The position numbers and the translations under genes are program-made. The notes under the pieces were generated by a model that saw only the letters and a list, made by a program, of their open reading frames with translations, was not told the DNA's origin and made no database searches. From NCBI GenBank assembly GCA_965204735.1, contig OZ242008.1, positions 2,784,001 through 2,848,000 on the forward strand: 64,000 nt of DNA, in the 5' to 3' direction. This document shows positions 1 through 64,000 of the stretch, in pieces. Within the stretch, counting starts at the first letter, position 1; the number at the start of each line of letters is the position of its first letter. Source of the stretch: Longimicrobiales bacterium. Lineage in GTDB: Bacteria > Gemmatimonadota > Gemmatimonadetes > Longimicrobiales > Gaopeijiaceae.

Positions 1-3000
1 CGCCACCTTCACCTCGATCGACTCGCCCAGCTGGTACGTGCTCGCGCTCGCCGGCGTGCTCGAGAGCGTCACGGCGCTCACCGCCGGCGTCGTGAACGTC
101 CCACCCGCAACCTTGTGGCCCGTGCTGTTCACCACCGCGCTCGAACCCAGCCCCAAAGTCGCGTCCAGGGTGCCGCCCGCAACCCGGATTGTGCCGCCGT
201 TCAGCGACAGCGCGCTCGCGCCGATGCTCAGCCCGTCGGCGTCCGCGTCGCCGCTCGCCACCACGTAGCGGAACACCAGCGTGTCCGTGCCCGTCCCGCT
301 CGCGTAGCTCGCCTGCCGCGTCGCGCTCCCGATTCCCAGGGCCAGCCGCGGCGTGCCCGTCACGTCCACCGACCGGTTGAACACCAGCGACACCTCGATC
401 GTCTCGCCCCGCTCGAAGGTGTCGCCCACCGTCGGCGCACTGATCGACAGCGCCGTCACGCCCGGCGGTCCCCGGCTCCCGTCCACCTTGTGCGCAGCCG
501 CGTTCGCAATCGCGTTCGTCCCCAACCCCAGCGCCGCCGCCGTCGTGCCGTCGCGCGCGTCGGCGATCGTACCGCCGTTCAGCGCCAAAGCGCTCGCGCC
601 GATGCCGATCCCCGTCGAGTCGCTGTCCGCAGCCGCCACCGTGTAGCGGAACGCCAGCGTCGCCGTGCCCGTGCCGCTCGCGTACGACGCCTGCCGCGTC
701 TGCGCCCCGATCGTCAGCGCCAGCTGCGGCGGACCCGTCACCGTCACCCTGCGGTTGAACGTCACCTCCACCTCGATCCGCTCCGTCCGACCGTACGTGC
801 TGTCGCTCGCCGGAGCGCTCGTGATCGCGACGCCGCTCACCGACGCCGCCGTGAACGTGCCGCCCGCGACTTTGTGGCCCGTGCTGTTCGACACCGCGCT
901 CGCGCCCAGCCCCAGCAGCGCGTCCGTCGTACCGCCGGCCACGTCGATCGTCCCCCCGTTCAGCGCCAGCGCGCTCGCGCCGATGCTGAGCCCGTCCGCG
1001 TCCGCGTCGCCGCTCGCCACCACGTAGCGGAAGACCAGCGACGCCGTGCCCGTGCCGCTCGCGTAGCTCGCCTGCCGCGTCGCAGAGCCGATCGTCAGCG
1101 CCAGCTGCGGCGTGCCCGTCACGTCCACCGCCTTGTTGAACGTCACCGTCGCCGCAACCGTGTCGCCCCGCTCGAAGGTGTCGCCCACCACAGGCGACGC
1201 GATCGACAGCGCGGTCACCCCCGGCGGCCCCTGCGCGCCGTCCACCTTGTGCGACGCCGCGTTCGCGATCGCGTTCGTCCCCAGGCCCAGGCTTGCCGCC
1301 GTCGAGCCGTCGCGCGCGTCTACAATCGTCCCGCCGTTGAGCGTCAGCGCGCTCGCACCGATGCTCAACCCGTCGCTGTCGGCGTCGGACGCCGCCACCG
1401 TGTAGCTGAACGCCAGCGTCTTCGTGCCGGTGCCGGAGCCGTAGTCCGCCTGCACCGTGTCGGTCCCGACGCCCAGCGCCAGCTGCGGCGTCCCCGTCAC
1501 GCTCACCGCGCGAACGAACGACGCCTCGACCTCGATCTCCTCGCCCAGACCGTAGGTGTCCCCGCTCGACGGAGCGCTCGAGATCGTCACGCCGCTCACC
1601 GACGACGCCGTGAACGTCCCGCCCGCTACCTTGTGCCCCGTGCTGTTCGATATCGCGTGCGTGCCCAGACCCAAAGTCGCGTCCAGCGTGCCGCCCGACA
1701 AACGGATCGTGCCGCTGTTCAACGCCAACGCGCTCGTCCCGATGCTCAACCCGTCCGCGTCCACGTCCGCAGTCACCACCGTGTACCGGAACACCAGCGC
1801 CGTCGTGCCGCTGCCGCTCGCGTAGCTCGCCTGACGGGTCTGCGTACCGATCCCCAGCGCCAGCTGCGGCGTACCCGTCACCGCCACCGCACGGTTGAAC
1901 GTCAACGTCGCCGCAATCACATCGCCACGCTCGAACGTGTCGCCCGTCGGCGGCGACGCGACGACCAAGCCGATCACGCCCGGCGGTCCTTGGTTGCCGT
2001 CCACCTTGTGCGCCGCAGCGTTCGCGATCGCGTAGCTCCCCAGGCCCAGGCCCGCCGCCATCGTCGCGTCACGAGCGTCCGCAATCGTCCCGCCGTTCAG
2101 CGCCAATGCGCTCGCGCCGATGCTGATCCCGTTCGCGTCCGCATCCGCAGTCGCCACCGTGTAGCCGAACGTCAGCGTCGTCGTCCCTGTCCCGCTCGCA
2201 TACGACGCCTGCCGCGTTTGCGAACCGATCGTCAGCGCCAGCTGCGGCGTCCCCGTCACCGCTACGCGCCGGTCGAACGTCACTTCGACCTCGATCCGCT
2301 CCGTCCGACCGTACGTGCTGTCGCTCGCCGGGCTGCTCGATATCGTCACGCCGCTCGCCGACGCCGCCGTGAACGTCCCGCCCGCCACGCGGCGCGCGCC
2401 GTCGTTGCTGATCGCGTGATGCGCCAAGCTCAGCAAGGCGTCCGTCGTCCCACCCGCCACGTCGATCGTCCCACCGTTCAGCGCCAGCGCGCTCGCGCCA
2501 ATGCTCAACCCGTCGGCGTCGGCGTCCGCCTGCACCACCACGTACCGGAACACCAGCGCCGTCGTCCCCGTCCCCGACGCGTAGCCCGCTTGCCGCGTCT
2601 GCGAACCGATCCCCAGCGCCAGCTGCGGCGTGCCCGTCACGTCCACCGCCTTGTTGAACGTCACCGTCGCCGCCACCGTGTCGCCCCGCTCGAACGTGGC
2701 GCCCACCAGCGGCGCAGCCACCGACAACCCCGCCACGCCCGGCGGCCCCAAGCTGCCGTTCACCTTGTGCGACGCGTCGTTCGTCACCGCGTTCGCGCCC
2801 AGACCCAGCCCAGCAGCCGCAGCGCCCGGGCGCACGTCCGCAATCGTCCCGCCGTTCAGCGTCAAAGCGCTCGCGCCGATGCTGACCCCGTCGGTGTCCG
2901 CGTCCGCCGGACGGACCGCGTAGCCGAACACCAGCGTGTCCGCCGTGCTGGAAGCGGCCACGTAGCTCGCCTGCCGGGTCTGCGTCCCGATCGTCAGCGC

Positions 3001-6000
3001 CAGACGCGGCGTGCCCGTCACCGCCACCGGTCGGCCGAACGCCACCTTCACCTCAATCGACTCGCCCAGCTGGTACGTGCTCGCGCTCGCCGGCGTGCTC
3101 GAGATCGTCACGCCGCTCACCGACGCCGCCGTGAAGGTGTTGCCCGCCACCTTGTGGCCCGAGCTGTTCGACACCGCGTGGGCGCCCAGGCCCAGCACCG
3201 CGTCCGTCGTCCCGCCCGCCACGTCGATCGTCCCGCCGTTCAGCGCCAGCGCGCCCGCCCCGATGCTGAGCCCGTCCGCGTCCACGTCGCCACTCGCCAC
3301 CACGTAGCGGAAGACCAGCGCCGTCGTCCCGGTCCCGCCGGCGTAAGAGGCCTGCTTCGTCGCCGTCCCGATCGTCAGCGCCAGCTGCGGCGTCCCCGTC
3401 ACGTCCACCGCCTGGTCGAACGTCACCGTCACGGCAATCGTGTCGTGCCGCTCGAAGACGTCGCCCACCACCGGCGACCCGACCGCCACGCCCGTCACCC
3501 CCGGCGGACCCTGGGAGCCGTCCACCTTGTGGGCCGCCGCGGCGGCGATCGCGTTCGAGCCCAGGCCCAGCGTCGCGTCGGCGCCCACGCTACTCCGAAT
3601 CGTGCCGCCGTTCAGCGCCAGCGCGCTCGCACCGACGGCGATCCCGTCCGAGTCCGAGTCCGCCGCCGTCACCACGTAGCGGAACGTCAGCGCCGTCGTG
3701 CCGCTCCCGCTCGCATACGACGCCTGCCGCGTCTGGGCGCCGATCGCCAGCGCCAGCTGCGGCGCGCCCGTCACCGTCACGGGAACGTTGAACCCGATCT
3801 CCACCACGATCGCGTCGTGGGCGAAGTACGTGCTGTCGGCCCCTGCGTCGCTGCCGATCGTCGCGGCGCGCACCGTCGGCGTCGTTGCCGAGGAGCCGTC
3901 CACCTTGTGGTCCGGGGAGTTCGAGAACGCGTTCACGAAGAGGCTGAGGTTCGCGTTCGTCCCGGCGGCGCTGCGGATCGTGCCGCCGTTGAGCGCCAGG
4001 GCCGTCGGGCCGACGCTGATCCCGTTCGAGTCCGAGTCCGCCGTCTGCACGACGTAGTCGAAGGCGAGCGCCGCGGTCCCGCTCCCGCTCGCGTAGTCGG
4101 CCTGGCGGGTCGCGTTGCCGACCGTCAGCGCGAGCTGCGGGGTTCCGGTCACCGTCACCGGTATCTGGAAGACTACCGAGACCGTGATCTTCTCGCCTCC
4201 GCCGTAGGTGTCGCCGCTGGCCGGCGCGCTGGAGACCGACATCGAGCTCACGAGCGGGGCCGTCGCGGCGCCGTTCACCTTGTGGCCCCCGGCGTTCGCG
4301 ATCGCGTGGCCGCCCAGCGCCAGCGTGGCGTTGGTGCCCGACCCGCTTCGGATCGTGCCGCCGTTCAGCGTCAGGGCGCCGGCGCCCACGCTGATGCCGT
4401 CGTCGTCGCGGTCCGTCGCCAGCGTCACGTAGTCGAAGACCAGCGCCGTCGTTCCGCTCCCGCTGGCGTAGGCCACCTGCCGGGTCGCGCTCCCCACCGC
4501 GACCGCGAGCTGCGGGGCGCCGGTCACCGTCACCGGAATGCTGAACCCGACGCGCACCGAGATCGTCTCGCCCGCGCCGTAGGTGTCGCTCCCGGCCGGC
4601 GAGCTGGCGACCGCAGCGCTGGTCACGACCGGGACCGTCGACGTTCCGTCCACCTTGTGGGCCGCCGCGTCGGCGATCGCGAACGTCCCCAGGCTCAGGG
4701 CAGCGTTGGTGCCGGCCCCGCTCTGAAGCGCGCCGCCGTTCAGCGTCAGCGCGTTCGCCGCGACGGCGATCCCGTTGCCGTCCACGTCCGTGGCCCGGAC
4801 GGTGTAGCTGAACGTCAGCGTCTTGGTCCCCGTCCCGCCTGCGTACGCCGCCTGCCCGGCGCCCGTCCCGATCGTCAGCGCCAGCTGCGGCGTGCCCGTC
4901 ACCGTCACCGGTATCTGGAACGCGACCTCGACCGACACCGCGTCGCCGGCGGCGTACGTGCTGTCGCTCCCCGCGTCGCTGACGATCGTCGCGCCGGTCA
5001 CGGCTGGCACCGTGGCAGCCCCGTTCACCTTGTGGGCCGAAGCGTCGGCGATGGCGTAGGAGCCCAAGCCGAGCGCGGCGTCGGTGCCCACCGAACTCCG
5101 GACCGTGCCGCCGTTCAGCTCCAGCGCCCCCGCTGCCAGCGAGATGCCGTCGGCGTCGGCGTCGGTCGCGTCCACCACGTACTCGAACCGAAGGCTGGTG
5201 TTGCCGCTGCCGCTCGCGTAGTCGGCGTGCCGGGTCGCCGCGCCGATCGTCAGCGCCGCGCGAGGCGTGCCCGTCACCGTCACCGGGAAGTCGAACCCGA
5301 TCTCGACGGCGATCGTCTCGCCCGCGCCGTAGCTGTCGCCGCTGGCCGGCGTGCTCGCTATCGAGGCAGCGTTCACCGTCGGCGCCGTCGACGTTCCGTC
5401 CACCTTGTGGCCGGCCGCGTCCGCGATGGCGTGGGCGCCCAGCCCGAGCCCGGCGTTCGTTCCCACGCCGCTCCTGATCGTGCCGCCGTTCAGTCCCAGC
5501 GCGCTCGCCCCCACGGCGATCCCGGTCGAGTCCGAATCGGCCAGAACCACCGTGTAGCGGAACGTCAGCGTCTTCGTGTTCGTGCCCGAGACGTACGCCG
5601 CCTGGCGCGTCTGCGCGCCGATCGTCAGCGCCAGCTGCGGCGCGCCCGTCACCGCCACGGGAACGTCGAAGCCGACGGCCACGGCGATCGCCTCTCCGGC
5701 GTAGTAGGTGTCGCCGCTGGCCGGCGCGCTGGTCACCGCCGCCGACACCACCGCCGGCGTCGTGGCGCTGGCGCCGTTCACCTTGTGGGCCGAAGCGTTG
5801 GCTATGGCGTGACCGCCCAGGCCGAGCGCCGCCGTCGCGCCCGCCGTGCTGGCGATCGTGCCGCCGTTCAGCCCGAGCGCGCTCGCCCCCACGCTGATCC
5901 CGTCCGCGTCCACGTCCGCCGACTGGACGACGTAGCCGAACGTCAGACCGGCGCCGTCGCCGCCCAGGAGCGCCGCCTGGCGAGTGGCCGCGCCCACGCC

Positions 6001-9000
6001 CAGCGCCAGCTGCGGGCTTCCGGTCGTCCGCACCTCGAGGTTGAAGCCGACCTTCACTTCGATCCGCTCGCCGGCGCCGTAGGTGTCGCCGCTCACCGGC
6101 GCGCTCGTCACCGAGACGGAAGTCGCCTCCGGCGTCGTGGCCGTGCTGCCCGACACCTTGTGGCCCGACGCGTTGGCCACCGCGTGGGCGCCCAGCCCCA
6201 GCGCGGCCGCCGTCCCGATCGTGCTCAAGATCGTGCCGCCGTTCAGCGAGAGCGCGTTCGCCGCGATCGAGATGCCGTCGGCGTCGGCGTCGGACGACAG
6301 CACCGTGTAGTCGAAGTACATCGACTGGCCCGAGAGCCGGGCGAACTCCGCCTGCCGCGTCTGCGATCCGACGGCCAGCGCCAGCCGGGGCGCCCCCGCA
6401 ACCACGATCGGCAGCTGGAACGACACCCTGGCCGTGATCTTCTCGCCCGCGCCGTAGGTGTCGCCGCTCGCCGGCGCGCTCGTGATCGACACCGCGCTCA
6501 CCGCCGGCGCCGTCGCCGTGCTGCCCGACACCTTGTGGCCCGAGGCGTCGGCCACCGCGTGCGCGCCCAGTCCGAGACCCGCGGCGGCCCCGGCCCCGCT
6601 CCGAATCGTCGCGCCGTTCAGCGTCAGCGCGCTCGCCCCGATGGATACCCCGTCGGCGTCCGCGTCCGCCGCCTGCACCACGTAGCCGAAGTGGAGCGAC
6701 TGTCCCGACGCGCGGCTCAACGTCGCCTGGCGCGTCTGCGCTCCGACGGTCAGCGCCAGCCGGGGACTGCCGACGACCGTGATCGGAACCGCCGCGCCGA
6801 ACCGAACGTGCACGTCGATCCGCTCCCCGCCGCCGTACGTGTCGCCGCTGGACGGACTGCTCGTGATCTGCACGAAGTCGACGAACGGGGCCGTCGCCGT
6901 CGCCCCGTTCACCTTGTGGGCCGCGTTCGCCGTGAAGGCGCGGGCGCCCAAGGAAAGCTGGGCCGACGCGCCGCCCGGACCCGATATCGTGCCGCCGCCG
7001 AGCGTCAGCGCGGCAGCCGCGACCCCGATCCCGTCGGCGTCCACGTCCCCGCTCCGCACCGTGTACGCGAACCGGACCGTGCGCTCCCGCACGCGCTCCA
7101 TGGCCGCCTGCCGCGCGGCGGCGCCGATCGTCAGCGCCAGCCGGGGCGATCCCGTGACCGTCAGCACCGCGCTGAACTCCACGTCCACCCGCACCACCTC
7201 GCCCGCGCCGTAGGTGTCGCCGCTCACCGGCGTCCCCACGAACCGCACCGCCGTCACGACGGGCGCCGACGTCGGAGTCGCCCTCGCCTCCTCGCTCGCG
7301 TGCCCCGACCCCACCGAGTTCTGCGCCCGAACCTGGAACTTGTACTCGGTTCCGTTCGACAGCGACGGGACGACGTGGCTCGTCGTGCTCGCGTCGCTCC
7401 CCGAGATGTCCGTCCAGCGCGAAAACGGCTCGGTGGCAATCGCCTGGCGGAACTGGTAGCCGGTGAGCGTCGTGTCCGACGGGTCCGTCCAGCTCAACGT
7501 GACCTGCGCGTTGCCCGGACTCGCCGAGAAGCCCGTGGGCGCCGCCGGCGTTCCCAGCAACCCGTCCACCTTGTGGCCGGCGCTGTTTTCGATCGCGTAC
7601 CGGCCGATCGTCGGAGAAGCGATGCTGAAGCGCGTGTTCACCCAGCCGGCGGTGAAGTCCAGCGCGTTGGGACCGATGCTGATCCCGTCGCTGTCCGCGT
7701 CGGCCGCCGTGACCGTGTACTGGAAGCGCGCGCTCGTGAGGCCGGTGCCCGAGTACGCCGCGTCCCGCGTCGCCGTCCCCACGCCGATCTTCAGCACCGG
7801 CGAGCCCGTGACGCGGGGACGGAACGCCGAGAACGACACCGTGACTTCGATCGTCTGGCCGGGCCCGTACGTGTCGTCCGCGGTCGGCGAACTCGTGATC
7901 TGCACGCCGGTGACCCAGATGTCGCTGGGCCGGGCCAGCGCGAAGCTCGCGCGTCCCGCCCTGGAGCCGGCCACCGCCCGGAGCTCGAAGCGGTAGTCCA
8001 CCTGGTCCGTCAGCGACGAGACCGTGTGACTGGTCGTGCTCGCGCCGCTGCTCGGCACGTCCGTCCACGCCGTGAAGCTGCCCGAGCTCGACTCGTTGCG
8101 GTGGCGGACCTGGTACTTGGTGATCGTCGTGTCGCTCGGATCGGTCCAGCGCAGCTGAACTGCGCCGCTGGCCGTCGGCGTCGCCGTGAGGCCGCTGGGC
8201 GCCGCCAGCGTCGCGAGGCTGCCGTTCACCTTGTGCGCCGCGCTGTTCGACACGGCGTTCGCGCCCAGACCCAAGCCGGCAGCCGTGGCCCCGTCCCGCG
8301 CGTCCGCGATTCCGCCGCCGTTCAGCGTCAGCGCGCCGGCCCCGATGCTGATCCCGTCGGAGTCGCTGTCCGTCGCCGCCACCGCGTAGCGGAACGCCAG
8401 CGTCGAAGTCCCCGTGCCGGCAGCGTAGTCGGCCTGGCGCGTCGCCGCGCCGATCGTCAGCGCCAGCTGCGGCGTCCCCGTCACCGCCACCGAGCGGGCG
8501 AACGTCACCTCCACCTCGATCCGGTCGCCCGCGCCGTAGGTGCTGTCGCTGGCCGGGCGGCTCGTGATCGACACGCCCGTCACCGCCGCCGCCGTGAACG
8601 TCCCTCCCGCCACCTTGTGGCCCGAGCTGTTCGACACCGCGTGAGAGCCCAGCCCGAGCGCAGCGTCCGTCGTCTCGCCCGCCTCGTCGATCGTCCCGCC
8701 GTTCAGCGCCAACGCGCCCGCGCCGATGCTCAACCCGTCCGCGTCCGCGTCGCCGCTCGCCACCACGTAGCGGAAGACCAGCGACGCCGTACCCGTCCCG
8801 CTGGCGTAGCCCGCCTGCCGCGTCGCCGCGCCGATCGTCAGCGCCAGCTGCGGCGTCCCCGTCACGTCCACCGCCTTGTGGAACGTCACCGTGACGGCAA
8901 TCGTGTCGCCCCGCTCGAACGTGTCGCCCACCACCGGCGACCCCACGGCCACGCCCGTCACCGTCGGCGGACCCCGCGTTCCGTCCACCTTGTGCGCCGC

Positions 9001-12000
9001 CGCGGCGGCGATTGCGTTCGTGCCCAGGCCCAGGCTGGCCGCCGTCGTCCCGTCCCGGGCGTCGGCGATCGCCCCGCCGTTCAGCCCCAGCGCGCTCGCG
9101 CCGATCCCGAGCCCGTCGCTGTCGGCGTCCGCGACCCCCACCGTGTAGGCGAACGACAGCGTGTCCGTACCCGTGCCCGAGCCGTAGTCGGCCTGCCGCG
9201 TCGCCGCGCCGATCGTCAGCGCCAGCTGCGGCGTCCCCGTCACGCTCACGCGACGGCTGAACACCAGCTTCACTTCGATCCGCTCGTTCAGGCCGTAGGT
9301 GCTGTCGCTTGCCGGGCTGCTCGCGATCGCCACGCCGCTCACCGCCGCCGCCGTGAACGTCCCGCCCGCCACCTTGTGGCCCGCGCTGTTCGACACCGCG
9401 TGCGCGCCCAGCCCCAGAAACGCGTCCGTCGTCCCGCCCGCCACATCGATCGTCCCGCCGTTCAGCGCCAGCGCGCCGGCGTCGATGCTGAGCCCGTCCG
9501 CGTCCGCGTCGCCCGAAGCCACCACGTAGCGGAAGACCAGCGACGCCGTACCCGTCCCGCTGGCGTAGCCTGCCTGCCGCGTCGCCGCGCCGATCGCCAG
9601 CGCCAGCTGCGGCGTCCCCGTCACGTCCACCGCCTTGTTGAACGTCACCGTCACGGCAACGGTGTCGCCCCGCTCGAAGGTGTCGCCCACCACCGGCGAC
9701 CCGACGGCCACGCCCGTCACCCCCGGCGGACCCAGGCTGCCGTCCACCTTGTGCGCCGCAGCGTCCGTGATCGCGTTCGACCCCAGGCCCAGGCTCGCCG
9801 CCGTCGCCCCCGCTCGCACGTCGACGATCGTCCCGCCGTTCAGCGCCAGCGCGCTCGACCCGATGCTGATCCCCGTCGTGTCCGCGTCCGCCGGACGGAC
9901 CGCGTAGGCGAACACCAGCGTGTCCGCCTTGCTCGTCGCCGACTCCCAGCTCGCCTGCCGCGTCTGCGCGCCGATCGTCAGCGCCAGCTGCGGCGCGCCC
10001 GTCACCGCCACCGGGCGGCCGAACGCCACCTTCACCTCGATCTGCTCGCCCAGATGGTACGTGCTGTCGGCCGCCGGTGCGCTCGAGATCGTCACCGCGC
10101 TCACCGCCGGCGTCGTGAACGTGCCGCCCGCCACCTTGTGGCCCGAGCTGTTCGCGATCGCGTACGCGGTCAGGTCCAGCAACGCGTCCAACGCCTCGCC
10201 CGACGCCCTGATCGTTCCGCCGTTCAGCGCCAAAGCGCTCGCGCCGATGCTGAGCCCGTCCGCGTCCGCGTCGCCGCTCGCCACCACGTAGCGGAACACC
10301 AGCGTGTCCGTCCCCGTGCCGCTCGCGTAGCTCGCCTGCCGCGTCGCCGCGCCGATCGTCAGCGCCAGCTGCGGCGTGCCCGTCACGTCCACCGTTCTGT
10401 GGAACACCAGCTCGACCTCGATCGTCTCGCCCCGCTCGAAGGTGTCGCCCACCGCAGGCGCCCCAATCGCCAAGCCCCTCGCCTCCGGTACCCCTGTGGT
10501 GGGCGTCGGCGGTGGCGGCAGGCTGCCGTCCACCTTGTGCGCAGCAGCGTCCGACACCGCGTTCGATCCCAAGCCCAGGCTCGCCGCCGTCGTGCCGTCG
10601 CGAGCGTCCGCGATCGTCCCGCCGTTCAACCCCAGCGCGCTCGCGCCGATGCTGAGCCCCGTCGAGTCCGCGTCCGCCGCCACCACCTGGTACGCGAACG
10701 TCAGCGTCGCCGTGCCCGTGCCGTCGACGTACTCCGCCTGCCGCGTCAGCGTGTCGATCGCCAACGCCAGCTGCGGCGTGCCCGTCACCGTCACACGGCG
10801 GTTGAACGTCACCTCGACCGCGATCTCCTCCGTCTCCGCATACGTGCTGTCGCTCGCCGGCGTGCTCGCTATCGTCACCGCGCTCACCGACGCCGCCGTG
10901 AACGTCCCGCCCGCCACCTTGTGGCCCGTGCTGTTGCTCACCGCGTGACTGCCCAGCCCCAGCAAAGCGTCCGTCGTCCCGCCCGCCACGTCGATCGTCC
11001 CGCCGTTCAGCGCCAATGCGCTCGCGCCGATGCTCAACCCGTCCGCGTCCGTGTCGCCACTCGCCACCACGTACCGGAACACCAGCGACGCCGTGCCCGT
11101 ACCGCTCGCGTACTCCGCCTGCCGCGTCTGCGTCCCAATCCCCAGCGCCAGCCGCGGCGTGCCCGTCACGTCCACCGAGTCGGTGAACGTCACCGTCACC
11201 GCAATCGTGTCGCCCCGCTCGAACGTGTCGCCCACCACCGGCGAGGCAATCGACAACCCGCTCACGCCCGGCGGTCCCCGGGCGCCGTTCACCTTGTGCG
11301 CCGCCGCGTTCGCGATCGCATGGCTCCCCAACCCCAGCCCCGCCGCCGTCGCCCCGTCGCGTGCGTCCGCGATCGTCCCGCCGTTCAGCCCGAGCGCGCT
11401 CGGGCCGATGCTGATCCCGTCCGAATCGGAGTCCGCAGCCTGCACCGCGTAACGGAACGTCAGCGTCTTCGTGCCACTCCCGCTCGCGTACGACGCCTGC
11501 CGCGTCTGCGAACCGATCCCCAGCGCCAGCTGCGGCGTACCCGTCACCGTCACCGGCCGCGCGAACGACACCTCCACCTCGATCCGCTCCGTGCGGACGT
11601 ACGTGCTGTCGCTCCCAGGCACGCTCGCTATCGCCACGCCGCTCACCGCCGACGCCGTGAACGTCCCGCCCGCTACCTTGTGGCCCGCGCTGTTCGTCAC
11701 CGCGTGCGCGCCCAGGTCCAGCAGCGCGTCCGTCGTCGTGCCCGTCCGCCGGATCGTCCCGCCGTTCAGCGCCAAAGCGCTCGCGCCGATGCTCAACCCG
11801 TCCGCGTCCGCGTCGCCGCTCGCCACCACGTACCGGAACACCAGCGACGCCGTGCCCGTCCCCGACGCGTAGCCCGCCTGCCGCGTCGCCGATCCAATCC
11901 CCAACGCCAGCTGCGGCGTCCCCGTCACCGCCACCGCCGCGTTGAACTCCACCGTCGCAACTATCGTGTCGCCGCGCTCGAACACGTCCCCCACCACCGG

Positions 12001-15000
12001 CGCGCCGATCGTCAACGCGCTTACGCTCGGCGCGCCCAAGCCACCGTTCACCTTGTGCGCCGCGTCGTTGCTGAACACGCTCGCCGACGTGCCCAGCCCC
12101 GCAGCCGACCCGCCGGCCCGCGCGTCGTTGATCGCCCCGCCGTTCAGCGTCAGCGCGCTCCCGCTCAAGCTGATCCCGTCCGCGTCCACGTCCGCAGCCG
12201 CCACCGCGTAGCGGAACCGCAACTGCTTCGTGCCGCTCCCGCTCGCGTACGACGCCTGCCGCGTCGCGCTCCCGATCCCCAGCGCCAGCTGCGGCGTGCC
12301 CGTCACCACCACTGCCCGCTGGAACAACACATCCAACTCGATCCGCTCGCCCAGCTTGTACGTGCTGTCGCTCGCCGGCGCGCTTCTGACATAGACGTCT
12401 TCCACCGCCAGACCCGTGAACAGCGAGCCGTTCACCTGGTGACTCGAACTGTTCGTAATCGCGTGCGAACCCAGCCCCAGAACGGCGTCCATCGTCGTGC
12501 CCGCCGCCTGGATCGTACCGCCGTTCAGCGTCAAAGCGCTCGCACCGATGCTGATCCCGTCGATGTCCCGGTCCGACTGCACCACCACGTACCGGAAGAC
12601 GAGCGTGTTCGTGCCCGTGCCCGACGCATATGCCGCCTGCCGCGTCTGCGTGCCGATCCCCAGCGCCAGCTGCGGCGCGCCCGTCACGTCCACCGTCCTG
12701 CTGAACGACACACGGACATCGATCGCGTCGCCCCGCTCGTACTCCGCGTTGTACGGATCGTCGGCGAACGACACGCCGATCACCCCCGGCGTGCCCAGGC
12801 TCCCGTCCACCTTGTGCGCCGCCGCGTCGGACACCGCGTGAGCGCCCAGTCCCAGCGTCGCCGCCGTCGTGCCGTCGCGCGCGTCCGCGATCGTCCCGCC
12901 GTTCAGCGCCAAAGCGCTCGCGCCGACGCTGAGCCCAGTCGAGTCGCGGTCCGTCCCCTGCACCGTGTACCGGAACGCCAACGTCGCCGTGCCCGTGCCG
13001 CTCGCGTACGACGCCTGCCGCGTCTGCGTCCCGATCGTCAGCGCCAGCTGCGGCGTCCCCGTCACCACCACCGGCCGCGCGAACGTCACCTCCACCTCGA
13101 TCCGCTCCGTCCGCCCGTACGTGCTGTCGCTCGACGGCGTGCTCGCGATCGTCACCCCGCTCGGCGCCGGCCCCGTCAACGTCCCGCCCGCCACCTTGTG
13201 GCCCGTGCTGTTGCTCACCGCGTGACTGCCCAGCCCCAGCAAAGCGTCCGTCGTCTCGCCCGCCACGTCGATCGTCCCACCGTTCAGCGACAGCGCGCTC
13301 GCGCCGATGCTCAACCCGTCGGCGTCCGCGTCCGCCTGCACCACCACGTACCGGAACACCAGCGACGCCGTGCCCGTGCCCGAAGCGTACGACGCCTGCC
13401 GCATGACCGCGCCGATCGTCAGCGCCAGCTGCGGCGCGCCCGTCACGTCCACCGCCTTGTTGAACGTCACCGTCGCCGCAATCGTGTCGTCGCGCTCGAA
13501 GGTGTCGCCCACGACCGGGTCGCCGATCGCCACGCCCGTCACCCCCGCCGGACCCTGGCTCGCGTCCACCTTGTGCGCCGCCGCGTTCGCGATCGCGTGC
13601 GCGCCCAGCCCCAGCCCAGCCGCAATGCTGGTGCCGCCTCGCACGTCGTTGATCGTCCCACCGTTCAAGGTCAGCGCGCTTGCGTCGACGCTGATCCCGT
13701 CGGAGTCCGCGTCGCCCACCGCCACGGCATGCCGGAACGTTAGCGTCGTCGTGCCCGTCCCGGAGGCGTAGTCCGCCTGCACCGTGTCGGTCCCGATGCC
13801 CAGCGCCAGCTGTGGCGTCCCCGTCACAACCACCGGCCGCACGAACGACACCTCCACTTCGATCTGCTCGCCCAGGCCGTACGTGTCCCCGCTCGCCGGG
13901 CTGCTCGCAACCGTCACCCCGCTCGCCGACGACGGCGTGAACCTGTTGCCCGCGACCTTGTGGCCCGTGCTGTTGCTCACCGCGTGACTGCCCAGCCCCA
14001 GCAGCGCGTCCGTCGTGCCGCCCGCGATGTCGATCGTCCCGCCGTTCAGCGACAGCGCGCTCGCGCCGATGCTCAGCCCGTCGGCGTCCACATCCCCCGG
14101 CACCACCAAGTAGCGGAACACCAGCGACGCCGTGCCCGTGCCCGAAGCGTACGCCGCCTGCCGCGTCTGCGTCCCGATCCCCAGTGCCAGCTGCGGCGTC
14201 CCCGTCACGTCCACCGCCCTGTTGAACGTCACCGTCACCGCAATCGAGTCGTTGCGCTCGAAGGTGTCGCCCGTCGGCGGCGACCCCACGACCAAGTCCG
14301 CCACCGTCGGCCGGTCCAAGGTTCCGTCCACCTTGTGGCTCGCGCTGTTCGACACCGCATGGCCGCCCAGGTCGAGGAACGCGTCCGTCGTCCCGCCCGC
14401 CACGTCGATCGTCCCGCCGTTCAGCGCCAACGCGCTCGCGCCGATGCTCAACCCGACGCTGTCCGCGTCGGCCGCCACCACCGTGTAGCGGAACACCAGC
14501 GACGCCGTGCCCGTCCCGCTCGCGTACGACGCCTGCCGCGTCGCAGCGCCGATCGTCAGCGCCAGCTGCGGCGTCCCCGTCACGTCCACCGCCTTGTTGA
14601 ACGTCACCGTCGCCTCGATCACGTCGCCCAAGCCGTACGTGTCGTCCGCCACCGGCGAGTTCAACGCGAGGCCGCTCACCCCCGGCGGTCCCCGGTTGCT
14701 GTCGACCTTGCGGTTGGGGTCGTCGACGATCGCGTGCGCGCCCAACCCCAGGTTCGCATTCACCGTCGCGCTTCCGCCCAGGCGGATCGTCCCTCCGTTC
14801 AACGTCAGCGCGTTCGCCCCGATGCTGATCCCATTCGAATCCGCGTCCGGCGGCCGCACCACGTAGCTGAAGCGCAGTATGTCGCCCAGCCGGGCGAGTT
14901 CGTCGAAGCTCGCCTGGCGCGTCTCCGCGCCGATCGTCAGCGCCAGCTGCGGCGTGCCCGTCACCTCGATCACCCTGTCGAAGCCTACGCTGACGACGAC

Positions 15001-18000
15001 TTCGTCGCCCAGCTCGTAGGTCTGCGCCGTCGGCAAGTCGCCGAACGCCACGGTCGTCACCGACGGCTGCGTCGTCTGGGCGCCGTTCACCTTGAAGTTC
15101 GCGCCGGGAGCGAACGCCTGCGTCGTCAAGTTCGCCGCCGTCGTGCTGTCGACCGCCGACGCGATCGTGCCGCCGTTCAGCGTCAGCGCGTTCGCGTCCA
15201 TCGAGACGCCGTCGGCGTCCACGTCCGACGCCTGCACCACATAAGTGAAGGTCAGCTGGTCCGCCGAACCGGTGAAGTACTGCGCCTGCCGTGTCTGCGT
15301 CCCCACCCTCAGCGCCACCTGCGGCGCCCCCGTGACGACGACCTCCCGGTCGAAGAGCAGGAAGATGATGATGAACTGGCCCAGCTCGTACGTGTCCCCG
15401 ACTCGCCGACCGCCGATCGCCACTTCGTCCACCGACGGCGAAACGATTCGGCTTCCGTCCACCTTGTGGCTCGCGCTGTTCGAGATCGCATGCGTGCCCA
15501 GTCCCAGGAGCGCGTTCGCCGTGCCGCCCGCGATCCGGATCGCGCCGCTGTTCGCCCTGCCTCCGTTCAGGGTCAGCGCGCTCGCGCCGATGCTCAGCCC
15601 GTCGGAGTCCGCGTCCGACGGCTGCACCGTGTACTCGAACGTCAGCGTCTTCGTTCTGGTGCCCCTCAGGAAGCTCGCCTGCCGCGTCTGCGTCCCCAGC
15701 GTCAGCGCCAGCCCCAGACGGTGCGAGTTCGTCACCGCCACCACCCGGTCGAAGGCGACTTCAACTCTGATCTTCTCCGACCGCTTGTAGGTGGTCCCGT
15801 CCGCCGGAGTGCTCCCGATCTGCACGCCGACCACCGCCGGGGCCTTCTCCATGCTGCCGTCCACCTTGTGGCCCGCGGCGTCGGCAATCGCGTGCGCGCC
15901 CAGCCCGAGCGCGGCGGCCGTGGCTCCGTCGCGCAAGTCCACGATCGTGCCGCCGTTCAGCGTCAGCGCGCTCGCGCCGATGCTCAGCCCGTCGGAGTCT
16001 GCGTCCGACGCCGCCACGACATAGCGGAACGTCAGCGTCGCCGTGCCCGAGCCCAAGACGAAGTTGGCCTGGCGGGACTGGGCTCCGATCGTCAGCACCA
16101 GCCGCGGCGTCCTCCTCACGTTCACCGGGCGGCCGAACGTCACCTGGACCGTGATCTCCTCGCCGAGGCCGTAGGTCGATGCGCTGTCGGGGCTGCTGAC
16201 AAGCACGACGCCCGTCACCGCAGGCGCCCTCAACGCGCCGCCCGCCACCTTGTGGCCCGCGCTGTTGGTCACCGCTCGGCTGCCCAGGCCCAGCAGCGCG
16301 TTGGGCGTGCCCCCTGCGAGCCGGATCGTCCCGCCGTTCAGCCCCAGCGCGCTCGCACCGACGCTGATCCCGTCCGTGTCGGCGTCGCCCGTCGCCACCA
16401 CGTAGCGGAAGACCAGCGACGCCGTGCCCGTCCCGCCGGCGTACGCCGCCTGCCGCGCGGCCGCGCCGATCGTCAGCGCCAGCTGCGGCGCGCCCGTCAC
16501 GTCCACCGCCTTGTTGAACGTCACCGTCGCAACAATTGTGTCGCCCCGCTCGAAGGTGTCGCCCACCGGCGGCGAGCCCAAGACCAGGCCGGCGACGCCC
16601 GGCGGACCCTGGCTGGCGTCCACCTTGTGGGCGGCGGCGTTCGCGATTGCGTGCGCGCCCAGCCCCAGGGCCGCGTTGGTCGACGTCCCGCTCCGGATCG
16701 TGCCGCCGTTCAGCGACAGAGCGCTCGCGCCCACGCCGATCCCGTCCGAGTCCGAGTCGCCGGCCTCCACCGTGTAGCTGAACGTCAGCGAGTCCGCGCC
16801 GCTTCCGGCGGCGTAGGACGCCTGCCGCGTCCGGGTCCCGATCGTCAGCGCCAGCTGCGGCGTGCCCGTCACCGTGACGGCGATCTGGAAGCCCACCTGG
16901 ACCGTGATCGTCTCGCCGATCTCGTAAGTGTCCCCGCTCGCCGGAGAGCTGGCGATCGCGACGGCGTTCACCACCGGCACCGTCGTCGTCCCGTCCACCT
17001 TGTGGCCGCTCGCGTCGGCGATCGCGTGCGCGCCCAGGCCCAGCGCCGCGTTAGTCCCCGTTTGGCTCCGGATCGTGCCGCCGTTCAGCGCCAGCGCACT
17101 CGCGCCCACGCCGATCCCGTCGCTGTCCGCGTCCGCCACCGTGGTCGTGTAGGCGAACGAGAGCGTCTTGCTGCCGCTTCCGCCGGCGTAGGACGCCTGC
17201 CGCGTCTGGGCGCCGATCGTCAGCGCCAGCTGCGGCTGGCCCGTCACCGCCACCGGCGTCGTGAACGCGATCTCGACCGTGATCGCTTCGGCGGCGCCGT
17301 ACGTGTCTCCGGTTGCAGGAGCGCTGGCGATCGTCGCCCGGCTCACCGCCGGAACCGTCGCCGTGGCACCGTTGACCTTGTGGCCGCTCGCGTTGGCAAT
17401 CGCGTGCGTGCCCAGGCCGAGCGCCGCCGACGCGCCGAAGCTGCTGCCGATCGTGCCGCCGTTCAGAGCCAGCGCGCTCGCGCCGATGCCGATGCCGTCG
17501 TTGTCCGCGTCCGCCGACTGCACCACGTACTCGAAGGCGAGGGTTCGCGTCCCGCCGCCGCTTCGGTACGCCGCTTGGCGCGTCTGGGCGCCGATCGTCA
17601 GCGCCAGCTGCGGCGCGCCCGTCACGTCCACTGCGATGTCGAAGCCGACCGTCACATCGATCCGCTCGCCGGCGCCGTAGGTGTCCCCGCTCGCAGGCGA
17701 ACTGGCGACGGCGACGGCGTTCACGGACGGCGGAGTGGCCGTGGCGCCGTTCACCTTGTGGCCGCTCGCGTTGGCAATCGCGTGCGTGCCCAGGCCCAGC
17801 GCCGCGTTCGTCCCCGCTCCGCTCCGGATCGTGCCGACGTTCAAGGTCAACGCGCTCGCGCCGACGCTGATCCCGTCGGCGTCCACGTTCGTGGTCTGCA
17901 CGACGTGCTCGAAGACGAGCGTCCCGGAGCCGCTCCCCCGAACGTACTGGGCCTGGACGGTCGAGGCGCCGACCGTCAGCGCCAGCAGCGGCGTCCCCGT

Positions 18001-21000
18001 CACCGTCGCCGGAATCTGGAAGCCCACCTCCACCGTGATCGTCTCGCCCGCGCCGTACGTGTCCCCGCTCGCAGGCGTGCTCGCGATCGTCACCGCGTTC
18101 ACCGCCGGAACCGTCGCCGCCCCGTCCACCTTGTGGCTGCTCGCGTTCGCGATCGCGTGCGTGCCCAAACCCAGCGCCGCGTTCGTCCCCGCTCCGCTCT
18201 GGATCGTCCCGCCGTTCAACGCCAAAGCGCTCGCGCCCACGCCGATCCCGTCCGAGTCCGCGTCGGTGGCCAGAACCGTGTAGCTGAACGTCAACGTCTT
18301 CGTCCCGCTCCCGCTCGCGTACCCCGCCTGCCGCGTCTGCGAACCCACCGTCAGCGCCAGCTGCGGCGTCCCCGTCACCGTCGCCGGTATCCGGAAGCCC
18401 ACCTCCACCGTGATCGTCTCGCCCGCGCCGTACGTGTCCCCGCTCGCAGGCGTGCTCGCGATCGTCACCGCGTTCACCGTCGGCGCCGTCGCCGCCCCGT
18501 CCACCTTGTGGCTGCCCGCGTTGGCGATCGCGTTCGCGCCCAGGCCCAGCGCCGCGTTCGTCCCCGCACCGCTTTGGATCGTGCCGCCGTTCAGCGCCAA
18601 AGCGCTCGCGCCCACGCCGATCCCGTCCGAGTCCGCGTCCGTCGCCACTACCTCGTAGCTGAACGTCAGCGTCTTCGTCCCGCTCCCGCTCGCGTACTCC
18701 GCCTGCCGCGTCTGCGCCCCCACCGTCAGCGCCAGCCGCGGCGTCCCCGTCACCGTCGCCGGTATCCGGAAGCCCACCTCCACCGTGATCGTCTCGCCCG
18801 CGCCGTACGTGTCCCCGCTCGCAGGCGTGCTCGCGATCGTCAGCGCGTTCACCGTCGGAACCGTCGCCACGCCGTTCACCTTGTGGCCGCCCGCGTTCGC
18901 GATCGCGTTCGTGCCCAGCCCCAGCGCCGCGTTCGTCCCCGCTCCGCTTTGGATCGTGCCGCCGTTCAGCGCCAAAGCGCTCGCCCCGACGCCGATCCCG
19001 TCCGAGTCCGCGTCCGTCGCCGCCACCTCGTAGCTGAACGTCAGCGTCTTCGTCCCGCTCCCGCTCGCGTACCCCGCCTGCCGCGTCTGCGCCCCCACCG
19101 TCAGCGCCAGCTGCGGCGCCCCCGTCACCGTCGCCGGAATCTGGAAGCCCACCTCCACCGTGATCGTCTCGCCCGCGCCGTACGTGTCCCCGCTCGCAGG
19201 CGTGCTCGCGATCGTCAGCGTGTTCACCGCCGGAACCGTCGCCGCGCCGTTCACCTTGTGGCCGCTCGCGTTCGCGATCGCGTGCGCGCCCAGGCCCAGC
19301 ACCGCGTTCGTCCCCGCCCAGTTCCGGACCGTGCCGCCGTTCAGCGTCAGGGCAGCGGCGGCGACGCCGATCCCGTTCGCGTCAGCGTCCGTCGCCACCG
19401 TCACGTAGTCGAACGTCAGGACGCGGGTCCCGCTGCCGCCCGCGTAGCCGGCCTGCCGGGTCTGCGTCCCGATCGTCAGCGCCAGCTGCGGCGCCCCGGT
19501 CACCACGACCGGGATCCGGAAGCCGATCTGCACCGCGATCTTCTCGGCGGCGCCGTAGGTGTCGCCCGTCGCAGGCGTGCTCGTGACCGACGCCGCGTTC
19601 ACCGTGGGCGCCGTCGTCGTTCCCGCCACTTTGTGAGCCGCCGCGTTCGAGATCGCATGCGTTCCCAAGGTCAGCGTGGCATAGGCGCCGCTCCCGCTCC
19701 GGATCGTCCCGCCGTTCAGCGCAAGCGCGAGGTCGCCGATGCTGATGCCGTCGGCGTCCGCGTCCGCGTCCGTCACCGCGTAGCGGAACGTCAGCGTCGC
19801 CGTCCCGCTTCCGCTGGCGTAGGCCGCCTGGCGCGTCGCGCTGCCGATCGAGAGCGCCAACTGCGGCGTCCCCGTCACCGTGGCCGCGACGGTGAAGCCC
19901 ACCTGCACCGAGATCGTGTCGCCCGCCGCGTAGGTGCTGTCGTTCCCGGCGCTGCTGCTGATCGTCACCGCGTTCGGCATCGGAATCGACGCCCGGTTGT
20001 CGCTCGCTGCATCGACCTTGTGGTCGACGAGGTCCGCGGTCTTCACGCGTTCATACTCTTTGCTCGTGTCCAGGCTGTTGCCCGACGCGACGCTGCTGAT
20101 CGATCCAGCGAGGTCGGTGAACGTGCCCGGGACGGCAACGCCGTTGTCGTCTTTGTCCCCCGCTTGGACCGTGTAGCGGAACTCCAGCTCCGTCGTGCCC
20201 GTGCCCGAAGCGTACGACGCCTGCCGCGTCGGCGTCCCGATCTCAAGCCCCAGCTGCGGCGTCCCCGTCACCGCCACCCGCTCGTTGAAGACCACCCGCA
20301 ACCTGATCGTCTCGCCGATCCCGTACGTGTCTCCAACCCCTGGACGGCTGACGATCGAGCCTCCCGTCACTTCCGGAGCGCCGCCTCCTTGCCGACCGTC
20401 CACCGTGTGGCCCGACGCCGCCGTGATCGCGTGGCTGCCGAGTCCCAAGGCCGCGCTGGCGCCCGCCCTGCTCCGGATCGCACCGCCGTTCAGCGTCAGC
20501 GCGCTCGCGCCGACCCCGATCCCGTCCCCGTCCAGGTCCGACTGGCCAACCGTGTAGCGGAACGCCAGCGTCGCCGTGCCCGATCCGCCCGCGTAGGCCG
20601 CCTGTCTCGTCGCCGCGCCGATCGTCAACGCCAGCCGGGGCGCGCCCGTCACCCTTACAGGCAGGCTGAAGCCGACCTGCACCTCGATCGTCTCGCCTCG
20701 TCCGTACAAGCCGACGTTCCACACTTGAAACAGCGGCGTGCTCGCGACCCTCACGGCCGTCACCGTCGGCGCGGTCGCCCTGCCGTCCACCTTGTGGCCC
20801 GCGGCGTTCGCGATCGCGTGCGCGCCCAGCCCCAGCAACGCGTCCGTCCCCCTGCCGCTCCGGATCGTCCCGCCGTTCAGCGCCAGCGCGCTCGCGGCGA
20901 CCCCGATCCCGTCCGTGTCCGTGTCCGTCGCCACCGTCGTGTAGCTGAACGCCAGCGTGTCCGTCCCGCTTCCGCCGGCGAGGGCGGCCTGCCGCGTCTC

Positions 21001-24000
21001 GGGCCCCACCGTCAGCGCCAGCTGGGGCGCGCCCGTCACCACGACCGGAACCTGGAACACGATGTGCACGGTGATCGTCTCGCCTGCGCCGTAGGCGTCT
21101 CCGCTCGCCGGGCTGCTCGCGACCGAGACTCCGGTCACCGTCGGGACCGCCGGGGTCCCGATCACCTTGTGGCCGGAGGCGTTGGCGATCGCGTTCGCGC
21201 CCAGGCCCAAGCTCGCCGCCGTGGCGCTGCTCCGGACGTCGTTGATCGTTCCCCCGTTCAGCGTCAACGCGCTCGCGCCGATGCTGATTCCGGTGGAGTC
21301 GGCGTCTGCGGCCACCACCGCGTAGCCGAACGTCAGCGTGGTCGTGCCCGTGCCCGAGGCGTAGGCCGCCTGGCGCGTCTGCGTCCCGATCGTCAGCGCC
21401 AGCTGCGGCGCGCCCGAGACGCTCACCGGCCTGCTGAACGCGACCTCGACCTCGATCCGCTCGGCCAAGGCGTAGGTGTCGCCGACGCCGGGACTGCTCG
21501 AGATCGTCACCCCGCTCACCGCCGGCGTCGTAAACGTCCCGCCCGCGACCTTGTGGCCCGAACTGTTCGCTACCGCGCGCGAGCCCAGCCCCAGCAGCGC
21601 GTCCGTCGTACCGCCCGCCTCGTCGATCGTCCCGCCGTTCAGCGCCAGCGCGCTCGCCCCGATGCTCAACCCGTCGGCGTCCGCGTCCGCCTGCACCACC
21701 ACGTATCGGAACACCAGCGACGCCGTGCCCGTGCCGCTCGCATACGCTGCCTGCTTTGTCGCCGCGCCGATCGTCAGCGCCAGCTGCGGCGTCCCCGTCA
21801 CGTCCACCGCCTTGGTGAACGTGACCGTGACCTCGATCCGCTCGCCGCGCTCGAAGGTGTCGCCCACCGCCGGCGACCCGACGGCCACGCCCGCCACCCT
21901 CGGCGGACCCCGGGCGCCGTCCACCTTGTGGGCCGCGGCAGCGGCGACCGCGTTCGCGCCCAGGCCCAAGCTCGCCGCCGTGCTCCCGTCGCGGGCGTCG
22001 GCGATCCCACCGCCGTTCAACGCCAGCGCGCTTGCGCCGATGCCGACGCCGGTCGAGTCCGCGTCCGCCGCCATCACCGTGTAGCGGAACGTCAGCGACG
22101 CCGTGCCCGTGCCGGAGGTGTAGTTCGCCTGGCGCGTCTGCGTCCCGATCGTCAGGGCCAGCTGCGGCGTCCCCGTCACAGTCACGCGGCGGTTGAACGT
22201 CGCCTGCACCTCGATCACCTCGTCAAAGCCGTAGGTGCTGTCGCTGGCCGGGCTGCTCGTGATCGACACGCCGCTGACCGCCGCCGCCGTGAACGTCCCA
22301 CCCGCCACCTTGTGGCCCGAACTGTTCGCTACCGCGTGACTGCCCAGCCCCAGCCGCGCGTCCGTCGTCCCGCCCGCCGCGTCGATCGTCCCGCCGTTCA
22401 GCGCCAGCGCGCTCGCCCCGACGCTCAACCCGTCGGCGTCGGCGTCCGCCTGCACCACCACATAGCGGAAGACCAGCGACGCCGTGCCCGTGCCCGAGAC
22501 GTAGGCGGCCTGGCGCGTGGTCGCGCCGATCGTCAGCGCCAGCTGCGGCGTCCCCGTCACGTCCACCGCCCTGTTGAACGTCAACGTCGCGGCAATCGTG
22601 TCGCCCCGCTCGAAGGTGTCGCCCACCGGCGGCGAGCCCAACACCAAGCCGCCGACCCCAGGCGCACCCTGGCTGGCGTCCACCTTGTGGGCGGCGGCGT
22701 TCGCGATTGCATGGTGCCCCAGCGCCAAGCTCGCGTTCGTGGCCGTGTCGCCCTGCAACGCGATCTTCCCTCCGTTCAACGTCAGCGCGTTCGCCCCAAC
22801 GCCGATCCCGTCGGCGTCCGCATCGGACACCTGCACCCGGTAGCCGAACTCGAGGAACTCCGTCCCCGTTCCCGAAGCGTAGCTCGCCTGTCGCGTCTGC
22901 GACCCGATCGCCAGGGCCAGCCGCGGCGTGCCCGTCACGGCCACGGCCCTGCTGAACTCCACCCGCACCCGAATGTTCTCAAAGAACCCGTAGGTGTCCC
23001 CGCTGGCCGGCGAGCTGACGATCCTCAGGCTCCTCGCCGAGGGCGCCGTCGAGCTGCCGCCGTTCACCTTGGTGTCGGTTGCAACGGGCGACCCCGCGTG
23101 CTTGAGCGGCGCGTCGCGTTGCGAGCCGGCAACCTTGATCGTGCCGCCGTTCAGCCGCAGTCCGTTGGGCGGGATGTGGATCCCGTCCGTGTCCCTGTCC
23201 GCCGGCTGGACAAAGTACGAGAAGTAGACGACGCCCGGCCCCGACGTGCCCAGCTCGACCGTCTTCACCGCGTCGTAGTTCGCGTAGCGGGTCTGCGCCC
23301 CGACGGCAATCGCGATCTGGGGCGTGCCCGTGACGTCTATGCCAACGATCCGCCGTCGGTTGGAGTCGGTCCAGAGGCCAAAGACCAGGATCCTGTCTCC
23401 GAGTTCGCAAGTATCGCCGGTCTCGGGACAGCTCAGGCCAGACACGCCCACGCCACGCATGATGATGCTGACTTGACTTCCATCCACCTTGTGGCGGGCG
23501 CTGTTGGCAATAGCGTGCCTCCCGAGACCCAGGTTCGCGTCCACCGCATTGGATCCGACATGCTTTATCGTCCCGCCGTTCAGCGTCAGCGCGCTCGCCC
23601 CGATGCTGATCCCCGTCGTGTCCACGTCCGTGGCCGCCACCGAGTAGTGGAACGCCAGCGCGTTCGTGCCCGTCCCGCTCGCGTACTCCGCCTGCCGCGT
23701 CTGCGTGCCGATCGTCAGCGCCAGCCGAGGCGTGCCCGTAACCGCGACCGTACGATCCCACCTCACCGTGACGACGATCCGGTCGCCCAAGGTGAACGTG
23801 AAGTCCGGCGTGCTGTTCAGCGACAGTGCGCTCACCGACGGCCGGGTCGTTCGACCGCCGTTCACCTTGTGGGACAGCGTGTTTGGGATAGCCCGGGGGA
23901 GCGTCAAGGCGGCCGCCGAATCGTTGACGGCGTCGTTGATCGTCCCGCCGTTCAGCGTCAGCGCGTTGGTCGCGACGCTGATCCCGTCCGCGTCCACGTC

Positions 24001-27000
24001 CGACGCCTGCACCTTGTAGCGGAAGTGGGTGCGGGTGCCCGAAGCGCTCTCGTAGTAATCCGCCTGCCGCGTCCGCGACCCGATCGTCACCGCCAGTTGG
24101 GGCGTGCCCGTAACTGCAACCGCGCGATTCCAGGACACCCTGAACGCGATTTCCTCCCCCAGCTCGTACGTTTGGTCGGCCGGCGGGCTGCTCAAGATCT
24201 GCACCGCGGTCGCCGCCGGCACGGGCGCTCGGCTGCCGTCCACCTTGTGCGCCGCAACGTTCGAGACCGCGTGCGCGCCGAAGCCCCTGTTCGCTTGCGT
24301 CGTGCCGTTCGCCGCCAAGTTGATCGTACCGATGGTCCGCGCCAAGCTGTTGATGTGGAGGCTCAACCCGTCGCTGTCCCGGTCCACCGCTCGAACCGTG
24401 TAGCGGAAGTTCAACGTCGTGGCGCCTCCTGTGCACCCCGGGCAATGGTAGCGCGCCGCCGGAAACTCGGTCCCGATGAGCAGTGTCACTATCGGCTCGC
24501 CGGTAACCACGACAGGACGGTCGAAGTCGACAGCCACCTCGATTTGCTCGCCCAGCCCGTAGGTGCTGCCGCTGGCTGGCCTGCTCGTGATCCGCACGTC
24601 GGCGACCGACGGCGCCGTCACTTGGCTCCCGTCCACCTGGTGGCGGCCATCGTTCGTGATCTGGGACCCGAGCCCAAGGTTCGCGGCCGTCGTGTCCGTC
24701 CGGGCCGTGATCGTCCCTCCGTTCAGCCTCAGCGCGGTCACCCCAATGCTGACGCCGTCGGGGTCGGAGTCGGACGCCTGCACGTCGTAAGTGAACACCA
24801 GCGATCCGCGCAGGGACGCGCTGCTGAGCGCGGCGTATCGCGTGGCCGCTCCGACCCACAGCGCCAGCTGCGGAGTGCCGGTGTAGCTGATGGACCTGTC
24901 GAACAGCACCTCGACATGGATCCGCTCGCCCAGGTGATACGTCGAGTCGCTGCTCGCCGGCGTGCTCGTGAACCGGACGTTGCTCACCACCGGCGCGCCC
25001 ACCCTGCGGCCGTCCACTTTGTGCGCCGCGCTGTTGGAGATCGCGTGGGCGCCCAGACCCAGCCCCGCCTGCGTCCTCGTCCCCGCTGCGAAGATCCGGC
25101 CGCGCCCCCAGTTGGTCAGCGCGCCCGCCGCGATGCTGATCCCGTCCAAGTCCAAGTCCGACCGCTGCACCGGGTGCCGGAACACCAGCGACGACGTGCC
25201 GTGCCCCCGCGCGTACCTTGCCGCGCGGTCCAACAACCCGATCCCCAGAACCATGCGGGGCGGCGAGCTCAAATTCACGTCGACCGCACGGTTCCACGTC
25301 ACCGTCACCTCGATCCAGTCGCCTGCCTTGAACGTCGAGTCGCTCGACGACGGCGACGAGATCGACACCCCCGTCACCCCCGTCCCCATGCTGCCGTCCA
25401 CCTTGTGCGCCGCGGCGTTCGCGATCGCGTGGGCGCCGAGCGCCAGATTCGCGTTCACCGTGTCGCCCGCCACCTTGATCGTCCCCCCGTTCAGCACCAG
25501 CGCCGGCCCTACGCTCAACCCGTCGGCGTCCCTGTCCGACGCCTGCACGAAGTACCGGAAGTAGAAGTCGCGCCTTGCCGCCGTGGGCGTGGGCCCGGAG
25601 TAGCTCGCGTAGCGCGTCTGCGACCCGATAGTCAACGCCAGCTGGGGCTCTCCCGTCATCACGACGCCGCGGTCGAATACGACCCACATCGTGATCTCCT
25701 CGGACACCGCATACGTCGAGTCGCTGCCGGCAGAAGTCTGGATGTAGGCGTCCGTAATGGTCGGCGCCGTCGCCCGACGTCCATCCGCCTTTTGCGCCGG
25801 ATCGTTGGTGATCGCGTGCGTTCCCAGCCCCAGCTCCGCGTTCGTCGTCCCGTCGATCGACGTGATCGTCCCCCCGTTCAACGTCAGCGCGTTCGCCCCG
25901 ATGCTGATCCCGACCGTGTCCACGTCGGTCGCCCGCAGGTAGTAGTCGAACGAGATGGCGTTGCTGCCGCCCCATCCCACGGGCGACATCTGCCCGGTCC
26001 CGGACCCGAAGGTCAACGCCAACTGCGGCCGGCCCGTCAGCGCGAAGGGCCGGTCGAAGAAGAGCCGAACCCCGATCAGCTCGCCCACCTCGTACGTGGA
26101 ATCGCTCGCCGGCGTCGTTGTGAACTGCACGTCGGTCACCACCGGCGCGCCCGCCACGCTGCCGTCCACCTTGTGCGCCGCGCTGTTCGAGATCGCATGG
26201 CTGCCCAGGCCCAGCGCCGCTCTGGTCGTGCCCTGCCCCACCACGAGAACCCGGCCGTCGCAGCAGAGCGCGTCCGCCGCGATGCTGATCCCGTTCGCGT
26301 CCGAGTCCGAAGACGACACCGTGTACTCGAACTCCAGCGACGACGTGCCCCCGCCCCGCGCGTAGCTCGCCTGTCGCGTCGCCGATCCGATCCCCAGGTT
26401 CAGGACGGGCCGTGTGCTCGCCACGTCGACCGCCGCGCTGAACGTCACCGTCGCCTTGATCCGGTCGCCCCCCTTGAACGTCGAATCGCTCGACGCCGGC
26501 GACGCGATCGACACGCCCGTCACCTTCGTCCCCCGGCTGCCGTCCACCTTGTGCGCTGCGGCGTTGGCGACGGCGTGCGTGCCCAGCCCCAGGATCGCGC
26601 TCACCGGAGAATAGCCCAGCAGCGTCAGCGTCCCCCCGTTCAGCGTCAGTGCGTTCGCCCCGATGCTGATCCCGTTCGCGTCGCTGTCCGACGCCTGCAC
26701 GAAGTAGCTGAACCAGAGGATGTTCGACGTCGGTCCTGGTTGGGCTTCATAGCGCGCCTGCCGGGTCTGCGACCCAACCGTCAACGCCAACTGCGGCCTC
26801 CCGCTCACCGTGACGTGCCGGTTCACCACGACTGCGCGGTCGAACCGAACCACGACCTCGATCTCGTCGCCGAACGTGTACGTCGAGTCGCTGCCCGCAT
26901 CGGTAATGAACGTTACGCTTGCCACGCGCGGCGCCGACCGCCGACCTCCTTGCACCTTGCGCGCCGGATCGTTGGTGATAGCGTGCGTTCCCAGCCCCAG

Positions 27001-27504
27001 CGCCGCATTCGTCCCGTCGCTCGACGTGATCGTCCCCCCGTTGAGCGTCAGCGCGCTCGCCCCGATGCTGATCCCGTCCAAGTCGTGGTCGGTCGACTCG
27101 GTATAGTCGTTGAAGTCGATGTAGTTGCTTCCCACCGCCAAGTGGTAGAACGGTCGCGTCGTGGATCCCATCGTCATCGCCAGCTGCGGGCTGCCCGTTA
27201 CCACGATCGCCCTGTCGAACACGACCCGAACGGTGATCGGCTCGCCCCGCTCGTACGTCGAGTCGCGCGTCGGGGTCGTCGTGAAGTACACGTCGCTGAC
27301 TACCGGCGCGTTCCCCTGCTGGGCCCCACCCGCCTCCTCTGCGGGGCCGCCCCGGTCTTCCCCCGACGCCCCGCGCGCTTCCAAGCCCCACGGCGACGCA
27401 AGCAGCCACAAGAGACCAACGGCGGCGGAGACGGACGGCACGCGCCCCTTGGCCAGTCCCCCTCGGGTCCCGTCCCGCTGACTACTAAACCGGTCGCAAA
27501 TCAT
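1..27504 (-). CDS. Giant secreted repeat protein (putative adhesin), >9,100 aa, C-terminus beyond left edge
   Basis: The minus frame codon-aligned with the long + ORFs reads as natural protein wherever sampled. The ORF track reports no minus ORF in this frame, consistent with no stop before the window edge. In-frame TAG at 27510-27508, then ATG 27504 (alternative GTG 27441) and VPSVSAAVGLLWLLASPWGLEA (signal-peptide-like). Repeat consensus approx. S-P-x-x-D-T-Y-x-x-G-E-x-I-x-V-x-V-x-F...VTGTPQLALTIGxxTRQAxYxSGxGTxxLxFxYxVxxxDxDxDGxSIGASALxLNGGTI...LGLGxxAxxNxxxHKVxG. Confidence 0.9.
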   Translation of the reverse strand, partial: MICDRFSSQRDGTRGGLAKGRVPSVSAAVGLLWLLASPWGLEARGASGEDRGGPAEEAGGAQQGNAPVVSDVYFTTTPTRDSTYERGEPITVRVVFDRAIVVTGSPQLAMTMGSTTRPFYHLAVGSNYIDFNDYTESTDHDLDGISIGASALTLNGGTITSSDGTNAALGLGTHAITNDPARKVQGGRRSAPRVASVTFITDAGSDSTYTFGDEIEVVVRFDRAVVVNRHVTVSGRPQLALTVGSQTRQARYEAQPGPTSNILWFSYFVQASDSDANGISIGANALTLNGGTLTLLGYSPVSAILGLGTHAVANAAAHKVDGSRGTKVTGVSIASPASSDSTFKGGDRIKATVTFSAAVDVASTRPVLNLGIGSATRQASYARGGGTSSLEFEYTVSSSDSDANGISIAADALCCDGRVLVVGQGTTRAALGLGSHAISNSAAHKVDGSVAGAPVVTDVQFTTTPASDSTYEVGELIGVRLFFDRPFALTGRPQLALTFGSGTGQMSPVGWGGSNAISFDYYLRATDVDTVGISIGANALTLNGGTITSIDGTTNAELGLGTHAITNDPAQKADGRRATAPTITDAYIQTSAGSDSTYAVSEEITMWVVFDRGVVMTGEPQLALTIGSQTRYASYSGPTPTAARRDFYFRYFVQASDRDADGLSVGPALVLNGGTIKVAGDTVNANLALGAHAIANAAAHKVDGSMGTGVTGVSISSPSSSDSTFKAGDWIEVTVTWNRAVDVNLSSPPRMVLGIGLLDRAARYARGHGTSSLVFRHPVQRSDLDLDGISIAAGALTNWGRGRIFAAGTRTQAGLGLGAHAISNSAAHKVDGRRVGAPVVSNVRFTSTPASSDSTYHLGERIHVEVLFDRSISYTGTPQLALWVGAATRYAALSSASLRGSLVFTYDVQASDSDPDGVSIGVTALRLNGGTITARTDTTAANLGLGSQITNDGRHQVDGSQVTAPSVADVRITSRPASGSTYGLGEQIEVAVDFDRPVVVTGEPIVTLLIGTEFPAARYHCPGCTGGATTLNFRYTVRAVDRDSDGLSLHINSLARTIGTINLAANGTTQANRGFGAHAVSNVAAHKVDGSRAPVPAATAVQILSSPPADQTYELGEEIAFRVSWNRAVAVTGTPQLAVTIGSRTRQADYYESASGTRTHFRYKVQASDVDADGISVATNALTLNGGTINDAVNDSAAALTLPRAIPNTLSHKVNGGRTTRPSVSALSLNSTPDFTFTLGDRIVVTVRWDRTVAVTGTPRLALTIGTQTRQAEYASGTGTNALAFHYSVAATDVDTTGISIGASALTLNGGTIKHVGSNAVDANLGLGRHAIANSARHKVDGSQVSIIMRGVGVSGLSCPETGDTCELGDRILVFGLWTDSNRRRIVGIDVTGTPQIAIAVGAQTRYANYDAVKTVELGTSGPGVVYFSYFVQPADRDTDGIHIPPNGLRLNGGTIKVAGSQRDAPLKHAGSPVATDTKVNGGSSTAPSARSLRIVSSPASGDTYGFFENIRVRVEFSRAVAVTGTPRLALAIGSQTRQASYASGTGTEFLEFGYRVQVSDADADGIGVGANALTLNGGKIALQGDTATNASLALGHHAIANAAAHKVDASQGAPGVGGLVLGSPPVGDTFERGDTIAATLTFNRAVDVTGTPQLALTIGATTRQAAYVSGTGTASLVFRYVVVQADADADGLSVGASALALNGGTIDAAGGTTDARLGLGSHAVANSSGHKVAGGTFTAAAVSGVSITSSPASDSTYGFDEVIEVQATFNRRVTVTGTPQLALTIGTQTRQANYTSGTGTASLTFRYTVMAADADSTGVGIGASALALNGGGIADARDGSTAASLGLGANAVAAAAAHKVDGARGPPRVAGVAVGSPAVGDTFERGERIEVTVTFTKAVDVTGTPQLALTIGAATKQAAYASGTGTASLVFRYVVVQADADADGLSIGASALALNGGTIDEAGGTTDALLGLGSRAVANSSGHKVAGGTFTTPAVSGVTISSSPGVGDTYALAERIEVEVAFSRPVSVSGAPQLALTIGTQTRQAAYASGTGTTTLTFGYAVVAADADSTGISIGASALTLNGGTINDVRSSATAASLGLGANAIANASGHKVIGTPAVPTVTGVSVASSPASGDAYGAGETITVHIVFQVPVVVTGAPQLALTVGPETRQAALAGGSGTDTLAFSYTTVATDTDTDGIGVAASALALNGGTIRSGRGTDALLGLGAHAIANAAGHKVDGRATAPTVTAVRVASTPLFQVWNVGLYGRGETIEVQVGFSLPVRVTGAPRLALTIGAATRQAAYAGGSGTATLAFRYTVGQSDLDGDGIGVGASALTLNGGAIRSRAGASAALGLGSHAITAASGHTVDGRQGGGAPEVTGGSIVSRPGVGDTYGIGETIRLRVVFNERVAVTGTPQLGLEIGTPTRQASYASGTGTTELEFRYTVQAGDKDDNGVAVPGTFTDLAGSISSVASGNSLDTSKEYERVKTADLVDHKVDAASDNRASIPMPNAVTISSSAGNDSTYAAGDTISVQVGFTVAATVTGTPQLALSIGSATRQAAYASGSGTATLTFRYAVTDADADADGISIGDLALALNGGTIRSGSGAYATLTLGTHAISNAAAHKVAGTTTAPTVNAASVTSTPATGDTYGAAEKIAVQIGFRIPVVVTGAPQLALTIGTQTRQAGYAGGSGTRVLTFDYVTVATDADANGIGVAAAALTLNGGTVRNWAGTNAVLGLGAHAIANASGHKVNGAATVPAVNTLTIASTPASGDTYGAGETITVEVGFQIPATVTGAPQLALTVGAQTRQAGYASGSGTKTLTFSYEVAATDADSDGIGVGASALALNGGTIQSGAGTNAALGLGTNAIANAGGHKVNGVATVPTVNALTIASTPASGDTYGAGETITVEVGFRIPATVTGTPRLALTVGAQTRQAEYASGSGTKTLTFSYEVVATDADSDGIGVGASALALNGGTIQSGAGTNAALGLGANAIANAGSHKVDGAATAPTVNAVTIASTPASGDTYGAGETITVEVGFRIPATVTGTPQLALTVGSQTRQAGYASGSGTKTLTFSYTVLATDADSDGIGVGASALALNGGTIQSGAGTNAALGLGTHAIANASSHKVDGAATVPAVNAVTIASTPASGDTYGAGETITVEVGFQIPATVTGTPLLALTVGASTVQAQYVRGSGSGTLVFEHVVQTTNVDADGISVGASALTLNVGTIRSGAGTNAALGLGTHAIANASGHKVNGATATPPSVNAVAVASSPASGDTYGAGERIDVTVGFDIAVDVTGAPQLALTIGAQTRQAAYRSGGGTRTLAFEYVVQSADADNDGIGIGASALALNGGTIGSSFGASAALGLGTHAIANASGHKVNGATATVPAVSRATIASAPATGDTYGAAEAITVEIAFTTPVAVTGQPQLALTIGAQTRQASYAGGSGSKTLSFAYTTTVADADSDGIGVGASALALNGGTIRSQTGTNAALGLGAHAIADASGHKVDGTTTVPVVNAVAIASSPASGDTYEIGETITVQVGFQIAVTVTGTPQLALTIGTRTRQASYAAGSGADSLTFSYTVEAGDSDSDGIGVGASALSLNGGTIRSGTSTNAALGLGAHAIANAAAHKVDASQGPPGVAGLVLGSPPVGDTFERGDTIVATVTFNKAVDVTGAPQLALTIGAAARQAAYAGGTGTASLVFRYVVATGDADTDGISVGASALGLNGGTIRLAGGTPNALLGLGSRAVTNSAGHKVAGGALRAPAVTGVVLVSSPDSASTYGLGEEITVQVTFGRPVNVRRTPRLVLTIGAQSRQANFVLGSGTATLTFRYVVAASDADSDGLSIGASALTLNGGTIVDLRDGATAAALGLGAHAIADAAGHKVDGSMEKAPAVVGVQIGSTPADGTTYKRSEKIRVEVAFDRVVAVTNSHRLGLALTLGTQTRQASFLRGTRTKTLTFEYTVQPSDADSDGLSIGASALTLNGGRANSGAIRIAGGTANALLGLGTHAISNSASHKVDGSRIVSPSVDEVAIGGRRVGDTYELGQFIIIFLLFDREVVVTGAPQVALRVGTQTRQAQYFTGSADQLTFTYVVQASDVDADGVSMDANALTLNGGTIASAVDSTTAANLTTQAFAPGANFKVNGAQTTQPSVTTVAFGDLPTAQTYELGDEVVVSVGFDRVIEVTGTPQLALTIGAETRQASFDELARLGDILRFSYVVRPPDADSNGISIGANALTLNGGTIRLGGSATVNANLGLGAHAIVDDPNRKVDSNRGPPGVSGLALNSPVADDTYGLGDVIEATVTFNKAVDVTGTPQLALTIGAATRQASYASGTGTASLVFRYTVVAADADSVGLSIGASALALNGGTIDVAGGTTDAFLDLGGHAVSNSASHKVDGTLDRPTVADLVVGSPPTGDTFERNDSIAVTVTFNRAVDVTGTPQLALGIGTQTRQAAYASGTGTASLVFRYLVVPGDVDADGLSIGASALSLNGGTIDIAGGTTDALLGLGSHAVSNSTGHKVAGNRFTPSSASGVTVASSPASGDTYGLGEQIEVEVSFVRPVVVTGTPQLALGIGTDTVQADYASGTGTTTLTFRHAVAVGDADSDGISVDASALTLNGGTINDVRGGTSIAAGLGLGAHAIANAAAHKVDASQGPAGVTGVAIGDPVVGDTFERDDTIAATVTFNKAVDVTGAPQLALTIGAVMRQASYASGTGTASLVFRYVVVQADADADGLSIGASALSLNGGTIDVAGETTDALLGLGSHAVSNSTGHKVAGGTLTGPAPSGVTIASTPSSDSTYGRTERIEVEVTFARPVVVTGTPQLALTIGTQTRQASYASGTGTATLAFRYTVQGTDRDSTGLSVGASALALNGGTIADARDGTTAATLGLGAHAVSDAAAHKVDGSLGTPGVIGVSFADDPYNAEYERGDAIDVRVSFSRTVDVTGAPQLALGIGTQTRQAAYASGTGTNTLVFRYVVVQSDRDIDGISIGASALTLNGGTIQAAGTTMDAVLGLGSHAITNSSSHQVNGSLFTGLAVEDVYVRSAPASDSTYKLGERIELDVLFQRAVVVTGTPQLALGIGSATRQASYASGSGTKQLRFRYAVAAADVDADGISLSGSALTLNGGAINDARAGGSAAGLGTSASVFSNDAAHKVNGGLGAPSVSALTIGAPVVGDVFERGDTIVATVEFNAAVAVTGTPQLALGIGSATRQAGYASGTGTASLVFRYVVASGDADADGLSIGASALALNGGTIRRTGTTTDALLDLGAHAVTNSAGHKVAGGTFTASAVSGVAIASVPGSDSTYVRTERIEVEVSFARPVTVTGTPQLALGIGSQTRQASYASGSGTKTLTFRYAVQAADSDSDGISIGPSALGLNGGTIADARDGATAAGLGLGSHAIANAAAHKVNGARGPPGVSGLSIASPVVGDTFERGDTIAVTVTFTDSVDVTGTPRLALGIGTQTRQAEYASGTGTASLVFRYVVASGDTDADGLSIGASALALNGGTIDVAGGTTDALLGLGSHAVSNSTGHKVAGGTFTAASVSAVTIASTPASDSTYAETEEIAVEVTFNRRVTVTGTPQLALAIDTLTRQAEYVDGTGTATLTFAYQVVAADADSTGLSIGASALGLNGGTIADARDGTTAASLGLGSNAVSDAAAHKVDGSLPPPPTPTTGVPEARGLAIGAPAVGDTFERGETIEVELVFHRTVDVTGTPQLALTIGAATRQASYASGTGTDTLVFRYVVASGDADADGLSIGASALALNGGTIRASGEALDALLDLTAYAIANSSGHKVAGGTFTTPAVSAVTISSAPAADSTYHLGEQIEVKVAFGRPVAVTGAPQLALTIGAQTRQASWESATSKADTLVFAYAVRPADADTTGISIGSSALALNGGTIVDVRAGATAASLGLGSNAITDAAAHKVDGSLGPPGVTGVAVGSPVVGDTFERGDTVAVTVTFNKAVDVTGTPQLALAIGAATRQAGYASGTGTASLVFRYVVASGDADADGLSIDAGALALNGGTIDVAGGTTDAFLGLGAHAVSNSAGHKVAGGTFTAAAVSGVAIASSPASDSTYGLNERIEVKLVFSRRVSVTGTPQLALTIGAATRQADYGSGTGTDTLSFAYTVGVADADSDGLGIGASALGLNGGAIADARDGTTAASLGLGTNAIAAAAAHKVDGTRGPPTVTGVAVGSPVVGDTFERGDTIAVTVTFHKAVDVTGTPQLALTIGAATRQAGYASGTGTASLVFRYVVASGDADADGLSIGAGALALNGGTIDEAGETTDAALGLGSHAVSNSSGHKVAGGTFTAAAVTGVSITSRPASDSTYGAGDRIEVEVTFARSVAVTGTPQLALTIGAATRQADYAAGTGTSTLAFRYAVAATDSDSDGISIGAGALTLNGGGIADARDGATAAGLGLGANAVSNSAAHKVNGSLATLAAPSGLTATPTASGAVQLRWTDPSDTTITKYQVRHRNESSSGSFTAWTDVPSSGASTTSHTVSSLTDQVDYRFELRAVAGSRAGRASFALARPSDIWVTGVQITSSPTADDTYGPGQTIEVTVSFSAFRPRVTGSPVLKIGVGTATRDAAYSGTGLTSARFQYTVTAADADSDGISIGPNALDFTAGWVNTRFSIASPTIGRYAIENSAGHKVDGLLGTPAAPTGFSASPGNAQVTLSWTDPSDTTLTGYQFRQAIATEPFSRWTDISGSDASTTSHVVPSLSNGTEYKFQVRAQNSVGSGHASEEARATPTSAPVVTAVRFVGTPVSGDTYGAGEVVRVDVEFSAVLTVTGSPRLALTIGAAARQAAMERVRERTVRFAYTVRSGDVDADGIGVAAAALTLGGGTISGPGGASAQLSLGARAFTANAAHKVNGATATAPFVDFVQITSSPSSGDTYGGGERIDVHVRFGAAVPITVVGSPRLALTVGAQTRQATLSRASGQSLHFGYVVQAADADADGVSIGASALTLNGATIRSGAGAAAGLGLGAHAVADASGHKVSGSTATAPAVSAVSITSAPASGDTYGAGEKITARVSFQLPIVVAGAPRLALAVGSQTRQAEFARLSGQSMYFDYTVLSSDADADGISIAANALSLNGGTILSTIGTAAALGLGAHAVANASGHKVSGSTATTPEATSVSVTSAPVSGDTYGAGERIEVKVGFNLEVRTTGSPQLALGVGAATRQAALLGGDGAGLTFGYVVQSADVDADGISVGASALGLNGGTIASTAGATAALGLGGHAIANASAHKVNGASATTPAVVSAAVTSAPASGDTYYAGEAIAVAVGFDVPVAVTGAPQLALTIGAQTRQAAYVSGTNTKTLTFRYTVVLADSDSTGIAVGASALGLNGGTIRSGVGTNAGLGLGAHAIADAAGHKVDGTSTAPTVNAASIASTPASGDSYGAGETIAVEIGFDFPVTVTGTPRAALTIGAATRHADYASGSGNTSLRFEYVVDATDADADGISLAAGALELNGGTVRSSVGTDAALGLGSYAIADASAHKVNGAATVPAVTGATIVSDAGSDSTYAAGDAVSVEVAFQIPVTVTGTPQLALTIGTGAGQAAYAGGTGTKTLTFSYTVRATDVDGNGIAVAANALTLNGGALQSGAGTNAALSLGTFAIADAAAHKVDGTSTVPVVTSAAVASSPAGSDTYGAGETISVRVGFSIPVTVTGAPQLAVAVGSATRQVAYASGSGTTALVFDYVTLATDRDDDGISVGAGALTLNGGTIRSGSGTNATLALGGHAIANAGGHKVNGAATAPLVSSMSVSSAPASGDTYGGGEKITVSVVFQIPVTVTGTPQLALTVGNATRQADYASGSGTAALAFDYVVQTADSDSNGISVGPTALALNGGTIRSAAGTNANLSLFVNAFSNSPDHKVDGSSATTPTVRAATIGSDAGADSTYFAHDAIVVEIGFNVPVTVTGAPQLALAIGAQTRQASYASGSGTTALTFRYVVTAADSDSDGIAVGASALALNGGTIRSSVGADATLGLGSNAIAAAAAHKVDGSQGPPGVTGVAVGSPVVGDVFERHDTIAVTVTFDQAVDVTGTPQLALTIGTATKQASYAGGTGTTALVFRYVVASGDVDADGLSIGAGALALNGGTIDVAGGTTDAVLGLGAHAVSNSSGHKVAGNTFTAASVSGVTISSTPASASTYQLGESIEVKVAFGRPVAVTGTPRLALTIGTQTRQASYVAASSTADTLVFGYAVRPADADTDGVSIGASALTLNGGTIADVRPGAAAAGLGLGANAVTNDASHKVNGSLGPPGVAGLSVAAPLVGATFERGDTVAATVTFNKAVDVTGTPQLALGIGSQTRQAGYASGTGTTALVFRYVVVQADADADGLSIGASALALNGGTIDVAGGTTDALLSLAHHAISNDGARRVAGGTFTAASASGVTISSSPASDSTYGRTERIEVEVTFDRRVAVTGTPQLALTIGSQTRQASYASGTGTTTLTFGYTVATADADANGISIGASALALNGGTIADARDATMAAGLGLGSYAIANAAAHKVDGNQGPPGVIGLVVASPPTGDTFERGDVIAATLTFNRAVAVTGTPQLALGIGTQTRQASYASGSGTTALVFRYTVVTADVDADGLSIGTSALALNSGTIRLSGGTLDATLGLGTHAISNSTGHKVAGGTFTASSVSGVTISSAPSSGDTYGLGEEIEVEASFVRAVSVTGTPQLALGVGTDTVQADYGSGTGTKTLAFSYTVAASDADSDGLSIGASALTLNGGTIVDARDGSTAASLGLGTNAIANAASHKVDGAQGPPGVTALSIASPVVGDTFERGDTVAATVTFNKAVDVTGTPQLALTIGSATRQASYASGTGTASLVFRYVVASGDADADGLSIGASALALNGGTIDVAGGTTDALLGLGASAVSNSTGHKVAGGTFTAASVSGVAITSAPASDSTYGRTERIEVEVTFNRRVTVTGPPQLALTIGAQTRQASYASGTGTATLAFRYTVAAADSDSTGIGIGASALALNGGTIADARDGTTAAALGLGTNAIANAAAHKVDGSRGPPGVTALSISAPTVGDTFERGETIEVSLVFNRSVDVTGTPRLALGIGSATRQASYASGTGTDTLVFRYVVASGDADADGLSIGASALSLNGGTIRVAGGTLDATLGLGSSAVVNSTGHKVAGGTFTTPAVSAVTLSSTPASASTYQLGESIEVKVA
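7265..8210 (-). other. Two fibronectin type III domains inside the giant protein, separated by one divergent repeat
   Basis: ~8210-7930 reads APSGLTATPTASGAVQLRWTDPSDTTITKYQVR...SHTVSSLTDQVDYRFELRAV. ~7550-7265 reads PAAPTGFSASPGNAQVTLSWTDPSDTTLTGYQFR...SLSNGTEYKFQVRAQNSVG. Both have the FN3 W, Y and L-x-x-x-x-x-Y-x-F-x-V/L-R-A pattern. Confidence 0.85.
17996..19260. repeat. Near-identical 375-bp tandem copies within the giant gene
   Basis: The block ...GGAAGCCCACCTCCACCGTGATCGTCTCGCCCGCGCCGTACGTGTCCCCGCTCGCAGGCGTGCTCGCGATCGTCA recurs in units starting at ~17996, 18371, 18746 and 19121 (375-bp period). Confidence 0.85.
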
Positions 27505-28405
27505 GCGCTATCGCAGCTGCATTGGTCCACTTCAACAGCAACGCCAGTACCTCCGCACGGCAACCGCCACAGTAATCGACAACTCGGCAACGGTCGAACA
27601 GCAAGCCGGCATCGATCAGGTCGTTCCGCCAGCTGCTGCGTGCCAGCGCCTCCGCGACGAAGTACATCCGCGTCGGCACGACGGCAGGCGGGTCCATTGT
27701 CCACTTGTCGCAGAACGCGTCGGCGTGGAGTTCCGACAGCCTGTCCCTGTAGCTCGTGCCTGTCTTGCACTGACCAAATCCGATCATCTTGCCGGGAGAT
27801 CGATCGGCAAAGTGCTTCCACACGACAACATCCAACCCGCCGTCCCGCATACTTGGCCGCGCTTCCTGCCTGCGGAACCCGCCCCCCTCGTTCAGACGCG
27901 CACAGAGGTCGTCGATCTTGTCGCCAAACGACATGCGGTTGGACGACCCAAACACGTAACTCTCTGCGCGTTTCCCAAAATACGCCCTTGCAACTTCGGC
28001 ACTGAGATCCTCCAACAGCAGCGCGCCATCGATCGAAGCATGGCGACGGCTGTCCTTCATGTTGAGCCGAGTGGCCAGCAGCAAGTAGAGGTAGACAAGA
28101 CGTCTTTTGCCACCGTCGGAGTCCATCTTCAACGCCTGTCCGTCGCACTCCTGCCGAAACGGATACCCGGCTCCACAAGCCTGCTCACGCTGGCGAACTT
28201 CTGCAAGCGCTTCCCCAACGCGAACCTCAAGGTCGCTCTCTTCCCCCACGCCTCGAGTATAATCGTTCTCTTCAAGTTTCTCCATGTCGCGGATTACCTC
28301 GGTGCCCGAAACGCTGCCGTCCCGCCAGCACACCATCTCCGCATAGTCTGCGATCTCGGTAGTGGATGCGCTTGAATTGGGAGAATGCGGCCACTTGAAC
28401 ATCAT
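27485..28405 (-). CDS. Putative PD-(D/E)XK / Mrr-like endonuclease
   Basis: 306 aa; LLEDLSAE...RDGGLDVVVWK...FGQCKTG fits the E...DGGxD...QxK restriction-endonuclease-like pattern. The start overlaps the upstream stop (ATGA). Confidence 0.65.
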   Translation of the reverse strand: MMFKWPHSPNSSASTTEIADYAEMVCWRDGSVSGTEVIRDMEKLEENDYTRGVGEESDLEVRVGEALAEVRQREQACGAGYPFRQECDGQALKMDSDGGKRRLVYLYLLLATRLNMKDSRRHASIDGALLLEDLSAEVARAYFGKRAESYVFGSSNRMSFGDKIDDLCARLNEGGGFRRQEARPSMRDGGLDVVVWKHFADRSPGKMIGFGQCKTGTSYRDRLSELHADAFCDKWTMDPPAVVPTRMYFVAEALARSSWRNDLIDAGLLFDRCRVVDYCGGCRAEVLALLLKWTNAAAIAHDLRPV

Positions 28406-29520
28406 GATCCTTCCTCCGTGTACTGACGCTTCTTTCCGACGCCCCGCCTGCGCTCCATGTCCTCGTACAGATGATCGGCGATTGTGGCTGCGGTTCCCGC
28501 AATCTGTATCGGCTCTTTGGAGCCGTCGTATCCAGTAGACACCAAGCCACGTGCCTTCTGCAGTTTCTGTTTCGCTGCGACCAAGGTTTCCAGGAGCACT
28601 CTCGACGAAGGCCGACTCAGCTCGAACGCATCATCAAGAGACGTACCGTTGCCAAGGGCCGCCAAGGCTTCGTCGTTGGCCACTACGTCGGCCAGATGCT
28701 TCAGGTCCGGATTCTGTCTTCTGATCACCGGCGGAGTGGTCTTGTCTCCGTACATCCAGCGACACAGTTTGCCAAGTTCCTCGAGCTTGGTTGTTGGGAC
28801 GGGGTTCGGCGCATCCATGGTCGCAACGTTCAAGCCAAGAAAGTCTCTGATGCCGGAGTGCTCGAGACCTGTGTAGAGATGAGAGAATGAGAAATGGCCG
28901 GACCATCTGTCGTCGATGCTGAACACGCCGGCGTCTCGGGCTTGGTCAATAACCATTAGGCCTCGATACAGTCGCCGAACTGTTCTGTGCGTGTCCCCGA
29001 TTTGCCGGGCAATGTCGTCCAGGCTGATGCCATACTCGTGATGGACAGTCGCGACATATCTCGATTTCGCGTAGCTGCTCCACTTGGCAGGTCCGTTGAT
29101 GTGCTTGAAGCCCAAGTGACGCCAAGCGTCTCGTCTCGTGTCGATCACGGCTGGCAGTCTTGCCAACCGGGCGGCTTCCTCCGGGCCCAGGTCATCAGGT
29201 ACTGAGGCGCCAACCTTCTTGGCCAACTCGCCGTCAAGAAGGAGCTTTACTGCGGCCAGTCGCCGATTGCCTTCGATGACGACGTACTTGCCATTGTCCT
29301 TCGTGACGATGAGGGGTTCGTGGGCAAGAAAGCCGCTCGCCGTAATGGACATGACGAGCTCTCGCACGTCCATGGTCTTCCACAGCCAGGCGACTATGTC
29401 CGTGTCCGTCGTCGCGGCCGTCAATCCGAACTCCGCCAGACGGGGGTTCTGTCGATCAAGCGACAGACGCGAGACGTCAAGCCACTCGACTTCGGGCCGG
29501 GCATCATGCGGCATTCGCAT
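28402..29520 (-). CDS. ParB/Sulfiredoxin-like N-terminal domain protein
   Basis: 372 aa; LSLDRQNPRL...SITASGFLAHEPLIV...VVIEGNRRLAAVKLL is the ParB/Srx nucleotide-binding signature, followed by an HTH-like SLDDIARQIGDTHRTVRRLY. Confidence 0.8.
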   Translation of the reverse strand: MRMPHDARPEVEWLDVSRLSLDRQNPRLAEFGLTAATTDTDIVAWLWKTMDVRELVMSITASGFLAHEPLIVTKDNGKYVVIEGNRRLAAVKLLLDGELAKKVGASVPDDLGPEEAARLARLPAVIDTRRDAWRHLGFKHINGPAKWSSYAKSRYVATVHHEYGISLDDIARQIGDTHRTVRRLYRGLMVIDQARDAGVFSIDDRWSGHFSFSHLYTGLEHSGIRDFLGLNVATMDAPNPVPTTKLEELGKLCRWMYGDKTTPPVIRRQNPDLKHLADVVANDEALAALGNGTSLDDAFELSRPSSRVLLETLVAAKQKLQKARGLVSTGYDGSKEPIQIAGTAATIADHLYEDMERRRGVGKKRQYTEEGS

Positions 29521-29612
29521 CGTTCGCTGTTGGGGGTTGACGCGGCTTGGCGGAGGCTACCGACGCGCCCGCCAGTGACGGTGCAGTACGCTAGGCCATC
29601 ACGAGCCGCAGG

Positions 29613-32405
29613 TCAAGGAGCCCCCAGAATCCCGTGAATGTAGCCCGGTCCGGTGGAGACGGCGTGCCGCCAGCGGCCGAAGCCGCCGTGGGCGTTCACG
29701 GCCTCGCACCACTCGTCCATGTACCGGCGCTTCACGGGGTCGGGCTCGCGGACGCGGCCCTTCACCTCCAGGACGAGCGTCTCGCCGGAGGTCAGGCGGG
29801 CCAGGAAGTCGGGCCGGTACTTCCGAACCACGCCGCGGTGGACGTAGGAGACCTCGAAGCCCAGGTGGTCGTTCTTGACCCAGGCGCGGACCATGGGGCT
29901 CTGGTCCAGGGCGTAGGCGTCGGACGCCTCCCAGGCGCTGTCGTAGACGCAGTAGTTGACGTGGCTGCGGGTGGTGGGGCCGCACGGCTTGCCGGTGTAC
30001 CAAGTGGCCATGTCGGCGGTGGAGCCGATCGGGCGGTCGGGGTCGAAGACGGGGGCCAGCGCCTCGGCGTTCTCCTGGCGGATCGACTGCAGGACATGCT
30101 GGACCACGCGCTCCATGCTCAAGGCGATGACGATGCGGCGCTTCCGCCGGTCCTGCGCGAAGATCGGCGGCTCCAGCCGGAGTCTGTCGGAGCGCACGAA
30201 CTCCTCCAGCAGCCGAACCAGCTGCGCCAGCAGGACCGACCGGGCTCCGGTCCACTCGCCGTCGCGCACGGCCTGCTCCAGGAGCCTGGCCGCGACCTCG
30301 AAGACGATCGTCTGCTCCCGCTTGCCCCCCAGCAGCTTCGCCAAGTCGATCGTCTCGACCTTGGTCACGTCGGGCTGGCCGTCCACCACCGGCGCCAGCT
30401 CGGCCACGTTGGCCATTGTGCGGACGTCGAGCCGCAGCGGGTCCACCTCGGCCCACTCCACCGTCAGCCGGGGCCGCCACGACCGGTCGATGCGCACGAC
30501 GTTGGGCCAGGCGATCTCATACTCCTTCGCGCGCTCGGCCAGCGGATGGACGGCGGTCTTGGGCTGGGGCGGGTCGGGGACGGCGTCCTCCTGCTCGTGG
30601 GGCAGGAAGGTGAAGGGCACGCCGAAGACGTTCACGTGCTCGGGGTCGAAGAGCCCGGACTCGGGGTTGACCTCGTAGGCGGTCCGGCGGAGCCCGCGTC
30701 CCACGACCTGCTCGCACAGCAGCTGACTGGCGAAGGCGCGCAGCCCCATGATGTGGGTGACGGTCTTGGCGTCCCAGCCCTCCGACAGCATCCCGACCGA
30801 GATGACGTTCTGAATCTGCTCCCCCGGCTCGCCGGGACGCCCCACGGTGTCCACTTGGCGGCGGAGCAGCTCGGCGCGCTCCTTCGCGTTGCTGGGACCG
30901 GGCTTCGCGCCGCCGGCCGCCCCCGCCCCGTTGCCGCCGGCCGCCGCCGCCTCGGCCTCCGCTTCCGCCTTGGCCAGCACCTTGGAGTCGATGTGGAGCG
31001 TGCGCGCCGGGTCGCACAGCTCCGGGACCGGAATCCTGCCCTTGTCGAAGGCGTGCTTGACGCGGGCGGCGGTCTCGGTGCGGTTGGCCACCGTGATCAT
31101 CGTCGGCGGCGCCGGCATCTCGGCTTCGCGCCACGCCTTGGCGGTCTCCTGCCAGTCGTGCCCCAGCAGGTGGTAGCCGTTCACGACCAGATCGGGCAGC
31201 GGCTCGTGCGCGGCGGCCTTGCGGTTCAGGTCGGCCTTCACCTCCGGGTCGTTGTAGATGTGGTACAGGCGCGACTTGTAGGTGGCGGCGTCGGGCACCG
31301 CGTCGTCCCGCACGACCACTCGGGGCGTCTTGACCAGTCCGGCCTCGATGGCGTCGTTGAGGCCGAAGTCGCTCACGATCCAATCGAAGAGCGCCTCTTC
31401 CGAGCTGCGCCCGCCCGACGGCGCGAAGGGCGTGGCCGAGAAGTCGTAGCAGCGGAGGACGCCCCGCGCCCGGTGAATCCTGTCCAGCCCGCCGACCCAC
31501 TTGGTCGCCTCGTCGATCCGGGCCTTGTCGACGCCCTTCATCCGGGTTGCGCCGTGGGTCCGCCAGGCGTGGTGGGCCTCGTCGTTGACGACCAGCAGCC
31601 CGCGGGCGCCCGACATCTCGCCCAGCACGTCGCGGACGTAGGCCTCGTCGCTCCGGGCGCCCCGCTTGTCCACGCTGCGGCGCTTGGCGACCTGCTCGTC
31701 GCTCTCCCAGTTGAGCGCATGCCAGTTCCGCACCACGACCCGGCCTTGCCGCAGCTTGTCGAGCAGCGCCGACGGGACGATGCGAAAGGCTTCGTAGTAG
31801 TTTTCGGGATGAAACGGCTCCAGCACCGCCAGCCGGCTCTTCACCGTGAGCCCCGGCGCCACCACGAGCACGTTGCGCGCGAACCGCGTGTCCCGCCGCC
31901 GATCGACCCGGTTCAGCACCTGCCACGCGATCAGCATCGCCATCACGAGCGTCTTGCCCGAGCCCGTCGCCATCTTGGCGCACACGCGCTGGAAGTCGCC
32001 GCCGTCGGAGGGCACGTCGATGCCGCCCCTCTCCTCGACCGACGACTCGACCAGCCAGATCAGCGTCTCGATCGCCTCCAGCTGGCAGAAGAAGAACCGG
32101 CGGCTGTCGAATTCCTCGGGGTCGTGCCAGTGCCGGAGCAGGCGGCGGGTGACGGCGGAGACGCCCGGCCAGCCGGCCTCGCGCCACTTGTTGACGCGGG
32201 GGCGGATGCGATTGACGAGCGGGATTTCTACGAAGGTGCCGGGGTCGTCGAAGGCGCGGGAGTCTTCGGAGGCGACCAGGTAGCCGGCGGGGCGACGGCC
32301 TTCCTTGAGGTCGAAGAGGCGGGAGTTGTGGTCGTAGTGCCAGTAGCGGGTGGGTTCGTCGTACGGCGAGTTGACGATGAGGCGGTCGATGGTGGATTGG
32401 GGCAT
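29613..32405 (-). CDS. res: Type III restriction enzyme Res subunit (SF2 helicase + PD-(D/E)XK nuclease)
   Basis: 930 aa; KMATGSGKT (Walker A), NDEAHH, FSATP, MLSEGWD, EQVVGRGLR; C-terminal YRPDFL...VLEVKG. Confidence 0.92.
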   Translation of the reverse strand: MPQSTIDRLIVNSPYDEPTRYWHYDHNSRLFDLKEGRRPAGYLVASEDSRAFDDPGTFVEIPLVNRIRPRVNKWREAGWPGVSAVTRRLLRHWHDPEEFDSRRFFFCQLEAIETLIWLVESSVEERGGIDVPSDGGDFQRVCAKMATGSGKTLVMAMLIAWQVLNRVDRRRDTRFARNVLVVAPGLTVKSRLAVLEPFHPENYYEAFRIVPSALLDKLRQGRVVVRNWHALNWESDEQVAKRRSVDKRGARSDEAYVRDVLGEMSGARGLLVVNDEAHHAWRTHGATRMKGVDKARIDEATKWVGGLDRIHRARGVLRCYDFSATPFAPSGGRSSEEALFDWIVSDFGLNDAIEAGLVKTPRVVVRDDAVPDAATYKSRLYHIYNDPEVKADLNRKAAAHEPLPDLVVNGYHLLGHDWQETAKAWREAEMPAPPTMITVANRTETAARVKHAFDKGRIPVPELCDPARTLHIDSKVLAKAEAEAEAAAAGGNGAGAAGGAKPGPSNAKERAELLRRQVDTVGRPGEPGEQIQNVISVGMLSEGWDAKTVTHIMGLRAFASQLLCEQVVGRGLRRTAYEVNPESGLFDPEHVNVFGVPFTFLPHEQEDAVPDPPQPKTAVHPLAERAKEYEIAWPNVVRIDRSWRPRLTVEWAEVDPLRLDVRTMANVAELAPVVDGQPDVTKVETIDLAKLLGGKREQTIVFEVAARLLEQAVRDGEWTGARSVLLAQLVRLLEEFVRSDRLRLEPPIFAQDRRKRRIVIALSMERVVQHVLQSIRQENAEALAPVFDPDRPIGSTADMATWYTGKPCGPTTRSHVNYCVYDSAWEASDAYALDQSPMVRAWVKNDHLGFEVSYVHRGVVRKYRPDFLARLTSGETLVLEVKGRVREPDPVKRRYMDEWCEAVNAHGGFGRWRHAVSTGPGYIHGILGAP

Positions 32406-32422
32406 GTTGGCTACATCACTAT

Positions 32423-33460
32423 CTATGCCTGGTACGGTTGCCCAGACAGCACGTCGATCAGCGGGCCGTATCGAAATTGGCTACCACGCCATTCGATGAT
32501 GGGTGCCATTGCCATTTCTGCGCCTGCGTTTTCCTTCAAGTACTCTGCTAACACATGTAGGCATGATTCGTCGATTGTTGCTCCAAGGTTGTCGTATAAT
32601 TGCTTTCCCGATGGCGTAAGTGTGTGTGTTGGGAGATCAATTTTCTTGTCATTGTCAGCCAGTATCGCGATCGCAGTATTATCGTGAGCCATGACAAATG
32701 CATGTTTAGCTCCAACCGTGTCTTCGAAACTGAAGCGTTTCCCGACATTGGATCCAGTCATTATGAGACCGTACGAGGCTAGATGAAGGATGGTACCGAA
32801 ACTAGGGAAGCCGCTGATCTTGTCTGTGTATCTGTCACCACGGAGGACGAAGTCGCCAGTTACGAATCGCCCAAAATTCGCAAAATCTCTCGCGTCACGC
32901 TGACTCATGTTTTTGAGAATAGACAATGTGTGCAATGATGTTCGTCCAGGCGTCTCCACTTCTCCAGATAGTATCCTAGCCCAGATCCACTGCAGCTGCT
33001 CGGACGTTACATCCTGGACATCGGCGAAGAACCGAGCCGTCCAGTCGTGGTCTACTTCGTGATCTCTCACTTCCTTTCCGTCAAGCTCTTCCGCAGCCAT
33101 CGATACGACATTGTATATGTTGCTCTGCCTCTTGCGCTCTTGAAACACGAGACGAGACTTGATTTCGTCTGCGATGATCATTTCTTCGACAACAGGTTGA
33201 CGCGCCTTGTCATGAGCTTCGCCAATCTGCTGAATAGCATTCATATGACCTCTTGCTTTGATGGCTATGGAGCCTGCTTCTGACACGGCCCCAATGCGCC
33301 GGGCATCTGCTTCGCCTGTCGCTTCAATGCGTCTTGTTTCTGCTCTCATATTTGCCGTCAACCTATCAACCACAGGCCCCGCGACCGCACCGATACCACT
33401 AGCGGTAACTTCGATCAACTTCTCTACAGCTGGTATGTTGATGTTGATGTCAGCCATCAC
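32423..33460 (-). CDS. DUF2806-like protein, AT-rich, between mod and res
   Basis: 345 aa; RQSNIYNVV...VDHDWTARFFADVQDVTSEQLQWIWARILSGEVETPGRTSLHTLSILKNM resembles DUF2806 (recognised from memory). Visibly lower GC than flanks; start overlaps the mod stop. Confidence 0.75.
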   Translation of the reverse strand: MMADININIPAVEKLIEVTASGIGAVAGPVVDRLTANMRAETRRIEATGEADARRIGAVSEAGSIAIKARGHMNAIQQIGEAHDKARQPVVEEMIIADEIKSRLVFQERKRQSNIYNVVSMAAEELDGKEVRDHEVDHDWTARFFADVQDVTSEQLQWIWARILSGEVETPGRTSLHTLSILKNMSQRDARDFANFGRFVTGDFVLRGDRYTDKISGFPSFGTILHLASYGLIMTGSNVGKRFSFEDTVGAKHAFVMAHDNTAIAILADNDKKIDLPTHTLTPSGKQLYDNLGATIDESCLHVLAEYLKENAGAEMAMAPIIEWRGSQFRYGPLIDVLSGQPYQA

Positions 33461-36018
33461 TCCAGCTCCACGAGCTTCAGGCTCTCGATGCCGCGGTCGT
33501 CCACGATCTTGACGGCAGCGCGGCCATACTTGCCGGCCTTGAACGGTAGGGAGACCGTGCCCCGATAGGCTTCGATCAAGTCCGGGTCGATCTCGGCCTT
33601 GAGGTTCTTTGCCAGGCGATTCCAGTCGTGGCGGGCGTTGTCAGCCGGGAAGAACACTTGGCGGGGGAAGAGGCTTCGTCCGTCGTAGTCCGGGTCGAGC
33701 ATCCAGACGGCGATCTTGTCGTGACCGCCGGACTCCAGCTCGCCGGTCTTGGTGTTGTAGTAGTCGAAACCGCCGACGGTGACCCGGTATCTGCCGGCGT
33801 GCTGGCCGTTGGCGATGGACTCCACCTCGACGTCCGGCTGGCCGATCATCCAGAAGCTCTCGTTGGCGCGTCGCTTCTTCAGCAGGTCGTTGGTGAGCAG
33901 GTCCGCGTTCATGTGGGCCTTGAGGAACTGGACGCCCGGCCAGCTTGTCTGGTCGATGTCCTTGGCCGCCTCCGGGTCGAACTGGAAGGCCGCGAAAACG
34001 ATGATCGTTGGGCGGGGAACCAAGCTCTGGGCTTCGTCTATGGCGAGCTCGACTTGTCGTTGCTCCAACGGTGCGTGGTCCGGCCCGAACGACACGACCG
34101 TCCGCATCACCTTCGTGGCGGTGCCCTCTCGAACGCTGTCGGCGCCCGAGTCGTCCGGTCGCGTTTCCCCTTCAGCGTGGAGGTATCGGGCTCCGGCCAA
34201 CGGCTCCAACCGGGCGAACGAGATGCGCTGGCCGGCCTTGCCTCGAATTCCGGTCCTGAGCAGCTCGTCGCGCCAGTCGCTCTGGCGAATCGTCTCGCCG
34301 GAGCGGGCCACGGACTCGTCGGCTTCCCACGACGCCTTATTCCTCGGCGCTTCTTCTTCAAGCGGCTTCACCATTGGAGCGGGAACGGCCTCGACGGTGA
34401 ACGGTCCGGTAACGCGGACCTTGACGCGGTCGATCTTCGGCTGGTCGTAGAGAGCGATTCGCTTGGCGGGCTCGCCGTAGGCCAGGGTGCGGGCGGAGAC
34501 CGTGTCCACGGTGCGATAGCGGAAGCCGGAGCCCACGCCTTCGTCGGGATAGGCCAGTTCGTAGTAGTCGAAGTGCGCGGTCATCAGCCGTTGGCGGGCC
34601 ACGGCCACGGCAACTCGGGATGTGTCGCATGTTGCCCAGCGACGGCCCCATTGCTCGGCTACGTAAGCGGTGGTACCGGAGCCGCAGGTGGGGTCGACGA
34701 TCAGGTCGCCGGGGTCGGTGGTCATGAGGATGCAACGCCGAATGGCCGCGGCGTCCGTCTGAACGACATATCGCTTATTTTGCGCTCTCATCGGTGCGGA
34801 CCAGACGTTATTGATACGCCGTCCCGGAACTTCGTCTTCGTATTGCTTCCATCTCAACGATTGACCCTCTTGCGCCTCCAGCCGATTGAGTTCGGACAAG
34901 CGATCTAGGCCAGCCTTCGATACTCGCCATTGGCCAGTGCTACTGCAACGGAAGATGCGGCCGTTCCATTCGTAGGGATCAGAGCGACCAGTCGTTGACA
35001 CTCCCTTGGATTCAAGAGGCATTCGAGCAAAAACTCTGGCATCTTGTGGCAAGTACTCGTCGGGGTTGGAAGTTTCTTCGGCCGTCAGTTTCCGGCACTC
35101 GCCGTTTGGCAGCTCAAGCATCGCATGCCAGCTGAAGAGGCCGATCACCTCAGCTCTCGTAAGTGGTTCGTATAGATGTCGGTACTTCACCTGTTTGCGA
35201 TCCCGTGCATACCATAGCAGATAATCGGCAACTTCTGGTATCGTCAAAGCCGAACTGCCTCCCGTTGTCGCATACGAAATAGTGGCGATCCGGTTTTCTG
35301 CACCGAACAACTCATCCAGGAGAACACCCACCCTATGAACGTTCTCCTTGCCGATCTGCACGAAACAACTGCCGCTGTTGTGCAATAGCCCCTTGGCCAA
35401 TGTCAGTCGGTCGCGCAGATACGTCAGGTAGGAGTGAATCCCAAGCTCCCAGGTATCTCGAAACGCCCGAATCATCTCCGGTTCGCGGGTGAGGTCGCGA
35501 TCCATGTCGCGCACGTCGGACTTGCCCACGAACGGCTGGAAGTTGGACCCGTACCGAATCCCGTAGGGCGGGTCCATGTACACCATCTGCACCTTGCCGC
35601 CCAGACCTTCCTTCTCCAGCAGGCTGTTCATGACCAACAGGCTGTCGCCGGCGACGAGGCGATTGGTCCAGTTGTGTCGGTGGCGGTAGAAGTCAATGGC
35701 TTGCCGGATCGGGGGGTTCTCGGCGGGGTCCTCAAACAGGGAGTTCTGCGAGGCCGGGTCGCCGTTGCGCTTGCGGACCGCCTCCACGATGGTGCGCGGG
35801 TCGATCCGCTCGTGGACGTGGAGCGAGACGGTCGGGACCTCGAACGACGTGTGCTCGGCCTTGCCCGCCCACGAGAGTTCGGGGTCGATGTGGGGGTCGT
35901 GGGCGTAGGTCTTCCTGCCGGCGTCCTTGTCCGTGGCGGGCGTCACCAGGCCGACCGGCGGGTTGTTGGCGCGCTCCTTGTCGCGGTGCGCGTAGCTCTC
36001 AATGTCTTTCTTCGCCAT
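33457..36018 (-). CDS. mod: Type III RM Mod subunit (beta-class N6-adenine DNA methyltransferase)
   Basis: YMDPPYG (motif IV) precedes DPTCGSGTT (motif I); upstream of res. Start taken at MAKKDIESY (ATG 36018) rather than 36099. Confidence 0.92.
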   Translation of the reverse strand: MAKKDIESYAHRDKERANNPPVGLVTPATDKDAGRKTYAHDPHIDPELSWAGKAEHTSFEVPTVSLHVHERIDPRTIVEAVRKRNGDPASQNSLFEDPAENPPIRQAIDFYRHRHNWTNRLVAGDSLLVMNSLLEKEGLGGKVQMVYMDPPYGIRYGSNFQPFVGKSDVRDMDRDLTREPEMIRAFRDTWELGIHSYLTYLRDRLTLAKGLLHNSGSCFVQIGKENVHRVGVLLDELFGAENRIATISYATTGGSSALTIPEVADYLLWYARDRKQVKYRHLYEPLTRAEVIGLFSWHAMLELPNGECRKLTAEETSNPDEYLPQDARVFARMPLESKGVSTTGRSDPYEWNGRIFRCSSTGQWRVSKAGLDRLSELNRLEAQEGQSLRWKQYEDEVPGRRINNVWSAPMRAQNKRYVVQTDAAAIRRCILMTTDPGDLIVDPTCGSGTTAYVAEQWGRRWATCDTSRVAVAVARQRLMTAHFDYYELAYPDEGVGSGFRYRTVDTVSARTLAYGEPAKRIALYDQPKIDRVKVRVTGPFTVEAVPAPMVKPLEEEAPRNKASWEADESVARSGETIRQSDWRDELLRTGIRGKAGQRISFARLEPLAGARYLHAEGETRPDDSGADSVREGTATKVMRTVVSFGPDHAPLEQRQVELAIDEAQSLVPRPTIIVFAAFQFDPEAAKDIDQTSWPGVQFLKAHMNADLLTNDLLKKRRANESFWMIGQPDVEVESIANGQHAGRYRVTVGGFDYYNTKTGELESGGHDKIAVWMLDPDYDGRSLFPRQVFFPADNARHDWNRLAKNLKAEIDPDLIEAYRGTVSLPFKAGKYGRAAVKIVDDRGIESLKLVELE

Positions 36019-36162
36019 GCTTGCGCTCGCGCCCCAGGGGCGGGCCGTGTGTCCGATGATCGAGGCGTTCAACTTATTGGGATAGTGGGACTCCCGCAAC
36101 CATTCTGGGCGGCTCCGCTGGCCGCAGCGTGGGCTCGACGGCGAGGTGCGCGGCGTCCAGCG

Positions 36163-36278
36163 CTACCCAAGGAACGTCGTCGCCTACCCAAGAAGTGGGC
36201 CAGACTACCCAAGAAACCACCGGCCACTACCCAAGAAGCTAGCCCAGCTACCCAAGAACTTGCCCCACTACCCAAGAA
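36163..36278. repeat. Six 11-bp direct repeats CTACCCAAG(A/G)A with 9-11 nt variable spacers
   Basis: Copies start at 36163, 36184, 36205, 36227, 36248 and 36268 (periods 21, 21, 22, 21, 20). Confidence 0.95.
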
Positions 36279-36320
36279 ATCGCACAGACACCGACCACGA
36301 CCCGGCTACGCTGTACCGTA

Positions 36321-36350
36321 TGTCGGACCCCTTAGCTACCTTGTCCGACA
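36321..36350. promoter_or_regulatory. Palindrome TGTCGGAC-N14-GTCCGACA; TGTCGG-N10-TA on both strands
   Basis: TGTCGGACCCCTTAGCTACCTTGTCCGACA; the + strand gives TGTCGG-N10-TACCTT. Lies between divergent MTase genes. Confidence 0.5.
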
Positions 36351-36434
36351 CTCCCACGGGCCCGCGGCCCCTCCGCCTTCGCGGTCCCGTTTGCGGGCGA
36401 CCCCGCAGGCGGACGAGGAGCGAGTGCCCGGACC

Positions 36435-39221
36435 GTGAGCGATCAGCTCTTCCACGAGGTCCTGGAAGCCACGGGCTACCTGATCGGCGGCCGACCGGCG
36501 CCCGGCGTGACCCTCGGCGAGGAGGCGACCGCCAATGGGCGTTTCCGCAGCTTCAAGCCGAATGGCAAGTGGCGGGGCGAATCGGCGCTCACGGTCTACT
36601 TCAAGCTGGAGCCCGAGCCGCCTTCCGAGGAGCGCATCGCGACGTGGCGTCGGGAGATATGGAACGAAGGACAGTCGCCCCTGCTTTGGGTGATCTCGCA
36701 GAACAAGATCAACCTCTACAACGGCTTTGCCCGGCCGCGGGACGCCGGAGACGCCAAGGCCAGTCGCCTGCGGACCTTCGCCAAGCTCGCCGGGAAACTT
36801 GAAGAACTCGACCTTGCCGGCAGATTCGCGATGGAGACGGGTCGCTTCTGGGAACACGATGCAGCCAAGAGGGTGCATCGACGAACCAGCGTCAGTCGGC
36901 AGTTGTCGTCGGACTTGGCCAGCCTCGAACGGGACCTGCTCCAAGGCGGCATGGTGCGACTTGACGCCCAAGGGCTGATCGGTCGCTCCATCTTTGTCCA
37001 GTACCTCGTCGACAGAGAGATTGCGACCCCCGAGTTCCTGAACGAGCTTTGCGGTAGGAACGCCCTGTCGGACGTGCTGCGCGACGAGCGGAGCGCCAGG
37101 CGGCTCTTCGACTGGCTCCACAACGTCTTCGATGGCGACATGTTTCCTATCAACGGCCGCCCCGACCGCCCTGAGCATCTGCGTCGCGTGGCCGACTTCC
37201 TGGACGCCGTGGACCCTCGCACAGGCCAGAGGACGCTCTTCCCCTATCAGTTCGACATCATTCCGGTCGAGCTCATCAGCTCCATCTTCGAGCAGTTCGT
37301 TCAGGCCGACCCGACCATTCGGGGCAGCGCCGGCGGGACGAACGCGCACTGCACCAGGTTGTCGCTGGTGTCGCTCGTGCTGGACGAAGTCATGGTGGAG
37401 TGCGTCGGCCACGAGACGGTGCTGGACTTGACGTGCGGCTCCGGCGTCTTTCTCGTCAAAGCGTTCCGGCGGCTGGTGACGCTTCGTGCCGGTGGGAAGC
37501 CTCCAAGTGGCCTAATGATAAGGTACGTGTTGCACGAGCAGGTTTTCGGGCTGGACATCAGCGAGGCCGCGATTAGGGTCGCAGCATTCAGCCTCTACTT
37601 GGCCGCCTTGGACCTCGATCCCAACCCGCAACCCCCCCATGCGCTGGCGTTTTGGCCCCTCATCGGCAAGACGCTGTTCGTGGGCGACGTTTGGACGGAC
37701 CAACACAAGTTGGCCGCCGCTAACCGGGGCGGGAAGTTCGACCTGATCGTGGGCAACCCTCTGTGGAGATCCATGCCGCCCTCGCGGGACGATGATGCAT
37801 CCGGCCCTCGAGGCACCAGCCTGAGATTCGTCAATAAGGCCATGAAGTACGGCTCCGACGACACCCGCCTGGGCCTGGTGCTAGGCGTACATCACTTCTT
37901 CGGACGAGCCGAGACGGCGCAGCGCGCCCTGCAGCAGATCATCGAGAAGCTGGCGCCGCTGACGCTGGTCAACCTGTCGAACCTTTCCGCATGGCTCTTC
38001 CCAAAGGCCAACATGCCCGCGATGATTCTCTTTGCCGGACACCGTAGCGATGTACCGCCCGTGATCAAGGCAGTTCAAGCACCTTGGTCGCCGGCCGGAG
38101 CAAAGAGCCACACCTTCGATCTCGCTCCCAGCGACGTCACCACGCTCCCAATCTGGGACTGGAAGCGGGACCCGCGCTTCCTCAAGGGCGCGGTCGTCGG
38201 TACCCACCGGGACCTGACCCTGGTCGACGACCTGTGGAGGGCACACGGCGAGCTGAAGGACGAACTCCAGAAGATTGGCACGAGATTCCACACAGGACTG
38301 ACGTTCCCACGCGACAAGCACATCTTTTGCGCACCTGTGTTGATCATGAGGGAGATGCTTCTGAGGCAGTACATGCCTCGCATGGTTGTAGCCGTTGCCG
38401 AGGAAGACACAGTGTATTCCAACGCCTACTTCGGCGTCGCATTTCCTCCACAGCACGAGGATGTTGCGCATCTTCTCGCTGGCATACTGAGTTCGTCGTT
38501 GGCCACTTGGTTCCTGCTCATGACGGGATCGACCCTGGGACTGGCCAATCGCCGAGTCATGTCCGCCGATGTCGCCCAGGTGCCAGTGCCCGATCTGGCG
38601 GAGGCCGCGTCCTCGGAAGTTGGCCGGTGCATCGTCGACCGGGCTCGAGAGCTGGGCGGACAGGCCGTGACCAAGGACGAGTGGCGGGCCCTCGACGAGG
38701 AGGTGTTCGAACTCTACAAGCTGCGTCCTTCGGAGCGTATTGTGGTGCGGGACGGCATGTTTCGGGCGACATGGCAGTGGGAGGCTGGCCGGGACGCATC
38801 GGTGGCGCAGGCGTCGATCAAGGACGTGGTGTGCTATGCGAAGGCGTTCGGGTCCGCCATCGACGTCTGGCTTCGAGAGAGGAACCGTCATCGAATGCGT
38901 GCGGAGGTGTTCGACCTGCCGCTTCGCGAACCGTTGCGGGTGGTGCGCTTTGTCGTGGAAGACCAGCCTGGACCATCGGTTGTCGAAGTCGTAAGTCCCG
39001 ATGGGAGCCTGAGGCAGCTGCTGGACCGGATCGGTGAACGTTTGGAGTCCTCGTTGACCAACTATCTCGTGGGTCAGCGTGAAGTTCGGGCTTACGAGTC
39101 GGGGGAAGTGGTGGTCGTGAAGCCCGCCGCCCGGAGACACTGGATGGGGGTGTGCGCCCTCGGGGACGCCGACGAAGTAATCTCCGTCAGCCTGCGAGTT
39201 CCGAAAACTCGTGAGCAGTGA
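36435..39221 (+). CDS. Gamma-class N6-adenine DNA methyltransferase-like protein (Type IIG/Type I HsdM-like), catalytic motif degenerate
   Basis: 928 aa; FDIIPVELISSIFEQF, VLDLTCGSGVFL (motif I), GLDISEAAIRVAAFSLYL, FDLIVGNPLW (motif IV is normally NPP[YFW]). Confidence 0.8.
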   Translation: MSDQLFHEVLEATGYLIGGRPAPGVTLGEEATANGRFRSFKPNGKWRGESALTVYFKLEPEPPSEERIATWRREIWNEGQSPLLWVISQNKINLYNGFARPRDAGDAKASRLRTFAKLAGKLEELDLAGRFAMETGRFWEHDAAKRVHRRTSVSRQLSSDLASLERDLLQGGMVRLDAQGLIGRSIFVQYLVDREIATPEFLNELCGRNALSDVLRDERSARRLFDWLHNVFDGDMFPINGRPDRPEHLRRVADFLDAVDPRTGQRTLFPYQFDIIPVELISSIFEQFVQADPTIRGSAGGTNAHCTRLSLVSLVLDEVMVECVGHETVLDLTCGSGVFLVKAFRRLVTLRAGGKPPSGLMIRYVLHEQVFGLDISEAAIRVAAFSLYLAALDLDPNPQPPHALAFWPLIGKTLFVGDVWTDQHKLAAANRGGKFDLIVGNPLWRSMPPSRDDDASGPRGTSLRFVNKAMKYGSDDTRLGLVLGVHHFFGRAETAQRALQQIIEKLAPLTLVNLSNLSAWLFPKANMPAMILFAGHRSDVPPVIKAVQAPWSPAGAKSHTFDLAPSDVTTLPIWDWKRDPRFLKGAVVGTHRDLTLVDDLWRAHGELKDELQKIGTRFHTGLTFPRDKHIFCAPVLIMREMLLRQYMPRMVVAVAEEDTVYSNAYFGVAFPPQHEDVAHLLAGILSSSLATWFLLMTGSTLGLANRRVMSADVAQVPVPDLAEAASSEVGRCIVDRARELGGQAVTKDEWRALDEEVFELYKLRPSERIVVRDGMFRATWQWEAGRDASVAQASIKDVVCYAKAFGSAIDVWLRERNRHRMRAEVFDLPLREPLRVVRFVVEDQPGPSVVEVVSPDGSLRQLLDRIGERLESSLTNYLVGQREVRAYESGEVVVVKPAARRHWMGVCALGDADEVISVSLRVPKTREQ

Positions 39222-39437
39222 TGGTACCAGACCGGGAATTCGCCGAGTCTGCGCACGCCCCCGTAGTGCTCGGCACCGAAAATGTTCGAAGCATCCTCCG
39301 CGTTGTGAAGGGCGGTTGGGTGGTCGCGACGAAGTTTGCGGACGTGACCGCGGGTGCATACGAGACGGTGCTGACGGAGCGACTCCGAGACGGAATGCGG
39401 CTGGTCGTGGACCGAGGGAGAGCTGCCCCGGCTCCCC
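39218..39437 (+). pseudogene. 5' fragment of a gene coupled to the MTase, apparently cut by the convergent ATPase gene
   Basis: GTGATG overlaps the MTase stop. The first ~65 codons are protein-like (…YETVLTERLRDGMRLVVDRG); after that the frame is just antisense of the ATPase. Confidence 0.45.
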
Positions 39438-40742
39438 TCACCCCGTCTCCCACAGCGCCCGCATCGGGACGGCGCGAAGACCCTCCCCGAAGGACACGCC
39501 CAACTCGCCGTCGTACAGCACGACGCCGCCGGCGAAGCGGGAGCCCAGCGCCGCCCGAAGCTTGCGCAGCCCACGGAAGTCGGCGCGGTTCACGGTCGCG
39601 GCGGCCTTCACTTCGACGCCCGCCACCGCACGCCCGCGCTCGACCACGATGTCCACTTCGGCGCCGTCCTTGTCACGGTAGTGGTGGAACGAGTGGGGTT
39701 CGGGATGACCGCTGGCCATTCGCCGAAGTTCCTGGCAGACGAAGGTCTCGAGGAGCTGCCCCAGCAGCGGGCGCTCGGCGGCAAGGTGGGCGGCATCCGT
39801 GCCAAGCAGCGTGCACGCCAGCCCGGTGTCGCCCAGGTGGAGCTTCGGCGTCTTGACGAGCCGCTTGAGCCTGCTTCCGTGCCAGGGCTGAATCCGGTTC
39901 AGCAGGAATACTCGCTCCAGCAACGTCACGTACTCGCCTATCGTCGCCCTGCCGACGCCGAAGGTGGACGCCAGCTTGGTCGCGTTGAAGAGCTGGGCGG
40001 TGGCGGATGCGGCCACGGACAGCAGCTTCGGCAAGGCGTCCAGGTGGCGGATGCGGGCCAGGTCCCGCACGTCTCGCGCCACGATGGTCTCCACGTAGCT
40101 CCGGTACCATTCGGTGCGCCAGCGGCCCTTGGGGCGCACGAGAGCGGCCGGATACCCGCCGGCGACGATCCGCTCCGCAAGCTCGGCGCCCAGCCTCTCG
40201 GCGACCTGGAAGTCGGGTCCGCCGCCGAAGATGGCGTCGAGGAACCCCACGTTGGGCTGGGTCGGCCCGCTCCGGACGGCTCGGCCTGGAGACGCCGACG
40301 GCCCCGGCTCCGGTCGCCCCAGCTCCGCCTGCGACAGCGGGTGCAGCCGAAGGACATGCATCCGTCCTGCCAGCGAGTCCGAGAGCCTCGGGACCAGCAG
40401 GACGTTGGACGAGCCCGTGAGGATGAAGCGGCCCGGGGTCCGCCGGCGGTCGATTGCAACCTTCAGCGCCGCGAAAAGCCCGGGCACGCGCTGCACTTCG
40501 TCCAGCACGACCCGCTCCGGCAGGTCGGACAGAAAGCCAGCGGGGTCGGCCTCCGCCGTCAGGCGCGCCACGTCGTCGTCAAAGCTCACGTAGGAGTAGC
40601 CCAAGGGACCGCCGACGGACCGTGCCAGGGTCGTCTTGCCGCACTGGCGGGGGCCGTGGACCAGCACAGCGGGCGAGTAGGCCAGCGCGTCGGCGAGCGG
40701 CTGGGCGGCGTGGCGTGGGTAGAGGTCGGTGTGGGGGGTCAT
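39438..40742 (-). CDS. AAA_14 ATPase with DUF4143 and C-terminal PD-(D/E)XK-like domain
   Basis: GPRQCGKTT, VLDEVQR, FILTGSS, GGYP, KTPKLHLGDTGL, YRDKDGAEVDIVVE...VEVK. Start MTPHTDLYPR at 40742. Confidence 0.9.
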   Translation of the reverse strand: MTPHTDLYPRHAAQPLADALAYSPAVLVHGPRQCGKTTLARSVGGPLGYSYVSFDDDVARLTAEADPAGFLSDLPERVVLDEVQRVPGLFAALKVAIDRRRTPGRFILTGSSNVLLVPRLSDSLAGRMHVLRLHPLSQAELGRPEPGPSASPGRAVRSGPTQPNVGFLDAIFGGGPDFQVAERLGAELAERIVAGGYPAALVRPKGRWRTEWYRSYVETIVARDVRDLARIRHLDALPKLLSVAASATAQLFNATKLASTFGVGRATIGEYVTLLERVFLLNRIQPWHGSRLKRLVKTPKLHLGDTGLACTLLGTDAAHLAAERPLLGQLLETFVCQELRRMASGHPEPHSFHHYRDKDGAEVDIVVERGRAVAGVEVKAAATVNRADFRGLRKLRAALGSRFAGGVVLYDGELGVSFGEGLRAVPMRALWETG

Positions 40743-40795
40743 CGGCTGATCGGCCTGAACCTTGGACACGAGGGGTTCGGGTTGTCCCCGGCGGA

Positions 40796-40910
40796 ACTTC
40801 GGCTGATCGTAAGGTAATACTTCGGCTAATCGTCTGTTTTGGGACGAACTGGTCACGTGGCGGTCGTGTTTGTGGCTTTATGTAGTTGTCTTTGGGAATC
40901 GGCCAATCGT
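40796..40910. promoter_or_regulatory. Operator-like direct repeats upstream of the ATPase
   Basis: ACTTCGGCTGATCGT (40796-40810), ACTTCGGCTAATCGT (40819-40833) and ATCGGCCAATCGT (~40898-40910); the core also occurs at 40743-40752. Confidence 0.45.
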
Positions 40911-41029
40911 CAGTCGTATATGCGTCGATTCGTCCTGTTTCCGATCGGCCGGGGGACCCAGCCGCTCGACGGCGACCCGCGGTCCGGGCAGCCGCCGACA
41001 GCGGAGAGAGCTTATTACTATTAGCTGGG

Positions 41030-41821
41030 TTAGCTCGCGAGCCGGGCGATCAACTCCGCGACCGTGTCGCATTCGATGATGGCATCCGCCGCCGCGTCCA
41101 GCTCGTCGCGTCCGTCCAGGCCGCCGATCACGCCCGACAACTGCACGACCGCGTCCGCACCGAACTTCTGGGCCACTTGGCGCTCCAAGACAGTCCTGGA
41201 TCCCTCCCGGTGGCCTTCCCGGTGACCTTCCCGGCGGCCCTCGTCCCGCAGCCTTGCCTTCTCTTCTTCGATCTGCGTGTACATGTCTCTTGCCTCCGTC
41301 AAGTTGGTGATCTTCGACAGCTCCTCTTCCGAACAGCCCCAACTCCGCGCCGCGCCCACCGCCCACAGCACGAACGCCTGCGCGATCCCAGCGTGCTCGG
41401 GACCCGGGTACGCCTCCAACACCTCGTCCAGCACGGCCCGGACCTTCTCCGTGCCACCGTCCCGCTCAAGCTCCCTCAACCAAGTCAGGATGCGCCGCTT
41501 CCGCAAGTTTCGCCTGGGCGGCGCGCGCATGTCAAGCACATGATAGGGCAGCCGGGGCGAGAGGTCGCGCAGTTGGGGCAGCGTGGGCGAGATCAAGTCG
41601 GCGATGTCGAGGCGGGCGTCCCACGGGTGGGGGCCGTTGTGGACCACGCAGGCGACGACGGGCGGCAGCCGGTAGTCGGCGTCGGACGGCTTCTCGCGGA
41701 TCAGGTTCTCGTAGACGTCGGTCACGTAGCGGAGGACGCGGGCGGGCATGGAGGGCGAGTTCGTCGTCCCAGTCGCGTGCGAGTAGGCGGCGTGGCGTGG
41801 GTAGAGGTCGGCGTGGGTCAT
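41030..41821 (-). CDS. Truncated Rpn copy D: ATPase-like 5' leader fused in frame to the Rpn C-terminal two-thirds, no catalytic motif
   Basis: MTHADLYPRHAAY (cf. ATPase MTPHTDLYPRHAAQ), then MPARVLRY...LIARLAS; lacks QADML and LEFQS. Confidence 0.65.
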   Translation of the reverse strand: MTHADLYPRHAAYSHATGTTNSPSMPARVLRYVTDVYENLIREKPSDADYRLPPVVACVVHNGPHPWDARLDIADLISPTLPQLRDLSPRLPYHVLDMRAPPRRNLRKRRILTWLRELERDGGTEKVRAVLDEVLEAYPGPEHAGIAQAFVLWAVGAARSWGCSEEELSKITNLTEARDMYTQIEEEKARLRDEGRREGHREGHREGSRTVLERQVAQKFGADAVVQLSGVIGGLDGRDELDAAADAIIECDTVAELIARLAS

Positions 41822-41897
41822 CGGCTGCTCGACTCGACCCTGGACGCGACCCGCAAGCCCGGGGCCGTCCCTGACAGCGGGAGAGATCTTGGCTGGG

Positions 41898-42605
41898 CTA
41901 GCTCGCGAGCCGGGCGATCAACTCCGCGACCGTGTCGCATTCGATGATGGCATCCGCCGCCGCGTCCAGCTCGTCGCGTCCGTCCAGGCCGCCGATCACG
42001 CCCGACAACTGCACGACCGCGTCCGCACCGAACTTCTGGGCCACTAGGCGCTCCAAGACAGTCCTGGATCCCTCCCGGCGGCCCTCCCGGTGACCCTCGT
42101 CCCGCAGCCTTGCCTTCTCTTCTTCGATCTGCGTGTACATGTCTCTTGCCTCCGTCAAGTTGGTGATCTTCGACAGCTCCTCTTCCGAACGGCCCCAACT
42201 CCGCGCCGCGCCCACCGCCCACAGCACGAACGCCTGCGCGATCCCAGCGTGCTCGGGACCCGGGTACGCCTCCAACACCTCGTCCAGCACGGCCCGGACC
42301 TTCTCCGTGCCACCGTCCCGCTCAAGCTCCCTCAACCAAGTCAGGATGCGCCGCTTCCGCAAGTTTCGCCTGGGCGGCGCGCGCATGTCAAGCACATGGT
42401 AAGGCAGCCGGGGCGAGAGGTCGCGCAGCTGGGGCAGCGTGGGCGAGATCAAGTCGGCGATGTCGAGGCGGGCGTCCCACGGGTGGGGGCCGTTGTGGAC
42501 CACGCAGGCGACGACGGGCGGCAGCCGGTAGTCGGCGTCGGACGGCTTCTCGCGGATCAGGTTCTCGTAGACGTCGGTCACGTAGCGGAGGACACGGACG
42601 GGCAT
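41898..42605 (-). pseudogene. Truncated Rpn copy C (235-aa ORF, catalytic E-x-Q deleted)
   Basis: 81-bp deletion between two CATGC microhomologies; one fewer 12-bp REG(H/R) unit than the other copies. Confidence 0.7.
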
Positions 42606-42815
42606 GTCGGCCTGTCGGCGATCGAGCTGGGGGCCGACATGCTCGGGGTTGAGCTTGCGCGCCGACTCCAGGGCGAGTTCGTGGTCCCAGTCGCATGCGA
42701 GTAGGCGGCGTGGCGTGGGTAGAGGTCGGCGTGGGTCATCGGCTGCTCGGCTCGACCCTGGACGCGACCCGCAAGCCCGGGGCCGTCCCCGACAGCGGGA
42801 GAGATCTTGGCTGGG

Positions 42816-43535
42816 CTAGCTCGCGAGCCGGGCGATCAACTCCGCGACCGTGTCGCATTCGATGATGGCATCCGCCGCCGCGTCCAGCTCGTCGCGTCCG
42901 TCCAGGCCGCCGATCACGCCCGACAACTGCACGACCGCGTCCGCACCGAACTTCTGGGCCACTAGGCGCTCCAAGACAGTCCTGGATCCCTCCCGGTGGC
43001 CTTCCCGGTGACCTTCCCGGCGGCCCTCGTCCCGCAGCCTTGCCTTCTCTTCTTCGATCTGCGTGTACATGTCTCTTGCCTCCGTCAAGTTGGTGATCTT
43101 CGACAGCTCCTCTTCCGAACGGCCCCAACTCCGCGCCGCGCCCACCGCCCACAGCACGAACGCCTGCGCGATCCCAGCGTGCTCGGGACCCGGGTACGCC
43201 TCCAACACCTCGTCCAGCACGGCCCGGACCTTCTCCGTGCCACCGTCCCGCTCAAGCTCCCTCAACCAAGTCAGGATGCGCCGCTTCCGCAAGTTTCGCC
43301 TGGGCGGCGCGCGCATGTCAAGCACATGGTAAGGCAGCCGGGGCGAGAGGTCGCGCAGCTGGGGCAGCGTGGGCGAGATCAAGTCGGCGATGTCGAGGCG
43401 GGCGTCCCACGGGTGGGGGCCGTTGTGGACCACGCAGGCGACGACGGGCGGCAGCCGGTAGTCGGCGTCGGACGGCTTCTCGCGGATCAGGTTCTCGTAG
43501 ACGTCGGTCACGTAGCGGAGGACACGGGCGGGCAT
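42816..43535 (-). pseudogene. Truncated Rpn copy B (239-aa ORF, catalytic E-x-Q deleted)
   Basis: Same 81-bp deletion as copy C; the translated ORF matches the C-terminal 239 aa of the intact gene. Confidence 0.7.
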
Positions 43536-43745
43536 GTCGGCCTGTCGGCGATCGAGCTGGGGGCCGACATGCTCGGGGTTGAGCTTGCGCGCCGACTCCA
43601 GGGCGAGTTCGTGGTCCCAGTCGCATGCGAGTAGGCGGCGTGGCGTGGGTAGAGGTCGGCGTGGGTCATCGGCTGCTCGGCTCGACCCTGGACGCGACCC
43701 GCAAGCCCGGGGCCGTCCCCGACAGCGGGAGAGATCTTGGCTGGG

Positions 43746-44000
43746 CTAGCTCGCGAGCCGGGCGATCAACTCCGCGACCGTGTCGCATTCGATGATGGCA
43801 TCCGCCGCCGCGTCCAGCTCGTCGCGTCCGTCCAGGCCGCCGATCACGCCCGACAACTGCACGACCGCGTCCGCACCGAACTTCTGGGCCACTAGGCGCT
43901 CCAAGACAGTCCTGGATCCCTCCCGGTGGCCTTCCCGGTGACCTTCCCGGCGGCCCTCGTCCCGCAGCCTTGCCTTCTCTTCTTCGATCTGCGTGTACAT
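43746..44000 (-). CDS. Putative internally initiated small Rpn C-terminal protein (RpnS-like, 84 aa); also 42816-43070, 41898-42140 and 41030-41284
   Basis: In-frame GGAGG-CAAGAGAC-ATG (MYTQIEEEKARLRDEG...) is present in all four copies. Confidence 0.6.
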   Translation of the reverse strand: MYTQIEEEKARLRDEGRREGHREGHREGSRTVLERLVAQKFGADAVVQLSGVIGGLDGRDELDAAADAIIECDTVAELIARLAS

Positions 44001-44753
44001 GTCTCTTGCCTCCGTCAAGTTGGTGATCTTCGACAGCTCCTCTTCCGAACGGCCCCAACTCCGCGCCGCGCCCACCGCCCACAGCACGAACGCCTGCGCG
44101 ATCCCAGCGTGCTCGGGACCCGGGTACGCCTCCAACACCTCGTCCAGCACGGCCCGGACCTTCTCCGTGCCACCGTCCCGCTCAAGCTCCCTCAACCAAG
44201 TCAGGATGCGCCGCTTCCGCAAGTTTCGCCTGGGCGGCGCGCGCATGTCAAGCACATGGTAAGGCAGCCGGGGCGAGAGGTCGCGCAGCTGGGGCAGCGT
44301 GGGCGAGATCAAGTCGGCGATGTCGAGGCGGGCGTCCCACGGGTGGGGGCCGTTGTGGACCACGCAGGCGACGACGGGCGGCAGCCGGTAGTCGGCGTCG
44401 GACGGCTTCTCGCGGATCAGGTTCTCGTAGACGTCGGTCACGTAGCGGAGGACACGGGCGGGCATGGAGCGGTCGACCCGGGACTGGAACTCGAGGAGCA
44501 GGACCAAGAATCCGGGCCGGTGTCGGAAGTCGACGCGCCAGAGCATGTCGGCCTGTCGGCGATCGAGCTGGGGGCCGACGTGCTCGGGGTTGAGCTTGCG
44601 CGCCGACTCCAGGGCGAGTTCGTCGTCCCAGTCGCATGCGAGGTAGTCTTCAAAGAGTTCGACGATGGTGGGGGCATGGGAGAAGAAGAACTTGTAGACC
44701 TCGTCGTGCTTGCGACGGGGGAGGCAGAGCAGGTCAACGTGGGAGTCGGGCAA
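43746..44753 (-). CDS. rpn: Rpn family recombination-promoting nuclease (YhgA/Transposase_31-like, PD-(D/E)XK fold), full length
   Basis: KHDEVYKFFFSH, RRQADMLWRV, LLLEFQSRVDRSMPARVLRY, LPPVVACVVHNGPHPW, REGHREG repeats. AGGAGG lies 7 nt before TTG 44753. Confidence 0.9.
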   Translation of the reverse strand: MPDSHVDLLCLPRRKHDEVYKFFFSHAPTIVELFEDYLACDWDDELALESARKLNPEHVGPQLDRRQADMLWRVDFRHRPGFLVLLLEFQSRVDRSMPARVLRYVTDVYENLIREKPSDADYRLPPVVACVVHNGPHPWDARLDIADLISPTLPQLRDLSPRLPYHVLDMRAPPRRNLRKRRILTWLRELERDGGTEKVRAVLDEVLEAYPGPEHAGIAQAFVLWAVGAARSWGRSEEELSKITNLTEARDMYTQIEEEKARLRDEGRREGHREGHREGSRTVLERLVAQKFGADAVVQLSGVIGGLDGRDELDAAADAIIECDTVAELIARLAS

Positions 44754-44906
44754 CGGGAGGCCTCCTGTAGGGCGCGGTGGGGTTGCGGAGGCCCTTGGGG
44801 GGCGCTCCGAGCCCGGGGGAATGGCCGGGCCGGAAGAAGTATGCATCCGGAGAATGGGCGTTTGGATAGCTGGATCGGCCTTTCTTCGCGAACCGATAAG
44901 CCATAT

Positions 44907-44928
44907 CATTGAGTGATTTTACTCAATG
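44907..44928. promoter_or_regulatory. Inverted repeat CATTGAGT-N6-ACTCAATG, putative operator
   Basis: Perfect 8-bp arms in an AT-rich patch between the divergent rpn and ATPase genes, ~40 bp before ATG 44967. Confidence 0.55.
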
Positions 44929-44966
44929 GACTTCCCTTGCAACCGAATCTCCACTACCTTCCTGCC

Positions 44967-46208
44967 ATGAACACCTTCGAGAGACGCCACGTCGCGGAAG
45001 TGCTCGACCTGCTGGACATGGGCGAGTCGGCCCCGATCGTGGCCGTCGTCGGCCCCCGGCAGACCGGCAAGACCACGATCGTGCGCCACGCCCTGCGAAC
45101 CCTGCGACGAGGGCGCATCTCCGGCTGGCACATCGCGGTCGACGACCCCGACGCCGACGAACCGGCCCCATGGCCCAGCGGTCGGGGAAGGCGCGACGCG
45201 GAGTGGCTGGTCAGCGTCTGGCGGGCCGCCCGAGAGGAGGCGCGATTGAACGAGCGGGGGTTCGTCCTGGCGCTCGACGAAGTGCAGCACGTGAAGGACT
45301 GGTCGCGAGTGGTGAAGGGACTGTGGGACCGGGACCGGGAGGAGGGCCGTCGGCTGCGCGTGATCGTGCTGGGCTCCGCTCCGTGGGACATGCTCACTGG
45401 AATCGGCGAGAGCCTGGTGGGCCGCTTCATGCCGGTGCACGTCCGGCAGTGGTCGCTGCGGGAGATGGCCGCCTTCGACTACTCCATGGACGACTACCTG
45501 TACTTCGGCGGCTACCCGCGCGCGGCTCGATGGAGGCGGAACTGGGTCGACTGGTGCCGGTACATCGTGGAGTCGATCGTCAAGCCGACGATCGGCAAGG
45601 ACATCCTCTCGCTCACGAGAGTCGACAAGCCTGCCTTGCTGCAACAGCTGATGGAGCTGATTCCCCGCTACTCGGGTCAGATTCTTTCCTACAACAAGAT
45701 GCTCGGCCCGCTGCAGGACGCCGGCAACACGACGACTCTGGCCCACTACCTGGAGCTGCTGGGAAACGCCGGACTGGCAGCGGGGCTGTCCAAGTACCCG
45801 CGCGCAGGCGGACGAGGATCAAGCCCCAAGCTGAACGTCCTCGACCCGGCGATCATGACGGCGATGCTGGGGTACGCTCCCGACGAGGCCAAGGCCGACA
45901 AGACGCTCTGGGGCAGAGTCGTGGAGAGCGCCGTCGGGGCTCATCTTCACAACACGCTTCCGCCAGCGGCGACGCTGCACTACTGGCGGCACGGCAACCG
46001 GGAAGTGGACTTCGTGCTGGCGCGAGGTCCCAGCGTGCTCGGACTCGAAGTGAAGAGCGGTCGGACGCATGGGACATCGAAAGGCCTCCAGGCATTCAAG
46101 GAACGTTTCCCGAAGTCCCGGACGCTGCTTGTCGGAGGCGGCGGGGTGCCCCTCGACGAATTCCTGTGGGAGCCAGCGTCCTACTGGCTGGAAGAGGGAT
46201 GGGTGTGA
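44967..46208 (+). CDS. Second AAA_14/DUF4143 ATPase
   Basis: GPRQTGKTT, ALDEVQH, IVLGSA, FGGYP, SSPKLNVLDPAI, YWRHGNREVDFVL...LEVKSG. Start taken at MNTFERRH. Confidence 0.9.
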   Translation: MNTFERRHVAEVLDLLDMGESAPIVAVVGPRQTGKTTIVRHALRTLRRGRISGWHIAVDDPDADEPAPWPSGRGRRDAEWLVSVWRAAREEARLNERGFVLALDEVQHVKDWSRVVKGLWDRDREEGRRLRVIVLGSAPWDMLTGIGESLVGRFMPVHVRQWSLREMAAFDYSMDDYLYFGGYPRAARWRRNWVDWCRYIVESIVKPTIGKDILSLTRVDKPALLQQLMELIPRYSGQILSYNKMLGPLQDAGNTTTLAHYLELLGNAGLAAGLSKYPRAGGRGSSPKLNVLDPAIMTAMLGYAPDEAKADKTLWGRVVESAVGAHLHNTLPPAATLHYWRHGNREVDFVLARGPSVLGLEVKSGRTHGTSKGLQAFKERFPKSRTLLVGGGGVPLDEFLWEPASYWLEEGWV

Positions 46209-49200
46209 TCGTTCCGCGCACCGTGACGACGGTCGAGCCAGACGCGAGCCCAGGCCGCCGCTCGAAGCTGTCCGACTTCCGGGACGAACGCTTCTACGTG
46301 CTGCTGGGGAGCCCCGGAGCGGGGAAGACGACCGCTTTCAAGGCGGAGGCGGGGCACGTTGACGACTCCCTCTACCTGACGGCACGCCAGGTGGTTCGCT
46401 CCCACACCCGCCCGAGGTCGGAATGGCGGGAAAAGACCTTGTTCATCGACGGGCTGGACGAGGTGCGGGCGGGGAAACACGACGTGCGCGAGCCTCTCGA
46501 CTGCATCCTCGACTGCCTGGTCCGATTGGACGGCCCTCGCGCCAGGCTCTCCTGCCGTTCGGCGGCGTGGCTGACCACAAGCGACATCGAAGCCATCAGC
46601 TCGGTCCCGGGCTACGAGCGTATGTGGGTGTTGCAGCTTGACCCGCTGACGGCAGGGGATGTGCGGGAGATCCTTGATCATCGCTTGGGGAAGGCCGCCT
46701 ACGGCTTCTTCGAGGTAGCGCACAGCAGAAGGTTGCACGGCCTTCTCGACAACCCGCTGTCGCTCGAGATGCTGGTGAAGGCGATGGGCAAGGGCAACGA
46801 GTGGCCCGAGAGCCGGGTCGAGACCTTTGAGCAGGCGTGCCTCGCACTGGCCACCGAGGTCAACGACGAGCACCGAACTGCTGTCCGCTACGCGACGGTT
46901 CAGGAGAAGGGACCACCCGTTCCGCCCCTCCGAGTCCTCGACGCGGCCAGTCGCATAGCGGCTCTGTACCTGCTCGCGGACAAGGACGGGATCGCGTGGG
47001 ACCGCTCCGACGTAGACGATCCAGACAGCGTGCTGCTGATCAGCGAGACCTCCGACTGCGACCGCCGCTCGACGAGGCAGGCATGGGAATCGGCTCTCTT
47101 TGTGCCGCAACGGTCGATGCGTGGCTGGCCCCACGGGCTGCTGGCGCTGAGCGACGACGAGGAACCTTCGATTCCGCAGCCGCCGCCCGGTGCCCACATC
47201 CCCATGCACGAGCATGTGGCCGCGTACTTGGCCGCCCGCCACTTGGAGAAGGCCGTCGCGGGAACCGCGGTCCTGCCCCGCGTGTTGAGTCTGCTGACGG
47301 CCGGAGGCGGCGTGCCCTCCCCCTTCAGAGGCGTAGCAGCTTGGTTGGCCGCGCTCTGCCCCGACGCCAGGCGGCTTCTGATCGACCTCGATCCGGTGGG
47401 CGTAGTGGCCTACGGCGACATCGGCGTCTTCGACGACGACGAGAAGGCGCACGTACTGGACCGACTTTCCGCGCACGCCGGTCCAAGCTCCAATCCTTGG
47501 ACCCTGCCGTACACCGCGCTGGGCGGCTTGGTGACTCCACGAACCATGAACGACCTGCGGCGCTGCATGAACGGAAACAGCCGCTCCGAGACCGTCCAGC
47601 AAGCCATGGCGCTGCTCCTGCGCGGGGTTGCAGCGGCCCCCTTGCGGTGCGGCGACCAAGTCTCGGGCAAGGAGCTGCTGGCGACGGCGCGAGACTCGAC
47701 GTGGTCCCCGTCGGTGCGCAACGCTGCTCTTGCCACCGCGATCGAGCTTCCCGACAACTCAGAGGAGGTCGCGATGAGGCTGCAGCTTCTGAAGGACATA
47801 AACGCGGGCAAGGTGGACGACCCCGGGGGCGACCTCCGAGCGTACCTGTTCCGCGACCTGTATCCGGGCCAACTTCCGCCGAAGGAGGCGTGGGACTACC
47901 TGCCGATCCCCGTCAATTCGATTATCGGAGCCCAGCTCTCTCAGTCGTCGCCCAGGCACTGTGGCCAGCTGCTCAACTCCCTGCACGCCCGGGTGACTCA
48001 ACTCGACTACATGTGGGACATCTCCCTGGAAGACCTGGCCTGGGAGCTGCTGGAGCGGGCGATCGAAACAGATGGCGGGAGCGTTCAAGTCGAAAAGTTG
48101 TACAACTGGATCGAACTCGCCGCCTTCAACTGGGGAGCCGGCATGTGGAGCCACAGGCCGCCCGACAACGAAATCCATGCGCGGTTTGGCGGCATGGACC
48201 CGGTGCACACGGTCCAACAGTGGCTGGCCAATCATCCAACAGTTCAGAAGGAACTACTCGTCACCTTCCTTCATCGGCATGCACATAAACAAAAGATAGA
48301 CCTTGCCTCCCAGGCGATGGAGTTTCGGCAGACCGTCTTCGGCGCCGGCCAGCCGGACGACTTCCATGAGTGGTGCTTCCAGCGGGCATCGGCGATGTCG
48401 GCGGAGTTCGAGAACCCCGCCCGATGGCTGGTCACATGTGCCGTCGAGCCCCGTCGCCGCTCGAGGTCGGCGGACGAGTGGTTGCCGACTGCGCTTCGGC
48501 GGGTGGACGACGACCCGGTCCTTGTCGATCAGCTCAGGGCACTTGCCGAGCACGATAGGGAGAGGCGACGCAGGGAGATGCAGTACCGCACTCGACGGCC
48601 GAAGAGGAAGGCGACTCTGGCCAGCCATGTCCTGGAGCACCGGGACGCGCTGCTGAAGGGCGCAGGCCCCGAAGAACTTCTTGTCGAGCTTGGCCGGGCC
48701 TACTTCGGCGACTTCGGCGAAGACCCCGTCGACGGCGCGGGCCGGTTGCGCGCCAAGCTGGCATCGGACGACAACGCCATCGACGTTGCGCTGAATGCGC
48801 TCGCGCGCGTGCCCACCGGCGGGGCCGGCCCCGACATCCCAGAGATCATGAAGCTCGACGGCGAGCGACGGTTCGCCGTTTGGGCGCTGCCGTTTCTGGC
48901 AGGCTTGGACGTCATGGCGCGCAGAGGGGCGGATGTTCCCGGGATCCTGGGCGAAGGTCTCGAACGGGCGGCTTGGTGCTACCTTGCCACGCCGCTGAAC
49001 GACCCAGAGATGCCCGGGTGGTTTGCCGATCTGCTGGAGTCGCATGCGGAGATGGTCGCCACGGTCTTTGTGAAGCTCCACCGCAATCGCATCCGATCCA
49101 AGCAAGACGACAGCGCCCTGCTGCCGACGGACGAACGCTACCGTCATGTGGCGCGGCTCGCGCTGCCCGATCTGCTCAAAGCGTTTCCGGCCAAGGGATA

Positions 49201-50422
49201 CGGCACTCAGCTGCTGCTTCTTCGACAGGTACTGGTTGCGGCGATCCTCCATGTGCCCGAGGAGGTGGCGCCGCGTGTTCGGGACAGGATGACCGTTCGC
49301 AAGATGAACGGAGCCCAGCGCATCACTTGGCTGGGCGCGGGCGTCGCAGTCGCGCCCAGCGAATTCGTTTCCGACGCCGTCGCCTTCGTCGAGAAGGGCA
49401 GACCCGCTCGTGGCAAGCACCTGGTGGACGTTCTGCACGCCGTCTGGGAGGCGCAGGAGGCGTACGACGGCGGACCTCTGTTCGACGCCGCCACGGAGCC
49501 CGCGGCCGTCGCCTCGCTTGTGAGCACCCTGGGCCGGAGGCACCGCCCCTTCTGGTCTGGAGTCGAGGGCGGGATTGGAGGATACACTGTGCTGGACAAT
49601 GCCAGCACCTTGGTCGAACACATGATCCTCGGATGCCTTGCCGACAACCCTACTCCCGCTGCTAGCCTTGAGCTGGACCGCCTGTCCAAAGACAGCGGCC
49701 TCAAGGAGTGGCACAACACGCTCAGGGAAGGCCTGGAGCGACAGCTGGAGCTGCGCTACAGCACGGAGCACAGCATTCCGACCGTCGAAGAAGTCGAATA
49801 CGTGCTCCGCGACGGACCGCCCGCAAGCGCCGCCGACCTCACGGCCCTGGTCGTGGACCGGCTGGAGCGCCTGGCAAGGGATATCCGTGATTCGAGCACG
49901 GACGACTGGCAGCAGTACTGGAACGAAGACAAGGGCAGGAAGAACGAGCGGCGCCCGCCGTGGCCGAAGGACGAGAACTCATGCCGAAACGCTCTGCTGT
50001 CGGCCCTCCGCCGGCGTCTGCCGAGCGGCGTGGACGCCCGTCGTGAGGCCAGCTACGCGGAGGAGGCGCGTGCAGACATCCGGGTGTGCTTCGGCTCCCA
50101 TGCGATCCCGATCGAGATCAAGAAGAGCAGCCATCGGGAGCTGTGGAGCGCGATGCGGAAGCAGTTGATGGCAAAGTACACGCGCGATCCCGAATCGGCG
50201 GGACACGGCGTGTACGTGGTCCTCTGGTTTGGCTCGGGCGGCCCCGAGCCGGCCAAGACCCCGCCGACCGGATCGCGCCCCAAGAGCCCCGACGAGCTGG
50301 CGCGCCGCCTGAAGGAAGACCTTTCGGAAGCCGAGCGGCTTCAGATCAAGATCGTCGTGGTCGACGTGAGCCGTCCTGCGACCGTCGTCGCTGGCGGGGG
50401 CCGTTCAGCGCGGCGCCGATGA
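46199..50422 (+). CDS. NACHT/STAND-like P-loop NTPase with long helical region and C-terminal PD-(D/E)XK-like nuclease (~1,400 aa)
   Basis: VLLGSPGAGKTT, LFIDGLDEVR, RLSCRS, NPLSLEML; C-terminal ENSCRN...EARADIRV...IPIEIKK...QLMAKYTRDP...GVYVVLWFG. Real start is ATG 46199 or GTG 46205 (GTGA overlap with the ATPase stop), not 44909. Confidence 0.8.
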   Translation: MGVIVPRTVTTVEPDASPGRRSKLSDFRDERFYVLLGSPGAGKTTAFKAEAGHVDDSLYLTARQVVRSHTRPRSEWREKTLFIDGLDEVRAGKHDVREPLDCILDCLVRLDGPRARLSCRSAAWLTTSDIEAISSVPGYERMWVLQLDPLTAGDVREILDHRLGKAAYGFFEVAHSRRLHGLLDNPLSLEMLVKAMGKGNEWPESRVETFEQACLALATEVNDEHRTAVRYATVQEKGPPVPPLRVLDAASRIAALYLLADKDGIAWDRSDVDDPDSVLLISETSDCDRRSTRQAWESALFVPQRSMRGWPHGLLALSDDEEPSIPQPPPGAHIPMHEHVAAYLAARHLEKAVAGTAVLPRVLSLLTAGGGVPSPFRGVAAWLAALCPDARRLLIDLDPVGVVAYGDIGVFDDDEKAHVLDRLSAHAGPSSNPWTLPYTALGGLVTPRTMNDLRRCMNGNSRSETVQQAMALLLRGVAAAPLRCGDQVSGKELLATARDSTWSPSVRNAALATAIELPDNSEEVAMRLQLLKDINAGKVDDPGGDLRAYLFRDLYPGQLPPKEAWDYLPIPVNSIIGAQLSQSSPRHCGQLLNSLHARVTQLDYMWDISLEDLAWELLERAIETDGGSVQVEKLYNWIELAAFNWGAGMWSHRPPDNEIHARFGGMDPVHTVQQWLANHPTVQKELLVTFLHRHAHKQKIDLASQAMEFRQTVFGAGQPDDFHEWCFQRASAMSAEFENPARWLVTCAVEPRRRSRSADEWLPTALRRVDDDPVLVDQLRALAEHDRERRRREMQYRTRRPKRKATLASHVLEHRDALLKGAGPEELLVELGRAYFGDFGEDPVDGAGRLRAKLASDDNAIDVALNALARVPTGGAGPDIPEIMKLDGERRFAVWALPFLAGLDVMARRGADVPGILGEGLERAAWCYLATPLNDPEMPGWFADLLESHAEMVATVFVKLHRNRIRSKQDDSALLPTDERYRHVARLALPDLLKAFPAKGYGTQLLLLRQVLVAAILHVPEEVAPRVRDRMTVRKMNGAQRITWLGAGVAVAPSEFVSDAVAFVEKGRPARGKHLVDVLHAVWEAQEAYDGGPLFDAATEPAAVASLVSTLGRRHRPFWSGVEGGIGGYTVLDNASTLVEHMILGCLADNPTPAASLELDRLSKDSGLKEWHNTLREGLERQLELRYSTEHSIPTVEEVEYVLRDGPPASAADLTALVVDRLERLARDIRDSSTDDWQQYWNEDKGRKNERRPPWPKDENSCRNALLSALRRRLPSGVDARREASYAEEARADIRVCFGSHAIPIEIKKSSHRELWSAMRKQLMAKYTRDPESAGHGVYVVLWFGSGGPEPAKTPPTGSRPKSPDELARRLKEDLSEAERLQIKIVVVDVSRPATVVAGGGRSARRR

Positions 50423-51497
50423 AGGTGTAGCGCACGCCGAGCTGGTAGGCGACCAAGAGCACGGCGGTGGCTGCCCCGCAGATCAGCAGGTAGGCCGCGT
50501 GGGGCGCCAACTCCCAATCGGTCGCAAGGATCTGTCCTCCGATGATCAGGGGAAGGTGCCACAGATAAATCCAGTAGGAGGCGTCCGACATGTAGCGTAT
50601 CCAATAGCGCTCGCGTCCCGCGATCCAGTGGAACAACCCCATCATGCCGAAGCTTGCGAGCCAAGCGAACGACACTTGGATCGCGGCCGACGCGATCTGG
50701 AACCAGCCGGCGTCGACGTGCGCGCTCAGCGCGGCGATCTGGTCGGGATATGCAAAAGCCACGCCGGGAACGAACAAGAGGAGCGCGACCGGCAGCACCG
50801 CGGCCCACCACCGGCGCACTGTCGTGCCGCGTTCGTGGAAGACGGCGCCGAAGAGGAAGAACAAGGAGTAGTAGAGGAGCGCGTCGGGGATCGGCAGGAA
50901 TCCCGAGGGGACGTCGACGCCGAAGGTCTCTCTCATGGTGTACTGGGGAACCGCGACCGCCGGGACGAGCAGCCACCAGAGACGGCTCCGGAACCGCGCG
51001 CCCATCCGCACCAAGACCAGGAAGGCTGCCGCCATCGGCAACAGGTACAAGAGAAACCACAGGTGATAGAGGTCCCGCGACCAGGCGGTCGCCCACCCGA
51101 CGAAGCCGGAGTGGCCGTCGGGGTAGAAGAGGGCCACGGTCGGAACCACCGTGAACATGCCCGCGACCAAGGGCACGACGATGCGGTTCAGCCGGTGCAC
51201 GGCCAGCGCGCGCGACCCCCGCCTGCGCCACAGCATGGCCGTGAAGAAGCCACTGAGCATGAAGAAGAGGGGCATCCTGAAGCCGTGAATCAGCAGCAGC
51301 AGGTACGAGTACGGGTTGGCCACCGGCGGCGTGTCGTGGGCGTACGGGTGGAAGACAGGCCAAGCCGGCACGTCGTTGTCGGGCTTCGGGTCGGGCAAGA
51401 GGAACAGGGCGGCGTGGAGGAGGACGCCGAGCATCATGGCGAAGGCCCGCAGGGCGTCCAGATCGTGAAAGCGCTTCGGCCCGGCTCGGTCTACCAT
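50346..51497 (-). CDS. Acyltransferase family 3 (OpgC/MdoC-like) membrane protein
   Basis: RFHDLDALRAFAMMLGVLLHA, IHGFRMPLFFMLSGFF, YHLWFLLYL, SDASYWIYLWHLP; multiple TM segments. ATG 51497 overlaps the upstream stop. Confidence 0.88.
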   Translation of the reverse strand: MVDRAGPKRFHDLDALRAFAMMLGVLLHAALFLLPDPKPDNDVPAWPVFHPYAHDTPPVANPYSYLLLLIHGFRMPLFFMLSGFFTAMLWRRRGSRALAVHRLNRIVVPLVAGMFTVVPTVALFYPDGHSGFVGWATAWSRDLYHLWFLLYLLPMAAAFLVLVRMGARFRSRLWWLLVPAVAVPQYTMRETFGVDVPSGFLPIPDALLYYSLFFLFGAVFHERGTTVRRWWAAVLPVALLLFVPGVAFAYPDQIAALSAHVDAGWFQIASAAIQVSFAWLASFGMMGLFHWIAGRERYWIRYMSDASYWIYLWHLPLIIGGQILATDWELAPHAAYLLICGAATAVLLVAYQLGVRYTFIGAALNGPRQRRRSQDGSRRPRRS

Positions 51498-52663
51498 TGC
51501 GTGGCGCGGTCGGCGTCCAGGGCGTCCGGCAATCTGTAGGGGATGCCCGCTTGCTCGAACAGAGAACGTTCGAGAAGCGTGATGAAGTTTCTGCTGCGTC
51601 GGCGAGCCAGGCCGCCGGGAAGCAAGCGGCTCAGCAAGGCCGCCGAGCGGTGCTGCCACTTCAGCAGGAAGAGAACGCCCGTGGTCCGCAACGGCGGGAA
51701 GCGGAGCTGGTCGGCAAGATCGTCGCCGACGAGCGCGCGGGAGACGCGGTACACGAACTTCGCCATCGCTTGCCGCTTCTTCGGCTCGGTGGCGCCGGTG
51801 ATCAGCGGCGCCGAGTTGATCAGGGCGTTGGCCATGAGAACGGCTTCTTCGTCGGGCTCCGGTTCGCAGCAGAAGCCGATGCGACAGAGCTCGAGCCCCT
51901 CCTCGAAGTCGCGAAAGAGGATCGTCTCGGGCACGCCGAACAGCCACGCCACGTAGCGCCATATCTGCACGAAGCTCTCGCCTTCCTCTTGGCTGATTCG
52001 GGCGCCGACCCGGCGAACCTGCTCCACGAGCAACGACGAGAAGGCCGCGGACGCGAACGCCATGTGGGCGGCGCTGATGGGGGCGCCGTCGCGATCTTCG
52101 TCCCATTCGCCCGGCTGGCGCAGGAGCCGCCGGATCTGCGCGTGCACGAGGCGAATGCGAACGGAGAGCTTCCAGCCGTCGCCGCTCCGCTCCAGTCCGC
52201 CCGGCAGGCAAATCTCGATCAGGTGGCGGTTGTTCTGCTGAAGGCGCCGAACGCCGTACTCGGTGAGCCTGCCGGTCCTGAAGAAGGACTTGCTGATCAA
52301 TGTGGAGAAGCCGCTGACGAGCACGCCCGTGACGTGCACGGCGATGAACAAGTCCGAGTACTGGTGGTACGCGCGCATCCCCGGCACCAAGGCTTGCAGG
52401 TCCACCCACGGCGGCGGCGCCGACACTTTGGCGAAGAACTCCTGCACCGCGGGCGGGGCGGCGGAGAGCACGTCGTCGCGCTGCTCCATTGCTGCGGCGA
52501 TCACCCGGTGCGCCTCTTGCTGGCCGTAGGGAGCGAGGGCCTCCACGGCGGCGTCCGCCAAGGGGTCGTCGACGAACGTGTGGCAGATGTAGTTGTCGGC
52601 CAGACGGCTGTTCAGAACGCGGGCCTTGTCGTATCCGGGCGCGTAGGCCGCAGGTGCGCGCAT
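51491..52663 (-). CDS. MpaB/rubber-oxygenase (Lcp)-like oxygenase, DUF2236
   Basis: DDPLADAAV, PPWVD, GWKLSVRIRLVHAQIRRLL, GAPISAAHM, IWRYVAWLFGVPE. Confidence 0.82.
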   Translation of the reverse strand: MRAPAAYAPGYDKARVLNSRLADNYICHTFVDDPLADAAVEALAPYGQQEAHRVIAAAMEQRDDVLSAAPPAVQEFFAKVSAPPPWVDLQALVPGMRAYHQYSDLFIAVHVTGVLVSGFSTLISKSFFRTGRLTEYGVRRLQQNNRHLIEICLPGGLERSGDGWKLSVRIRLVHAQIRRLLRQPGEWDEDRDGAPISAAHMAFASAAFSSLLVEQVRRVGARISQEEGESFVQIWRYVAWLFGVPETILFRDFEEGLELCRIGFCCEPEPDEEAVLMANALINSAPLITGATEPKKRQAMAKFVYRVSRALVGDDLADQLRFPPLRTTGVLFLLKWQHRSAALLSRLLPGGLARRRSRNFITLLERSLFEQAGIPYRLPDALDADRATQW

Positions 52664-52665
52664 TG

Positions 52666-53703
52666 TCACAGCGGATAACCCAGGATCGCCTGCCCGGGAC
52701 GGCAGGCTTGGGCCAGCTCCGCCTGTTCCGCCAGGTCCAGGTCGTCGAACTTGGAAACTGTGGGCCGGGGAATCGCGGACGCCGCGCGCACCCACTCGTC
52801 GTCCTCCAGCTCCGGGGCCACGAAGCGGATCAGGCGGCGCATCTGCGCCTCCGGCTCGGCCTGCACGTCCTCCATCTTCACGTTCAGAAGCGCGTCGGGG
52901 GGCAAGTCCGCCAGCACCCAGCGGCTGCGCTCGACCATCGCGCTCCAAAAGCGGCCGAAGTCGCCGAGCGTCAACTTGCCGTAGGGCAAGCGCTTGGGCG
53001 GGAGGAGCGTGCCGCCGAGCCACTCGATCCAGGGACTGACGCGGTTCCACTGCCGGCTCGTCGCGATCGAGCGCGCGGCGTCGATGCCCACCGACCGGAC
53101 TGCGCGAGTCGTGGCCACCAAGGTGGAGAAGACGTAGTGGTTGCGCATCGAGAGAGCCGTGTCCCGACCGTCCCGGTAGATGTGGACGATGCGGGCGTCC
53201 GGGTAGTCGCGCCTGAGCCGCGACGCCAGCAGCAGAGATGCGCCGGACCGCTCCACCCACACGTCTCGCTCGAACCGTCGGCACAGCCATTCGAAGAGTT
53301 CGCGGAAGTGCCTGCTGGGGCGTCGCCGAGGCCATGTCGGCACAACCTGCGCCAACTCGTCGAAGAGGGCGTCGCACTCGTTCGTGAGGTGAGGCAGCGT
53401 GGTGCACGCCAGCGGAGGGACGTCGGCGCGCGTGTAGCGCGCATCAGGCGAGTCGAAAGGATACAGCACTTCCTTGTAGCCGGCCTGCAGACCCTCGTGC
53501 AGCCACTTCGACTGGCGGCTGAACGCCCGCCAGATGTGCGCACCGCTGCACCGGCGTCGACGGAACGGTCCCTGGCCCACGGTCGTGAAGGTCTCGGACA
53601 AGCTGAGCACGCGCGGGTGAGCGTTCAGGACCTCGGAGAGCATGGTGGAGCCGCATCGTCCCGTGCTCAGCACCAACACGGGAGGCAGGGCGGTTCTGGT
53701 CAT
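52666..53703 (-). CDS. PAPS-dependent sulfotransferase
   Basis: VLSTGRCGSTMLSEVLNAHP (5'-PSB loop) and IVHIYRDGRDTALSM (3'-PB motif). Confidence 0.88.
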   Translation of the reverse strand: MTRTALPPVLVLSTGRCGSTMLSEVLNAHPRVLSLSETFTTVGQGPFRRRRCSGAHIWRAFSRQSKWLHEGLQAGYKEVLYPFDSPDARYTRADVPPLACTTLPHLTNECDALFDELAQVVPTWPRRRPSRHFRELFEWLCRRFERDVWVERSGASLLLASRLRRDYPDARIVHIYRDGRDTALSMRNHYVFSTLVATTRAVRSVGIDAARSIATSRQWNRVSPWIEWLGGTLLPPKRLPYGKLTLGDFGRFWSAMVERSRWVLADLPPDALLNVKMEDVQAEPEAQMRRLIRFVAPELEDDEWVRAASAIPRPTVSKFDDLDLAEQAELAQACRPGQAILGYPL

Positions 53704-53800
53704 GAAGGACCGGGAGCGTTCTCCAGCGAAATCGGGGGTAGGGGTTGCGATGTGCAAGATCGTCGGCCGTGCACGGTCGCGCAACCCGATCGAGATGCCG

Positions 53801-54505
53801 TCACTCGGATTCGTGGAGGTCCCCGGCCGCCGGCCAGCCTTGGGCGCCCACGAGAGGCACGAAGCGGACGCGGCCCAGCGTCTCCTGCACGAAGACGGCG
53901 CCCGGTCCGCGTCGCACCCGCACCAGGCTCTGCTCCTCGAGGCGCTCGCCCACGGGGGCGACCAGCCGCCCGCGGGGACCCAGCTGGTTGCGCAGGGCCC
54001 TGGGCACCGCCGGCCCGCCTGCCGACACGACCACCGCGTTGTAGGGGGCGTGCTCCGGCCAGCCCTCGGTGCCGTCGCCGTGACGGACCCTCACGTTGTG
54101 CGCGCCCAGAGCCGACAGCCGCTCCCGCGCTTCCGCCGCCAGCGAGGCGTGGCGCTCGACGGTGAACACGTCGCCCGCCAAGCGCCCCAGCACCGCCGCC
54201 GCGTAGCCGCATCCCGTCCCCACCTCCAGCACCCTGTCGTCCTCCGACAACTCCAGGGCCTCGGCCATCCACGCGACCACGTAGGGCTGGGAGACGGTCT
54301 GCCCGTTCGGGATCGGGAGCGGTCCGTCGCCGTAGGCCCAGCGTGCCAACTCCGGCGCGACGAACCGCTCCCGCGGCACGGTTGCCATCGCTTCCAGCAC
54401 TCTCGGGTCCGCCACGCCGCGACGGGCGATCTGGCGACGGACCATCCGCCGACGCTCGGCAGAGTAGTCCGGCGCCGGCGTCGGAGAGCCCGGTCCCGTC
54501 TTCAA
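53801..54505 (-). CDS. pcm: Protein-L-isoaspartate O-methyltransferase
   Basis: MATVPRERFV, AYGDGPLPI, GQTVSQPYVVA, VLEVGTGCGYAAA, GDGTEGWPEHAPY, VRFVPLVG. TTG start overlaps the upstream stop. Confidence 0.93.
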   Translation of the reverse strand: MKTGPGSPTPAPDYSAERRRMVRRQIARRGVADPRVLEAMATVPRERFVAPELARWAYGDGPLPIPNGQTVSQPYVVAWMAEALELSEDDRVLEVGTGCGYAAAVLGRLAGDVFTVERHASLAAEARERLSALGAHNVRVRHGDGTEGWPEHAPYNAVVVSAGGPAVPRALRNQLGPRGRLVAPVGERLEEQSLVRVRRGPGAVFVQETLGRVRFVPLVGAQGWPAAGDLHESE

Positions 54506-55752
54506 CGATCGCGGCTGGACGCCCCCGGTGCGGCTCCCGCCCGCGTCGGACCGACTTCGGCTTCCGGCGGGGGCTGCCAGAAGTCGATCCCGCCGGACTG
54601 GTGCTCCAGCTCGACCGTCTCGACGACCTCCAGCGTCTCCAGGTCGATCACGTCCAGGGTTCCCCGAACGGAGCCCACCGATTCGTTGGAGACGAAGGCC
54701 CAGCGTCCGTCGGGACTGGCCACGACGCCGTGGGTGACCGGGCGGGACGTTCCGGCCCGCCCCAAGAGCGCCCCGCTTTCCAGATCGTAGACGGCGACCC
54801 CCTGCTCGCCCTTCAAGGTGGCCAGCAGCCGCTTCCCGTCCGCCGTGACCTCCAGGTTGTACGGCGCCTTTCCGGTGGCGAAGCGCCGAGTCACCGCCCA
54901 GCGCTCCACGTCCACTTCCAGCACTTCGTCGAGCTTGTTGCACGCCGCGTAGACGAATCGGTTCGCGCCCGTCCCTTGTCCAGGCTCGGCCCATGTGGGA
55001 CTGCAGACGGCGCCTGGGGAAGCGGCGTCCGGCTCGTGGGCCGCGTGGGCCCGGCTCGGCTCGGCTGCGGGCGCCACGCTGAGCCGTCGGCTGACGCCGA
55101 ACTCCGCCAAGTCGATCTCCACCAGCTCGTCGGAGTGCATGCACACCGAGTAGTGCTTGGCGCCGTCGGCGCTGACCCGGCTGCCGTGGGGCATCAGGCA
55201 GGTCTCCACGCGCGCGACTTCCATCATCTCGGGGGTGTAGACGACGGACACGTCGGACGGGATCATGTCGCCATGAAGGTTGAAGTTGGACACCAGCAGG
55301 AACTCCCCGCCGGGGGTCGCGCCCATCGTCGCCGGGAAGAGGCCCAGACGCGCGCGGGCGACCAGCGTGTCGGGTCCGGCGTGGAACTGCCACACGTAGC
55401 CGTAGGGCGTGCCGTGGGCGATCGTCACGTACCAGAACCTGCCGTCGGGCGAGACCGTGATCCCGTGCGCGCCGTCGTTGTCGCCGGGCATGATCCCCAC
55501 TGGGATCTCCTTCTCGACCACCGCGCCTTGGCCCGGCGTGAAGGCCACCCGACTCACGACGTCGGAGGACTCGTTGGCCACGTAGACGCGGTAGGCGGGC
55601 GACTGGACGCTCGAGCTCTCGGCGGGACGGGAGCGGACGGAGGGCGACTGGTGGACGGCGACGGACGCGTCCAGCCCGACGGCCCCCGGCGACGGCGAAG
55701 AGGTCAGGAGGAGGGCGGCCGCCGAACTCCAGCAGAGCAACCCCCTTCTCAC
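54502..55752 (-). CDS. Secreted YncE/YVTN-type beta-propeller protein
   Basis: Signal-like N-terminus (RRGLLCWSSAAALLL); VYVANESSD, AHGITVSPDGRF, PYNLEVTADGK, THGVVASPDGRWAFVSNE. Confidence 0.82.
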   Translation of the reverse strand: MRRGLLCWSSAAALLLTSSPSPGAVGLDASVAVHQSPSVRSRPAESSSVQSPAYRVYVANESSDVVSRVAFTPGQGAVVEKEIPVGIMPGDNDGAHGITVSPDGRFWYVTIAHGTPYGYVWQFHAGPDTLVARARLGLFPATMGATPGGEFLLVSNFNLHGDMIPSDVSVVYTPEMMEVARVETCLMPHGSRVSADGAKHYSVCMHSDELVEIDLAEFGVSRRLSVAPAAEPSRAHAAHEPDAASPGAVCSPTWAEPGQGTGANRFVYAACNKLDEVLEVDVERWAVTRRFATGKAPYNLEVTADGKRLLATLKGEQGVAVYDLESGALLGRAGTSRPVTHGVVASPDGRWAFVSNESVGSVRGTLDVIDLETLEVVETVELEHQSGGIDFWQPPPEAEVGPTRAGAAPGASSRDR

Positions 55753-57998
55753 GAGACGCGCGCCTTGGACTTCGGCTCCAGCCGCAAGACCCAGAGTCCC
55801 GAGTTCAGGTCGGACACGAAGACGAGGCCCTTGAACGGCTGGGGCCCCCACGCCATCGGCGAGTTGGGCACGTGGCCGTCCGGCGTCCCCGTCGGAAACC
55901 ATGCGATCTCGCGGCCTTGGCGGTAGAGGTCGCCGCGAAGCTCCCCGGATACGTCCACGACCCGGAGGCCCGCCTGATAGTAGGCCACGTACATCTTGTC
56001 GTCCTCGATCCACAGGTTGTGGGCGCCCGCTTCGGGCACCTCGTAGCGAGCGACCTCGCGCAGCTTCGCCGGGTCTTCCATGTCCAGCACGTGGACGAAC
56101 CCTCGGGAGCCGTCCCCCGGATGGCCGTTGCGGGAGATGCACTCCTCGCATCCAAAGATCTCGTCGCCCACAAAGAGGTAGCTGCGCCCCTCGGCGTTGG
56201 TGTAGGGGAAGGCGACGTGCGTGTTCCCTTCGGGGTACGCGAAGCTGCTCACCTCCACCGGCTTCGTCGGGGTCCCGCCCCAGCGGCCGTCTCCCACGTC
56301 CAGGACGTACACGCCGTCGTGCCAGTAGGAGACGTAGGCCATGCCGTTCAGGACCCATATGTCGTGCAGGTACTTGCCGGGCGAGTCGATCCCCCAGCGG
56401 CCCACTTCCTTCGGGTCGCGGGGGTCCGCCACGTCGAGCACGTGGACTTCCTTGGTGCCGTTGTGGATTGCGTAGAGGACGGCGCCGTGGAAGAAGACGT
56501 TGTGGACGCCGCCCGTCAGCTCTTTCGTGTAGGTGCTTGCGACTTGGGGATGGGCGGGATCGGCAAGGTCCAGCAGCACGATCCCGTTCTTGCGGTCCGA
56601 GGCCCCCTCCCGCGTGATCGCCGCCACCGTCGCAGCGGCGTTGACCTTTACGTCGTTGACGACTCGAGCGTCCACCTCCACGAAGTCGGTGAGCACCGGG
56701 TTCGAAGGGTTGGTCACGTCCCAGGCGAGCATCCGTTGCCCGCCGGAGTGAGTTCCCGTGTACACGTAGTCGCGTCCGTCGGCGCCCTCGAACGCCCACA
56801 GGTCCGACGTGGGACGATCCGCCACCAGACCTCGGCCTGCGACGACGACTTCGTGCTCGACCTCCCGCTTCACGACCTCCACCAGGGCTTGGCCCGACCC
56901 TCTTCCCGCCGTGGCCGTCACCCGGTAGAGACCGGGCCGCTCCGCCACGAACGCCCCGTCGGGGTAGATCGACGCTCCCATGGCTGTCCGGACCTCGAGG
57001 GACGACACCGAAAACGCCAGCGGCGCGCCTTCGACGGGCCGGCCGTCGGCGGCGCGCGCCACGGCCGCGAAGTGGACCACGTCGCCCGTCCTGGCCCGGG
57101 AGCGTCCTTCCACGTCGACCGAGACCACCGGGTTTTCTTCGACGGTCACGTCCAGCGCGCCCTCGACTCCCTCCGCCGTCGCGGTGATCGTCGCCGTGCC
57201 GGCGCGAACCGCCCGGAGGAAGCCGCGCTCGTCCACGGTGGCCAGCCGGCGCCTGTTGCTGCTCCACGCGACTTCGGCAGATGTGCGCGGGGAACCGTCC
57301 TCGGCGTAGGCCCGCGCCTGGAGCCGCACCATCGTCCCCACGAGCAGGCGAACGCCGGGGCTTTCGATCTCGACCGCGGCCACCGGCGGCCCGGCCACGA
57401 CCACGGGCGCCGTGAAGGTGCGAATCTCCGGCGGTCCGGTGCCGCTGGCCGGAGGGACCCGGATCGCCATGCGGAGCTCGGCTTCGCCCTCGGAGACTCC
57501 CTTCAGGTGACCGTCCGCCAGGACTGCGTGGCGCGACTCCACCGAAGCGAGGATGCGGACCCCGCGCACTGGGGCGTCCATCAAGTCGTAGGCCGTCAGC
57601 TCGACGTCCTCGTCCATCGAGAGCGAGTCGCCCACCTGCATCCGGATCGTCTCGGGCTCAGCGCGGACGTCGGCCACCCGAGCTCCTATGCGCACCGCCG
57701 CCGGGTACTCGCGGGCGGCGGGGGCCGGGGCGGGCAAGGACGCGGCTTCCGCCTGGGCGTCGGCGGTGGCGTCGGGCTGGGCCGCGGCGGCGTCGGGCTG
57801 GGCCGCGGCGTCGGCGTCGGGCTGGGTCGTGGCGTCCGGGCTGGGCGCGCCCTCCGGCTGCTCCTCCGGCTGGGCGGAAGGCTCCGTCTGCGGGGGCGGC
57901 GGGGGCGAGGATCCGATGGTAGCCCGGGATGCGCCACCAGCTCCGCAACCCGCCGCCAGCACGAAGGCTGCGGCGGCTGCAACTGCTGCTCTGATCAT
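55749..57998 (-). CDS. Lipoprotein with Ig-like (Big_2) domains and LVIVD repeats
   Basis: MIRAAVAAAAAFVLAAGC lipobox; WSSNRRRLATVDERG...GTATITATAEG; GIVLLDLADPAHP, VHVLDVADPRDP, GLRVVDVSG. Confidence 0.85.
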   Translation of the reverse strand: MIRAAVAAAAAFVLAAGCGAGGASRATIGSSPPPPPQTEPSAQPEEQPEGAPSPDATTQPDADAAAQPDAAAAQPDATADAQAEAASLPAPAPAAREYPAAVRIGARVADVRAEPETIRMQVGDSLSMDEDVELTAYDLMDAPVRGVRILASVESRHAVLADGHLKGVSEGEAELRMAIRVPPASGTGPPEIRTFTAPVVVAGPPVAAVEIESPGVRLLVGTMVRLQARAYAEDGSPRTSAEVAWSSNRRRLATVDERGFLRAVRAGTATITATAEGVEGALDVTVEENPVVSVDVEGRSRARTGDVVHFAAVARAADGRPVEGAPLAFSVSSLEVRTAMGASIYPDGAFVAERPGLYRVTATAGRGSGQALVEVVKREVEHEVVVAGRGLVADRPTSDLWAFEGADGRDYVYTGTHSGGQRMLAWDVTNPSNPVLTDFVEVDARVVNDVKVNAAATVAAITREGASDRKNGIVLLDLADPAHPQVASTYTKELTGGVHNVFFHGAVLYAIHNGTKEVHVLDVADPRDPKEVGRWGIDSPGKYLHDIWVLNGMAYVSYWHDGVYVLDVGDGRWGGTPTKPVEVSSFAYPEGNTHVAFPYTNAEGRSYLFVGDEIFGCEECISRNGHPGDGSRGFVHVLDMEDPAKLREVARYEVPEAGAHNLWIEDDKMYVAYYQAGLRVVDVSGELRGDLYRQGREIAWFPTGTPDGHVPNSPMAWGPQPFKGLVFVSDLNSGLWVLRLEPKSKARVS

Positions 57999-58087
57999 GC
58001 GGCTTTCTCCGTGTTCGCAGGTTTTCGCCGGCGGGCGACGAACCGGCAGGGTTCCGGCCCGAGCCCGCACGCGAATGTCGTACCCGC

Positions 58088-58335
58088 GACGGGGGGCTGG
58101 GTTCCCGCGGGCCGCTGGGTCCGACCGACGGGGGTCTGGGGTTCCCGCGGGCCGCTGGGGTCCGACCGACAGGGTCCGGGGTTCCCTGCGGGCCGCTGGG
58201 GTCCGGGGTTCCCGCGGGCCGCTGGGGTCCGACCGACGGGGTCCGGGGTTCCCTGCAGGCCGCTGGGGTCCGACCGACGGGGGTCCGGGGTTCCCGCGGG
58301 CCGCTGGAGTCCGACCGACGGGGGGTCCGGGGTTC
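58088..58335. repeat. G-rich ~41-bp imperfect tandem repeat, ~6 copies, intergenic
   Basis: Unit GGGGTTCCC(T)GCGGGCCGCTGGGGTCCGACCGACGGGG(G)TCC; one copy internally deleted; no unique spacers. Confidence 0.9.
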
Positions 58336-58372
58336 TCCACGGTCGTGGCGCAACCTACAGGGCGGGAATAGC

Positions 58373-58702
58373 TTGTCAAACGTGTCGTTGACCGACTTTT
58401 CCGAACAGGTGTACGCCTGCGTCCGGCGCATCCCCAGGGGCCGGATCGTCAACTACGGCGCCGTGGCGGCGCTTGTGGGCAGGCCCCGAGCCGCGCGCGG
58501 CGTGGGATACGCCCTCAGCCACCTGCCGGTCGACACCGACGTTCCCTGGTGGCGAGTCGTGAATCGACGGGGCGCCGTCTCCACGTCGAGCATCGCCGGG
58601 GTCGCCCAGCGGCAGCGGGCGCTTCTGGAACACGAGGGCGTGGCGTTCGACGAGAAGGGAGAGGCCTCTTGGGAGCGTTTCGGGTGGGACCCTTGGGCGT
58701 GA
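58373..58702 (+). CDS. atl: Alkyltransferase-like (ATL, MGMT family) protein
   Basis: IPRGRIVNYGAVA...AARGVGYAL...VPWWRVVN; Trp replaces the active-site Cys of PCHRV. Confidence 0.88.
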   Translation: MSNVSLTDFSEQVYACVRRIPRGRIVNYGAVAALVGRPRAARGVGYALSHLPVDTDVPWWRVVNRRGAVSTSSIAGVAQRQRALLEHEGVAFDEKGEASWERFGWDPWA

Positions 58703-60933
58703 CGCGTAGATGGCGGATGGGCGTGACGCGTCGGTGGCGAAGCGCGACGCCTCTCTCGGCGACGGCCCTCGTGGCGGCGCTTTCGGCGGGATGCGGCGGC
58801 GACGCCGGGTTCTGGGACGCGTACGCCGAGATCGTCGCCGAAGAGGACGCCCGAGGACTCCACGGAGTGGCCCGGATCCAAGATCACCTCGGCGCGGCGG
58901 ACCCCGCCGTGCGGGCCGTGGCGGTCCGGGCGCTGGGCCGGCTCGAGGACCCGGGTCGGCTGGACGCGCTGGGGGCGTTCTTGGAGGACCCGGATCCCGG
59001 CGTGCGGGCTGCGGCCGCGGCGGCGACGGCCCAGTCGGTGTTCGGAGCCGATCCGGGAGCGGCGCTGGCGCTGCTCGCGGACCGGGTCGGCGAGGAGTCG
59101 GACGCCGCGGCGCTGGGAGCGCTCGCCGCGAGCCTGGGTCGATTGGGCGTGCGGGGCGACGAGCAGCGTCGGGGAGCGGCCGCCGCGCTGGCCTTCGCGG
59201 CCGAGCGCCTCCTGCCCGATGGAGCGAGCGACCCCGGGCCGGCCGCTTCGGAACGACCGGGCTTGGCCGACTACGAGCTGGCGGGTCGGCTTGGATTGGC
59301 CAGGGGAATCGAGGCGTTCGCGCGAGGCGGACACGGGCTCGGCCGGCAAGCCGGGACGGCGGGCCGTACCCTGGCGGCGGCGGTCCGCCTGCTGGTCGAG
59401 ACCCGCGACCCGATCTTGGAAGAGCGGGCGGCGCGCACGCGCCGGCTGGCCGTCGCGGCCCTGGTTCACGACGAGCGGATGCGTGGAGAGGACGCTCTGC
59501 GCTTCCTCGCGGACCCGGATCCCGGGGTGCGCCGAGTGGTGGTGGCGGGGGCGGGAGCAGCGACGCCCACGCCAGGCGCCGGCGGCGGCGAAGAGGCGGG
59601 CGCGGCCGGCTTCACGGCGGCGATCCGCACCGGTCTGGCCGATCTCCACATGTCGGTTCGAGTGGAAGCGCTGCGGGCCTTCGACCGGCAGCTGCGCAGA
59701 AGCACCGGGTGCGCGCCCCTGCTTCGGGCGTTCGCCGACCCGGCCCCCCATGCGTCGATCGTCGCGATCGCGCTGGCCGCCCGTCCGTGCCCCGACGCCG
59801 ACGCCCAGCGCGAGGCGCTCCGCCGGGTCGTCCAGGAAGTGGAGCGCCCCGGCAGCGACTGGAGGCGCCCCGCAAGGGCGCTTCACTCGCTGGCGACGGT
59901 GGCGCCCGCGGAAGCGGCGCCGTTTCTTCCCCGCTTCTCGAGCCACTGGTCGCCCTTCGCAAGGGCCTGGGCGGCGCGGACCGCAGCGCTGACGGGCGAC
60001 GCGGACGCGCTCCGCGCCTTGGCAAGCGACCCGGACCCCAACGCGCGCACCGCCGCGCTGAACGGGCTCGGCGCCGTCGCCGGGGCGGACGCCCGGGACG
60101 TCTACGCGGCCCAGCTCGACGACGACGACCCCCTCCTCGTGATGACCGCCGTCCGGATGCTGCGAGAGCACGCGCCCGACGCGCTTCCCCTGCCGGAGCT
60201 GCTCGACGCCCTGGCGCGCTTCACCGCCACCGGCCGCGAGACCGCGCGGGACGCGCGCATGGCGCTGCTCGAGGCGGTGGGCGCGGCGGGCGCCTACGAA
60301 CGGGCCGATCTGGTCCCCTACTTGGCGGATTTCGACCCATTGCTGGCGGCTCGCGCCGCCGCCCTGGCCGAGGCGGCGACGGGTCCGACCGCCAACAGAC
60401 CGGAAGCCGGGCAAGCGGACGCCGCGGACGCCTCCGCCGAGCGCATCCGCCCACCATTGACTCCCGCTCCGACGCTCGCCGCGGGCCGGCTCCGCGAGCT
60501 CGAGCGCTCCGTCGTCGTGCTCCGCATGGCGGGGCTGGGCGAGATCGCGATCGCCCTCCTCCCCCGCTCGGCGGCGACCAACGCGGACCGCTTCGCTCGA
60601 CTGGCGGACGCGGGCTACTTCGACGGCCTCGTCTTCCACCGGATCGAGCCCAACTTCGTCGTCCAAGGGGGAAGCCCCCACGCCAACGAGTACGCGGGCG
60701 ACGGCCCCTACAGCCGGGACGAGATCAGCAGCCGGCCCCACTGGCGGGGCGCCGTGGGGCTCTCGACCCGAGGCAGGGACACCGGCGACGCGCAGATCTT
60801 CGTCAACTTGGTCGACAACGTCAGACTGGACTTCAACTACACGATCTTCGGCGAGGTCGTGGAGGGCATGGACGTGGTCGACCAAATGCTGGAGGGCGCG
60901 TTGATCGAAGAGGCGCGGGTGGAGATACGGTGA
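58699..60933 (+). CDS. Lipoprotein with HEAT repeats and C-terminal cyclophilin-type PPIase
   Basis: LVAALSAGC lipobox; DPAVRAVAVRALGR repeats; GYFDGLVFHRIEPNFVVQGG, GRDTGDAQIFVNL, YTIFGEVVEGMDVVD. The start may be 58699, 58717 or 58723. Confidence 0.88.
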   Translation: MTRRWRMGVTRRWRSATPLSATALVAALSAGCGGDAGFWDAYAEIVAEEDARGLHGVARIQDHLGAADPAVRAVAVRALGRLEDPGRLDALGAFLEDPDPGVRAAAAAATAQSVFGADPGAALALLADRVGEESDAAALGALAASLGRLGVRGDEQRRGAAAALAFAAERLLPDGASDPGPAASERPGLADYELAGRLGLARGIEAFARGGHGLGRQAGTAGRTLAAAVRLLVETRDPILEERAARTRRLAVAALVHDERMRGEDALRFLADPDPGVRRVVVAGAGAATPTPGAGGGEEAGAAGFTAAIRTGLADLHMSVRVEALRAFDRQLRRSTGCAPLLRAFADPAPHASIVAIALAARPCPDADAQREALRRVVQEVERPGSDWRRPARALHSLATVAPAEAAPFLPRFSSHWSPFARAWAARTAALTGDADALRALASDPDPNARTAALNGLGAVAGADARDVYAAQLDDDDPLLVMTAVRMLREHAPDALPLPELLDALARFTATGRETARDARMALLEAVGAAGAYERADLVPYLADFDPLLAARAAALAEAATGPTANRPEAGQADAADASAERIRPPLTPAPTLAAGRLRELERSVVVLRMAGLGEIAIALLPRSAATNADRFARLADAGYFDGLVFHRIEPNFVVQGGSPHANEYAGDGPYSRDEISSRPHWRGAVGLSTRGRDTGDAQIFVNLVDNVRLDFNYTIFGEVVEGMDVVDQMLEGALIEEARVEIR

Positions 60934-63900
60934 CCAGAGCGACTCCGCACCGCGCCCTCGATCTCGCCACGCTGGCAGCACTGGCCGCCCTGGCCGCGGC
61001 AGCCTTCGCGGCGACGCCGACGCCGACTTCGGCCGCCCGGACTCCCGGCGGCGCGAACGGCCCGGCAGCCCAGCCCGCCGTGCCGCCCCAAGAGGCCCAA
61101 CCGCCCTTCGACCTGGCCACCCTCTTCGCCCACTTTCCCGGCGGCGGCCATCTCCTGCGGGACGAGAACCGGGACGGCGTCCCCGACCGCCTCGGCGCCG
61201 CCTTCTTGTTGCCCGCCGACCCGACCGCCGCCGAGCAGGCCGCGGCGGCGGAGATCGCGGCCCGACTGGGCTTCGAGACCATGGCGCTCGATCTGCCGCT
61301 CCCTAGAGGCGCACGCGAAGGAAGAATCCGAGTCGTCGTGGGCCGGCGCGCGTTGGGCGACGCCGGGTATTCGCCGGCCGACTTCGCCGTCGACGAGCCC
61401 GCGCCGGGCCAAGGCGCCGTGACCGCCGTGGTCGGCGACGGCGCGCGATGGGTGGTGGTGGCCGGAGGCGACGACGAAGGGCTGCTGCGGGGCGCGCGCC
61501 TGCTCGCGGGTTCGCTGCCCCACGCGGGCACCCTTGCCGGGCCCTCGCTCGAGGAGATCGCCGACGAACTCGGCGAGTGGCTGGCGCCCGACGCGACGGT
61601 GGACGTCGGCGTCGCCTTCTCCCGGGCGTCGGTCGGCGCGGACGGCGCGGTGCGCCTGGGCGGCGCGCTTCGCCACGCTCCGGGCGCCGAAGAAGCCGCC
61701 GACAACGCCTTCGCCCGGCTGCTGGAGCTGGCGGCCGCCCGGGCCGACGGCCCCGCCACCGAGCCCGACTCGCTCGATCTGCGCTTTCGCGACGTGGCTT
61801 CGCTCGCCCTCTCCCACGACGGACAGGAAGCGACGCTCCCCACGTTGGCCGACCCGCCGCCTCCGGGACCCGTCCCCGGCCGGCCCGGCGCCGGGGCCAA
61901 GGACGCCCTCGACCTCTCGAACGTCTTCACCAGCGATGGACTCCTGGGAGGCGCCGACCTCCCCGACCGAATCGACGCGATGCTCGTCCCCGACGCCGAT
62001 TCGGATGCGGCGCTGGAGCTGGCGGCCCGCCTGGGCCTCGAGTCCACCGGCCTGACGGTGCCGCTGACGAAGCTTCCTCGCCAAGTCGAGTCGCCCGCCC
62101 AGGAGCCCGTGCTGGTGCTGATGGGAACCGGGGGGCCAAGCCCAGGCGCCGACGCCCGGGACGATGCCCCCCAATCCGGGACCTCCGCCGCCGACGCCGC
62201 CGTCCATCGGCTGATCGCCCTGCTCGTCGACAGCGGCAGGGTCGCCCTGGACGACGTGCCCCCGGGCCACGGCCTGATCGAACTCGTCCCCGACGCCTTC
62301 GGCGGCAAGCCCAGCCTGGTGGTCACGGGTCCGGACCGCTCCGGCGCTGCCCTGGCCGCGCGGCAGCTGGCCGAAGTCTTTCCCCACGTCCACGAACGCG
62401 ACGAGGGCGCGCCGGTGCTCGACGACGTCGAGTACGAGCTCTGGGCCGCGCTCTCGGGACACTCGCCCGCGGGCCAAGCCGCCATCGGACTCTACAAGCT
62501 CGACCAGATCGCGACCAAGGTCGCGGCCGAGGTGGCGGAAGAGGCCCCGGACGCGCCGTCGGCCGGAGCCGCACCTGCACGCGCCTCGGTCCCGTCCGCT
62601 TCGTCCCGGCCCCTGGCGTCGGCCCACGTCCTCGTGTCCCTGGAGAAGCCGGACGACGGATACGCGGCGCTGGTCCGGGAGAGGGCCGCCGCCCTCGACG
62701 CCGAGCGGCTGGAGGTGACAATAGACGACCGGGACGTGCAGAACGCCTCGCTCGTCTTCGAGGACCGCTTCGAAGTCCCGTCGGAAGTCGACCGCTTTCG
62801 CGCCGTGCTCGAGGACCAGGTTCTTGGTCGGGTCCGCCGAGGCGCGGCGGTCCGCCTGGAGGCGCGGCTGTCGGAGCCGCCCGAAGTGCGTCGCGGGTTG
62901 GAGGACGAGATCCTGCGGCGCTTGGTGGAGGCGGGCGCCGACCCCGAGGCCAGCGAGGTGCAGGTGCTGTCGGCGTTCAAGCAGGGCTTCTCTTGGCTTC
63001 GCGAGTCGGTCGGTCCCCGGCTAGTGGACAAGGAGACGGCCGAGGTCGTGATCGAGTTCCTCAGGAACGAGCCGCCGGAGGAGTGGCCGCAGCAGGCGAT
63101 CCACACGCCCCTCCGCTGGCTTCACGAGGTCTTCCCCATCGACGAGGCGCTGGGCGCCGACCTGGGACTCGACCCGGAGCGGATCCGCTTCGAGATCGTC
63201 GAACCCGACGACCCGACCGCTGCGCCGCCGCCCGTCTACCGCGCCCGCGCCTTCGGGCCCGACGGCCGCCTGCTCCTGGACGAGACCTTCGATCCGGCGT
63301 GGGTGCTCCGCCCCTACTTCGACCGCTTCCGGGACTACGAGCAAGTCCGCGTCACCACCGGCTGGATCACCGCCGTCTCCGGGGCCGACACCCTCGCCCA
63401 CGAGCGCATCGTCACGGACCCCGAGTGGTTCTGGGACCGCTTCCAGTCCCGAACTCTCCCCGCCGTGTACGACCACGTGATGGACCGCCACGACGGGAAC
63501 CCTCGCGCGGGTCGTCAGGACGTCCCCTACTTCGGCGTCCTCGAAGTCGAATTGGAGCTCAGCGAGCCGGACTACCGCCTGGAGATCGACAACGAGATCG
63601 TGTCGCCCATGGACGCGCTCCACGAGGAGGTGTACTTCGGCACGATCGAGTTCTTCCACCAGCTCGGCCGCAACGCCCGGGGGCGGGATCTGACCTATCC
63701 GGGACGGATCGTGCCAATCATGCGCTCCAAGGGAGACGGCGGGCCGGGCAATGGCAGGATCCGCTTCACCGGCTTCGCCACGAGCCGTCCCGCGGTCGTG
63801 GTCCGCTGGCAGACCCGCGACGGTCGGCGGGGCGAGCGGCACCTCGACATTCCGAAGATCGCCATGGAGCGCCCCAGCCTGAGGCGCGCGGTGGTCGCCC

Positions 63901-64000
63901 CTGGATCGTCCGACGACGCTCCGGGACCAAAGGCTCCCGTCCTTTCCAGCCTCGAGCTTCGGGTGCGGGTGGACTCGGAGGCGGACCTGCGGGACTCCCT
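60930..64000 (+). CDS. Large secreted protein, partial (resembles the N-terminal part of M14-family metallopeptidase-like proteins)
   Basis: GTGA overlap with the PPIase stop; Ala-rich signal, LLRDENRDGVPD, AAAEIAARLGFETMALDLP, VLSAFKQGFSW, LSEPDYRLEIDNE. Runs off the right edge, so it is absent from the ORF track; no catalytic motif seen. Confidence 0.65.
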   Translation, partial: MTRATPHRALDLATLAALAALAAAAFAATPTPTSAARTPGGANGPAAQPAVPPQEAQPPFDLATLFAHFPGGGHLLRDENRDGVPDRLGAAFLLPADPTAAEQAAAAEIAARLGFETMALDLPLPRGAREGRIRVVVGRRALGDAGYSPADFAVDEPAPGQGAVTAVVGDGARWVVVAGGDDEGLLRGARLLAGSLPHAGTLAGPSLEEIADELGEWLAPDATVDVGVAFSRASVGADGAVRLGGALRHAPGAEEAADNAFARLLELAAARADGPATEPDSLDLRFRDVASLALSHDGQEATLPTLADPPPPGPVPGRPGAGAKDALDLSNVFTSDGLLGGADLPDRIDAMLVPDADSDAALELAARLGLESTGLTVPLTKLPRQVESPAQEPVLVLMGTGGPSPGADARDDAPQSGTSAADAAVHRLIALLVDSGRVALDDVPPGHGLIELVPDAFGGKPSLVVTGPDRSGAALAARQLAEVFPHVHERDEGAPVLDDVEYELWAALSGHSPAGQAAIGLYKLDQIATKVAAEVAEEAPDAPSAGAAPARASVPSASSRPLASAHVLVSLEKPDDGYAALVRERAAALDAERLEVTIDDRDVQNASLVFEDRFEVPSEVDRFRAVLEDQVLGRVRRGAAVRLEARLSEPPEVRRGLEDEILRRLVEAGADPEASEVQVLSAFKQGFSWLRESVGPRLVDKETAEVVIEFLRNEPPEEWPQQAIHTPLRWLHEVFPIDEALGADLGLDPERIRFEIVEPDDPTAAPPPVYRARAFGPDGRLLLDETFDPAWVLRPYFDRFRDYEQVRVTTGWITAVSGADTLAHERIVTDPEWFWDRFQSRTLPAVYDHVMDRHDGNPRAGRQDVPYFGVLEVELELSEPDYRLEIDNEIVSPMDALHEEVYFGTIEFFHQLGRNARGRDLTYPGRIVPIMRSKGDGGPGNGRIRFTGFATSRPAVVVRWQTRDGRRGERHLDIPKIAMERPSLRRAVVAPGSSDDAPGPKAPVLSSLELRVRVDSEADLRDS

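Follow-up and report, generated by a model that had tools for sequence, protein, structure and literature searches.

The 64,000-nucleotide stretch of DNA analyzed here (the window) comes from a Longimicrobiales bacterium known from sponge metagenomes and contains an intact rpn gene followed by three truncated tandem copies. We consider it somewhat probable that this locus is an Rpn gene-within-gene toxin–antitoxin system with extra downstream antitoxin copies. Support for this assignment comes from active-site residues kept in the intact gene only, from a truncated copy in a sister species that has spared its RpnS open reading frame (ORF), from the position of lesions before RpnS in broken paralogues, from a conserved internal SD sequence, from the placement of the 4-aa repeats, from the defence-island setting, from a model of the RpnS–RpnL complex and from published precedents (rpnSs genes and tandem arrays).

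Organization of the locus

The array consists of four units on the minus strand, whose stop codons lie at 43746 (A), 42816 (B), 41898 (C) and 41030 (D), giving stop-to-stop spacings of 930, 918 and 868. The original 3′ end of the locus is retained in unit D. The features are as follows.

44913..46208, plus: second AAA_14/DUF4143 ATPase (PADLOC PDC-S01; E 2e-153 for the first, 5e-132 for this one), upstream and divergent
43746..44753, minus: unit A, intact rpn (RpnL), 335 aa, TTG start, PF04754
44468..44610, minus: 143-bp segment of A absent in D, codons 48-96, including D69 and E88-F-Q90, bounded by CT
44467..44547, minus: 81-bp segment of A absent in B and C, codons 70/71-97, including E88-F-Q90, bounded by CATGC
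43746..44000, minus: RpnS-like internal ORF of A, 84 aa, GGAGG-N8-ATG
43627..43745, minus: spacer before B, with a borrowed ATG at 43669, joined to rpn codon 38 at CTCGC
42816..43631, minus: unit B, rpn codons 38-335 minus 81 bp; intact 84-aa RpnS ORF at 42816-43070
42697..42815, minus: spacer before C, like that of B; borrowed ATG at 42739
41898..42701, minus: unit C, like B except that its RpnS ORF (41898-42140) has 80 aa and two 4-aa repeats
41779..41897, minus: spacer before D; borrowed ATG at 41821, in frame with rpn
41030..41821, minus: unit D, a 263-aa fusion ORF of the ATPase start and rpn 97-335
41030-41284, minus: RpnS ORF of D, intact, 84 aa
39438..40742, minus: downstream AAA_14/DUF4143 ATPase (PADLOC PDC-S01; the first of the two), whose opening codons gave rise to the spacer start
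29613..39221: remaining defence island, including a DUF2806 gene
36435-39221: type IIG-like enzyme
29613-32405 and 33457-36099: type III restriction-modification pair

The array thereby clusters with defence genes (type III and IIG restriction-modification and two PDC-S01 genes), and GC content drops from ~0.72 to 0.57-0.69 over ~27-53 kb. No PADLOC model matches unit A. A scan of 40600-45100 for sigma-70 promoters and terminators returned 0 sites (0.3 and 1.9 expected), a result that is uninformative at 68% GC.

Unit A encodes an intact Rpn nuclease

A preliminary description of the locus had assigned unit A to the Rpn family, and this was borne out by a profile search, in which the protein scored 72.7 bits against PF04754 (cut-off 21), and by retention of the catalytic residues of RpnA. 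The score against the TIGR01784 subfamily model (E 5e-8, 33 bits) was below the cut-off of 52.1. The PD-(D/E)XK residues D17, D69, E88, Q90 and R100 align to D11, D63, E82, Q84 and R94 of RpnA; across 43 homologues four of the five are invariant and E88 is nearly so. This set is complete in unit A alone, D17, E88 and Q90 being absent from B–D and D69 from D as well. The SD at the TTG start was calculated at −10.3 kcal/mol. Identity to RpnA is only 23%, and rules established in E. coli are therefore extrapolated here. Foldseek gave no match at E <= 0.001, and VIA-align placed the N-terminal part among restriction-type nucleases with middling Z scores of 5.5-7.0. An old annotation as an insertion sequence or transposase, which calls for terminal inverted repeats and target duplications, was not supported: the junctions are microhomology joins, and no bounding inverted pair occurs among 25 of 40 pairs listed.

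Origin of the truncated copies

As described previously, B and C are each missing exactly the 81 bp that separate two copies of CATGC, the deletion in D is longer (143 bp) and takes QAD too, and HDEVYK is missing from all three, since their rpn sequence starts at codon 38. The copies had been called catalytically disarmed. Their catalytic core is indeed lost, but the deletions were not the cause, because the duplicate lacked both the rpn start and D17 from the outset, lay out of frame, and hence was already dead. The preliminary description missed that the 122-bp spacer preceding each truncated unit was copied, with shortening and divergence, from the region downstream of D together with the opening codons of the ATPase gene. 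The spacer before B is identical to its source at 110 of 121 aligned nucleotides and has several deletions. D is the one unit in which the borrowed ATPase start reads into rpn in frame (263 aa); in B and C it opens a 53-codon out-of-frame ORF.

The unit bodies differ at 0-10 of ~720 nucleotides, a similarity far beyond chance; codons 97-335 of B are identical to A (0/720 differences), and D carries the substitutions L287Q and R235C. The sequences show that the copies derive from one microhomology duplication, which began at rpn codon 38 and reached into the first codons of the PDC-S01 ATPase gene downstream. Loss of spacer DNA, two independent deletions across E88-F-Q90 and re-duplication came after it, with near-identity to A being kept. 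Each copy retains at least 465 bases of rpn upstream of RpnS. Units A, B and C share one frame, 930 and 918 both being divisible by 3; TAG read-through fusing them was considered, but there was no evidence for it and the shared frame was put down to chance.

The internal RpnS open reading frame

The GGAGG-N8-ATG noted earlier is present in all four units, at −9.5 kcal/mol in each, and is the sole strong start in each copy. The small ORF had been given as ~84 aa, and MPARVLR had been named as one of two peptide starts to look for. Units A, B and D do encode a small ORF of 84 aa, but that of C has 80 aa owing to a 12-bp loss in the 4-aa repeats, and unit C reads MPVRVLR. An internal SD and start (dG <= -6) was found in 58 of the 62 full-length paralogues of the genus, compared to 34% of 1,506 other internal starts, in a test that scored the best among several nearby starts and in which Glu-Glu codons mimic an SD. 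The small ORFs of B–D are closest to the RpnS of the upstream gene A (99-100% identical). In the DUF4351 (PF14261) search, A had no match and C gave E 0.024, and 2 of 10 small ORFs tested, both from paralogues, passed the cut-off. The small protein was modeled as all-helical (pLDDT 73). VIA-align returned generic helical bundles with middling Z, and RpnAS (7TH0) was absent among the listed structure matches and from the profile search.

The 4-aa repeats begin at residue 16 of the small ORF, within the 8-20 range reported by Zhong et al. (2023), and number 3, 3, 2 and 3 in A–D, with a wide range among paralogues. Modeling of RpnS with RpnL gave a score of 0.68 vs 0.00 for the best of 3 controls, runs agreeing in at least 97% of contacts with a partner pLDDT of 84; among 157 solved complexes 116 attained the mark used, as did 2 among 215 mismatched pairs. 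The predicted interface, residues 12-29, lies on the repeats. The model supports binding of RpnS to the full protein via the repeat helix, with the reservation that it pairs like with like, and general dimerization may explain it.

In E. coli Rpn, a mismatch of one repeat blocks neutralization (Zhong et al., 2023, Fig. 4D; PMC10400941). Repeat number equals that of the cognate RpnL in B and D and differs in C. The earlier ratio of one toxin to four antitoxins is thus reduced to, at best, one toxin gene and three matched RpnS sources, as C has 2 repeats vs 3.

Occurrence in sequencing runs

All four runs examined, each from a different study, contained the D junction, and two of the four (X1 and X7) contained the B/C junction including its 81-nt skip; without X1, a possible source, the counts are 3/3 and 1/3. 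This confirmed that the array is no assembly artefact, and the runs hint at 2-4 units per strain, in line with the variable unit number proposed earlier. Strains ~4% apart in the flank share the D junction. Gaps of 12 bp inside the repeats occur in runs X3 and X4. A claim of within-strain homogenization from variants in X3, X4 and X7 was dropped, contigs losing rare variants. A JGI metagenome scan produced 129 pattern matches and 0 confirmed cases. That the array is an assembly artefact of one gene would fit the identity of B to A over 720 nt and the fact that no listed contig spans the stretch. This explanation is largely refuted and exceedingly improbable, as each copy has a distinct junction and private variants, the junctions recur in runs from three other studies, and a sister genome bears an array at the same place.

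Genus paralogues and the sister species

The family is expanded in four of four genomes of the genus (11-40 PF04754 matches per genome) and in none of the 27 other relatives searched. Among downstream truncated copies in the genus, RpnS is kept in 7 of 13 and broken or missing in 6. Artefacts of automatic fragment classing were removed by hand: G000:227888, G000:2638219, L057:13096 and L068:13522 are full genes or parts of one; L018 was falsely 'intact', L052 is an edge and L019 had been counted twice; L047, L089 and G000:774416, which look like a separate short family, were set aside. In four of the six intact copies comparable with their upstream gene, repeat number is off by about one, which by analogy with the E. 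coli rule would mean no neutralization. As 6/13 genus copies are without intact RpnS, the tuning of a defence threshold proposed earlier is unsupported.

In the sister species (G002), the syntenic locus (L016) has its own truncated copy with a different junction. It carries a frameshift and 15/181 changes before the RpnS start vs 5/255 changes and no frameshift inside RpnS (p 0.002). Only codons 56-77 and 173-184 are left of a third G002 unit at this locus. Ten full-length paralogues carry a frameshift or stop, and in every one the break lies before RpnS (p 0.037; 0.052 with two likely duplicates merged). Of 48 diagnostic two-state sites, 35 are split by species and 1 by position; judging from these, each species has homogenized its copies with the full gene.

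At G000:3167982-3172178, three rpn genes combine a nuclease part sharing 23-24% identity with that of A and a post-repeat part sharing 84%, and their 94% DNA identity to a neighbour begins inside the repeats. By pairwise identities and BLAST, on which this chimera call is based, the C-terminal module was evidently swapped at the repeats in this other rpn array of the genome.

Discussion

In the mechanism that we consider somewhat probable, each copy would be translated mainly from its internal SD-ATG, on mRNA supplied by read-through from A or by a promoter inside the 465 bp that were retained. Rpn genes of E. coli carry internal start sites. The RpnS products of B and D would form an in-register pair with the RpnL C-terminal helix, holding the nuclease off until phage infection; the C product would be an off-register variant, probably inert against A. 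Weak selection would preserve RpnS at this locus, and unit number would drift via unequal recombination.

Two further points weigh against this reading: a duplication ending inside a gene gives a C-terminal copy by itself, and B–D are too near A (0-7/720) to reveal selection. The copies might be neutral debris of a recombination-prone island that makes and erodes tandem duplicates, RpnS in B–D persisting because the units are young or freshly homogenized. With RpnS kept in just 7/13 downstream copies and lost in six, neutral decay stays a serious rival, and the eroded third unit of G002, an apparently freely variable unit number and deletions at microhomologies, which abound (182 five-base pairs, 60 of them spanning EFQ), all agree with it. 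It is nevertheless rather unlikely, given the sparing of RpnS in L016 while the upstream part decays, the 10/10 lesions before RpnS in broken genes, the D junction in strains ~4% apart in flank and the fact that two species each carry a copy at this locus. The second proposal of the preliminary description, that B–D yield nuclease-dead subunits of ~240-260 aa that poison RpnL dimers, is very improbable. Open frames of 239, 235 and 263 aa do exist in B, C and D, both deletions end a few bases from M97, and the borrowed start of D, the most widespread unit, matches that of the ATPase in strength (−4.7 vs −4.0). However, the B and C starts are weak (−2.5 kcal/mol vs −9.5 for RpnS), the products would lack three predicted core-sheet strands (model residues 34-42, 58-64 and 70-78), the G002 counterpart is frameshifted in the corresponding part, and other copies start at codons 101, 109, 171, 191 and 219.

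The copies could instead be mainly stored C-terminal variants that recombine with the full gene over ~470 shared bases or inside the 12-bp repeats. RpnL would thereby gain a new repeat number or C-terminal module plus the matching RpnS, and as the two would arrive together, switching would never be self-toxic. The one-repeat offset of C, the 12-bp gaps in X3 and X4, the way copies follow the full gene per species (35 sites vs 1) and the module-swapped genes at G000:3167982-3172178 favor such a reservoir. Yet slippage alters repeat number without a donor, and homogenization erases stored variety, of which B and D offer almost none; we regard it as quite improbable. No switch event was seen at this locus, where Logan contigs drop variants so that alleles are not assignable to copies. 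A combined role, with truncated arrays acting as a switching device whose copies are both extra antitoxins and recombination donors and whose 12-bp repeats are crossover points moving C-terminal modules between distant nuclease domains, is speculative and unlikely. Module swapping at repeats was not found in the literature returned by our searches.

The array is real, but tandem rpn arrays and extra downstream rpnS copies have been described (Zhong et al., 2023; PMC10400941), and the locus is an enlarged version of the arrangement known from E. coli, not a new kind of system. It shares with RpnL-RpnS (YhgA-like, PF04754/COG5464; PMC10400941) the PD-(D/E)XK core with equivalents of the RpnA residues, a helical C-terminal module preceded by its own internal SD and start codon, variable 4-aa repeats located 8-20 residues downstream of the Met, a defence-island site and tandem arrays formed via direct duplication. 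It differs in its 23% identity to RpnA, in an 80-84-aa small protein with a longer helical end, and in its host, a sponge-associated Gemmatimonadota bacterium with 11-40 matches to PF04754 in each genome. Literature listings on sponge symbionts and Rpn showed nothing specific. The extra small genes of E. coli (rpnSs: rpnESs = ypaA, rpnCSs, rpnFSs and rpnP1Ss) likewise lie downstream of, and derive from, an upstream rpn, and arose repeatedly and were gained and lost among strains (PMC10400941). Here, however, there are three copies vs one, each with at least 465 bases of upstream rpn and a borrowed neighbour start; one is repeat-mismatched, and homogenization with the full gene is visible. According to the legend of Fig. 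S1B of Zhong et al. (2023), the rpn array of Parabacteroides sp. Marseille is similar in its head-to-tail direct repeats without target-site duplications.

In polymorphic toxin systems (CDI, Rhs, Maf), orphan C-terminal cassettes are silent 3′ parts behind a homologous full gene whose end they can possibly replace. Rpn, in contrast, is intracellular, and its variable end is an antitoxin/dimerization module, not a delivered toxin domain; the copies are 99-100% identical, C alone differing at the locus, and form no library of unrelated ends.

How repeat number changes, and where downstream rpnS copies and duplicated rpn genes come from and what purpose they serve, were questions left by Zhong et al. 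(2023; PMC10400941). New here are the truncated copy of the sister species with RpnS spared, homogenization with the full gene and the module swap at the repeats. The locus records the steps in its sequence, from the duplication join through two deletions and re-duplication to homogenization. It also provides a natural test set in which small proteins that match (B, D) or fall one repeat short (C) can be set against a single toxin, with chimeras elsewhere in the genome, and extends the Rpn toxin–antitoxin model to a Gemmatimonadota genus. If true, the switching device would allow a sponge symbiont that has 20-35 intact Rpn toxins to change which of them each antitoxin controls.

Architecture and setting of the rpn array

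The preliminary description of a four-unit array with one intact rpn gene is borne out by the stops, deletions and internal start in the window sequence. The units are as follows:

Unit A: stop at 43746, minus strand; 335-aa ORF with a TTG start at 44753 and a strong Shine-Dalgarno (SD) sequence
Unit B: stop at 42816, minus strand; head-to-tail with A
Unit C: stop at 41898, minus strand; head-to-tail with A and B
Unit D: stop at 41030, minus strand; last of the four head-to-tail units

Units B, C and D all enter rpn at codon 38. As reported earlier, exactly 81 bp between two CATGC copies are missing from B and C; in D the loss is 143 bp, bounded by two CT dinucleotides, and each of the two deletions runs to codon 96-97. 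Over codons 97-335, differences from A per 720 positions number 0 in B, 3 plus a 12-bp gap in C, and 7 in D. The GGAGG-N8-ATG motif is present in all four units as described, but the stretch behind it is the expected 84 codons in A, B and D and 80 codons in C, which has two 4-aa repeats versus three in the others. Both deletions stop at most a few bases from the codon for M97 (window 44465-44468). Among 182 five-base microhomology pairs, only 5 have their end in codons 95-99; other truncated copies start at codons 101 and 109.

The source genome (G000) is a single contig of 4.14 Mb and 69% GC whose nearest named relatives are Longimicrobiales (Gemmatimonadota). Two genes for PDC-S01 ATPases (AAA_14 + DUF4143; 39438-40742 and 44913-46208) bracket the array, and restriction-modification genes of types IIG and III adjoin. 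In G002, another genome of the genus, the downstream PDC-S01 and IIG genes are 96-97% identical and rpn about 88%; an rpn array in G003 (L064) likewise has a related ATPase behind it. Directly after the upstream PDC-S01 gene lies an ORF of about 1,400 aa (46202-50422, plus strand) that has no Pfam or PADLOC match, has a partly conserved counterpart at the locus in G002 (75-85% DNA identity) and carries a GxxGxGKT-like motif near its start; it is possibly a defence NTPase. A low-GC DUF2806 gene (32423-33460, minus strand) separates the type III methyltransferase gene from the restriction gene, and elsewhere 17 tRNA genes cluster in 2 kb (G000:C1:279122-281107). The four genomes of the genus hold 27, 11, 27 and 40 matches to PF04754, and none was found when 27 other relatives, several with incomplete genomes, were searched; the expansion (11-40 matches per genome in 4/4 genomes) is genus-restricted. 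Tracts of rpn repeats reach about 14 units in the genus.

Origin of the truncated copies

The 122-bp spacer ahead of B, C and D reproduces, in shortened form, the intergenic region downstream of D and the opening codons of the gene for the AAA_14/DUF4143 ATPase, and it joins rpn at a CTCGC microhomology. A single duplication therefore extended from codon 38 of rpn to roughly codon 22 of the ATPase gene. The original duplicate had no rpn start and no D17 and was out of frame. B to D are indeed disarmed, lacking D17, E88 and Q90, but the duplicate was already dead before the 81- and 143-bp deletions, the losses to which attention had first been drawn. B/C and D share the join, yet their deletions differ, and D itself matches A, not B, at its right end; two independent deletions would be the simplest reading of these sequences. 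D's deletion brings the borrowed ATPase start in frame with rpn, giving 263 aa. Relative to its source, the spacer differs at 11 of 121 aligned bases and has several deletions besides, whereas the unit bodies show 99-100% identity (B, p 4e-10; D, p 2e-7). Two readings fit: an old duplication with homogenised bodies, or a later replacement of the downstream region.

Zhong et al. (2023, PMC10400941) give tandem direct duplication as the origin of rpn arrays and describe neutralisation of the toxin RpnL by RpnS made from an internal start, its abolition by one additional 4-aa repeat, and second rpnS copies that lie behind rpnC, rpnE, rpnF and rpnP1, derive from the upstream gene and can be lost. 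Such copies were proposed to add regulatory flexibility (Koonin commentary, PMC10400984). We take the present locus to work like this E. coli rpnSs arrangement, as a variant of it. Fig. S1B and Dataset S1 of Zhong et al. may contain similar arrays of truncated copies; literature searches at the level of listings found no later work on such arrays.

Unit A and the internal RpnS start

Unit A matched PF04754 at 72.7 bits in a profile search, and its D17, D69, E88, Q90 and R100 align to RpnA D11, D63, E82, Q84 and R94, for which partial or complete loss of activity on mutation is reported (PMC5350276). Its structure model (pLDDT 83.5) is alpha/beta in the N-terminal part and helical at the end, with weak matches to restriction-type nucleases. 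The filter left 63 full-length genes, from G000, G002 and G003 and none from G001; in 62 of them a start codon lies near the position of A's M252. An SD of -6 kcal/mol or stronger precedes it in 58/62 (median -11.3) versus 34% of 1,506 other internal starts, a comparison biased toward the test set by taking the best nearby start per gene. The RpnS start of B-D (-9.5 kcal/mol) is the sole strong start there; the borrowed ATPase start reaches -4.7 (native ATPase, -4.0).

Modelled as a complex, A and the 84-aa protein scored 0.68 against 0.00 for the best of three controls, with contact agreement between runs of at least 97% and a partner pLDDT of 84; the score mark was reached by 116/157 solved complexes and 2/215 mismatched pairs, a benchmark roughly applicable here. 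Identical repeat-helix residues are paired in register. The model supports a putative binding of RpnS to A via the repeat helix, with the caveat that this is a like-with-like pair and that the RpnAS dimer structure has already been solved. Some short PF04754-like proteins terminate behind the nuclease part (L047, L089 and G000:C1:774416-774871); they are apparently conserved between genomes and may form an Rpn subfamily that lacks both the tail and RpnS. In L033 (G002:C1:2530801-2531784), rpn lies in a 1,098-codon open frame continuing beyond its usual end.

Occurrence in sequencing runs

The array stretch or part of it was found in 18 of the 21 runs listed; those with habitat labels are sponge or marine metagenomes, and none is an RNA run. 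Four runs from four studies (X1, X3, X4 and X7) were compared over 43620-46600; X1 is a possible source of the assembly and was therefore not counted as independent, and X4 and X7 date from the same year. The flank matched with 0 differences over 1,749 nt in X1 and over 1,582 nt in X7, and with 73 and 70 differences (about 4%) in X3 and X4, both of which also have a 12-bp gap inside the repeats. Single-contig depths of flank and body (X1, 210 and 777-807; X7, 2 and 8.4-8.6; X3, 23 and 65; X4, 6.3 and 12-14) hint at 4, 4, 3 and 2 units, respectively, depth not being copy number and contigs attesting presence only. The array itself is upheld by the D junction in 4/4 runs and by the B/C junction with its 81-nt skip in X1 and X7, its unit number being hinted at by depth; an assembly artefact is scarcely credible.

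Function of the copies

At the syntenic locus of the sister species G002 (L016), where the flanking genes are 85-97% identical, a full rpn is followed by a truncated copy that begins at codon 191 and has another junction. This copy has a frameshift and 15/181 changes before the RpnS start and 5/255 inside RpnS. Two-state sites group copies by species in 35 cases and by position in 1 (19 are private), and the copies therefore follow their own species' full gene. Frameshifted or stopped full-length paralogues are broken ahead of RpnS in 10/10 cases (p 0.037, taking RpnS as 28% of the gene; 0.052 with nine paralogues). These three observations count for function. Against it, and in favour of neutral debris, a hand count, which set aside one upstream fragment, one short fragment in L076 and two displaced C-terminal remnants, covered 13 truncated copies lying downstream and found RpnS intact in 7 (B, C, D, L016, L063, L064 and G000:3167027) and broken or gone in 6 (L018, L019, the third L016 unit, and G000:3165960, 3166601 and 3172411). 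Six intact copies can be compared with the gene upstream, and 4 of them are about one repeat off (C, L063, L064 and L016, which has one more). The genomes are kin and the cases not independent. We consider debris a real but distinctly lesser prospect than function.

The copies might instead serve as a cassette reservoir. Outside the window, a second rpn array of about 10 kb (G000:C1:3161955-3172600) comprises two subfamilies, with full genes, decayed copies and three chimeras. The three tandem genes at G000:3167982-3172178 are 23-24% identical to A in the nuclease part and 84% after the repeats. Their last 214 bp are 94% identical in DNA to a neighbouring A-type gene, with onset within the repeats; their upstream parts are 70-72% identical to another subfamily, in agreement with a quick N-domain tree, and a remnant of a different C-terminal end lies behind two of them. 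These three genes thus carry a C-terminal module that was swapped at the 4-aa repeats inside the array, the basis for a module-switching reading. For the truncated copies we hold a reservoir improbable. Dominant-negative long subunits, put forward earlier as products of about 240 aa, are very improbable: their MPARV start in B/C is weak (-2.5 versus -9.5 kcal/mol for RpnS).

By a modest margin of belief, we favour reading the locus as an Rpn toxin-antitoxin system that has extra sources of RpnS. Of the proposed dosage array of one toxin to four antitoxins, the extra sources are retained as the best reading, but two are matched to A and one, C, is mismatched. Recombination would make and reshape such extra RpnS copies, and weak selection would retain them.
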